From NCBI GenBank assembly GCA_001938485.1, contig MQRK01236597.1, positions 1 to 61,310 of the forward strand: DNA of 61,310 nt, given 5' to 3'. Origin of the DNA: Girardia tigrina (Eukaryota). Positions within the stretch are counted from its first letter, which is position 1; each line of letters starts with the position of its first letter. Position numbers and translations under genes: made by a program. Positions 1 through 61,310 of the stretch are shown here, one piece after another. The notes below the pieces were generated by a model. The model searched no databases. It had not been told where the DNA came from and worked only from the letters and a program-made list of their open reading frames with translations.

Positions 1-2754
1 GATGATTTTTTTAAAAATCGAAACATGTCCAATAGTTGTATTAAAAAAGCTTTAATCAAATTATATTTTCGAAATACTAAACTTGCGTTCACAAGACTCA
101 ATATATATATATATATATTCTTTTGAACAAAAAATAATTATATATTAAAATTAAAAATATAAAGATTATTTAGTCTTATTTATTTATTTAGGCTTTCATA
201 ATGTTTCAGTGTTTTCTAGCAGCATAAATTATGAAAAATATATAGAAATAAGAAAAAATTTTAAAGTAAAATTTATCAAAATAAATCATTATTAGTTAAT
301 AGTATGAATTTTTAAAGACATAATAAGGACTGACTCAAATATTTATCAAAATTGTTTCATTAAAAGAAGACAATACTGCAAATAAATGTAAAATGTCATT
401 AATCACAAAAAAATGATATAAATATACATATGTATATTGGAGTGGTGTGGGTAGTAATTTTTTTTAATTTTGCTTTGTTATCGGTCTTTATTATATAAGC
501 ATTTTTCTATTTCTGAGCCACAGAGATTGCCCAAGATTAAATAGGCAACCAAATATCATAACATTCGGAAACCCAATAAACAATGCTAAATCAAAATCTG
601 TCAAAACACTATTATGTATGGTAGAACATTTGACTTATAGCAAAGCCAAGAAAATTCATTCATATTCAAACTTCCTTTTTGTTCTCATTTGTCATTTAAA
701 GCATTTGGTCGAGGATATTAAAAATTGATCGAACTTAAGCAGAATTAAGCAAAGAAATATGCCTTGTAAATGAATTAAATAAATTAACTGAAATTTTAAT
801 TGAAATTAAAATTCAAAATCAAATAAAATTTAATCTCTTAATTTGAATAATCTTGAAAATAAATCTCCTCAGTTTGATGAATTTTTTTGACATGTAAAGA
901 TAAATATTTGTATGTATATATTTATATTGGTAATTGTTAGGAAAATAGTTATTGCTTAAATAAATGACTATAAACTGTAAAAAGCTGAAACTCAGAATTT
1001 TTAAAAATAATAAAAAAATCAATTATTTTCTTTTTCGCCATTTTATCAATTTCATCGGCTAACCTTTTTCAACGTTATTTATAACATTAAAATGAAATCC
1101 CAATTCGAATGTGAAACCGAATCCGACGATTTAATGAAAAAAATCAACAGCCAAAAACAAAACGAAATAAAAAAAGTCGTCGTAAAACTGACATCGGATC
1201 CCAAACAGCCAATGACAATGATGAAACCATCTGACGACAATTGGAATGGGGGAAAAGCACCGCGATTTCAAAACACCGAAAAACGAACGATCGGAACGAA
1301 AACGCGAAATTCAAACGATATATAGATTCCGTCGAAAATCGAAAGCGGAAATTGGGATATTTATTCCGAATATCCATTATCTGGGGAATGTAAAACAACC
1401 CTGATTAGGGCCTCAATTTGTGATTGGATACTAAAAAGCTATTGACCGGAAAATCCGGATCAGCATGTATAGTAAATAATTGTAGGAATACTTCAGGAAC
1501 TATTTTAAACTTACAGCTCAAACAATTCCAAATTCGCTGCTGTGCCGAAGATAAATATTCTATTTGTATATTCATCACTGGAGTCCCAATTAACACATTG
1601 TGATCGGGCAGTTTTCGGCCGCGTACTAGTGCTGGTAACGGGTGATTTTTCGCGTAATTTCACGCTAACGTAGACCTCTAGAAAAATTGCGATAACTTCA
1701 AAAATATTTGTTTGATTTCAATAATTCTTTTTGCAAATTATTTATTTTATTATATTTAGAAATGTATTTTTCATCATTAAACTATTACAGAATTTCACAT
1801 AAAGTAGGAAAGTTTTGAAAAAAATCATATTTTTTTTACATAACATCCTTTATTTTACAAATTATATACAAAAATCTATGTACTCGATATTTAGCTTTTA
1901 GCAACGTCCGACCACCAAAGAATAGTGAAATAAACTAAAACAAATTATTATTCTTCGTCTTAGTGTTGCATGTAGACCATTATATGTACCGTTATCTTCG
2001 ACTATTTTTGTGATGAATAACACTACCTCGGTAACCATCTATTGTTCTAAAAAGGTTTTTACCTACATGGCTACAACCCTACAGACGCTATATAGGGAAA
2101 ACTCAAGTATATTGGAACCCGTATTTTAACGTGACGCACACTCCACTAACAATCTATCAAAAACGCATTAATACGTGATCCGATTACAATGTGTTAATAT
2201 TATTTGTAATAAGTGTTGTTTCTTTCATATGTTCAAGAAGGATATATTTTGCAGATTTTGGTCCAGGATTGTTGTCTAGATCCTCTTTTTTCAACATTTC
2301 TACATTTCTTTGATTTTATGCATATTACAACAACAGGTGACCTGCTTCCCTCGTAACTCATGTTGTGTTCATAATAATATGCCTAGATTTTCCCACTCAT
2401 TTTGTGTAGTGTTTACCTATATTTATTTTTTTAGCTTCATTCTCAGAATTGTCCGGAGCATTTGATCAGAGATATTCAGCAATGTCTCATTTTTTTCTTT
2501 CTTTAGTCTTCCGATGCGGCTATGAAGACTGTTGTGTACCGCAACAATAATATAAAAAACAATTTTTATTGTCGGTTTTAAAAACTAATTATCATATGGA
2601 ATGAATGATGACTTAAAAAAAATTATTTCACAAAATATTTTTAATATTAACGAATCAATAATAAAAAATTAAAATATTTCCATAACATTTTTAAAATTTA
2701 TAATTCAAAATTATTTTTAGTATTAATAAATTAATAATAAAAAATTATCATATT

Positions 2755-3620
2755 TTACGACACGAGTAGAATTCCATAATTCGCCGAAAACCCTTCTCCA
2801 AACCCAACGTCCTGCACGTACGAAAACCTTATTGAGAGTTTGTGGGGATAATCAAACTCGACTATCCCTGTTAGTGTTAAATAGGTTCCGAACGTGCTGA
2901 AACAAAGGGCAGAAGAAGGACTCTTCGGACCTTGCCCTTGTATTTCCCAATTGAGTCCGTATGATTGAATCAGCTCCGTATGACCCTTGAATCAGCTAAT
3001 AAAGAAAAGGTAAAATTATAATTAATTAACGAAATTAATTACTTGAAGACCCCCGTAGAAGTCACAATGCAATGATTCATATAGCTTGTCTGAAATGAAA
3101 CGAGATAAATTAGAAAAACACAAAAAAACCCACAGTAGATACCTGTGTAAACAGATGACTCTCCAAAATTTCAGCGACGTCAGGCTTTTCAAATAAACCC
3201 GACGGCAGTAGTATGCGGACTGTCGAAGAATCGTCAGGGATGGCGGCTACATCATGTAAGAGGTTGTGATTACGGCTAATAGTCTAAAGTGAAATAGAAT
3301 GATTACTAACCCAGAATAATTAAATCAACCAGTAACGGCACGATTACAATCTCGTCCGAGCGACATCGCAAATCTAAAAGGATGAGAGATAAACAAACGA
3401 ACCATAATAGTCAAAATAAATCGAAATGATTAGAACCTCACATCCTGTCACTTAATAACAGATAAACAATATAGGTACGCATACATCCACGAGATGCTCG
3501 TAACAGCACCGCTCGAGATAAGAATAATTGCAGGATATCTCTCATCATGACGAATAAACAGCTACCAAGACACGCACACAGACTACCCGAGAACGTCGGG
3601 TTAGGCATGCGGTCAACCAG
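2755..3620 (-). CDS. Probable multi-exon gene or pseudogene with a CUB-like C-terminal domain
   Basis: GC-richer blocks are separated by short GT..AG AT-rich introns. The spliced translation ends ...KLYESLHCDFYGGLQ|LIQ(G)SYGLNW...SALCFST...HKLSIRFSYVQDVGFGEGFSANYGILLVS* (stop at 2755), resembling the CUB motifs LE..C.YD.L.I..G / C / L.V.F.SD....GF.A.Y. Exon phases are partly guessed and the start was not found. Confidence 0.4.
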
Positions 3621-4022
3621 GTATATATATACCTAGCACATAAACGCACATTTTTACACACACAAATTTTCAATCACCCAATTTAATTGCGCCAGTGTTA
3701 CAAAACTGTAGTTGCATATTTATATTTTACGTCATATATTATTTGCAAAACTTCCATTAGTTCTAATATATTCAAATATTCAAAAATATTCAAATGTGAA
3801 AAATGATGAGCGAAGGACAAATACGAATAGAAAATAAACAGTGGCAGAATTAGGAGAACGAAATGAAGAAAAGATATAAGAGAAGTTGTGATAAGAAGAG
3901 ATTACTTCATGAATAATAGGAAATTCGGACATGAGCAGAGAAACAGGGAGAAGTGATCATGGTGCTACAATAGGAAGTAAATATAGGTGTATGATTAGTT
4001 GTATGTATAAATATGTATGTGA

Positions 4023-4810
4023 TTGTATGTTCAATTCAAAACAATTATGCATGTACAATTCATAACAATTAGAGATCATATGAATAGACGAATGAAAGAT
4101 GAAGCTCACAAAGACTGGATGGAAATTTTTCCAGAGGTAGAATTTATGTTAAATAGCACAATTCAAGCTACCATATGTGTCTCACCAGCGGAAATAATAC
4201 TTGGTAGGAAATTAAGACATTGTTTGAAAAACACCAATGAAGAAAATGACAGGAAAGAAAAAAACAAAAATATAGTAGACACAAATCGAAATTTTCAAGT
4301 TAGGAATAAAGTGATGACTAAAATCTAAATTTGACTAATCTAATGATTAAATTTAAATCGATGGGTATGTGAGGAATTTTTGAATTGTGTTTATTGTATG
4401 TTGTTTTAGGATTGTATTTCTCCAACCAAGATGGAAGATTGATATTTTAAACATTTTAATACATCTTATTATGAAATCAATTTAAAAAGGAAAATGACAA
4501 CTTTAAAATTAAATTAATATATCATAAATTATATATTTAAAATATTTTTTTAAATAATTAAAAATATTTTGTAATTTAAATTATAAATTATTTTGAAATC
4601 AAATTGTAAATAAATTTTAATTTAAATTTGTTTAAATAATAAAACCTTTAGAAATAGAATTAAATTTATCAATCAAGAGCGATGACTAGTTAAAAAGTTT
4701 TTGTGGAGAATTGTCCTAGTGGCAATTCAAGTTGTGATATCAATAAATGTATTGAAAATCCAATTAGTGTTTTTAATATGTATTCAAAATATTTTTATAT
4801 TAAATTCTCA
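4023..4810 (+). mobile_element. Gypsy integrase C-terminal remnant followed by a TGTGAGG-type 3' LTR
   Basis: ORF 4023-4328 contains DWMEIFPEVEFMLNSTIQATICVSPAEIILGRKL (integrase W...L..V.F.LN.....T..SP.E..GR motif). TGTGAGGAAT starts at 4368 and is followed by the ca(a)gatgga motif shared by the window's LTR-like repeats. The right boundary is approximate. Confidence 0.65.
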
Positions 4811-5482
4811 TGAACAATTTTGTTTTAATATTTAATTGTGTTAGAAATTTTGTATTTGCGATTTCAAAAAAATTTCTGAATCATTATTTTTAATGGAAGT
4901 CTTACAATTCTGAAAAAGTTTTTTCTATAAAAAACATATGAAAGGATTGTTATATTACAATCTTAAGTCATTGTAATAATTAAGTATACTACAATGACTA
5001 ATTTTGATTTAAACGTTTACTAATAGATTCCCTTAAAGAATTTCTCTTTAGGATTTATAGTATAAATATTAAAGCTTGTTTCAATTTAAATTGCAATATG
5101 TTCTTATTTCAGTAAATTAATTTTTTAATATAAGATTAACTGTAAACTTTCATTAAAATTCTAATAAAATAAATGTCGAATGTTTGTTGTGATCAGTGTT
5201 ATCCTGTCTTTTTTCTGGTATTCAAGTTCTTTATTTATTTTCAGTTACATAGAAGTTTGGTTTTGGTTCAATACATTTATGTAACATCAAATTAAACCAA
5301 AGTCGAATATGCAAATCACTCGATTTATAGTTTGTATAATTAATATATTAAAAAGAAATTATATTTTTCGACTAAAAAAATCAACTTTATAAAACACTTT
5401 GTATAAGTCATTTACAACATTTAATAATTGGCTTTTCTCATTTATATACTTCTTTTTTAATTTTATCATCGCATGAATCTAA

Positions 5483-5487
<5 letters not shown>

Positions 5488-5528
<41 letters not shown>
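5488..5528. repeat. (AT)n microsatellite; others at ~6431-6470, 18907-18940, 26078-26106, 36262-36302, 49866-49901
   Basis: Directly visible dinucleotide runs. Confidence 0.95.
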
Positions 5529-5533
<5 letters not shown>

Positions 5534-6093
5534 GAGTTATCGATTTATTACTGATCATATTCTGGATTTTATATGTTTTAGTTACGATTTTTAAATTCAA
5601 ATTTATGATAATAATTGATTTAAGAATAGAATATTTGTATTTTTAAAACCTTCAGAACAAGGAACAGTTGATGTGTAGCCACAATTAAGTGTTTCATTAG
5701 TATTTTGGTTTTCAACCCATATTTGGTTTCAAATCAGCATTTTCATCAATTGTTTTATTTACACAATTTATAAATAATTTATCAATTTTTTCTCTAGTTA
5801 ATTTCTCAAGAAAGATGTTAAATAGCTATTCATGTGTAAAAGGTCAAGTTTTTTTAAAGCTTGAAAAGACCTTGGAATAAGTTCAAGACAAAAACAAAGA
5901 ACGAAACACCAAGCCTTTAATCATGTTACTAAGATATTTGAGTTCACAAAACGTTTTGGAGTTGCATACAACCCCGTATCAGTTTACTTTCTACAGATCT
6001 CTGTTTCATTACGATAATCCTTTCTTTCAATTAAAAAATCCAGAAAAGTTAATAAACTATTCTTTTCACTATGGACAGTGAACGACATATATA

Positions 6094-6429
6094 CAGGGTT
6101 TTTTTAAAGCCATTTTAGGCGTACAATGTACATCCAACTTTTGTAGATATAAACCCAAAAATGACTATTTTTAGGTAAAGCATGGGTTCATTAAAAAATA
6201 CACACACTGCTATTCCATCCACTCTCTCTCCCTCTCGCACATAGACGATATTACACAAGGTCATTTATAATTGTATACTTATTTAATAATTATCAGACAT
6301 TCTTTTGTTCTTAACTCTTTAAATCCAGTGTGCATGTGTGATGTAACAATTTTTGAGTAAAATAAATGTTATACTGTTCACCCACATTTTCTTAGGTTAC
6401 ACCAAACTAGAAACCTTAAAAATACCCTG
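6094..6429. mobile_element. Probable Tc1/mariner-type MITE
   Basis: TA|CAGGGTTTTTTTAAAG at the left end and CCTTAAAAATACCCTG at the right end form imperfect TIRs. No ORF. Confidence 0.45.
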
Positions 6430-6471
<42 letters not shown>

Positions 6472-8028
6472 TGTGAGGATTTTCTCTGAGTTTAAAATTT
6501 TGAAATTTAAAGAATAACATACCATTAAAATAATTTTAGAATAATTTAAAATCGTAACAAAGTTGAAATTTAATTTAACACGAGATAATAAAGTTAACAA
6601 AATAAAACTACCAGAATAGATATTTGAATAACTAAGACAAATTAAGTAATAAATTTAATTTTAAATAAAAAGTAATTAAGACATGCTTTAATTTGAAAAA
6701 CATCAAAATTTTGTAGAGCTAAGGAAAACATGATTAAATATACGATTTAAAAAGTAAAAACATTTTGTAGACTTAATAGTTGAAAAAAATCATAATCAGA
6801 ATGCTGGCCTATGATTCTATGACTATCAATCCATTATCTTCGGCTGTCTGGAAATGGTTGGTAAATGTGAAAGTTAATTGATAATGAACTCTTCGATCAA
6901 AATCAGGATGATCATCTTCAATTTTTTACTAATTTAATATTGAGAAATTAGTGGGTAATATTTTTGAAGAACCATGGTATAAAAATCAGTCTTGAAATCT
7001 CTTTAATAATCAAAACGAAAATTTATGTAATTCCATGCGAAAAATTGAAAAAATACTAAAAAATTACCACAGAATGAAAGATATCTGGTTTATTGCAGGA
7101 TAAGATCATTGGATCGTGAAAAATTAATTTTAAAAATAGCAAATAAAATTTGTTAAAATGCTTTTTTACAAGCTTTTATTACGTTTCATTTGTTTGTCTG
7201 TCTGGATGCATCAAATTTTGCGATCGAAAATTCACCCACTTCCCGTTCACCTAGCGACATGAAACTTTCAGGACTGATGTATTCTAGGTGACAATACACT
7301 TTTTCACTGTCACTACTCATCTACCGCCTTTAGTTTGACCGCAAAAAGTAATTAAAGTGTCGTTCTCATGTTTTCCTCAGTAGTAGGCTTTGAAATTTGC
7401 TACATCTAAATGAAAATAGAAAGCGGGTTTTCGCCTAGTGGGTGAAATAGATATAGAACCGCAAACATATGACAAATTATAAAAGCTTATACACCAAAAA
7501 TTTTTTTGGTATGATTATACTTATTATCCTTTTAAAAAATATTTTATACCTATTTTTGCAATCAATATTATGAAGATGTAAAATTTAAAAATTGGTCAAT
7601 AACGAAAAACGTTTAGTTCAAACACAATTATTTTGTTCATTTTTCGTTAACAAATTTTTACAAGTAAATACATTTCGTTAAATTGATTATTGTAACTTGT
7701 CAGAAAAAAAACCAACCAACTATTTACAAAAAATATCAAACATTTGTCATTTAATTTTTACAATTTCTTAAAAAATACATTTATAATATATTTCAAAAAT
7801 CTGATTTCAATATTTCCTCTTGTAAAATTTCTATTTTCTAAAATTTTTGTTATCAAAAAACAAATTACAAAATGTAAAGAAAAATAATCGAAAGATTCAA
7901 ATTTTAACCGAGACCGAAAATATCAAAAAGTTTCAGTAAAATTACAAAATATATCAAATTTAATATATTTAATTATAAATTTCAAAGTAATTTTGTTTTA
8001 ATAATACGTAACATCGAGGCAATTTGAA

Positions 8029-11000
8029 ATGTCAGTATAGTGAGTATTCTCTATTTCATGAGTGAAAAGTATTTTATTGAATTTTTCTTTTTAAAGCTTT
8101 GAATTAAAAGGACAATTTGAATCGTTTTGCGGTTCGGGAAAACAACTTGTCGTTCGTGATTTTTTTATTTTCTATTTTGAATGAATATTTATAATTGTAT
8201 TTTTATCAATATCGTTTGAACGAAATCATTAGGTGACAAATGACGGCTTTATTATCGCCGATGATGGAGAGAATGTCAACTATCTCAGGCGAGATTGTCT
8301 CACGAAACAAGCCGCATTTAATAAGGTTGAATTTGTGAAAGAATTGATAGAGAAGATAGAAATCGATATTTATATCAATGAATTTTTTAATTGTGCTTTT
8401 GCATAGGACAATGAAGAAGTGACTTGTTTCGTGGCCAATGTCTCCGATCACGTGAGATCTGTTTTTTGATCGGTCGTTCTCTCAGTCTCTCCGAGAATCA
8501 TTTTTTAAATATCTTCTTTTACGACTTGAATTCATTTCCCGCCCTCCACATTGCGACTAATATCAATATTAACGGGTATACTTCCGTACGGACCCCAGCA
8601 AATATAAATATATGACAATATATAAAAAATTATCGGCATTCCAGGAGAAATATTCTTAAAAAAATATATAAAATGTTTTTTAAGTGACAAAATCTCAATG
8701 GGAAACAAATGTATTGATTGCGTAACCACTGACTTCACTGACTTAATTTAGAAATTATTTGATTTATTTTGGAAAATATTTGCACTCCGATTTCAGAATG
8801 AAATGAATGTTTAATAATTTGTTTAATATTTTTTTAGGTATGCTTACTATACTTTATATAATTTTTTATATTTAAAATTGAATATTTTTGTGGATTTTCT
8901 GTTTTTAAAATTATTTTCAGCTAATTATTTTATGCAAAAATAAGAATAAATAAAAATAGGCTTAAAAATGAGTCAAAAAACAAGTTTAATTAAAATAAGA
9001 ATAATTTATTTAATATTTTTAAAAAATTAATTAAAAAATAACAGAGTTTAATTATTTTCCCTGGAACGTTTATAATTTTTTATATGTTGTCATACTTTTA
9101 TTTTTGCTTGGGCTCCTACGGTAATGTACCCGTACTAATATACATATGCTATGCCAAATTCATGAATTAGGCATTTTTTAAAATATTTTTTAATTCAATT
9201 CTAAGATTAATATTAAAAATTCTGTATTTACTATGAAATATGTCGATTTAATATTAAAACAATATCAATTTAATATGAAAAAAATGTTTTTAAAATACGT
9301 AAGTTTGAAATTCAGATTGCCATACAGAAAGAAGTAATAACTGAATATTACATTTAGATTTTTTTCATATATTAAATTGTATAAAAATAAAATAAAATGA
9401 ATTACTGTACATTGTAGTTAATTAATATTTACAAAGTACAAAATAAATTTACTAAATAAAAAACGAAAAAATGTACAACATCAATTCTATAAATAATCTT
9501 TTATCAATTCTAAAAAAATAATCTCTAGGAAAATAGTAAACCTTTTATCTAAGAAAGAAACATAATTGAAGAATATACTAAAACGTCTTCTTAAGAATAA
9601 GATTATTTACGATATGTTTAATATAGATTTACGATTTACAGATATATTTACTTTAAAAGGTAACGAAAAAATTAATTATTATTATTTATCAAAGTATTAT
9701 TGGGTAATAATGGCAAAAAGAATATTTTAATTAAAAATTTTAAGTATTGAAATAACCTTACTTTGCCCATTCTGAATGTTAATTGATGGGTTGTAGTGTC
9801 TTATTAGTAGAGATTCACCAAACTGTCGTTCGTAATGTGAATCAAAACCCTTTTGTAGAACAGAAAACTCATCTTTTGAAATGGATGAGGTTCTATCCTT
9901 ACAACATAACCAATGACCAAGAACCTTACTTGATCGGCTCATTTGCGACTGCTCGCTAATTCGGGTTTTGAGATGACGATTTGTCTCTCCGATGTACGAG
10001 TTTTGACACCCGTGACAATTAAATTTATATACCAGATTAGCTTGCAAATCACAAACTGTTTTCGATTTGTTTGAGAGGAAACTTTGAACTTTGGATGTGA
10101 CAGAGACTACTTTAGTACTACTTATTGTTCTACAAATACTTTTCTTAAATGATCTAAATCCTTCATAAGGTTATTTCAATACTTAAAATTTTTAATTAAA
10201 ATATTCTTTCCGCACAATATAAGACATCCCCCAGTCTTTACTAATCCTCCCAGCAAAATTTTATGAAGTTGTTTTAGTTTTTCGATCAAAATAAACTGTT
10301 GAATTCGAATAATATCGGCGACACTACAATTATTAAAACAAATGTATTAATAATATTATAGATTTATATTTAATTTTATTATACAATGACGTTTACTTAA
10401 TTAATTTGCACTAAAAACTGTCATCTTTAACTCTAAACCAAAATTTCTAATTTTATTTTTAATTATGATATTCTATTTCTAATAAATTGTATCCTAGAAA
10501 AAAAACTAAATTAAAATTTAAAAAATAAAAACTATATATAATTATATATTATAGTTAATCATTTGTTTTAATAATAGTAATTAAAATGTGAGAATTTTAT
10601 TTTTAATATAAATCTTTTATCGGTGATATTTCAGCAATGATGAGAGATAAAAATATCCCACAAGAAGAATAAATGGATAAAAGGTAATGAATCTATTTTT
10701 CATAAAATTTTGCTGGGGGGGGATTACTAAAGACTAGGGGATGTCTTATATTATGCGAAACACGGTATATATATATATCTCTCTCTAAATAGCATCATCA
10801 ATGTAAGGGACTTAAGAAATAATTTTATTATCAATGAGTCAATACTTTTTTTACTATCTTTTCTTCTTAACAAATACGAATGATAAAATAATCTCTTTTT
10901 ACATAAGTAAAAAAACCATTACGTAAAATGAAAATTGTTTCTTGGCGAGACTGGTAGACAAAAATAATTACCGTCAGAATAAATACTTTACAGTTTATTA

Positions 11001-14000
11001 ATAATTAGACAGTAATTCTGGCCAATAAGAATCTCTTATTAACACAAATCGATCGTTCGAAGCCCGATAGAATCATGAAGCAATGGCCGGTATGAGTGTT
11101 GAGTTAAATGTTGATTGAACGAATCTGTTTCTATAGTCGGGTCACACAGCACCCATTCTCACGATGAGTCTCAACGAATCCTCGACTCGATTGTGTACAG
11201 GCGGTGCCGATAGGAAACTCAAGATTTGGCATATTGGATCTGGCTCGAATAAGGTCTTTGAGTGCTTTTCTCACATATCCAGGATTAAGTAATGGTTTGT
11301 GTCATTATCGTCCATTACTTTTCATTCAGTATCGTTAAACATCAACCGGGAGCCAATGTTGTCGTATCAGTGGCGTTGATGGAACATGATATAATTGCCT
11401 GGGACACAGAGACAGGCAAGCAACTTGGAAAGTTTACTGGGCATCAGGCTACTGTTACGGCAATCGACTTTTATACCCCATCTAATCAGATGATTACGTA
11501 CGTACTGTCATTATTTATTAATGCTTTCTGTCCACTTTATGGAATTTATATTTATTTTATTTATCGATTCGACATTGGTTTTGTTCTCAACCTGGGGCTA
11601 ATTTTGAGACATGCTACTCGATACATTGAATATTCTAAAGTCATTTATTCAACGAAGTCCTTTTTGGACTACACATTTTTTAAGGTTTTCTTTCGACATC
11701 CCAGACAGTTGGTGCGAGAGGCTTCTTTCCCTAATAAAGTTGCTGGAGTAAGATCCCGGGAGGACAGCAGGTGGAGATTCAATTCGAAGTACAATTCAAA
11801 CACTGATCCTCGTTCCATCAATGTTGGCATATGAATTATCTTGATCAAAATTCAATCGCCACCTATTTTTTCACACATGCAGACAAACTATAGAAACCCA
11901 AAACACATTTTTCGCGTTCCGCAAATGTCAAATAACTTTACAACTACGATTTTTAACACTGAAAAAGTTTTATTGAAATTTCATTTTAAAAAAATTTGAC
12001 ACAGTTAAAATTATAATCACGTAAAAAGAAAGTAACATCGTTTCATAATGTATTGGGTTGGCCAAAAAGTCATTGCGTTTTTGAGTACGTCCTAATAAAA
12101 AGCTTGAAAATATAAAACGATGTGATACAATTTAAATTCAATTATATATTCTGAAACCTCAATTTTCAGACTGTTTATACAAAATATTAATTGATTTTGT
12201 TTAAATTTATTACTTTACCGTCAATTCGAAATGGAAAATCAAAATGAGCATATTCGTCATGTTTTGTTGTATTATATTCGCAAAGGGAAAACCGCTGTGC
12301 AAGCTCATAAGAAGATATGTTTTCTATATGGTAGTGACTCCTTAAAACTTCGACAGTGTCAATACTGATTTTCTAAATTTCGTTCTGAAAAATTTCATCT
12401 GAAAGATGCACCACGCTCCGGTCGACCAGTTGAAGTTGATGGCGACAAAATAACAGCACTGATCAAATCTAATCCATACATGACGACAAGAGAAGTTGCA
12501 GAGACTCTGGAAATATCAAAATCAAGTATTGGAAGTCATTGAAAGAAACTTGGATTCGTCAGTAAACTCGATATGTGGTTACCACATGAACTGAAAGAAA
12601 TTCATTTGGTGAAACATATAGACAATTGCGATTCCATTTTGAAGCGAGAACAAAGTGATCCATTTTTGAAGCGCTTAATTACGGGTGACGAAAAATGGAT
12701 TGTTTACAACAATGTGGAACGCCGACGATCATGGACAAAACGTGGTGAGTCTGCCAAAACGATCCCAAAAGCAGAAATTCACCAAAAGAAGGTTATGCTT
12801 TCCGTCTGGTGGGATTTTAAAGGAATTGTGTTTTTTGAACTCCTTCCGAGGAATGAAACCATCAATTCAGACAGATATTGTGGTCGGCTGGAGAAATTGG
12901 CTCATTTAATTCAATAGGAACGTCCTGAATTGGCAAATCGAAAAGGAGTTGTAATTCAGCATGATAACGCAAGACCGCATACAAGTTTGACCACTCGCCA
13001 GAAACTCATATCACTGGGTTGGGAGGTTTTGCCGCACCCACCGTNNNNNNNNNNNNNNNNNNNNNNNNNNNNNNNNNNNNNNNNNNNNNNNNNNNNNNNN
13101 NNNNNNNNNNNNNNNNNNNNNNNNNNNNNNNNNNNNNNNNNNNNNNNNNNNNNNNNNNNNNNNNNNNNNNNNNNNNNNNNNNNNNNNNNNNNNNNNNNNN
13201 NNNNNNNNNNNNNNNNNNNNNNNNGAAGAAAGTGATTGAAAATAATGGACAGTATATCGTGTAAAAATATTTGTGCATCCATGTCATTTTTGATAATAAA
13301 TATTTTAGTAAAAAACGCAATGACTTTTTGGGCAACCCAATATTAATAGAAAAAAATGTCCACCAAAACAAATTGTTACCTTGACTGCATAATTAAATGA
13401 CAACATTTTGACAGTTTGGAGCTTGACTGCTTTGAAGGTGGATCCAAAATTGCCTTATAGCGATTAAACGAGCGTTCTACATCTACAGTGAGAACTGGGT
13501 ATTGCAAAAATTCAAATACCTGCTGATACAACAGAGGTGCGCAATCTGCGACTGAATTTCAGAACGCATAAATTGGAATAGAAAAGGAAGTCTCTCAAAG
13601 CACGTTGATGATACTTTTCTAGCTCAGCGACTTCATTGTGATTTAAACCAAGAACGTTGGCACACTCATTGATGGATGTGTCTTCCATTGCACCAACAAC
13701 AGTAAAATGGAATAACTTCAGAGCTCTCACAATTTGAAACCAGATCGTTTCCAACTTTCTGATGTGTAGAGCGGCAGTGTGAGAATTGACCGGTTTGCAG
13801 CACTTTTAATTGCAGAGGCAGCAGTTTCATTGTTTAAGGGAAGCAAGTAAGTCAAACAACTGACACATACAATTAACTGAAGCATGAACTTCTGCATCAA
13901 ATCTGTAATACATGAGCAGTTACGGGCAATGAAATCAATTTCTGCCTACAGGGTGCCTTCATTTGTAGACAGCAACAAATGAAGTTGCTGAAGAGCAGCA

Positions 14001-17000
14001 ATATCGAATTCATTCTCTCTCTCTTGTACCACGAATCCTAGGTAGTACTTCAACATTTTTGAGTGATAGTCAACTGATCGAAACCAAGTGACCCAATGAG
14101 TTAAACATGATTTTAGAGGATGAATTGATGACACAACATTCTGTTCATGGAGATACGCCAGAAACCGCACGTTTTACGCAACTCATCCTCAACTATGTTC
14201 AGAATTTGAGTGATGCAAGTGACGTGTTGTAGAGCATCTCTCGATTCAGTAATTTCTTTGTGCTTCTTCGTTTCAAAGTTTTCTTTTGAGTCACGGGAAT
14301 GTGGTCTACTGTCTTATTGCAGATCAATTTATTTATTTACCCTAACCAACCCTGTGAACTGAACAAGCGCGTCAACGTTAACCAGTCAACAGTCGTACGG
14401 CGCAGTTACAGAACAACGCAATTGTGATCAGCTATCTAAACTGAACAAAAAAATCAGCGAGTTAAGGAAATATGTGGGCCATAGTGGACGTAAGGTCATA
14501 CTGCTGCATGATAACGCTAGACCACATCCGCCCTATTCACCGGACTTGTCTCCAACAGATTATCTCGCTGGACAACATTTCAAAAAACGCGATGAAGTCA
14601 AGAAACGCATAGATGACTTCATTGATTCGAAAGATGAAGACTTGTTCACCAAAGGCATCTATTTGTTGCAACAAAGATGGCAAAAGACCACAGATGGTAA
14701 TGGTGAATTCTTTGCAGATTAATCGTACGCCACTTTGATTTGAAAAATAAATAGCTTTAATTAGAAATGGTCGGAAATTTATGCATCACCCTAATATTAG
14801 GTGTATAACTTAGTTTTTTGGATTTTTTGCAGAACAGACAAGTTTATTTATATTGAATATCAGTAATCGACTTTCAATGTTGGCTTGATTCAATTCAAGT
14901 GGTATCCATTTTCCTTCTTTTTGAATCATTTTCATAGCATGTAAACGTTTACTTATGGCTGCTTGAGTAACATTTAACTGTTTTGCAAGCTCTTTCTCTG
15001 CTTGAGTAGAATCTTCCTTCAGTAATGATTCCAAATCTTCATCTTCGAATCTCTTTGGTTGACCGGAACGCTCTTTGTCACTTACGTCGAAATCTCCACT
15101 TGAAACGTTTATACCAGTTCTCGCAAGTCTGTTGAGTTGGTGCATGTTGACCATAAGTTTCTTCAAGAAGCCGAAAACTGTCTGCAGCTTTTTTCTTTTG
15201 ATTAAAGCAAAACAGTAGNNNNNNNNNNNNNNNNNNNNNNNNNNNNNNNNNNNNNNNNNNNNNNNNNNNNNNNNNNNNNNNNNNNNNNNNNNNNNNNNNN
15301 NNNNNNNNNNNNAATGCCTCGATTTCAGCACTTTAAAAATCTGTACGTACGACTGTAAAATAATGCTTATTACAAAGGTTACACCATCTCTTAGAAAATC
15401 CAAAAAACTAAGTTATACACCTAATAATTGCAAAATGGAGTTGTAAATTTGTGGTATGAAATTTTTTTTTCTGCAAAATATTTTAATAGTTAATACAAAT
15501 GTAATGGTAATTTTCCCTTCTACAAAAGATAACAACAATATTCTGTTGGTCAATTAGATTTCTGTCCTCATAAAAAATGAATATGAAATTTTTTGTGATT
15601 TATTCGTTTTTCAATTATTTTAATTCAATATTCAGTTCGAGCAGAGACGAAACCGTGTTTGTGTGGGATTGCAAGCTGTTCTCGAAGCTGGTCTCCATCT
15701 CAGTCCAAGAAGAAATTCTGTCGTGCGCAGTCATCACCGGGGGATTCCAGAACCAACCGGAGTCCGATCCGTATTTGGTAATGATCGGAGGAGAGAGCGG
15801 CATAATCCGCACCCTCAGCGTCTCAAAGAAAAAAATCATCCAGGAATTCAAAAAGTCTTCGATCTTTCATTCAAATCACATTGACGAATCCGATGGCAAA
15901 GATCAATCCAGAACCATCCGATCGATTATCGTGAATAATGAATCGATAATTGTGTGCCGACAAAACGACAGCGTTGAGTTTTATTCGCGAGAAATGCGTT
16001 CCCAATTCGAATTGCTCGGTGGACTCGGAGACGTGCGACAAATGGCGCTAGTTGGAACAAAGCGCGATCGATTATTGGCAGTCGATACCGGTTCTGGAAG
16101 GAGTTGCATGCGTTTGTTCTCGTGTCAATCATTTTTTGGTCAGTCGAATATCGATATTGACGAAGATACTTCGGAGGAAGAGAAGAGGTTGTGGCCGTGT
16201 CAGTCGATAGGGGGAGGTCACCACAAGGACATCTCGTCGTTATTTGTGTTTAATAACGGGACTGGAGTCGTGTCGGGAGGCAAGGACGGACTGGTTTGTG
16301 TGTGGCGATTGGAGAATGATTGCGGTTGTGATCGATTGTCACTTGTCAGTACCCTGGCGGTTCCTGGAGCTGAGAACGGTTCCCAAGTTTCGGCGATTGC
16401 TGCTCATGAAGCCGGAAAATATTTCTTTGTGACATACAGCATCGCTGGTGACGCCGTTCAGTTAGAGAACTCTCGCGGTGAAGAGTGGATAGCTGTGCTC
16501 ATTTACACAGGAACAGAGTTGAAAGTTGCGAGTCGATGTCGGTCGATGCATCAAAAGACCGTCTACTGTATGGATGTAAATTTGACCGGGACAGTGGTTG
16601 CCACTGGATCTCGGGACAGAACAGTTAGAATCTGGAAATTGAAACAAGATACTAACGAGCTGGTTTGTGAGGGGAAAATGGCCGGACACAAAGGACACGT
16701 GCAATCCGTTCAATTTTCAACCAAAGAACAGATGTTGTTGACGGCATCGAGAGACAAGACTGTTAAACTATGGTCTGTGAAGGATTTCTCGTGTGTTTCT
16801 GTGAGTTTTTGGTTGATTTTTCTGTGTATTTATTTTATATTTTTTAATTTGTATAACACTCATTCATTCCCCGCTTTCGTTTGTCGATTCTTCTAATTAA
16901 ACAAAAGTGCGATAAAATTCACAATCACAAGGCCTAATCTGACTTTAAGGGGAGCTAGTTAAAATTAATTCCCAGACAATTGGATAGTAGGAAATTAAAT

Positions 17001-18903
17001 AATCGACAAAATTATTGACAAAACACGAAAGAAATATTTAAGGAGAAACATTTATTATCAACACTAAGGTATATATTAGGTTGGTCGAAAAATAATGGCG
17101 GTTTTTGACCTTTATACTTTGTTTATCTACTTTGATATGTATATAAGTTTAAATGCATTAGTGTTAGATATTATTTGAAATCTTATGCNNNNNNNNNNNN
17201 NNNNNNNNNNNNNNNNNNNNNNNNNNNNNNNNNNNNNNNNNNNNNNNNNNNNNNNNNNNNNNNNNNNNNNNNNNNNNNNNNNNNNNNNNNNNNNNNNNNN
17301 NNNNNNNNNNNNNNNNNNNNNNNNNNNNNNNNNNNNNNNNNNNNNNNNNNNNNNNNNNNNNNNNNNNNNNNNNNNNNNNNNNNNNNNNNNNNNNNNNNNN
17401 NNNNNNNNNNNNNNNNNNNNNNNNNNNNNNNNNNNNNNNNNNNNNNNNNNNNNNNNNNNNNNNNNNNNNNNNNNNNNNNNNNNNNNNNNNNNNNNNNNNN
17501 NNNNNNNNNNNNNNNNNNNNNNNNNNNNNNNNNNNNNNNNNNNNNNNNNNNNNNNNNNNNNNNNNNNNNNNNNNNNNNNNNNNNNNNNNNNNNNNNNNNN
17601 NNNNNNNNNNNNNNNNNNNNNNNNNNNNNNNNNNNNNNNNNNNNNNNNNNNNNNNNNNNNNNNNNNNNNNNNNNNNNNNNNNNNNNNNNNNNNNNNNNNN
17701 NNNNNNNNNNNNNNNNNNNNNNNNNNNNNNNNNNNNNNNNNNNNNNNNNNNNNNNNNNNNNNNNNNNNNNNNNNNNNNNNNNNNNNNNNNNNNNNNNNNN
17801 NNNNNNNNNNNNNNNNNNNNNNNNNNNNNNNNNNNNNNNNNNNNCAACGGACTTCTACTTTTTCAGGCATTTGTACAACTTCCTACGTGAAAAAATTTTC
17901 AAAAACCAAAATGATGCTCAAAATGCCTTCGAAGAATTCGTCGCTTCGAGAACCGATGCATTTATGCTGATGGAATAAAACAACTTGTTTCTCGTTTGCA
18001 AAAATGTATTGATGCCAACGGTTCATACTTTGATTAATAAACTTTTGTTTCTGTGAATTTTCACGTCTTTGAAGTTTGTGTCCCAAAACCGCCATTATTT
18101 TTCGATCAACCTAATATTATATTGATTACTGAAGATTACCCAATCTCTTCAAATATTTGATCTTGTTAGGTTCATTGGCATAGGTTTGTACTTCCTCAGC
18201 AACTAGAAGATTTAGCTCAACATATCTTCTTTTCTTAATATCTTTTCGACCTCCATGAACATTGGCAAGTGTCAGTCGATATAAAAGTCAGTCGATATAG
18301 TTGGTTGTTTTTGGAGATCCATCTGCGGCAGCATCAAAGTAGATCCAAAAACAATTGGAAATGTAGGATTTCTTCCACCTGGGCCCTCATTGCACGTGGT
18401 AGAAAAGTAGCTGAGGAAGTCATTGTAACCATCCTCATCAGAAAACTCTAGCATAAGTATTCTATAGATATGATAGATTTCATTCTGACTTTGATATCAC
18501 GATCCGAATCAAACTCAGTTTTCAATCCAAATGATACAACCTTCCTAACAAGTCTTTAGCACAAGTAAGAAATGCTTCTTGTGCTGTTAATTTACAAACT
18601 TTTTCAAAGTCAATGAGGATTTTCTGAGGAGACAAGTTTGGAAGAACATCATTCAGTATAATAAACGTAACCAAATTGTCAAATACCCATATGGTATTAC
18701 ACAATTGTCCGATCACCGTTAAGATTATACAAGTCAGTTGCGGGTGCCGTTTTTTCTTTGATACTGATAGATATACCTGTTGTCAAAAAATATAACCTCT
18801 AAATTTGGCCAAATGTTGACATCTATTTGATATGGTAACCAGAAAATTCGACACACATACTATTCGACATACTTTTCCTTCGACACAGTAAAAGTTAATT
18901 TTT

Positions 18904-18944
<41 letters not shown>

Positions 18945-21900
18945 CATTTGTTCATATTAAATTGATATTTTTATATGAAATACATATTTATCATACTAAA
19001 TACATGTTTTTTGAAACTAAAATACTTGCGTCGGCTAGCTAATTTGCAATGAATAAAATTTTAAAAATTAACTTTTACTGTGTCGAATTAAAAAAATTGT
19101 GTTGTCTTATTGTCGAATTAACTTTACTGTGTCCAAGGAAAAGTATGTCAAATTGTCTTGTGTCGAATTTTCATGGAACCATTTGATATTCCAATAATGT
19201 ATCATTTCCCTATAAGAATTCCTAAAAAATCATCTTCTATTTGATCTTGAATATCTGCATTAAAATCTTAATTTTTTGGCCAAATTGGAGGTTTTTCATT
19301 GATTTATAAAAGATTGTTTCTAAAAGTGGCCGAAATTGGAAGTTGGTCAAATTTAGATGTTATACTGTAATTGAACTAAGTTCTGTGATCTGATATTCAA
19401 ACCGAAATTTGACTTTTGTAACTTTGGGCGGGTAAATATTGATATTCACTAAATATGCAACAAAAAGAACTGTACATCAGTATAAAAATCATCCACCAAT
19501 TTAGACGCAAGTTATTTTGGGTATAATTCGTAGACATCTCTTCATCGTTATTAAGAACATTGAGACAATTCCCATTTGAATTTTTATTACAATCACATTT
19601 AGAGTTATTACAACTCTCGGAAGATCTTTCGTCGTTTGAAATCGCTCTTATTGGTTTTGTTATTTCAATTTTTAATCAATGATTATTCGAATAATTTTTC
19701 TCAATCTTTTAAAAATATTGAGTTTCTAAAGATATTAATCAAAAATAATTTTAACCATTTTATAAAAACCCAAAATAATAAAAATGTCATCAAATTATTG
19801 AAAATGACTTTAATTTAAATCTTATTAAATTTAATTAAATGCTTTTTTACAAAATATTAAACTTAATTTAAATTGTTAATTTAAAAAATATACACTTATC
19901 AAATTATTACTTTAATTATGATCGAAGAATTACTCACTTTAAATTGTATAAAATAACGATTTCCATCTGGGTGCAGAATTCCAATTCTAATTTCAACATA
20001 CTTAAATCAACATACATCATCAATACATTCATACAATTTTAAATATTCCTCATAATCGTTGCAATTTTCTTTATGCTGCTCTTTCTTTATAAGCGAAAAT
20101 AACCATGGGTCACATCTTCCAACCTGCTAGGTTGTGAATGCAAAAGAATGGCTTTTAGTTTTGTTGGGCTTGATTGAAATTTGCGCCAACTTTTGTCCTT
20201 CTGAATTTGCATCAAGCAGAATTTCTTGCTCCAAGTGAAAATCAGATCTCTTTTAAGTTGACATATTTCGTTATCAATGTGCTTGAAGAAACATTAATTC
20301 CAAGTCACGACACTGACATGTTAAGATAATTTTGTTCTGACTTAGACAAGAAAGGTATCAATTGATTCCGATAGAAATTTTGTTTTTTTTAATATTTTTA
20401 TTAACTGATTAAATGAAATATGAGTATTAATAAATATTAATAATTCGAAAGACGTATAAATCGGAGCATGAAAATCTTCGGGCGATATTCTACAATGATG
20501 AATCTCTAATCATGTCATGGTATTATTATTGATTAGTTTTGATTTATTTATTTGTGATGTTTGGCCAGCAACGATAAGGGGTTCGTGAGCGTTTGGAATA
20601 GAGAGACTTGTTTGTTGATTGATAACTTCGTGAAATATGACGATCCGATATATTGTTTGGTCGAAATGATCGATTATGACAACGATGAACCGAAATCTCG
20701 TGGTTTTGTGGTTGGAGGTGCACTGTCCCTGATCTGTATATATGAAGACACAACGGAGAAGATTCTGGCCCAGCAGAAGATCGACAAGAATCTCGAGATA
20801 CAACAGTAAATCACTATCAAATCTAATAGTACACTATCGATCAATTCTTTTCTTCTTACTAGAACTCAAGACCTCGACAATCTTTTACAAGCGAAAGAAT
20901 ATTCACAAGCCGTTAAATTATCGATAAAAATGAATCGACCGAAACTGACGTATCGATTATTCAAAAAGATATTTTATGAACTCTCAGAACAAAACATGGG
21001 TGTTGATTCGAACATTCTAACGATCGACAACATCTTGAAGGACCTTTCAATAGACGACGTGAAACAAGTGTGTCAATTGGCATTGAAATGGTACATGCGG
21101 TACGAATCATTGGTGCTGGCGCAGCGGATCGTCTTTTGGGTGACCAGTAGACTGACTGAAGAACAGATACGCGAATGCATTGAGTTCGAGGAATCCAATG
21201 CTATGGTCAATAAATACGGTCAGTGCCTAATTTTGTATTAATTATTGATTTTCACTGATTACTGATTTGTATAAATAATTGATATTTTTAAAAAAATACT
21301 TTGTTAAATTTTTACTTTTTTTGACTTTAGTACTATGTAGTGCTAATTATATAATTATGTACCTTATTCAAGTTATAAACACTTCTATTCATTTTCAAAT
21401 ATTGATTTGGAAAGTAATTAATGTCCGCTATTATTAATAAAATTTTAATCAATTTTGATTAAATTATCAAGATTAAATTACTTGACCCCACTTCGTGACC
21501 AACTTTTCGACCCAATCCCTCAAGAACTCCGGGGACTTTGAGACAATAAATGAATTGATAGCCCGTGTGACATCCTCTTCATCTGCGAACTCTTTTCCCA
21601 CTAAGAAGTTTTGCAGAGATCGAAACAGGTGGTAATCCGATGCGGCCGTGTCTGGACTATATGGTTCGTGGGGCAGGACCTCCCACCAATAATCTATGAT
21701 ATTTTGTTGTGTCATTCTTGCAACATGTGGCCGAGAGTTATCTTGCTAAAGAATGACAATGACCTTTTCTATTAACAAGAGATTGCCTGTTCCTCTTCAG
21801 ATTTTCATTCAGCCGGTTCAATTGGGCACAATAGACTTCAGCCGTAATAGTTTTGTTAGGGTCTATGAGTTTCTAGTGCACCATTCCGTTCGGATCCCAC

Positions 21901-24772
21901 CAGGTACAGAGCATTATCTTCTGCAGATGGAGACCAGGTTTAGCCGACGAAAGCGGTGTCTGGCCACGACTCACGAGTGTTTCATGAGAGCAAAGACGAA
22001 ATGGTCGCCAGTTGAACCATATTTTATTCCGAAAGTTGGTGCGGAACCCATACACCAAACTTATACACTTTCCCGAGTATTTCCACATAGGCTTGGATTA
22101 TTGTATGGAGACGTCCCTATTGTCTCTTGGTTCTGATTCTACCAGTGCTTTCAAGGAGTCAATGTCCAGCTGAGTCTTGCGTCCTCTCCCGAGCTCGTCA
22201 TCGAGACTGAAGACTCCGGACCTTAACTTTTCAAACCATCGCCTGACTGTCCGCACACTAACTGCATTTCCATAAACGACGCAGATATTCTTCGTGGCCT
22301 CACTTGCATTATTATTTTATTCGCTAGTCATAGAGCATTATAGGAAAAATGTGTTTGTCGTTTCTCACCATCATCAAAGACTTTTGTTTTTATTTTTTGA
22401 CATTTATTGACAACACAAACAGATTCTTCACAACCATTTTCAGAGTTCATCTTTCTTTGATTGATATAGTCTTTGTTTATGTATTCAAATCTAAAAAAGC
22501 AATGAATGGGAAAGTTTTTAATATTAATTTTTAATTTTTTAAATTTTATTGGATAAAAATGCATTACTTAATTTTTTAAATGATTTTAAAAATATAAATT
22601 TTTTAAAATATATTACATTTAATAAGTTAAAATCATTTACTGAAAATATTATTAAAGTTCATAATTATCAAACTTTAATTAATTAGTACTTAAAATTAAT
22701 TTCATTAGATTCAAATAATCAATCAATAAACATACCAATCCCATCTGAGTAGGAGAGTCACAAATCTAAACAGCACACAAACAACAAACTTACAACATTC
22801 CAAATTATCCCTCACAATTTCATTTGTAAATTAAATTAAATATTACCTTTGTTTACATAGATATATTTTGAAAAACATCTTTCCTTTAAATATGAGATGT
22901 GCGAATTTAAATTTTAATTAAATCTATAACGAACTCAAGATGTTCAAAAATTCGATATAAAAACCGAATCAATACCATAATATTCACCAAAGAAAATTTT
23001 TAAATTCGTTAATTCAATCGACGCGTACTCTGATATCCTGTTGCTCATTTTTCTGTTCACACACCAGCGGGAAATTCCATGGAGAACTAAATCTTTCAAT
23101 GATTTCGTTTTCTTCACAATTTTTAATAATGTCATCTATTTAAACTAATACTTAAACCAAAAAAAATTTTTTAATCCATTCTTTATGCGGAGAGAACTCT
23201 TCTAGGCCAATAGAATTTTTTTACTTATCTTTTGCAGAAGAGAAAATTACTATTACATTTTTTAATCAATTTATTGTGTTACTAGTAAAAGACCCGTCAT
23301 GTATGACGGCGGAGTTAAAGAAAATTTCTGTTTTAATTTATTATTTATTGTTTCGCAGTCGGTGTTTGATTTCTCATTTCTTTAAATTTAATTCTTTTTT
23401 TTACAAACCCTAACCCTCACCTTTAACTTAAACCATAACCATAACCATAACACTAACCCTAACCCTTAACCAAAACGATTTTTGCTCCAAAAAATTTAAA
23501 TTAATTTAAATATCTGCCTACAATTGTAAGTAAATAATATGAACGTTATAAAGATGAAAAATTTGGTTTGAAACACACACACACACATATATATAATTAG
23601 TAACTATTTAAATCTTTTGTAGAACAAAAAAATTCATACCAAAAATTTACAACTCAATTTTGTAATTAAATGGTTACTAATAACATAATACATTTATCAT
23701 AAAGCATGGGCGGAAAAAACCAAAAACATTTCTATTTAATACAGTTTAAAAATTTTGTGGATAATCGTAAAACTTTTTGCAAAAAAATTTTTTTGATTTT
23801 TTAGTTAGATCAAATTTTCACATAATCATTTATTGTCATAGATAGTTAGTTAATGTACAAAGTTTGGAGAAAATTGATTGAGTAAAAGGCCTTCAAAAAT
23901 AGGTTTCTAAATTCAATGGATACATATATATATATATAGAAAGCAAACCAATAAAAGAATGGAAAAAATATGAAATTGAAATCATTGATTATGAGTAAAT
24001 TAAAAATAAAATATATTTATATTTTTGTTATTTTTAATTTTAGATTATTTATTTACATTAAAAAAATAATTATAAAATTTACTAATAAACTAGTAAATCA
24101 AATTTTTTTGGTATTCATTCTTTATGCAGACAGAACTCTATTTGGCCAAGATAATTTTTTAGTTATCTTTTAGAGAAGGGAAAATTACTATTACATTTTT
24201 AATCAATTTATTAATTTCTTAGTAACTATTTAAATCTTTTGTAGAAGGGAAATTTCATACAATTAAATTGCAATTAAATAGTTACTAATAACACAATATA
24301 TTTATTGTAAAGCATAGAGGGAAAAAACAAACACATTTCTATTATATAGAAATATTTTGGTTTTTTCCCTCCATGCTTTACAATAAACCCATTTATATTT
24401 ATTTTCATCGGTTTTACTAATATTAAATTTCTTGATTTAATTAAATAAAATTTATTTACTTAATTATTGACAAATAATCATTTGTCTTGCTTTCTTTAAC
24501 ATTATTGATCATATATTGTTTTTATCATTTCATTTTTTTATCTTTATAAATTTCTAATGAATTAATATTAGTAATTTATTTTTGAATTATTATTACACTT
24601 TTCAGATAAATATTTCGCCACCGGAGAGCTTTTGAATGAGAAGGAACAACTCGTTAAATTCCTGAATGAAAAAGTCGATCCTTTCGTCGCGGGGGACCAG
24701 AACATCACTCAAAATGTTGATCAACATATGATCGATCTCACAAGTGATAGTGAAAGTGAAATGGAAATGTAG
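8029..24772 (+). CDS. TBL3: Transducin beta-like protein 3 / U3 snoRNA-associated protein 13 (WD40 repeats + Utp13 domain), 12 exons, ~864 aa
   Basis: Exons: 8029-8039, 8097-8148, 8233-8325, 8407-8451, 11009-11089, 11137-11288, 11330-11497, 15636-16800, 20452-20519, 20569-20805, 20863-21218, 24606-24772. All introns are GT-AG and phases are consistent (2595 nt including stop). Segments match TBL3 as I recall it, in order: [135 protein letters not shown]. Confidence 0.92.
9717..10209 (-). mobile_element. Penelope-like element 3' fragment (GIY-YIG endonuclease) with an inverted terminal duplication
   Basis: ORF 9727-10047 reads [30 protein letters not shown]...[13 protein letters not shown], typical of PLE GIY-YIG domains. 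9717-9760 and 10166-10209 are a perfect 44-bp inverted repeat. Confidence 0.88.
10211..10765. mobile_element. pogo/Tigger-type MITE, left end cut by the Penelope insertion
   Basis: About 55-bp imperfect TIRs (cgcacaatataagacatcccccagtctttactaatcc... / ...ggattactaaagactaggggatgtcttatattatgcgaaacacgg|TA). Confidence 0.7.
12053..13340 (+). mobile_element. Full-length decayed mariner, mellifera-subfamily-like
   Basis: TA|TTGGGTTGGCCAAAAAGTCATTGCG ... CGCAATGACTTTTTGGGCAACCCAA|TA, 1288 bp. The transposase starts at 12231 ([20 protein letters not shown]) and carries WLPHEL, TGDEKW and HDNARPH. It has several stops and an N run. Confidence 0.93.
13380..14200 (-). mobile_element. hAT-like transposase remnant
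   Basis: Minus-strand fragments CLTHWVTW (like TRWGTW) and [19 protein letters not shown] (hAT C-terminal ERSFS.YK motif), broken by stops and frameshifts. Confidence 0.55.
14340..14794 (+). mobile_element. Internally deleted mariner 3' part with right TIR
   Basis: LLHDNARPH is joined directly to [12 protein letters not shown], then [13 protein letters not shown]. The element ends ...GCATCACCCTAA|TA. The left boundary is approximate. Confidence 0.75.
14797..15424 (-). mobile_element. Internally deleted mariner keeping only the N-terminal DNA-binding region
   Basis: Perfect 30-bp TIRs (TTAGGTGTATAACTTAGTTTTTTGGATTTT) flanked by TA. The minus strand encodes [20 protein letters not shown]...[34 protein letters not shown] and then runs straight into the TIR. 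Confidence 0.9.
17076..18114 (+). mobile_element. Mariner, cecropia-subfamily-like, mostly N
   Basis: TA|TTAGGTTGGTCGAAAAATAATGGCGG ... CCGCCATTATTTTTCGATCAACCTAA|TA. The C-terminus reads [35 protein letters not shown]. Confidence 0.88.
17189..17844. other. N run (others: 13045-13223, 15219-15312, 39800-39894)
   Basis: Directly visible. Three of the four lie inside mariner elements. Confidence 0.95.
18130..18740 (-). mobile_element. MULE (Mutator-like) transposase remnant
   Basis: Minus-strand [18 protein letters not shown] and [21 protein letters not shown] match the MULE DFE and YF..T...G...P.FP motifs. Confidence 0.6.
18834..19180. mobile_element. MULE-type MITE with 9-bp TSD, nested in a pogo-like MITE (~18790-19367)
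   Basis: ATTTGATAT is duplicated at 18825-18833 and 19181-19189. The ~65-bp imperfect TIRs are GGTAACCAGAAAATTCGACAC... / ...GTGTCGAATTTTCATGGAACC. The outer inverted pair is tataacctctaaatttggcc / ggtcaaatttagatgttatactg|TA. Confidence 0.82.
19548..20054 (-). repeat. TGTGAGG-family LTR-like repeat (probable solo LTR)
   Basis: About 500 bp, colinear with 24868-25996 (+, split by Penelope) and ~26110-26564 (-). Related ends are at 22816, 36046 and 61194. All share TGTGAGG(A/G) termini and a ccagatgg motif. Confidence 0.7.
21440..22320 (-). mobile_element. Decayed mariner transposase
   Basis: [33 protein letters not shown] and [28 protein letters not shown] on the minus strand. TIRs were not recognised. 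Confidence 0.85.
23281..23600. mobile_element. Short Helitron/HINE-like insertion carrying degenerate telomere-like repeats
   Basis: Starts ACTAG..ACCCGTCATGTATGACGG (small hairpin), contains a (TAACCC/TAACCA)-like array at ~23406-23471 and ends (CA)n-TATATAATTAG. It is absent from the homologous repeat copy at ~24115-24345. Confidence 0.55.
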
Positions 24773-25069
24773 AAAATAAAGAATTCTTCTATGATAGTTG
24801 TTCTTGTTGTTTTGCTATTGATTTATAATTGAAAATTAAAGAAGAAATTATAACGTATAATTATTTTGGTGAGGACTATTTTAAATTGTTTGAATGTGTA
24901 AATGTAGTGATGCGGTATGTTGATTTAAGTATGTTGAATTTAGAATGGTGATTCTCCCACCCAGATGGAAATTGGTATTTTTTATTAAGTTTTAAGTGAT
25001 TGACTATTCGAACATAATTAAAATAATAATTTGATGAGTTCATATTTTTTAAATTAACAATTAAATTGT

Positions 25070-25640
25070 TTTGACTGTTCCTCCTCTGAGGGTTTCAGGA
25101 AATTCAAAAACTCTATTTTGAAACATGATGAAAATAATTTATTAAATTTAAAAATTGTATCTAGATCATGTAAGATAGGAAGTTTGTTTAGTAGTAAATC
25201 TATCACTCCAACTGGGTTATGTTCAAATTTAGTTTATCAATATAAATGTAATGGGTGTAACGCCATATATGCATCGGAGAGACTTGTCGTCATCTCTGTA
25301 AACGAATTCAGGAACATAATCGCAGGGAAAGTGATAGCAATATTTCTCAACATAAGAAGAACTGTTTGAATAGTTGATCTAAGTTGATGTAAGTAATTTT
25401 AAGATTTTGTGTTCACAATTTGATAATTACTGGGATAGGGTGATGTGTGAAGCATTGTTGATCAAATCTTTTGAACCTAAAATCAATGTCCAAACACCAT
25501 CAACTTTATTGAAAGTATTTTCATGATTTAAATGGCACAATGATAACATAAACATTGCTTTGATATATAAACGCGAGTATATCATTGTTAATTCAGTCTG
25601 ATGATGACGGTTGATCAGTCGAAATTAATAACAATACATT
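25070..25640 (+). mobile_element. Penelope-like element 3' end (GIY-YIG + pLTR)
   Basis: LCSNLVYQYKCNGCNAIY... then, after a frameshift, IGETCRHLCKRIQEH...EALLIKSFEPKINVQ. A hammerhead motif follows. Confidence 0.88.
25584..25638 (+). ncRNA. Minimal type I hammerhead ribozyme in the Penelope pLTR
   Basis: attgt...gt CTGATGA t GAC ggttgatca GTC GAAA ttaa TA acaat: both core boxes, a 3-bp stem II, a palindromic TTAA in place of stem III, and flanks that can form stem I. Confidence 0.7.
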
Positions 25641-26074
25641 TTGAGGAAATTTTTTTTGTTTTTTAAAAATTAAAATTACGTTTTTAAAAACGTTACGTTT
25701 TTTTTAAAAAAAGTAAAGCATTTAATAAGATTTGAATTAAATTAATTTTTAACAATTTTATAAAGTCTTAATTATTCTGAGTTTTTATTAATTAATGGTT
25801 AAAATTATTATTTTTAATTAATGTTTTTAGAAATTAAATATTGTAAAAATAATTAGAAAAAAATGTTCGAATTAGCTTGATTAAAAATATCAATTGAAAA
25901 ACCAATTAGAACAGTTCAAGATCTTGCGAGAGTTGTCATGACTCCAAATGTGATAATAATAAAAAAACAATAAGACTTGTCTCAAGGTTCTTAATAATTT
26001 TATTGATAAACATCAATCCCAATGAAAATTTTTTAATGAAAAACAAAGTTCATCAATTAAAAAGATATTTAGAG

Positions 26075-26109
<35 letters not shown>

Positions 26110-26709
26110 CGGTTTAATGACATTAAATCATTTGTTTATTTGATAGCTATTAAGAACATTTAAACAAGTTCTTTTTTAAATATTTAACCTCTTAAAAATA
26201 TTAATTAAAAATATCAATTTTTACCACATTTAAATAAATACGAAAATAATAAAAATGACATCAAATTATTGAAAGTGCATATATAAAAACAATACTTGAT
26301 CAGTTAAATTTAAATTTAACTAAAAATTACTAAACTTAATTTTAATTCTGAAATTGAAGATGTGAAATTTTTTTGAAAATTATAATAAAAATTACTTATA
26401 AAATGATTATTTTAATTATGTTCGAATAGTCAATCACTTAAATTTAATAAAAAATACCAATTTCCATTTGGGTGGGAGAATCACCATTCTAAATTCAACA
26501 TACTTAAATCAACATACAGCATCCATACATTTACACATTCAAACTATTTAAAATATTCCTCACAATCTCGTTCTTCAGTTTTACGTTTTCGAGTTTTAAC
26601 TATTTCATATGTTCCCGATCGTGCTTCACATAATAAAAATTTTGATCATCATCGACGAGTCTTGTTGGCTCTTGTTCATCTTTGATAAGATCGATTGCTT
26701 TTGAGTTCA

Positions 26710-26885
26710 CAATGTTCAAAGGTGTAAGACAGGGTTGTGTCCTGAAACCGACATAGTTCAATATTATGTTTGACAAAGCACTCAAACTAGCAGAAGCAAA
26801 TTGGATTACAACTACGAAATGAGGACGGAACCGAACTGAATGTCAATCATTTAGCATACGCAGATGACCTTTGTCTCATTGACTA
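26710..26885 (+). mobile_element. RTE-like LINE reverse transcriptase fragment
   Basis: KGVRQGCVLKPT*FNIMFDKALK...HLAYADDLCLID, similar to the element at 51330-54270. Confidence 0.8.
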
Positions 26886-26888
26886 AGA

Positions 26889-29800
26889 CTATAATGAGTT
26901 AACAAGAAATCTGTGTTCAGCGTTTTTCTTGTTTGAATGTTTTATGGTGTGCGTGTCGGTGTTGCTTTGTTGTGTTGGGAAAGTGTAGGTTATTGTGGCA
27001 GGTGTTTTTATTGGTGCGGCCAGAAGGTCGGTTATAATGCTCAAGTTCTCGTGTTGGGATGATGAAGCGTGCGTGATTGATTTTTCGATGGAACCGTCAT
27101 CGTCTATGAAGAATGCGGGTTTGGTGTTGGACAGGTGAACCCCTATTTCTTTGTTGTCCTTTAGAATTTTGGCATTATGGAAAAAGAGTTGGACGATTTT
27201 GAAAGGGCCTGTGAATGATGGAGCTAGATCGGATGTGTGTTGGTTCTTTAACCAAAGATATTTGACTTCGTATAGTGATTTCGCTAGGTGCGGCTTGAAA
27301 TTGTTATACACCTTGCAATAATAATTGTCGTCCATGTAATCAAAGTGGAGTCTTGCTTTTTGGATGTCTGACTCTGATGGCGGGGCGTTTTGATCGATGA
27401 GGTCGGCGATGAAACGTGCTAAATGACCAAATACAGCCTGGGTGGGTGAAGTGTTGGTGGAAGAACAAGGTGTGTTGCATCAACCTAAAAGTACGAATGG
27501 TAACACATCGATCCAACTGTTAGTCTTTTCAGCAAGGATTCGCATTGATGTTTTGAAAGTGCGATGAAAACTTTCGATTGCACCGTTGGTTTGTGGATGG
27601 TAAGCTAAGATTTGGATATGAGTGGTGCCAAGGCGTCTGACTATATCTTTCAATAAACCTACCTCAAATTGTCTTCCTTGGTCGGAGATTAGATGTTTTA
27701 TGGCGCTGAAACAGCAGACCCACGTGGATAGGAACGTTTTGGTGATCGTTTCTGCGTCGATGTTGCGGAGTGGCATGGCTTCGGGTAATTTGGTGGCTCT
27801 ATTGATCATCGTTAAAAGGTATTGGTAGCCGTGATTTGATGGTAAACGTCCGACGATGTAGATGTGGACCGTATCGAATTGGGTTGATAAGGGTAGTGAT
27901 AAAGTTTTGGTTTTAACTTCCGGTTTATCTTGTATTTTTGGCACGATAAACATTGCTCGACACATTGATGGACGTCACCCCGCATCTATGGCCAAATCAC
28001 GCATGTGTGTAACAGATTGTATATATTAGCGTTTCCGGGGGGATTGAGGTTGTGGATGTGGTCGAAGGCTGTTTTACACAAGGTCTCGCTAAGTATTGGT
28101 CTTGGGGTGTCTGGAAGGGAAAGGTCGAAATGTATTCTCTTGATTGTGGATATTTGTTTAAATTTCGATAAATCATTTGCGGATGGTGGATTTTTTTAGG
28201 AGCTTTTGTGGTGTGAAAATTGGTTGGAAATCGATTGATGCGACTGAACTGGAAAGGCAATCGGCGGCGACGTTTTCTTTGCCGGGGATGTGCATTATCG
28301 AGAAACTGAATTCAGAAAGAAAGGATATTTGCCCTTGTTGGCGTAGTGATGGGTCTTTCATGGATAGAATATAAATTAAGGGTTTGTGATCAGTTATTAT
28401 GACAAAGCGATGGCCAATCAAAAACGGTTTAAAATGTTGACGGTGAGGGAAATTGCGAGCAGTTCTCGACTGAACATGGAATAACGTTGCTCGAGGGGGT
28501 TGAATTTGTAAGAAAAGAACTCTAGGGGTTCGGCATTGCTAGAGATAATTTGTTGCAGCACTGCGCCAGCGGCAACATTGAAAGCATCTGTAATGAGCTC
28601 CAAAGGTGCACCTTTTACGGGGTAGACTAAAACAGTTAATTTTGTCAGGGCTGCCTTGACCCTTGTCTGAATTCTTCTGACCATTGGACGACTTGTTTTT
28701 TTGGTCCTGAGCTGGCTGCAGAAAGTGGTGCCGTTAATGATGAACAGTTGGGGACGTACCTCTGACAATAATTCACCATTCCTAGAAAACTGCGGAGGTC
28801 AGAGACGGTTTTCGGTGGTGTGATGAACTGTATGGATTGTAGTTTATTTTCGAGTGGTGAGTGACCATGATCTGAAATGGTGTGGCCTAAGAAGGTAACA
28901 GATGGTTTAACGAAATTACATTTACACCATTTTATCTGTAAGTTGGCCTCTTTTAATCGCGAGAAAACTAGTTGGAGGTGTTGGATGTGTTCGCTAGTGT
29001 TGGGTGAAGCGATGAGTATATTGTCTATATAAGGGTGTGCAAAAAGGAAATCGGCGAGAATTTCGTCTATGTACCGCTGAAAGGTTTGTGTGGAGTTGCG
29101 TAGGTCAAAAGGCATCCGGATGTATTCGAAAAGGCCAAAAGGTGTTGTGACGGCTGTTTTAGCGATATCTGTCGGGTTTACTGGTACTTTGTGAAGGTCG
29201 ATCGTTGAAAAAATGGTTGACGAGGTAATTCGGTGAAAGATATAGGTTAATAGTGGGAGTGGGTAGCTATCTGAGACTGTTGCAGAATTGAGGAGTCTAT
29301 AATCTCCACATGGCCTCACGGTACATTCCTTTTTGGTGGCTATATGCAGGTGTGTGGCCCAGGGTGATGCTGAACGGCGTACGATTCCATCTTTTTCGAG
29401 CGTCAGGAATTCTTTCTCGACAGTTGAGCGTATGTTTGGCGGTATCGGTCGTAGTTTTGTTTGATAGGGTGATAATGTGGTGATTATGTTATGTTGCGTG
29501 TTATACTTGGAGTTGACTGTCTTTGACTTCGGAATTGTGTTCTTGCAGGTAATGTTAATGTAGTCGATTAGTTCTTGTGGTAGTGATGCCGTGTATGGTT
29601 TAATGTTTTCGTGATCTGTGGTGTTGTGATATGTTTGTTGTGGTTGGCTGTTAGTTGTCTGTTGTGCTTGTTTGCATGTTTTTGTGTTTCTATTTGTTGT
29701 AATATCGTGTTTAAGTTGATTTACTTCTTTGTTAAATTCATCGGAGAAATTTACGTGTTTTGATGTATTTGTGATTAAGTTGGAGTAAAGGTTGTTTGTC

Positions 29801-31474
29801 AATTTCTGTATGATTGTCGTTTTAGTATAGGTTCTGTGTGTTTGTGAGTGTTGTTTTTTGGTGTGGTGTTCTGTAATTTTTTGTTTTGGCAGTCAATGAG
29901 AATGCAGAAATGCGTGAAAAAATCGGCACCTAAGTTCGGGAATTCGACGTCGGCCACTATAAGCGTCCAAGTAAAAGGTTGTTTTCAAGATGGTTGAGTA
30001 AAATTCAGTATTGTGGATCCTGCTGTTTGAATCGGGGACCCATTTACTGCTCTGAGGACGTCAAGATTGTGAGAATTTTGCTCTGGTCTGAAGGAGAGTG
30101 GTAGGAGTGATACTGCGCAACCAGAGTCTACGAGAAAGTTTATTTTTGGGTGTTTGGTGGTGAAAGTGGTGGCCTCGGTAAAGAAAACTTCTGGGGAGCT
30201 CGTGTCTATAAGCGATACGGTGATCGTTTGGCAGCGGTGTTATGTGCCTGCACTCATAGTTGCCGCTGGCTCGGGTCGGCCTAGCAGTTTAAAGAAGGGT
30301 TAGATTCTCTGGACTGCCAGTTGAAGGGTTGTGTGCATCGTCGGGTATTTTCCTTAAATTTGGCGTGGTAGATGCACGGGGAAAGGGAATATTTCTTTGC
30401 ATCGAAGAACTTGCAGCCTGCGTGGCACTTATTGGCGGAGGAGCTGGATTTGTGGTGGTAGTAGCAGATCTGTGGTTTGGGTGTTCTGGATCTGCCGCGG
30501 GCTGGACTACTCGAACGGGATGAAGATCGGGTGTGTAGTTTTGAAATACTTGCTGTTAGTTTAGAGAGTGTCTCTTTTAGGGCTTTTGTCTCTTCCTGTA
30601 GTGCCTGGTGTGGTTCTGCTGCAGTGATCGGTGATGGTGTTTGATTTGAGCGTTCGAGATCGATGGACCTGTCGGCAATCTTCGCCAGTTCATCTAGGGG
30701 GACTGAAGGCGGTACTACTGCCATCAACAATTGCAATTGTGGTGGTAGGGTTGCGGTAAACAACTGCCGGACGGTGTCGTCGTTGGTTATATTAATACCT
30801 AGTCTCTGCAGGTTAATTTGTGTAGTCACCAAATATTGGGATGGTAAAGCTGTGCCAAAAGAATAAGTTTTAAAATAGATCTGGAGTACATCCGGTTGGT
30901 GTGGTGTTGTTAAAGTTATTGTTGCCTTTTTTAGGTGTTCGTCAGTGTCGTTATGGTTTAATATTTGTGCCAGGTTCGTGATTTTGGTTAGGTAATCATG
31001 TGGCAGCAAAGAAAAAAGACTATAGGCTTTCTGGGAGGATGTGTTTAGGCCTGACGCGGTAGTCCAAGCATCGTGGATCTCGAGCCAAGATTTTGCGGAG
31101 GCTTGTGCGTCTAAGAAAAACTACACGCAGTTGATGGAGGGTGCTCGTGTTTCGGTTTTTTTTGCGGTTTCGGCCTCATCATTTTCGCCATGGGCCTTAA
31201 TGTGTGCCTCAATTAAGTTATTATTGTTGATGTATGTTTGTGTTTTAAATTGTATGTCAGGTGTGTTTGGGATGACTGTGCTGTGGAAAGTGAGATAGAA
31301 TTTTACTGTTTTGGTTGTCTGTGTAAGATGTGTTATCTTAATGTACATCTGTTGAGCGGTGTATTGTGGTGAGATTTGCATTGCGTATGTTTTGTTGTTT
31401 ATATATTTGATTTTTAGTTGCATAGTGTTTTGTTGTGTGTTGTCTTCGTGATGGGGCATTTGTGGTAGAGGCAT
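26889..31474 (-). mobile_element. Decayed Ty3/Gypsy retrotransposon, CsRn1-like clade: UBL-Gag / PR-RT-RH-IN
   Basis: Gag carries a Cx2Hx9Cx3C motif. Protease FLVDSGCAVSLLP...LGADF. RT RPCGDYRLLN, KTAVTTPFGLFEYIRMPF and YIDN (mutated YIDD). RNase H LITDAFNVAAGAVLQQ...YSMFSRELLAI and TDHKPL. Integrase FDTVHIYIVGRLP, SDQGRQFE, YHPQTNGAIESFH and FTGPFKI. Many stops and frameshifts; no LTRs seen. Confidence 0.92.
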
Positions 31475-31565
31475 GAAGATAGAGTGGGAACAAGAATCGA
31501 GGAACAGCCTTATAATTTTTCAGAATAATTAAATTTTCGTAAAATGATTTTTTTAAAAAAATGAA

Positions 31566-32090
31566 TGTGAGGATATTTAGATGTATATAAAATTTTATAA
31601 TAACATATTTCTATTTATAATTATAATATATTAATGGATCCAAAGTGTTCTTAATAAAATATCAGATTCAAATTATTGTGCAATTTGTTGTATTTTTAAT
31701 AAAATTTAAAATATTCTTATATGGAAACCACGCCAAATGTTGCATTCAATTTAGCTCCAAATACATTCAGCGGTAAAGAATATATCGACACTTTTATTTG
31801 AAATTGCAAACAATTCTTCGAAGTGGCGCAGATCAATGAAGTAATCCAGGGAATCGTCGTCAAAGCATTCATTAGTACAGATGTAATTATTACTTAGGAA
31901 TCAATGGATCCAAAAATTTCAAATTTCGAGGAACGATTGAGGAAAGCTTTCAGCTGGCCTATGTCATTAATTCAAGACCTGCAGAATTTAATATCATATC
32001 GAAAAGGCGCAGATTCCTCAAGCGCCTATTTCAATAAGATCGAGAAAAGGATTGACAAAGTTGTGGCTCATAAATGGAACAAGGGGCGAA
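31566..32090 (+). mobile_element. Short TGTGAGG LTR (31566-31721) followed by a decayed gag start
   Basis: The LTR is homologous to 33038-33222. The ATG at 31721 gives METTPNVAFNLAPNTFSGKEYIDTFI*NCKQFF (gag P..FSG....F...C motif). Confidence 0.65.
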
Positions 32091-32426
32091 TTAATGTCAT
32101 TTTTTGTTCTAAAATTTTATTTCCCTAAATCATTAAAAAAATATGATATTTAATGTGTTTAAATTCAAGTTTTTTCTAAACAACACATGATTTTAAGAGT
32201 TTTTTCCATTAAAACAATAAAAATTTTATTCAAATAATTCAATCCAATACTTTAAAAAATAATAATTTAATTTAACTTTAACGAAATACTTAAATTGATT
32301 TATGACATTTACTGTTCTTCTTAACAATTTATTGCATTGTTTCCCCGTACAAGACCGTAAGGAATATTTTGAAACATTCAGTATGTTGTATGTGGAAATT
32401 TTTCGTATGTTATTTTTGGTACCTTG

Positions 32427-32619
32427 TCTCTTACACAGGTCGATTGATATTTTTGAATATTTTTTGATTCAGATTGTTCGAACTCACTTTCATATTTAAA
32501 TTTTGATCATTTATTATTATAGCTTATAATAATAATTGATCATAATTTAAATATGAAAGTGAGTTCGAACAATCTGAATCAAAAAATACTTAAAAATATC
32601 AATCTACCTGTCTAAGAGA
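32427..32619. repeat. ~190-bp near-perfect palindrome (foldback/MITE core)
   Basis: About 95-bp arms with few mismatches around a 3-nt centre near 32523. Confidence 0.9.
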
Positions 32620-33030
32620 ACTATGGCTAATTGACGTCAAAACCCCATATGATACAAAGGGGCTTTTGAAGAAAATCAGAGAAGAAAACGTGAAAAAATA
32701 TAAGCAGCTGGCAGAAGAGGCGAAGCAAAACCACAGGGCCTGGATCGTACGACTGGGTACCCTGGTGGTAGGCTGCTTGGGTTCATGGACGGAGGACTAC
32801 GATAAGATGTTGACTTCCTTCAAGCTAACAAGGACCACACTGGTGAATCTTCGAAGAATGTGCGTTGTCTCCGACATTAAATATTGTGCAATAACCTGGA
32901 GCAAGCACAATACCGGCAAATGGAAGCCGATTCAAAACATGGATGGATGAGGCGTGATCGGCGCGAAACTTTGCAAAGGACGAGTTAGTTCGCAGTATCC
33001 GATGATTACCCATGGGAAACTACTTTATCT
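32618..33030 (+). mobile_element. 5'-truncated non-LTR retrotransposon with a restriction-like endonuclease (NeSL/R5/Utopia-like 3' end)
   Basis: LWLIDVKTPYD...ENVKKYKQLAEE...LVVGCLGSW...AITWSKH matches the RLE IDV..P.D / K..KY..L / VG.LGSW motifs. A short GC-richer 3' UTR follows. Confidence 0.8.
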
Positions 33031-33037
33031 TATAATT

Positions 33038-34400
33038 TATAAGGATTTTCTAACATTCATTACAATACAACAGATTACACAATAATTTGAATCTGTCACA
33101 AAATTTCTGAATATTAAAACACAGGAGATTTTATTCAGAATACTTTGGATCCATTAATGTATTATAACTATAAATAAAAATATATTATTATAAATACTTA
33201 TATACATCTAATTATCCTCACATCCCCCTCTTTAAAAGGTTTCAAACATTCTTTATTCATGTATATAACTTGACCTGAGTTATTGATCAACTCAACATTA
33301 CGATTATGTCTTTTATTCTTAATTTTGTATGGTCCTTCGTATCGATTTGAACCATTTTGTCTATTTTCTATCTTAACAAGCACGTTATCACCTTTGTTGA
33401 ATATTCGCTTTTGTTTTTCTTCCGACAATTTCTTTTTTTCCTTTTTTTCTTACACATTCGATTTTTTTTTTCATCTAAAGATAAATGTTTCCCTAAAATA
33501 ACTTTTGTAGGATTACATCCTATTCAATAGGACTTATTGTACTTTGTTTTGGCGCAATAATACTGAATTCAATTTCTAGTAACAGTTCCACCCAGTTTGT
33601 GTTTCGAATGTCTTGTAATGAGGCACTTACTGCATCTCGTAAAATTCGAAACTGATGTTCAATTATTCTGTTTGCCCTGTGATGATAGGCACTTGAAAAA
33701 TTAACTTTAATTAACATGAATTTTGCAAAATCTGTAAACGCTTTTGATTCAAAACCTTTCCATGATTTACATGGAGGCATACTGAGGAGCCAAATCTAAA
33801 TATCCAACGTTTCAAAATCGTATCGATGTCTGTTATTTCTTCTTGGGTGATCACTATGGTCAAATTTATATACCTTCTAAACCGATCAATTGTTCATAGA
33901 ATATTTTTCTTTCCATTTATAACAAGCAACGGCCCACAAAAATCCATGTAAGCATCCATAAAGGGATAAAACGAAATTAACGAATTCGTCTATTCTTTTG
34001 TTGGTCCTGGATTTGGTTTTGTTTTCTGAGATGAACTGCAACTGCAAAATACTAATTCATCAATTTTCGTAAAATCTTCCATGGCGTATTCATCTTTCAT
34101 AAAAGAGTATATTTTCTTTACTCTGGTATGACATAAAAACCTATGAAAAATAAAATAAATTCTTTTCTCATCGTTTGTGGAATGAAAATTCATCCGTCCA
34201 ATGTTCGAACACATCCTGACTCGATTCTGAATTTTGCATAGTCTCGTGAATTAACTTTAACCAATATTTCCTGTATCTCCTTGATGTTTTGCTGCCATAG
34301 AAGCGGTGATTCTTCTTGATGAAAGCTAACAAACGGGTTATATTTTACCCTTTTTATCTAGTTCATGTAACATAAGGCATTGTGAGCAAAAATTGCACTC
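33038..34400 (-). mobile_element. Gypsy integrase remnant + PPT + 3' LTR
   Basis: Integrase pieces HRFLCH...C..S, MDFCGPL, SSAYHHRANRIIEHQFR, WVELLLEIEFSI and RYEGPYKI. The PPT AAAGAGGGGGA (33233-33223) abuts TGTGAGG. The LTR spans 33222-33038. Confidence 0.8.
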
Positions 34401-35579
34401 AGTTCTCAAAAGAACATCTACATTCTGATGCAGCTTTTCTTTTATACTCCAATTTCATGTATAGACTGGTAAGATGATTCATCCAATTTTTGAACTGTGG
34501 GGAAATCGGGTTCTTTGTCGTCATCATGAAAGCTATGGCTTTATGATCTGTCCGCAATCAAAACCGTGCAGCATACAGAAAATGTTTGAATTGTTGGGTG
34601 AAATAGAAGATTGTCAACATTTCCTTACTGGTGATACAATATCCGATTTTGTGTTTCGTCAAATTATTTTTTAATTAATTTAATTGTTTACATTTTCCAT
34701 AAAAATTATACAAATTAAAGTTTTTATATTAAAAATTATATAATGTATAAAATAATATTCAAATAAATAAATAATTTTAATTGATAAGTTTTATTTTAAA
34801 AATGTTGATCTTTTTCAGTCAAGAATTAAATATAGCTTTTTTTATCAATTATTAAAATTTGTTAATTAAATTTAATTTTCCATTTTAAATATAGTTATAT
34901 AAAATCAATTATTGATTGAATTTCACTTTTTTTTAATGTTAAAAACAAAATAAAATTTTTTTAAAGTGTTACATAAAAGTAATTAAGTTTATTTTTTACT
35001 ATTACAATCAAAATTTCATGTGGTTTCAATGAGCTTTTAACTTAATAACAACTTTAACACAATTATATATAAATAAATATGTTCTCCATTTAAATTATTA
35101 TATTTCATTAATACATACCCTTTCTTTACTAGCAATGAAACTTTTGCTTGTTACACTATTCTCATTTTATTTTTTGAAAATTGTTTATTCGCAATCTAAC
35201 GGTGAAGGTTACATTCGAGATGGTAAATATAGTTCATTATTATTTATAAGTAATTAAAAAAATAAGGAAAGCAGTATGTTAAGATCTCTGGTCAAGAATT
35301 TTCTGCAGATTCTTCGAGTACAGTAAAGGTTGGTGAAGGTGATCGATGTTCCCTTTGCTTTATCATACCGGGAGGAGACCTAACCTTCTACGCAACATAT
35401 TATTGCAGAGAGTACATTATTTTTTTAATTACTTTAATTATTATCTTATTTTCAGTCCAAAGCCGAGTTATGTAAACAACAGATTTATATTCTCTTCTCC
35501 GTGTTAATCTGAATAAAGAATTTCTGATATAATTTATGTTTGGTTCATTAATCTGAATAGAAGTAGTAATTAAAATCAC

Positions 35580-35690
35580 ATTGTTAAGAGAACTCATACA
35601 TTTGATAGAACCTTTATTACATTCACAATTTTGATCATCTCTATAACAATCAATATTATTACTGCATTTAAATCCATCACTCAATGTTTA
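35580..35690 (-). pseudogene. Cys-rich LDLa-like exon remnant
   Basis: SDGFKCSNNIDCYRDDQNCECNKGSIKC resembles C.....DC.D..DE..C spacing, but there is an in-frame stop just upstream. Confidence 0.3.
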
Positions 35691-36255
35691 ATACTTCTTA
35701 TTCCAATCTGAACTAACTAGAAGAAAATTATTTTATTTAAAATATCTAATTTACATTTTATTGGCTAAAATAAAATTACTTTTTATAATTATGTTTAAAC
35801 ATTAATTTGATTTTCATTATTTAAAAATTTGCAAAAATAAAATCAATAAAATTATTTAAAATTTGCAATAATTAAAAATTAAATATTTCAATATTAAATC
35901 TAAATTTAAATAAATTAGTTTCAGATTATAAGAATTAAAGTACCAATCATCCATCTGATTAAGAGAGGCACAATTCCAAATCAACACACAACATTTAAAC
36001 ATGCAAACACTACACAAAAACATCAACACACCAAATATTCCTCACACACATAATACTATCAATTAAGATTCGAACATTTGACATGAAACTCTTTGTAAAA
36101 ATACAAACAAGAAGTTATCGTATTTTCCGGACTATATGCCGTACTGTTTTATAAGACGCATATTACATAAAAATAGAAAAAAATCCATAAACAAAAATAT
36201 ATTTTTTTGTTTAGGTCCCACCGGTATCAAGATGGAAATAAGATATAAATGTCTA

Positions 36256-36304
<49 letters not shown>

Positions 36305-37279
36305 AATATAAATGACAAATATAATCTTTTAATTTTTTATTCATAATTTTGAAAAAAGTTGTGACATATAAAGCGAGAAATACAATATTTATGCTGGTAA
36401 TGGTTGTTCATGTCAGTATTCGTATACATAAAAATATTAATTAACAAACAATAAAAAGATGTACTTAAATCAAATAAAATTCGAAAAAAATTAATAATAG
36501 TTCGCCAAATCTCGATATTTTAAATAAATCAAATGTATTAAACAGTCGTAAAATCGTTTTTGAAAATCAAAATTATAACTATTTTTTATTGATTTTTTTA
36601 CTCAAATATAAAATTAGATTTCTTAATTTTTCATTTTAAAATTATTAGTTCTGGATTTTAAAAATTTTATCTATTTTATATTAATCAAAATTTTTTGAAT
36701 TTAAGAAATATTTTATCTAATCACACTTTTAATAGCAATTATAAATTTTGTAATTATTTAAACTCGATTTTGTCAACTATTCCTTTTTAATAAAACCTAC
36801 TATGAAACATAATCTATGTAAAAATAATTATACATTTACGACAAATAAAACAATCTTACACAGATTTAAATTGAGGTTGAATTTTCAATTCTTTAACAAC
36901 AAAAAAGTGGACGTACAAGTGATTAACAATAGAAAAATGTCTTTATTAGTTTAGGACATTTTTAGTCTTAGAAATCGGTGCTCAAAAATGGATATTTTTA
37001 ATGAATAAAGATTCTTTACAGATCACGCATGATTTAATGCAGAAATTGCTCTACCAGAAATGATTATTAAGAATTATAATTGTAGAACTAGATAATATTA
37101 ATTGTTCTAAAAAGATAAAATTTCTCAAATGACTATTTTTTACTAAATAAAAAATATTACAAACATCCGCGAAACGTTGTACGGAATCCTGTCGATCTCC
37201 ACTTGATGAGGGTGGATGAAAGCTATTAGCACTATGAATGTGGAAGGTGAAGTAGAGCAAAAAAACTGAATAGTATGTC

Positions 37280-38646
37280 CAGTCAGGTAAAAAAGTTTGT
37301 GAACGCTTGTTGTTAAATTGTCTTTTGCACCCAACTGCAATTACATTGACAAAAGCACAACAAAATACAAAGATTTTATTAGAACATTATAATAAGACGC
37401 AAATTTATCAAAACTTGTCATAACTGGCACATAAACCACGAAAAACCAGTGTATATTTAGTATTTTATGTGTTTACTCTTATTTTTGAGAACAGAATGAA
37501 TTCGGTCAGGCATCTAACGGCATACTTTTTACAATAGTCGGGTGACACTTTTTGAGTCCAAACAGTTTCCACTGCTTTGATCATGTCCTGCAGGGAATAT
37601 AGGTGCATGGCAGCAACCTGTTTCTTCACCTGGGCCCAGGCATTCTCAATCGGATTAAGATCCGGTGAGTTGCTTGGCCACGGACCAAGAATTTGGAATC
37701 CTAACTGCACTAACCACTCTCGAACAGGCTCAACATTGTGGTACGGTGCTCCATCATGCTGAAAGAAGGTCATTCTGTGTAACTCCATAAATGGTGGCAA
37801 CTTTTCCTTTAAGATTTCTAAATAAACTGTACCATTTATGGTGTTTCCCTTTGGTATGAACCACAGCCCTTCATGACTACGTGATGAAATAGCACCAAAA
37901 ATCATCAATTTTTCAAGCATCCTGACAGTGGGCACCAGATATTTAGGATCAAAACGTTTATTTTGAGGTCGCCAAATATTACCAGAGGTGCTAGGAAACT
38001 GTGTTATGGTTGTCTCGTCACTAAATAGCACGCAGTCCCACTGCTCTACAGTTCAATGCTCATAACGCTTGCAGAAGGCAACACGATCTGAAATATATTT
38101 TGCAGATAGTAGTGGTTTTTTGACTGACTTTGAGGACTTGAGACCTCCATCAGCTAATCTGCGACGGATTAACCAGTTGCTGACGGTTTGCAAATACTGG
38201 GACAGCCTACTGCGAAGTTGTACTGCTATAACATGAGGAGTTCTTTTAGACTCCTGTAAAATTTTTCTGTCGTCTCTTTGACTGGTTGAGCATGGGCGAC
38301 CAGATCGAGATCTTGAACATAAGGATCCAGTCTCTCTTTTTTTCTGAACAGTCTGACACACAACTCCAAGAGAAACATTAAGAGTTGTAGCTATTTGTCG
38401 ATAAGAAACGCTGTGCTTCTGCAATGCCAAACTGCTGCACGCTGTTCTGTTGTTAGCTCCTTGCCGCGGACAGGCATGATTCTAAAATAAATAATGACAA
38501 TTTATAACTTGAAAAGTAATAAAAATAAAATATGCATTTCATCATTTAAATGGTTTATATATACTTAACAAGGAATACACAAACATGCAGTGCAACAACA
38601 AAAAGTAGTATAGAAACGAGCGTTCACAAACTTTTGCACCTGACTG
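37280..38646 (-). mobile_element. Tc1-family DNA transposon with DD35E triad, full length but frameshifted
   Basis: About 32-bp TIRs CAGTCAGGT(AA/GC)AAAAGTTTGTGAACGCT. The transposase runs from the ATG at 38477 to 37465, with RSGRP, LFSDE and QHDGAP-(35 aa)-PDLNPIE. The TA target duplications are not preserved. Confidence 0.92.
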
Positions 38647-41600
38647 AATATTTGACTATTGAATTTTCATAATTACAAATAAATAAAAATGAACAATTTT
38701 TTATAGAAATAATTATATTTAACTTATAATAATTAACCAACTAAAGAAAGTCACTAAATATCTAACTTTAATTTTATGGAATGAATAATTGAAAGACAAT
38801 CGTATTTGTATTTAAAGAAGAGTCAGAATTGCAAATATTCGGATCTTAGAAGTTGGATTGACAATTAATCTGATAGAAATATAATCCCACTATTATTAGT
38901 TGCATAAAAGGTTGAATTATCAATTTGTACAATTCGCACATATTCGTTTAATTTTATGTATGGTTATCTTTAAAATTGTATTTGTATTTCATTTTTCGAT
39001 TTTTATTGATTTTTCCTGTTATTTTCATAATGTCTATTACGTAATAATTAATTCTATTCTTTCTTTGTTTTTTCTTTCATCATAGCTGTCGTCTATATAT
39101 ATTTCCTTCTCATTTTTGTTATCATTTTTTTATTTAATATTCACAAAGACGTATAAATAAAAACATAAAAATTAATTAAATCAATATTATACATGACAAG
39201 TCTCATGTTCCTAAAATCTCACTCACAACTGTGAGCTTCCAATGAGTCATGCACATTAAGTTCTAAATACTCCTTGTATTTGAGTCTTCGGGACCTCGAG
39301 AGCTGGTCAGCAAAATAGACCGACAAAGGCAGTCAACGCTACTGCTCAAACATTGTCATATGCTGGAAAAAAACCTGCTGAATTCGGGGTGTCGTTGTAC
39401 TATACCAAGATGTCATAGATCAGCTTCCAGCTCAGCGCTGTCATACTCTTGACTGTTCGGTTATAACGCTAGATGATTTTTTTCCACCAAGACCGATTTA
39501 CACACCGAAACTACAACCTGACGCCCATTCCAAAACAGCAAATATTTAATTGCCACTTCATGGTGCACAGTGAAGTTGTTCAGCGGTAGCTCCTGTGGTG
39601 TGAGTAAACCTGTTTAACACCGCCTTAAAAGCAGTATAAAAATCCTCGTCGCTTTCTGATGAGATTTTCCTCCACAACGAGAATCACCTAGGCTCACAAT
39701 TATCCAGCACCATATACTTTTACTCGTTGATAAGTGCCTCATCCATCGCAAACTGCTGCAACATTTATTCGCTGCTTATTTCACTTTTCTCCCCCCCCCN
39801 NNNNNNNNNNNNNNNNNNNNNNNNNNNNNNNNNNNNNNNNNNNNNNNNNNNNNNNNNNNNNNNNNNNNNNNNNNNNNNNNNNNNNNNNNNNNNNTATATA
39901 TATATATGTATATATATGAATATATAAATTAAAATGAAAAATCAATAATTAAAATTGATGCTAAAAAATAAAATATTACATTTCGTTAAAACATGGAATT
40001 GTAAATCAAGCAGAAGTTGATTTTTATGCGTTTCTTGTTAGAATATTTCTTGTGTCCATTTAATTGGACAATTCTACACCAGAAATTTGCAATCCTAATT
40101 TATCGAATTAATTCTTACTCGTCGACATTGGCTATCTTCAATAATAACAACAACAATTCCACGAATCCAACTATCAAATACCGAACAAAATAAATTATCA
40201 CGACACTGATCAGAATTATAATTGCAGGAACAATAATCCGAATACCACTTCTTCTGGAAATTTCATTACCAATCAATCCAATTATATCATCAACTAACTA
40301 TTCGAATAACTATTCGAATTGTCAAGGTATTATATTAATTTTCCCACATATTTGACAAGCAACGTTATTCATGTTTCCTTTTTCACTGAACAAATTTGTG
40401 ACATCTATATTAGTTATTTATATTTATTATAGTTTATTAAAATATAAATTTATTGTATATATTAATTCTTATATTTCTTATATTTACTTGTGGTGCTGTC
40501 TGCCGAACCGAGTGGCGGCAACCAGCACCTCTTAATTGTGCGGGAAATTGTCACTGGAAGACAGGATCGGTCGGTTCCAGTGTTCAACGGTCGATACGCG
40601 GACGTGCGTCGGAAAAGCAAACGGTCCACAGCGGCTCGCCGAAGTGTTTTGGTCTTGTCGGCGGCGTCGCATCGGTCGGTGGTCCACTCGATGCGTCCGA
40701 TTGGGTTGACCGGATGCTGATTCGCTGAACAATGAGACGGCCGCTCTGGTCCGCTCGATTTCATTCGTTTACAATTTGAAAAATTGAAATAGAAAATCAG
40801 AAATCGGTTATTTTTATAAAGCATTTATTTTTTACCGACATAATTACCAAATTCAAATTATTAAAATCTAAAATTGTGACATAATAAAATATTTGTTTAA
40901 TTTAATTAAACAAAAGTCCTTTTTTGGTTTTCCATCGATTATCGGATCACTACATTACTTATATTTTTTAAACGTTAAAAGAGTTCATTGAAAAGAGTTT
41001 ACAGTTTGTTCTTTTACAACTGTCATGACTTATCTATCGGTCACTAGTTGTGGGTCCTACATTTTTCTTGCAAGAAACATCATCTGTCTCCCCCGTAATA
41101 ATAAATCTCGTGGAGCATTTCTAGACTGTTCCTCAACTCTTGTTCCAAATCTATCGTTATCGCCACCACCTCACTTGGCTCCTTCGCCTCGGCTAACTAG
41201 TCTCTCAGCACACAAGTAAAGTAATCTGCTTTGTTATAAGCTCCACTTTGTATGCAGCCACTCTTCTTCGATGGTCTGCTTGTTGGTGTTAAATCGACAT
41301 TTTACCAGCAGTTCACTAGACAAGACTGGTTTATTACTCTTCATTGCATTCTTCAACTACCTCAACACAGTGACAGAATCAGTCGTAATGTCGAAGTAGT
41401 TCGGGCCCCACGACAGTGCCGTTGTTATTCCCATTTTTTTTGCTTTGAGCTCTACCAGGTTGATGTGAGCAGCGTCCTCTTCCTTGTCAGCCAAAAGACG
41501 TTTTCTATCACTATTGCCCCTATTTTTTAGAGATATCGGTTGCAATTGAGCTTTCGTTGCACCACACTCGACCTTGACAACAGCCAAGAACTTCCGATCC

Positions 41601-41649
41601 GCCGTTTACCGGGTCTTCCTTCTCGAGTAACTTTGACTAAATTTTCTTA

Positions 41650-41740
41650 GTAACATGATATTCTCTGATGAGTCAACTTTCCATCTTAACGACATTGTAA
41701 ACAGACATAACTGTCGCATTTGGGGCACTGAAACACCAAC
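41650..41740 (+). mobile_element. Tc1/mariner-superfamily (rosa/DD41D-like) transposase fragment
   Basis: MIFSDESTFHLNDIVNRHNCRIWGTETP matches the FSDEA.FHL.G.VNRHNCRIWG.ENP motif. Confidence 0.65.
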
Positions 41741-43809
41741 GAAACATATCAGATTGACTCTTTGATGTAAACTCTGCGCTGTCCTACTGCATCATACAAT
41801 CCGCTGCGATAGGCCTTTCTCTTTAGGAAACTGCATTTTTGCCTCCACGAGTCACAAACCGGCAAATTAACTCCATCTGATCGACCCATGAAAACAATTT
41901 CCATCGTGTCAAACAGTTCGGCAATTCTGTACCTTGCCGTTTTGATGCCAGCGCAGTTACCCGTCAGTCTAACATACAGTAAGTTGGAGAACTCTGTCTC
42001 CGTTAATTTTCACTGATGGCTTTCTTTTGATCTTCAAAACTTTTTAAAACAGCCATAACACATTACAGTGACATGCTGCTGGTGTAGACTATGATATCAT
42101 CCTTGTATGCTCCTGCAGTCTATGCCACCAGTAAATCCGTCCCGAGCACGTGATTCATGATGCCCCTCATGATTTTTGGAGTCACATTCAGACCAAATGA
42201 AACATCATTGATAGGTGTTTTTGGTGAGATTAAATGTTTGAATATTTAAAACGCAAATAAGTACAAATAATTTATTTACATAAGTTTTAAAAGAGTAATT
42301 TAAAAATGCAAATTTTAATCGAAAAGTATTTTTAAAATTATTGTTAAAATTAAAAGTGAAAATAAATATTTTTAGAAAAAAACGATTTTTTAAAATCAAA
42401 ATTTAAATTGGAGATAATTTTTATAATGTTTAAAATCAAAAGTAAAAATAAATAGTTTACGAAATTAATTTTAGCAGCAAAATTTACATTGAAAATGATT
42501 TTTAATATCTAAAATCAAATTGCAGATCAACAAAAATTGTTCTATTATTAATTATTATATTGATATTTATATTTTAGAATTTTTAAAAATCTGGTTTATG
42601 CAAATTGAAAATATTGTTCCTTATAAATTTGTTTGTAAAATGCAATGTGTGATAGAAATAAAAATTTAGTCATGAACCTTGATCTTAATCACGAACCCAA
42701 TATGGTGACCATAGCCAGTGGCTCAGAATTCAGAATCTCAGATTTCGAGACTCTTACTAGAGAAATACCGGAAAAAGACAATATCGAAGGCTTGTATTTA
42801 AATGTTTTAAATATTTAAATTATTTTAAATATTTTGATCAGTATTTTTTTCTTTAAAAAAATAAATTTTCAACACACGATCGATAAACGTTATGAGGTGT
42901 CTAAAGTTTGTCCTGGTCAACCAATTTCTTACTGAAATAATTAGATTTAAAAAATAAAACAAGTTAATAAAAAGTCTAGTGACAATTTAAGCGCAATTTC
43001 CTTATGTTATTCGGTGCCCAAATATTAAAACGTTTATATCAGTATTTGACTATGATTAATCTTTTGTGACCGAACGAAAGGATATTTTTGAAAACTTTCT
43101 TCGGCAATATTGTTATTGCAGGAATCGATTGGTAAATGTTTCAAGTCGCTAAGTGGTCTGGTTGCCGAGATATAGGCCAAAAACTGCATTTTTTCGAGGT
43201 TTTTGTGCTTTTCCGGGAAATCCAGTAAGGAATTCCGGGAATTTTTTTGGCCCACAATCATCCTCCAAACTTGCTTAACATATTTGCTTTTGGAACTAGC
43301 CCTCGATATTGCTTCGTTGAGGAGGAGATACGACTTAAAGCTGCGGACACACATTCATCCATCCACACAGAAATAACCAATTAATAATCGCAATTGTCAG
43401 TATGGAAATTGCGCTAAAAATATCATTTTCAGTCTTTGTTTAAACTAAAAAAAATACGACAAATTGGATTGAAATTGTCAACATTGTGCAAACAACTTGA
43501 ACGATGTGACAGATCAAATACCTCTAAATGCATAGATTTATAAAACTTGATGTGAATGGAAACATAAGTTGCTCTTTTTGTTAATAGTAGACAGGGATTT
43601 CAAAAACAAAAGTTTAGAGTCAACGAAATTCATATATATCAGTGTTATTGATATCAATAGTGAATCATATCTGGCCCCGATCGACAAATCATACTGTTTT
43701 TCATGTTTAAATGTTACTAATTGCGTTTTACTAATACGTCTCGTGTTTTATTATATTTTCTATTTTTTCCATTCTTTTTATTAGCTTACTTTCTATATAT
43801 ATACATATA

Positions 43810-44475
43810 TATGTTATGCCAAATTTGTGTAATTGTCTATTTCACGAATTCGGTAACTTTTTTACAAATATTTATAATTCAATTATGAAATTGATATTAA
43901 CATTTTAATATGAAAAATTTTGTATTTAATATGAAAAAATACCAATTTAATATGAAGAAACTCAATTTTATATGAAAAATTATCGATTTAATATTAAAAA
44001 AAATTTAATATGAAAAAATATCAATTTAAATGTGAAAAAAATCAGTTAAATTTGTAAAAATATCGATTAAATAAGAAAATTATCTATTTAATACGAAAAA
44101 GATATCAATTTAATATATAAAAATGCTTTTAAAATACAAACTTTTGTAATTCAGCTTGCCACCAAGGAAGAAGTTTAAATAACTATAAATACAAATTTTA
44201 CATTTGGAGTTTATTTTTCATAATTAATTATAATTTTTTTTATTTTTAATTTATTTTTTCATATTAAATTGATATTTTTTTCATATTAAATTGACATTTT
44301 TTTCATAATAAATTTATATTTTTTCATAATAAATTAATATTTTTTTCATATTAAATACACTATCTTTCATTTTAAATTGAGAAATTTACATTTTAAAATG
44401 AAAATTCTTCATTTAGTTAGTGAATTTGGCAAAAATTGACCTGTTCATAAATTCGGCAATTACACAAATTCGCTC
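43810..44475. repeat. Foldback-like element with inverted arrays of ~21-bp subrepeats
   Basis: aatatgaaaaaatatcaattt units occur on the left and their reverse complements on the right. The ends aatttgtgtaattg / caattacacaaatt are inverted. A related copy is at ~9145-9380. Confidence 0.65.
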
Positions 44476-45276
44476 TACTCAATCAATTTTCTTCAAACTT
44501 TGCACACTTATTCATTCTCGATGACAGTAAATGATTATGTGAAAATTTGATCAAAAAAATTTTTAAGGTCCCAAAATGAGAAAAAAACGGAACATTCGGA
44601 GTTCCAGAAAAATATTAAATGAAAAAGATCTACTTATAAATTATAAGTAGTTTATATTAATTTTTTGTGTTTTTTTAAATCATTTTTTTATAAAAACTTT
44701 GTTGGCAAAGTAGAGTTCTGTCTGCATAAAGAATGAATATAAAAAATTTAATTTTTTGATTTATTAGTTCAATCTATGGCTTAAAATAAAATACATTTAT
44801 CAACATTTTTTATCCATGGTTAACTTTAAATGTAGAATATTGATGCTATTATATATAATGTTATCTTATTCATGATTGAAATGTTATTTGTGCGGCAGCG
44901 TTTATTTAAAATCTCAATATTTTCAGTTTATTTATTTATATTTATCTGTCTATTTTATAACAGATAATCAAAATATAAACAAAAAGTATTATTTTTAATT
45001 AAATATATTAATTTAGATAATTCATTAGTGATGGTTTTCATATGTTTATTTGAAGATTTTAAATATTGAAAATTTTAAATATAATTTTATTTATTTTCTA
45101 AACAAATGTACAAATATTTAGGAAACGCATCTTTGATTGTAAATTTGCTGAAGTATTATTGTTCTAAATAATCCTTACAGTTTTAAAAATCAAGTCAGAA
45201 ATGTTCAATCGACCCACAGATTTTCGTGAATATAATATAAAATATCTTAAAATTCAAAAAAAATGTTATAAAGTTG

Positions 45277-48200
45277 TTAATCTTTCATTCTAAAGTTGAG
45301 CTTGTTTATCAACACATGGGCGCTTGGACGACACTGGGGTTCAGGACAGAGGATTAATTTGATCACAGCTTTCATCTCGTTTGAAATAGAGGAAATTGAT
45401 TTAAATTTAATCTTTTTTGAACTTCCAATTTTAAAGATCACAGCATTCTGACTTAAATCGTGATAGGGAGGATGACCTAAAATGTTGTATCTTATTAATT
45501 TTAAAGTCAATATTGTTTTGTTTACTTGCAAAAACAAAGATAATTAGAATAAGATTGATTAATTTGTATATTAATATATGATTCATAGGAATAAAACATT
45601 TTGTATTAATATTTTTAGACAAAATCATATAATATTACTTATCGTTACCTTCGATTTAACACCACATTCTCATGTGATATTTGAAGGGAAACCGGACAAT
45701 TCGGAGCAGAATGTTTTCATACATTTGAAAACATTAAAATAAATAATTTATAGTGTTATTAATATTATCCTTTAGTCTTTTCAATGAACGTATTTATAAT
45801 TTTTAAGCTTTTTATATTCTGTGTGATAAAACTATCACGTATGGGAAAACAACCAAAGGAAAATCTTCAGCCATCTATGGGATATACGAATTTTTGAAGC
45901 AAAGAGAATATAGAAACGGTGCAAGTTATATAAATTATTGAACTGTCCAGCCACTATTACAACATTAGACATTAATGTAAGAATGACTTAGGCGTGGTGA
46001 TATTTATATTTCAGCAAAATTTTCATTGGAAATATGGAATCAATACAAAGCTGCAGCAGATGGTGTTGCAAGGACTATAAATTCCGTCGAAAAATGGTAT
46101 TATGGATTGCAAGCATTGTTTCAATGTCGTCATCCAACATTGTGAAAATTTATGATAGGAATCGAAAAGTATATACAAATTCAAAAATTTTTGTTTCTTC
46201 AGGGAATTTCAGGTACAGAATTTCCAACATCAAGAAAATACTGATTTTTGAAAGAAGGAGTAAAAAAGGCCGTTGAACGTTAAAATTCCAGTAGAATTCT
46301 AATATACTTAGGCTGTATTGCTCATTTGTCTAACATTTGATTATTTAATATATTTGATAACTATTATTGTTGTTTAATTTTATTTTTAAATTATTTTATT
46401 TCTGTAGTCTAAAAATATTTCAGTGTTTATAAAAAATTCAATCTTTATGTTTTTTTAAAAAAGTGTCAAAAGATAAAATGTTCAAAAATAAGTGATAAAG
46501 TGACTAAGTTATCAAATGTAAGTGACAAAGTGTCCCAAAATCATTTTTTAATATTTGTAATAAGTTTTTGAATTTTATGCATTTTTTTATAATAAACATA
46601 TTTTGCATTCTTTATTAATTGTATTTTATTTAGTTATCTTTTTCATGAGGAATATTCAAAAAATATTTATTGATTTTCAGCACTTGGTATATTCTATTTT
46701 TTTATCATTTTCTAGTGTTAAAAACAACTTTTTTGTAGGTTAGGAAACGGCACTCCAAAGACCAGGCTTTCTGAATCAGCACTCGACATCGAATTATGCT
46801 GTCAAAATTTTCAAGTCGGACTGAATAGTTTGAGATTTCACTAGGATTCCATAGTTGCATCACACCAAAACACAAATTAAAATGCTTTTTTTGACAGGTC
46901 GATCATTTTGTTATCCCAATCAGCTCGATGGGACAACTTTTTGGAGTTGTGGAATTGAAATATCGACTCCGAATCGATTAAATTGTTCACAATTGCGAAT
47001 TTGTGAATCGATTTTTGATTGACTTTTTCGAATACAGTATTATTTTTGACAAAAGATTTTTATTTACTAGTTTTACAAAAAACACATTGGTATTAATTAG
47101 TCACACAAAATGTATCCATTCTTCAGAAAATAATAACATTTTGCTTTTCTTTATAACACCAGAAAAGACAAATAAAATTATGTACAAGGTTTAGGTCGGA
47201 TAAAACCTTTTCAAATGTTTTTTTTATTAAGATAATATGTTTTGTAAAGTCAACTGTTATCAATAGACAGTTATATTAATGCACAAAAGATGAATATGTA
47301 ATGGATTTTATAAATCTTGCTAATCATAAATTTTCAATTACCAAATTGAGACTTCCGTTTGGCATTGATTTTAAAGGAATATAACCTAATTATCAATGTT
47401 TCAGGCGTCGCTGTCCCAATAACAATTAAAACGCTCACACAGAATTTCGAAATTATCAATTCTCTCACCAGTTCAGTAATATTATTCATACCATCTTGTC
47501 GACCATGTTATTGAATACGTTTATAGAGATGGCAGTAGACAGTCTCTCCAATGTAAGTAGCATCGCTCATGTAAGATAGTGTTGTTGTTAATTTTATAAT
47601 TTTCGAAAATAGGAATTTTGGAATTATAATCGAAATTAAAAGAAAATATTGGAAAATAAAATTAAAAAAAGGAAAATAAAAAAAATGAAAATTCGTATAA
47701 ATAACAAATTTAACCTTTTGTAGTTTTGAATAAATTTTGAAAGTCTTGATTTCTTTTAATTTAGAATGGTAGTAAATTCTCAACCTAACAACACCCATTA
47801 CATTTATTTCATAAATAATATCGAAACAGTGTTATTTTTGAAATTATTTAGAGTTTTGAGACCGTAAAATATTTTTTAATTTAATTAATAGTTTGCAGTA
47901 AAATTGTATCACGATCTCATACGTCTCATAATATAATCGGTAAAAAAGTTTGTCTCAATATTTAGTATTTATTAGGCATGTACAAGTTTCACTTTTTCAA
48001 AACAAACCGGTACCGGTGCCGGTATTTTTTAAAAGTAGCAAAACCGTCCGGTGCTGGTGCCGGTTTTGAAAAATAAAAATTACCCTGATTTCACTGATTT
48101 CATTTTGATCAAAAATCCAATCTTTTATAACTAGTTGAAGGGAGTGTGCAAAGCATGGAACTTGCTGAAGGCCAATGAAATTCATCTCACGAAATGCTTT

Positions 48201-49862
48201 GGTAATATTAGGAGCATTGTCATGTAAAAATGTATGGCAGTTACTTAGTGAAATGTTCCAGTTAGTAAACATTTCTCTGAACAGAGATCCAATATTATCA
48301 GATGTATGCCGATCATCAAATGATATAAAATGTAAAACTACTAAACGAAGTAAAAAATCTGATTGTAACCAATGAGCAGTCAGGCTCATATAAGACTGTG
48401 TTGTGTGTTCTGCAGTCCAGATATCAACAGTAAAAGATACACCACTGTCCTTTGGCATGAGCTTCTCTATCATCATCTTCATTTTATCATATAGAAAAGG
48501 GAGAACATTCTCGGTAAAGTACTTTCTAGAAGGAATTTTATATCTTGGTTCAAGTTGATTTAGAAGGAACTGAAACCCCTCATTTTCCAAAATTTGGATG
48601 GGCTGGATATCAATAGCCATCATTTTACCAATAGCTCGATCGATTGTAATCGCTGATGGGTGGTCTCTCTCCCACATTTTGACACGATTGATGCATTGTT
48701 CCAAAGTTTGTTGAGAGCTACTGGTATTTGTTGGAATTGAAGGACACTTTTCAGAGAAAGCAATTGGATGTGACGTAGGATGGTGTATGTTGATGTATTC
48801 ATTTGGGTGTCTACTTCGTATATGAGAAATCAGATTTGAAGTACTGAAATTTCTAGTGTTTCCAGCTTGACGACGTAGTATATTCTTATGATAGATATTA
48901 CATCTTGCGATGTGAGACGCATTTGAACATACGGTATAAAATTGCCATACATGACTTGTCTTATTTTTGAAACTGATAGTGTAATAATTTGAATATTAAT
49001 TTTAAATGTGATAATAATAAATGAATATTTAAACAAATATATTATTTAAGTAAAAAAATTTTTCCAAATTTTTCGTTCGAAAATAATATTATTCATTTTA
49101 TTAATATTCATAGTAAGTAGCATTTATTTATTCAAAACTGAAAAAAAACCGGCACATTTTGCCGGTTTCGGTTCCGGAACCGGTGCTTGAAAATACCCGG
49201 TATTACCGGTTTGCCCGTGCCTGTGCCGAAAACCGATACATCCCCAGTATTTATGAAAAAAACAGAATTAAGAACCTGAATACATCTCCACAATTGTTAC
49301 TCCTACAGACCATATGTCTGCAGAAAAAGTATATTTCTTGCCGATAATAACTTCCGGGGCCATATAATTGGCCGTCCCACAAAATGTGCTAGCATATACG
49401 CTTCCTCGGCTTGACATGTTTTCCAAACATCGACTCAAACCAAAGTCGGTAAGTTTGATTCTCCCATTTTTATCTAACAACATATTTTCAGCTTTAATTA
49501 TATATAAATGATTTTGTCTAAAATTTTAAAATCATACGTTTAATGTCACGGTGAATAATTTTGTTATCGTGTAGGAAAACGATTCCCTCGGCAATTTGCT
49601 TCGCGAATTTTATAACAGTAATCTCCGGCATTGTCTTTTCTTTTTTTATGAGTCCTTTTAAGGAGCCCTAAAATTAAAACTTGTTTATACGATATAGTCA
49701 TTTATCAGTTTTTTATGTTTACATCTGAATTTAGATGAAATTCTTTAAGCAAGAGTTTTCTAACGTTTTTAGATGAGGGTGATAATTTATTCTAGCTTCT
49801 AGAATAACGTACACCTGTTTCAAATACTGACTATTGATATGAGTGTTAGGATAAGGGTAGTC

Positions 49863-49904
<42 letters not shown>

Positions 49905-52900
49905 TTACATATAAAAGATCTTAAATATTAAGTTGATGCAAAGGAAATGTCGTTTTTAATGTATTTAATATTCATTGTTTGAAATATTTAGAAAATCATT
50001 AATAAATAGATTCTTATTTAAATATACTTTAAAGCTTAAACTTTACTCTATATTTTGATACTAAATATGACATTATTGTTGCTAATTTAAGGTATATTTA
50101 TTTTATTTTAGAAATGTTAGAAAAAAAAGAAATGAGAACGATTTCTAAATGAGAAAATTCTACGATTTCAAACTAGGTCGAAAAGCGATAGAAACGGCTC
50201 GGAATATTAACAATGTATTTGGACAACATACCACTAATTTACGAACAGCACAACGTTGGTTTTTAAGTTTTGTAGTGGCAACGAGAGTCTTGAAGACAAA
50301 GAACACGTTAGTCGACCATCACAAGTTGACGACGATCATTTGAAGAAGTTAATCAATGCTGACCCACATAAAAATTCACGGGAAGTCGCTCAGGAACTCA
50401 GCGTTTACCATTCAACAGTTTTTTGCCATCTGAAGAAAATCGGGAAAGTGAAAAAGCTGGACAAGTGGGTATCGCACGAATTAAACGAAAACAAAAAAAA
50501 TCGTCGTTTTAACGTGTGTTCTTCTCTGCTTTTGCGTAATCAAAGTGACCCGTTTCTGGATCGAATTGTAACATGCGATAAAAAATGGATCATATACGAC
50601 AATTGGCGACGTTCAGTTCAGTGGTTGCATTTCAATGAGGCTCCAAAACCTTACTCGAAGCCAAAATTACACCAAAAAAGTCATGGTAACTGTTTGGTGA
50701 CCCGCACACGGTTTAATCCATTACAGCTTCCTAAAACAAGGTGAAACAATTACAGCGGAAAAGTATTGTCAGTAAATTGACAAAATGCACCAAGAACCAC
50801 AAAAAAACGGCCGGCATTACTCAATAGAAAAGGGACAATTCTTCTGTATGACAACGCTCGTCCACATGTTGCAAGAAAGGCCATGCTAAAGTTAAACAAA
50901 CGGGGATATGAAACTTTACCTCATCCAACGTACTCAAGAGACCTTTCTCTTATCGACTATCACCTTTTCAAACATTTCAGCCAGTTCCACCGCGAAATAT
51001 GCTTCAAAAACCAAGGAGATGCTGAAAGAGTCTTGGACGTCTTCATCGCCCCCAGAACTCCAGAATTTTATGAAACTGGAACAAAAAAACTTGTTACCCG
51101 TTGGCAACAGTGTGTTAAATGTAATGGTTTTTATTTTGACTAATAAAGTTATTTCTAAAGAAAGTTATGTTCATTTAAAGTTGACAATTAAAAAAAACGA
51201 CATTTCTTTTGCATCAACCTAATATTTTTACGAAATTCTCCTAAAATAACGGTAAAAGATACATCGATATTTGTTTAAATATTCAAATCGAAATTGCGTG
51301 ATTTTTAAATAATAAATTATTAATCGCATGTCGGACTTTACGTACGATGCGGATCTGACCATTACTTCTCAGTGCTAATTGCATGGGTCAGAAAGAGAAA
51401 TAGACCCAGAAGAAAAACTTGGAAGAAACGGAATGGAGAGAAGATACCTGACAGAATCTTTTTAGGGTCCCATAAGGCTAAGATCCAAGAATCACTAAAA
51501 GCTACAAGCCGAAATATGGAATCCTGCTGGACTAGTATTACAGATGGTATTATAGCAGCGGCATGTAGTTGTGGAAAACCAAGCAGACGAATTCCACTCA
51601 GTCAGAGATGGTTACAAGACCATCAGAATGAACTGATGAAACTTCTACTGGAAAAATGAGATAAAAGAAAGAATTTTGTCAACAACAGGAATTATACGAC
51701 ACATTACGAATGGAAGGAAGCTCGTAAGTAAGTACTCAGAAATATTCGACTGTGGAAACGTAACAAAGTAGATACCATTGGGCAGAACATCTCGCAGATC
51801 TTATGCAATGAACAAAATGGCTGACTGAAAGATCTCTTCCAGGAAATGAGACTGCTGTGTAATCCAGTCACGAAGGAATACACATTATGTACGACCAAAG
51901 CGATAGTGTCAGATATGGAATTAACTAATCACTTCTCCAAATTGTTCGACAGTAACAATTGGGATGAAAGAAAGGGAATTCAATACTATCGGAGCACTAA
52001 ATGATCCTCCAAACATCGAAGAGGTCGGTCTAGCTATTAGCAAAATAAATAACGGCACAGCAACGAACACGGACGGGATTATCCCGGAGTTTTTCAAATG
52101 GGGAGGTACTGAATTATGGTGGAAAATACAGGAATGTTTCCATAGAATCTGGAGTGGATTAGAGAATTTCCCAAAGTCGTGGAGTGAGCGAAGGTTATAA
52201 TTCTGTACAAAGAAAAATGATCTAGAAAGAACCTCAACAACTATAGAGGTATCTTCCTACTAGAAGTTGGTAGCAAAATACTAGCCAGGCTCATTGTGAA
52301 AAGAATCCTTTCAATACTTGAAAACAACCTGAGTGACAGGCAGTTCGGTTTCCGACCAGGGAGAGGCATCGGTCATGCAATAGGAATACTCAGAAAATTG
52401 CAAGAATCGGCACGACATGGTGATAATGACATATTCGTCCTTTTCATAGACCTAGAAAAGGCGTTGACAGTGTACCTAGAAGAATTCTGTTGGTAGCACC
52501 GGAAAAGTTGGGAATCAATGGGAGGATTTTGGAACTGATCAAACTATTCCACATTGACTTTGAAGGCTCTATTGGTGAGAATACGTTTACGATGAAGAAA
52601 GAAGTACGGCAAACGTGTGTTTTGGGTCCTATTTCATTCAATATCCTATTTGATAGGGCACTAAAAATATCAGCAGACCATGGAATGAAGGGTGGAGCAC
52701 GACACTTATACGAAGGCGAGACAACTGAGCTGATTTTTTTTGGCTTACGCTGACGATCTCTGTCTCATCGATCCTGTCTACAACAATCTGGTCAAGAATC
52801 TAGATATCTTAAATAGTGTTTTGACTAAAATGAGTCTCAAAATCAATGTCTCAAAAACTAAGATTATGAATCTAAATGGACAAAGGATACATAAAGCCAC

Positions 52901-55900
52901 AAAAGTCATTGACGTACAAATAGAATGGATAAATGATTTCAACTATTTAGGTTTCCAGTTTACCACAAAAGGTACTTGTAAGCACGACATCATGGAAAGG
53001 GTAAAGAAAGGAAGAACAATGCTAAGGGAACTCGGTCCGGTAATCAAAATAATATGCTTTCCCTAAGAAGCAAAAAGTCACTGATTGAAAGCTATGTATT
53101 TCCTATCGTATACTTTGGCTCGGACAACTGGTGTTCAAACGAGAACCTCATCAGAAAACTTGAAGTCCTACGTAACGCGTGCACAAGAACAGCACGTAAT
53201 GTAGATAAGAAAGATCATATCAGAATTTACTCGATCAGTATCGGATTAGATAATCCAATGAGCATCGTTGCTAAGAGACGCCTTTTTTTCCACGTCCCCT
53301 TGGCAACAGGAGAAGGTCAGTTATGTGTGCAAAGAATTCTGAAAAGCACAATGAAATGCAATAGAAAGAAATCGGGAAGAAGCAAACAGAAACTTGAAGA
53401 ACACCTACGGATCGATGCGGAATGGCTGTTCGGATAGACCGCCTCTGTTGACTGTGTTATCAGCCTGTTAGCACATGGCACTGAACTCCGAATGCGAGAC
53501 AGGCTCGATGATTTAATCCTCAACAGGAGTATCGTAGGCAGGAAGACCGAAGATATTCCGAAACTGATCAAACCGAGAATAAAATGGTTTAATGTCACTA
53601 CGAACTTTGCGAGAAGGCATTTGCAGAACAAAAGGAGCTTAATAGACATGTCAAAATGGATCATGAAACGGCACCGGACAAGCAGAAACCTTATCCATGT
53701 CAGTACTGCTCCAGAAGCTATACATCAATACACTACAAGACTGATCACACGGAAGAAGCAAATCAATCCAATCAAATCCAAAAGAAGCGTCAAAGAAGAA
53801 AAGCAGGTGGCTGTTGTGATGGCGATTTGTGTGGGGGGGGCGTAAAATTGATCGGCGATACCAGGAAGAAGGAAGTTAATCCAACAATTACAAGCTGTAT
53901 TCAGGTACGGACCATCGATACGAATGTTTCAACGAATCTCTCGGAAACGATCTCCTTAGAAGTGTTAAATTTCCATTTAACGGATTTATCTGAAAAAGGG
54001 AAATTCAACTGTCCCTTCGCTGGCTGTTCAAAGTCCGCAGAAACGGCCAAAGGAATGCAAAATCATGGAACATCCGAACATAGTTGGTCGTTTTTTACTG
54101 GGGTCCGAAAAGACATCGTAAACGGAAAGCTTAAAACCTCGTAGGAGGCCTATCGGGAGGCTACTAGTGCTTTTTAGTTAGGGTGAACCCTCTAAAGAGC
54201 CTACAGCTCAATACCATTGAAAGAGATGGGAGGCCCACTTACGATGAGTATCCTTAAATTTCTTGTGTTTTACGTTGTATAAGAACCAGGGTATCAATGG
54301 CACATCATGATTTTACGTGAATCTCGATTCAGAAATTACATAAGATTATGTTTTTGATTTACTATTTCTATTCTTTTTTAAAATAAAAATTCCAAGATAT
54401 GTAGAACATCAAGTTCTTTTTCACTTACCTCCATTATAAATACGAAAGAAATAGAAGATCACAAAGTATTGGTGAAGCTTTCTCCGACGATACTTAGTCT
54501 TGTGGGTTGTTACTTCCTATTATACATAACCTTTGTATAGAACTATATATATTGCTTGGGGTTTCAAATTGAAAATTAATCTTTTTTAAATAAGGATTAC
54601 TAGAAACAAAATGATGTTCATTAACTTTAACGGATTTGCCGCTAACATTGACTTATTAATTTCCTATTTAATATTACCAGGAGAAAAAAACTGGAAATAT
54701 AAATAAAATGTATTTAAGTGTCCTAGAATTTAGATCTGATGCTTTTTGTTTTTCAAGAGAAAATATGTTTATTGGACAGTTTTTTTCTTTCATACTCTGC
54801 TACTGTTCAGAAATAGAGGGTCGGTTTGGACTGAATATTTGCGACTTTAGTAACTTTGTATATATATATTTGAATTTAGAAGAAAAGTTAAATTTTACTT
54901 TTCAAATTTGAAAAGTTTGAAAAGTAAAATTTAATAATAATTTAAAATGTTGTTTTGCTTTGTTGAGTGAGATTTTCTCTGTGATTTTGAAATTCGAGCG
55001 GCAACTTCGCAATTACATAAAATAAATTCTTAGAGTGATTGAATTTTTATGTAACTAGATAATATGAAAAACGCGAAATATCACCTTCTAAAATAATGTG
55101 GAATAAAAACTGGTGTTGTGAAAACAATGAAGAGTATAAAAAATAGTGGCACTGGCGGCTCGCTGATCTTGTGTCCGAGATACGGGCGATTTTTATAATA
55201 ATACCGATTAGTCGCACTTTGAGAGCCGAAGCGTCAACAGAGAAACAGAAAAAGTGATGTCAGGGCGTCCGGGTGTCGTTGTAAAGGAGAACGTAAAACA
55301 TTCTTCTTTTGAACTATAAATCATGGTTGTGAAGCAATAATGCTAATCAGCACTGGCATTCGGAGGGAGCCGAGAAAACCAGCTCTAATCAGGTACAGTT
55401 TTTGAATAAAAGGGAATCCTAAAGGCTTAAAAAATCTCTGATAAAATTGAAATTAATAAGTCATTTGATACTGAAGTATCACTTGACATGAACTGGTCAA
55501 GATCAGTAAATCATACCAGGTTTAATTGTATCTAACTTATACTCTTACAATTTAATAAACTTGATATTTTAATTATAACATTTTCCTATATAAACATGTA
55601 AATAAGAATATGTCTGAAAAATCCTTTTTATTCTTCAAATATAAATAAAATAATAAATACAAAGAGAAACTTTATCTCATACAGACTCCCTACCTAAACC
55701 ACCGTTATGGATTATATAAACGTTTGTTACAAAACAGTGTTCTAAAAGCGAGAATTTCGTTCTTTTATTCTTAACGTTTAATCTTAGAAGAAACACAATG
55801 CCCACTACCAAAATTTTAACCCATATGTTCCCACGTTGTTGGTGACACTATAAAGTACAAATATCAGCGATAAGAATATGAAGATTGTTTTGAAATTCAG

Positions 55901-58900
55901 TTTTGGCTAATGATTATTGTATATACACAATTTATATATCTAATATGTTTTTCTCTAAACGATTTCAGGTTCAAGTTGGGCTTAATCAGAGTCAACTCGG
56001 AAATCAGAAATCTGAAACAATCAGAATCATTTCAAAAACATTCAGAATTCCTTTGGAAAATTCACGTTCATTTTGGAAATACACAGAAACATTTCGGAAA
56101 CAGTGAAAATAATTTCGCTATTTATCAAAAGTATTTTGGGAATATAAAATTTTTAATTTTAAAAATTTATTAAAATTTAATTTCAACAATTTCCATTTCT
56201 TAATTTCAAAATAATAACGAATATTATCGAGGTTTAAAACACCTCGCAGCAATCCTTGACCCCTAGCATTACATTTGTTACAAACATTTGAATAAATTTT
56301 AGTAAGTGAATTTCGTACAATGTTTTCTAAATTATACAATCGATAATCAATCTTACTTAAATCTGATTCATTTTAATCTTGCAGGATATTAAGTAATTGC
56401 CAATTGCCGTTTTACCGATGCCTTTAAATTTGGACAAGCTGAATCAATAGGGTTAATCATTGGACTGTATGAAGCAAATCTAAGAATTTTATTCATATGA
56501 AATTATTCTTCCAAAATTGGACAATGATGAAGTGCATTGTCAATAACCAAAACAATTGGTTCTTGATATAGTGATTCTGTCTTTCTTAAACCTTATGTTT
56601 GATTTAAAAGGGGGGACGATGATAATTCCAGTCATTACGGTGGAAACGATCCTAATCACATCTTCAAATTCTTTCAATATCAATTGAAATTAAATAAATT
56701 AAAAAAATCATCAACCGAACAAAATCAAAAATGCAATGGAAAATCTTTCTCTCGATTTCGATTCGATTTTCACATTTTAATTACTGTTTTTTATTAAATT
56801 AAATGTCGACAGTTTTTCGATTTGTTTTAATCGATTATTTTCTGAAAATTGGCGCGAAAATTTTCAGAAAATTTGTATGTGGATTCTAGAAGTCACCATA
56901 TCTGTTCCTGTTTTGATAAAAAATAAAGATTTGTGTGCGTTCAAGTGTTTTTCAATGAAAATCGCCAATCGATCGTTGTGTTGTCATTCCGATAGAAATA
57001 AATTGAATTATCAATATGTTGTTAATTACTTGATCGAAGGAGATAATATCGTGGAGAAAGATTCTATTAAATTAAATGTTTGCATTTATCATGATGGTTC
57101 ATTTAAAAGATATGAAGATGAAAAATTGGTCTTGCCTTTATGTAAAAAATACAACGGCAGCATTCATTCAACGCGTATTTCCAAGTGACCTTTTAGATGA
57201 ATTAAAAAAATATCCTAACGCAATTAATACGGAAGAATGGTCAAGTATTATGATCGATAGTCGTGATGATGTGTTATTGGTGGTCTGGGCATCCGTGTTC
57301 ATCTCGACAGTGTCATGGATTGCGAGTCTGAGCTTCCCCCCGGTGAGATTATGAATTTAAGCGTCCCGTAGATCATCCCCAAATACCAACACGCTGTGCC
57401 CGCTCTTGTACCACCACCTTATCTTGTTCACTCAAAACCATCTTCTTTTGTAAATAAACCTCTCTTAATTTGATGATAAATAAGTCACTTAGTTTAAATA
57501 TTTATAAATAATTGAAAAAAAATAATTTATGCCAAAAATTTAGATTTAAATAAAGATTATTAATCATCAAATATTAAAGTTTTAATTTTATGATTTTAAT
57601 TATTTCTCTTTGTCAATAAGAAGTAAAGTATATTAAAAGATCTCAATTTTCTTGGTTTTTTTGATTTCTTACCTTAAATTATTTACTTTCTTCTTTATAA
57701 TTTCCCGTATATAATGTCGCTTCAGAAGATTATTGAAGATTAAAAATTAATTTTTTTGAATGTTTCCGACATGTTTTCGAAATGATTCGGACTATTGCCA
57801 AAATGTTTCTGGCTATTTCCAAAATGAAAATGAATTACTGTTTTCTTCTGTTGGGCGCGATCTTCATAATTGTTTTTTTCTCTAGCTTTACCCTTCATCA
57901 ATCCATTTTTCACCTATTTTTATTTTCTTCTGTATTTACCTCATCTTTTGTACGTTTAGTAGGTCATTTGTTAAATTATTTATCAAATTTTTATTCAATT
58001 TTTAATCCTTTATTAATAGTGCATCCAATACAGGTATACCGAATACCGGTATACCGGAATACCGGACATTTAAATAATACCGAAATACCGGTATTGGTGT
58101 CATAAAATACCGATTTTTTGGTATTAGAAGTAAGAAATTAAAAGAATATTAAGTTTTAATATTTTTTGAGTATAGTAAGCTTTTCAAAAAATTGCAATAA
58201 AATTAATAAAAACACAATATAATTAAAATTTTGGTTTTAATAAGCTTTTCTTACTCCATCGCCAAAATTGATTCTTCGTCGACTCGGCGGTCTTCGTTTT
58301 TTCTAGATATTCTTTATTTGTGTCTTCCAGTTCGTCCAGTTTCCGTGTCTGCACCTATGCTTATGTTGAAGTCCTCTGAATATTGAAAAAATCTTCCGTC
58401 TTTACGCTTTCTTTTAGAGAGCTCCTAGATTTCATCCTTCACTATACCACGACTGTACTCATCCACATATCGACTTGGTCTTTTATCTGTTGTTGATATT
58501 CTCGGCCTTCTCTCGTTTAAGGATGACTATCTTTGTTCCCACTTTTCTCCATTCGATCATCCATTCGTTCCCTCATGTTTTTAGTTATTGTTTCTCAGTT
58601 TTGTGTAACATTCCTCTACTCTGTGATCTGGTTTTCATTGCATCTTTGACATTGCACTTAGCTTTCGTGTCAGATATGGTTCTTTTTCAACACATCAAAG
58701 CATGTGACATTTTGCTTCTTCTGGCATTAGGTCCTCCCATGACGCACTTTGTAACAATTCCAACCGGTTTTCTGTTTTTTATTCTGCCTATTCTCCATCT
58801 ATGCTTAACGATTTTTCTGTGTATCACATAGTACAGCATTGAAGTAAAATGGTCTCACCTCCCTGACCTGCCCCATTTATACTTTGAATTCGTCCATCTT

Positions 58901-60542
58901 TTTGATAATTGTCTTGATATATTCCTTTTCTTTATCATCACTCATTTTTGTTTTTTTTTGTTTCCTCATTGTTATTTCTATTTATTAATAAGTATTTATC
59001 CACCTCTTTTGCTATTTACTAAAACCTGTATTATCATCTCGGTCATTTTCATAGTTTTGGCGAAACATTCTGCAGTCGTCTCCGCTGTTCTTCGGACATC
59101 TCCCGCTTCTCTGAGTACTTCCATTCGATATTTTTTTATTTTGTAAAGCCTACCAAAATCTACTCCCATATCCTTTTTCTATCGGTCTTATTTTCTCTTA
59201 CACTGGATTTAACTCCTGCAAAGGCAACGCCAATACCAACGTCTCCTTTAAGCTTTCTGGTACTCACTCTATTTTGAAATATATATTAAAACTCGTAAAA
59301 ATATTTCTATATCATAATCCAGTTTGCAATGTTCGGGGATTAATCCGGATATCAGATGATCCGAGTTCATGGCAAAGGCCTTGGATGAAAGAGGCCCATC
59401 ACCCGGGAGAGAAAACAAATCCTCCATAAAAAATTTTTTTTGAAACACAAAAATTCATTTTTTTTCCTTTTCCATCAAATATTAAAATAATAACAATTAT
59501 TAACAATTATTATTATTTTTTGGCAAATAATTTTTTGTAATTTTTATCGAACCAGAAAAATTTATAATATTGATATTTAATTTTAATTTATTTTTGTGAA
59601 ATTTAGTTTCAGAAAAATTCTTATCGAATATTTTATCTCTTTTTCTGATTCTAAATTCCACCTATCTTTAATAAAAAATTTCAATGACCTTTAATTTTCG
59701 ATTTTAAAAATTTTATATTTCTATATTTTTACTTTCTTCAAAAATTTTCCATTCAGTTCTGTAGTTCCTAACAAATATATTTATTTCCTTATTTACACAA
59801 ATGTAGAATAAAAGTTGACCTGATGGTGAGATTTAAAATGACTTGAAAATAGTGGGCCTTTACACAGCACCTCAAAAAAATTTAGTGAATAGGTTAGTCA
59901 GGGATGAAATATATTTATTTTAAACTATATTAGTGTACTCCAAGGAAATAAAATGGCTCATTAAACATAAAACATAATACAGGGTACCCAGTAAAAAACC
60001 AAAGGATTTTATGAAACCAAAATGTATTTAACTAAACACGTGATAAAGACAAACAAATTCTCAAGGTCAGAGTTTTCTGGATTCAATGCCATCGAAAGTG
60101 TTGCAACAATGACAGAGGGCATTTTAAACATATCTGAACAGCAAGCTTATTTATGTAAATATAATTGTTTGACTTTATCACGTGTTTAATTAAATACACT
60201 TTGGTTTCATAAAATACTTTAGTTTTCTACTGGGCGCCTTGAAGTTAAAACAGTAATCCAAACTTACTCCAGGTAAATATTCAAGGAATAAATAAAGATT
60301 ATTCGACGCTTTTAATGCTCCAAAGTGTTCGACAATACTGTAATGATTCAGGAAACGTTTATATTCGTTTATATCTTGTTCAATACACGTTGCATCTTTA
60401 TCTTCTATTTCTTGTGATCCTCTTATTTCGATCTCTTTTATTGCAAATTGAAAATTTATTTCAGAATATTTGGTTTTGTATACTTTACCAAATCCTCCAC
60501 ATCCAATTAAACTGTCGGGTTCAGATATTGTGGGTAGGATAT
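45277..60542 (-). CDS. Ser/Thr kinase, STE11-family MAP3K (MEKK2/3-like), 5'-partial
   Basis: Exons 60542-60268 (LIGCGGFGKVY, FAIKEI, LYLFLEYLPG), 49667-49538 (GSLKGLI...QIAEGIVFLHDNKIIHRDIK), 49491-49276 (PENMLL...DFGLSR...GTANYMAPEV...ADIWSVGVTIVEM) and 45476-45277 (GHPPYHDLSQNAVIFKIG...RPSAHVL*). All introns are GT-AG with consistent phases. Confidence 0.88.
45860..46330 (+). mobile_element. MULE transposase C-terminal remnant
   Basis: EIWNQYKAAADGVARTINSVEKWYYGLQALFQCRHPTL matches W......RTNN..E.WH....HP. Confidence 0.65.
47400..47570 (-). mobile_element. Penelope-like GIY-YIG fragment
   Basis: DATYIGETVYCHLYKRIQ on the minus strand. Confidence 0.55.
47973..49246 (-). mobile_element. 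Internally deleted hAT (Ac/ZBED-like) element with 8-bp TSD
   Basis: GTATTTAT is duplicated at 47965-47972 and 49247-49254. The TIRs are TAGGCATGTA / TGGGGATGTA with ACCGG subterminal repeats. The ORF reads DIQPIQILENEGF...PRYKIPSRKYF, SFTVDIWT, YMSLTAHW, HDNAPN, CFAHSLQLVI and then runs into the terminus. Confidence 0.92.
49928..51222 (+). mobile_element. Full-length decayed mariner, cecropia subfamily (Hsmar1-like)
   Basis: TA|TTAAGTTGATGCAAAGGAAATGTCG ... CGACATTTCTTTTGCATCAACCTAA|TA, 1295 bp. The transposase carries FKLGRKAIETARNINNVFG and HLKKIGKVKKLDKWVSHELNENKKNRRF...FLDRIVTCD, with frameshifts. Confidence 0.94.
51330..54270 (+). mobile_element. RTE-like LINE, 5'-truncated, frameshifted, with C-terminal C2H2 fingers
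   Basis: GSDH (end of APE), NNYRGIFLL, QFGFRPGRG, FIDLEKA, VRQTCVLGP and YADD, followed by YPCQYCSRSY...H and FNCPFAGCSKS...NH...EH. Confidence 0.9.
56200..56580 (-). mobile_element. IS630/Tc1-type (DDE_3) transposase C-terminal remnant
   Basis: PIVLVIDNALHH...ILRFASYSPMINPIDSA matches DNA..H / YSP.LNPIE. Confidence 0.65.
58240..59270 (-). mobile_element. Possible decayed gag region with zinc-knuckle remnants
   Basis: Purine-rich minus strand with WNCYKVRH..*C, VTCFD...NHI and QCQRC in tandem. Heavily broken. Confidence 0.35.
59980..60241. mobile_element. MITE with ~75-bp TIRs
   Basis: TA|CAGGGTACCCAGTAAAAAACCAAAGGATTTTATGAAACCAAA...CACGTGATAAAG and its inverted copy at the right end. Confidence 0.78.
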
Positions 60543-61310
60543 CTAAAAAAAAGAAAAAAAATATTAAAGAAGTTTATTTTTATGTAACAATTGATGTTAT
60601 GTCTTTAAAATGAGTTTTATATTCAATATATCTTAATGTAATTTTTACGTGTTTTTGTGTATGAAAAATAAAAAAGAAAAAAATTCTTTTCCTCAAAAAA
60701 ATTATTGAATTCAAAAAATTGACAAAATTTTGTTTATTAAAACAAAATTGTCGATTGAATTTTTGATTGCGGTTTTTGTTTAACATTTATTTTAGACCCC
60801 CGGTTGCGAGGATTAACAAGATGGGGGACATAAAAAATACTAATTAGATTTAAAAAATATAAGGATAAAAGAACTCGTGTTATATTAGAAATACAAAAGA
60901 AGAATGTTGTAATATGTTGTACGATTGAATTAGTTTAAAGTAGATTTAAAAACTGACTCAGTACTTGAAAAACCGCTTGTCAGAAGTTGTTGGCCAAACC
61001 GCCTCCTGAACTTCAATAGAATCCCTAAATCAGCAGAAGACTGAAAGAATCCATAAAAGATCAAGGACTTTGAATGTCACCAGAAAACTTAACTTGATCA
61101 TTGGAGAAGTCAGCATATATTTAAAGGAAAGATGTTTTTCAAAATATATCTATGTAAACAAAGGTAATATTTAATTTAATTTACAAATGAAATTGTGAGG
61201 GATAATTTGGAATGTTGTAAGTTTGTTGTTTTTATGCTGTTTAGATTTGTGACTCTCCTACTCAGATGGGATTGATATGTTATTTGATTAATTATTTGAA
61301 TCTAATGAAA

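Follow-up and report, generated by a model that had tools for sequence, protein, structure and literature searches.

Ubiquitin-like domains with a Gly-Gly end stand ahead of Gag in a lineage of CsRn1-like Ty3/Gypsy retrotransposons

Introduction

The polyproteins of certain pestiviruses (BVDV Osloss, CP1, and CP Rit) carry inserted ubiquitin, with other cellular sequence upstream of it (PMC8310069, PMC13517609), and in cytopathic pestiviruses host hydrolases cut after the inserted ubiquitin to generate the authentic N-terminus of NS3 (PMC8310069). Host genes furnish related arrangements: USP5 cuts after the ubiquitin-like domain of SDE2 (PMC13572447), and in FUBI-eS30 and the ubiquitin-ribosomal protein fusions the domain is removed by a host USP, freeing the functional C-terminal part (PMC8354635). 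Among mobile elements, Burro/GYPSM1, giant Gypsy elements of planarians, encode a Ubi2/SUMO-like motif (PF11976) along with other captured domains in their polyprotein; there, Gag is N-terminal, the SUMO-like motif is one of the accessory domains downstream, and the accessible part of the report describes no processing role for a Gly-Gly (PMC6431247). Also within Gypsy, CsRn1, PwRn1, and AgCR are characterized by a CHCC Gag, a DT/SG protease, a GPY/F integrase, and their domain order, with the CsRn1 clade being defined by the CHCC motif Cx2Hx9Cx3C, a tRNA-Trp primer site, and a 4-bp target duplication (PMC2582038).

Here, we analyze a 61,310-nt stretch of the Girardia tigrina genome (contig MQRK01236597.1 of assembly GCA_001938485.1, positions 1 to 61,310; henceforth the window), in which a decayed retrotransposon encodes a ubiquitin-like domain (UBL) ahead of Gag. 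The resulting UBL-GG-Gag arrangement is real, clade-wide, and under selection. It resembles the pestiviral insertions in that a captured ubiquitin lies within a polyprotein, where a host cut would give the next protein a defined N-terminus. However, whereas the pestiviral insertions are sporadic, belong to single RNA-virus strains, and consist of host-like ubiquitin, the domain described here is fixed in a deep retrotransposon clade, is 9–39% identical between families, and stands ahead of Gag. SDE2 and FUBI-eS30 similarly place a divergent ubiquitin-like domain ahead of a functional C-terminal part, but there the domain occupies the true N-terminus of a host gene product, without a leader and outside any mobile element. 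With the CsRn1 clade, our elements share the CHCC, DT/SG, and GPY/F motifs and the domain order, with DUF7041 in relatives; they differ in their tRNA-Leu primer, 5-bp duplication, the doubled CHCC motif of the main clade, and the leader-UBL-GG module. At ~5.5–6 kb, they stand apart from the giant Burro elements, whose SUMO-like motif is the nearest published note to UBL-GG-Gag. The word ubiquitin is absent from the main text of PMC2582038 and PMC12801592 and appears in PMC9289625 in the references alone. Within the literature searched, UBL-GG-Gag retrotransposons are apparently undescribed, and Repbase reports, subscription journals, and supplements could hold a description.

Results

A decayed Gypsy element in the window

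The window contains the following features:

26912..31464, minus strand: internal part of a dead Ty3/Gypsy element of family A, LTR-less and truncated at both ends (blastn homology to other copies stops at 31464 and 26912)
31424..31464, minus strand: in-frame leader, the last remnant before the ubiquitin-like domain (common to other copies; synonymous differences between subfamilies by eye)
31184..31423, minus strand: ubiquitin-like (beta-grasp) domain, 80 aa, with a Gly-Glu end here and Gly-Gly in most copies
31124..31183, minus strand: linker of 20 codons between the domain and Gag (predicted disordered in the family-D model)
31121..31123, minus strand: stop codon private to the window copy (28 of 29 other copies have an in-frame sense codon there)
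30281..31120, minus strand: Gag, with a predicted helical capsid-like part and a coiled coil (DUF7041 matched by relatives)
30323..30466, minus strand: tandem pair of Cx2Hx9Cx3C (CHCC) motifs, the second without its last Cys here (read from the sequence)
29900..30150, limits approximate, minus strand: broken aspartic protease, with DSG at 30128-30120 (read from the sequence)
28876..29334, minus strand: reverse transcriptase (RT) with a damaged YxDD motif (Pfam RVT_1, E 8e-21)
28176..28798, minus strand: frameshifted RNase H (Pfam RT_RNaseH_2, E 3e-17; RT_RNaseH, E 2e-7)
26912..27974, minus strand: stop-broken integrase, comprising the core and a GPF-bearing C-terminal part (Pfam rve, E 2e-5; motif read from the translation)

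The 190-bp LTR of family A has no match in the window, and the copy, with both ends truncated and its pol domains broken, is dead, as an earlier note on this DNA had stated. Upon re-reading, the translation of 31423-31184 (minus) quoted there agrees, as does the in-frame run into Gag: the minus-strand frame passes from the domain through the 20-codon linker and one stop (31123-31121) into a Gag frame of 279 codons. A Pfam search of the window's own Gag returned no match; in relatives, for example L064, both CHCC motifs are intact. Downstream of Gag, the broken protease, RT, RNase H, and integrase follow in the Ty3/Gypsy order. The gap between protease and RT (29500-29892, minus) holds ~130 codons of Thr/Asn/His/Gln-rich low complexity, by eye shorter or absent in other families. 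The same note described the domain as fused in frame to the N-terminus of Gag; the in-frame fusion stands, but the domain is internal in many copies, and it looked N-terminal in the window because this copy is 5'-truncated 41 nt upstream of it.

The domain has a predicted ubiquitin fold

Taken alone, the window domain is a weak match to ubiquitin: since Pfam reaches only Rad60-SLD at E 0.079 and a single-sequence search for homologous proteins gave 1 match among 3751 candidates, single-sequence searches are nearly blind to it. Its residues 1-30 score 2.2 bits per repeat against ubiquitin repeats, and the ESM Atlas offers leads only (0.88–0.90). When 27 natural copies are combined in a profile, the match to ubiquitin covers its full length, and 43 of the 44 PDB rows are ubiquitin, its variants, or fusions (single-copy E-values in this search are just 0.001–1). 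The AlphaFold2 model built on these 27 copies has a beta-grasp topology (pLDDT 81). With this model, the top Foldseek rows are ubiquitin (E 1e-4, TM 0.78), and VIA-align returns ISG15 and ubiquitin at Z 11.8–11.6 (rmsd 1.7–2.3 Å over 75 residues), bearing out the ubiquitin fold that had been proposed from the single copy; integral UBLs score nearly as high (Dsk2, Z 11.3; midnolin, Z 10.9). The family-D domain (L064), 18% identical to a family-A copy, is predicted to adopt the beta-grasp fold too, its GG tail being modeled at low confidence. Judging by these models, the window and family-D domains are both members of the beta-grasp superfamily, with its ~76-residue fold.

In Pfam, the window and genome copies fall below the PF00240 cut-off (best E 0.0035–0.004), and relatives such as P0012, P0036, P0042, P0056, P0131, P0155, and P0158-P0161 pass it, with E reaching 1e-24. 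Since several relatives pass the ubiquitin cut-off, the domain by all appearances descends from ubiquitin or a close relative.

The Gly-Gly end and selection on the domain

Across the 1.43 Gb of genome, there are at least 150 matches (150 of 150 candidates scored). In the 29 best other copies, the domain ends in Gly-Gly in 21, in GR in four, in SG in three, and in DW in one, the window-like end occurring in none; at the junction, 28 have a sense codon and one a frameshift, with the window's stop again in none. Hence, the segment and a continuous UBL-Gag frame belong to other copies as well, a point the earlier note had proposed to check, and the three outcomes it had set against its own reading all turned out otherwise: the fold is matched, the segment is present elsewhere, and the family does not keep the stop. 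The same layout recurs in families with Gag 36–51% identical to that of the window and in distant ones with RT ~50% identical, giving about a dozen families with the domain-GG-Gag layout in our own grouping; the between-family domain identities of 9–39% compare one copy per family and leave one same-family pair aside.

A C-terminal Gly-Gly on a flexible tail, as in the type I cleaved modifiers, is found in those 21 of 29 family-A copies, though not in the window copy. Across 124 distinct loci, 84 have a GG at 12–38 residues ahead of the capsid-like part; none of 897 control windows taken within Gag does, nor does any of the 13 loci of a domain-less family. The 40 loci without an in-frame GG are frameshifted, truncated, or mutated copies and a few single-copy families (L094, L097, L120). 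L167-L174, considered as a family with a swapped domain, were rejected as such, being frameshifted copies. Within family A, conservation of the two glycines (0.82 and 0.77) does not exceed the column average (0.85), so that their retention there fits neutral decay and does not single out GG. Among the domains, GG is the most constant column, and between families the surfaces differ by 60–90%. Many of the tails, such as AHGG, LVGG, ILGG, and LPGG, are without the Arg residues carried by the tail of ubiquitin. The residue after GG is mostly Ser, Met, Asn, Gly, Thr, or Ala, being Asn in all 22 family-A copies counted and Met in 9/9 copies of one other family. Ubiquitin precursors are cut after GG, and Pro after the site blocks cutting; Pro follows GG in 0 of the 84 loci and 0 of 44 database proteins, which is weak evidence.

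Selection was gauged by classing variants against the commonest codon per column, as private or as shared by at least three copies; duplicates, copies with N, and frameshifted copies were dropped before the selection, stop-bias, and GG-position counts. In three families (22, 32, and 9 copies), dN/dS of the shared variants is 0.12–0.19 in the domain and 0.05–0.11 in the capsid, well in line with the value below 1 proposed earlier as a check, whereas private variants stand at 0.95–1.6 (Fisher p for shared vs private 1e-8, 2e-10, and 7e-4, values which overstate independence as the copies are related). The private changes are decay after insertion. The low shared-variant dN/dS thus indicates that the domain was needed as a protein while the elements were mobile.

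Relatives and classification

A profile search of 1.84 billion cluster representatives, with follow-up, yielded 167 proteins; a domain with a GG end precedes the capsid part in at least 44 of them, and the search pattern missed three more. The association of a UBL with a CHCC Gag, which the earlier note had proposed seeking in other genomes, is thereby found well beyond family A and in two Gag clades. Some of these database relatives carry near-canonical ubiquitin; P0001 and P0003-P0006 are near-identical to families of this genome. In a midpoint-rooted FastTree phylogeny of the capsid part, which took in at most 60 domain-less proteins, the domain carriers fall into two groups: a 65-row clade (support 99), including this genome's families, and one of 6 rows (support 100) surrounded by ordinary CHCC-type Gags. 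This suggests two origins of the domain-Gag fusion. Our RT tree, a quick one made without an outgroup, gives no root. Members of the main clade have two CHCC motifs in tandem, and those of the second have one. Among 80 metagenome CHCC-type Gag loci, 69 had enough upstream DNA, and the domain was seen in one of these 69, a locus matching a protein used in the profile.

The elements have the hallmarks of Ty3/Gypsy: Gag followed by PR-RT-RH-IN, LTRs beginning with TG and ending with CA, and a primer site. The family-D Gag model is all-helical, and the Foldseek rows listed for it are all ubiquitin-like. Like the CsRn1 clade, they have the CHCC motif in Gag and the DT/SG protease and GPY/F integrase motifs; however, the primer site is that of tRNA-Leu rather than tRNA-Trp, and the target duplication is of 5 bp rather than 4 bp (12 of 14 cases in family D; in family A, one exact solo LTR and one full element with four of five positions). 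Because the tRNA-Trp and 4-bp features are lacking, the elements are CsRn1-like and not members of CsRn1, which upholds the earlier label as a likeness and not as membership.

The leader, start codons, and primer site

Many copies have a stop-free frame that runs from the primer-binding site, by way of a leader of 50–350 codons, into the domain. Over the 60 codons upstream of the domain, stops number 58 in the Gag frame and 115 and 188 in the other two (46 copies), against 39, 46, and 43 in a control family (14 copies). Over the whole distance from primer site to Gag (172–459 codons), the Gag frame is open in 11 of 45 loci and either other frame in 0 of 45, the leaders being interrupted in the remaining 34. 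With a long in-frame leader usually ahead of it, the domain would work more as a processing site within the protein than as a tag at its N-terminus.

In related copies (the window lacks the site), the primer site pairs with tRNA-Leu(CAG), matching the 3' end of its genes in this genome. In many families, the site reads Met/Leu-Val-Ser-Glu in the Gag frame. An ATG at the domain start is not conserved: it is present in 13 of 20 family-A copies and was not observed in families C, E, G, and H, while an ATG at the first codon of the domain occurs in many copies of A, D, and I. Counting ATGs in frame at the domain or within 40 codons of it adds family C to D, I, and many A copies, and in these the long leader therefore need not be translated. 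Splicing as the source of a start codon was rejected, with no GT..AG joint in the contigs of four runs aligned to L064; contigs from all four runs bridge the domain-Gag junction, and with one run being RNA by its record, such contigs cannot prove transcription.

In the domain-less family, Gag starts at an ATG on the LTR end/primer site, 56 nt upstream, with no leader. As this family is nested in the large Gag clade, it suggests loss of the domain. The family (L081-L085, L175-L186) is young and abundant, with at least 152 matches.

Leaders are unrelated between subfamilies, and several are Phe/Tyr/Ile-rich, with hydrophobic stretches by eye. Those of family A (L010, L019, L022, L049) vary in length (~380–1050 nt) and contain short tandem repeats. 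The family E leader (L107:1028-1964), of ~310 codons, is well conserved between copies without a Pfam match, and it may have a function of its own.

LTRs and captured host pieces

The family I LTR (~1.12 kb, TG..CA) is multi-copy, with at least 44 matches listed (40 candidates scored of 861) and exact 5-bp target duplications at 19 of 21 solo LTRs. It holds the intronless 5' part of Hsp90 from its ATG (193 codons; PDB E 6e-84), followed by 109 further open codons, the whole frame being that of Gag. The piece is 71% identical to the intact host Hsp90 gene and 92% identical to a stop-bearing copy. Because the piece is found at 21 sites in solo LTRs flanked by target duplications, we rejected an insertion into the host gene as its source. 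Within the Hsp90 part, shared variants appear neutral (dN/dS 0.9–1.15), and the 98 shared variants of the LTR frame include no stop, against ~3.4 expected by our own arithmetic, nor is the commonest codon ever a stop across the 302 columns. The frame of this LTR thus appears to be kept while its amino-acid sequence is free, which is what one would expect if the leader is translated but can be discarded.

Two further host fragments, from ribosomal protein P0/L10 (L077) and INTS7 (L128), are located ahead of the primer site, each in sense orientation and in frame with Gag. When 36 loci and one added frame were screened with Pfam, host genes made up 2 of the 117 sense frames and none of the 67 antisense ones, after short frames (61 of 177 sense, 39 of 106 antisense) had been left out; the three other matches were domains of neighboring transposons, two of them out of frame. 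One family-D LTR carries an unnamed membrane-protein-like frame, in the Gag frame by our reading. Bax inhibitor-1 had been expected in the LTR of L064, where this other membrane-protein-like frame was found instead, and a by-eye label of 'tetraspanin' for it was dropped, having no support from Pfam, PDB, or the Atlas. Membership in an LTR is established for just the Hsp90 and membrane-protein-like frames. The leaders of database proteins include pieces of histone H2A, Bax inhibitor-1, Rrp44/CNOT1, 5'-nucleotidase, SCC3, and RING, which are in frame by ascertainment. Further pieces, labeled by eye as CSL4 (P0028), LRRC47 (P0036), and a C-type lectin (P0046), have no Pfam match, and for P0028 there is no PDB match either. 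In P0009/P0153, each leader has two host pieces, DIS3/Rrp44 before the apparent primer-site codons and CNOT1 after.

Other LTRs are without a host gene, namely those of family A (190 bp, AT-rich, with no long frame), family C (~195 bp), and one D type (~530 bp). Paired LTRs are 96.9–99.3% identical in families A, C, and D, and LTR replacement within families is rapid. The L061, L074, L063, L064, L095, L126, and L128 elements have near-identical internal regions with unrelated LTRs sharing the last 30–190 nt or less. The LTRs of L221 (oriented 1683-2047 and 7139-7352) have a common start, agree over 214 nt, and diverge completely after that. Fragments of the Hsp90 middle domain occur at dozens of genome loci, and their limits recur (profile positions ~152-334 and 240-350), which would fit carriage by other mobile elements.

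Discussion

We favor, on balance, a scheme in which a leader-UBL-GG-Gag polyprotein is cut by a host deubiquitinase, freeing Gag from a disposable leader. The leader, ubiquitin-like domain, Gly-Gly, linker, and Gag would be encoded in a single frame, with the polyprotein made from an upstream start, be it the ATG overlapping the primer site, a leader ATG, or a host-mRNA start codon captured in the LTR. The domain would fold on its own ahead of the disordered linker, and a host deubiquitinase would then cut after the Gly-Gly, releasing Gag with a defined N-terminus whatever stands upstream; the linker would become the new N-terminus of Gag, and the leader and any foreign part would be discarded. 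The benefit to the element would be freedom at its front end. While the fusion, the Gly-Gly, the selection, the open leader, and the capture of Hsp90 are observed directly and the fold is predicted, we infer the translation of the leader, the cleavage, the host enzyme as the cutter, and the front-end freedom.

The separate parts of this scheme differ in strength. Cleavage at GG by a host enzyme is probable, though many of the tails lack the Arg residues of ubiquitin; retroviral-type proteases prefer hydrophobic sites, and a scan of pol frames showed no cysteine protease domain. An element-encoded deubiquitinase was considered but not seen, the Ulp1 match near L194 lying upstream of the element and out of frame. 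That insulation from a variable leader is the main purpose seems to us somewhat more plausible than not. The earlier note had offered a cleavable leader, a stability tag, or a trafficking signal: a captured UBL with a GG, under selection, is borne out and a cleavable signal is its best reading, but we found no evidence for ESCRT recruitment or trafficking.

An unlikely, though by no means negligible, alternative is that the domain is cut off and yet serves the folding or yield of Gag or the exposure of an N-degron, the open leader being incidental. This would account equally for the GG and the selection, and it gains from the ATG at the first codon of the domain in many A, D, and I copies and from the constancy in some families of the residue after GG (Asn in 22/22, Met in 9/9). 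However, the frame bias over 50–350 upstream codons and the stop-free, amino-acid-neutral Hsp90 frame of the LTR would go unexplained, and the exposed residues are mostly Ser, Met, Thr, Gly, or Ala, all of which are stabilizing under the N-end rule.

Less probable still is that the released leader-UBL is itself an effector, either a decoy or conjugated modifier that disturbs ubiquitin-dependent host defense or a membrane-anchored piece. Its free C-terminal GG would indeed be exposed, the domain diverges fast between families, hydrophobic stretches are visible by eye in the leaders, and Burro elements bear several ubiquitin-system domains (PMC6431247). But leaders of different subfamilies are unrelated, the single LTR-borne piece examined (Hsp90) is neutral at the amino-acid level, hydrophobic translations arise from T-rich codons alone, and a successful family (at least 152 matches) has lost the whole module.

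That the domain stays attached as an integral UBL recruiting the proteasome, p97, or ESCRT to Gag, with the GG a relic, is improbable: fold-search scores of integral UBLs near that of ubiquitin (Dsk2, Z 11.3; midnolin, Z 10.9) and the action of engineered Ub-Gag fusions as late domains (PMC2958808) are compatible with it, but a relic GG would have drifted, whereas GG is the most constant column among domains whose surfaces differ by 60–90%. Finally, a fusion by chance or with an unrelated neighboring sequence, for which only the weak Pfam score of the single sequence could speak, is refuted by a domain that is family-wide, inside the element downstream of the primer site, and under selection, and by close relatives passing the Pfam ubiquitin cut-off at E 1e-20 to 1e-24.

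Returning to the disposable-leader scheme, we tentatively extend it to the host pieces, with a confidence somewhat short of even. LTRs may repeatedly capture 5' pieces of host mRNAs (Hsp90, P0, INTS7, H2A, Bax inhibitor-1, DIS3) in frame, thereby borrowing start codons and translation signals, while the ubiquitin cut-site would strip them off via host deubiquitinases, a trick that would have arisen at least twice. If true, these elements would be, so far as our searches reach, the first LTR-retrotransposon lineage to need a host deubiquitinase for Gag maturation, as well as the first stable and ancient parallel to the ubiquitin insertions that occur sporadically in pestiviruses; this would also tie the way in which a mobile element secures its translation to the capture of host genes by LTRs. 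Moreover, with dozens of diverged ubiquitin-like domains under selection for an exposed GG, the lineage would offer a natural library for deubiquitinase specificity.

Other features of the window

Beyond the element, the plus strand at 11289-21241 carries the exons of a WD40-repeat host gene, presumably TBL3/Utp13-like by its by-eye label. By eye, there are also Tc1/mariner and hAT-like transposase remnants at 37465-38481, 14810-15412, 50238-50744, and 47997-48995 and fragments of non-LTR retrotransposons at 32594-32950 and 52982-54144. A near-perfect 95-nt palindrome lies at 32427-32619.
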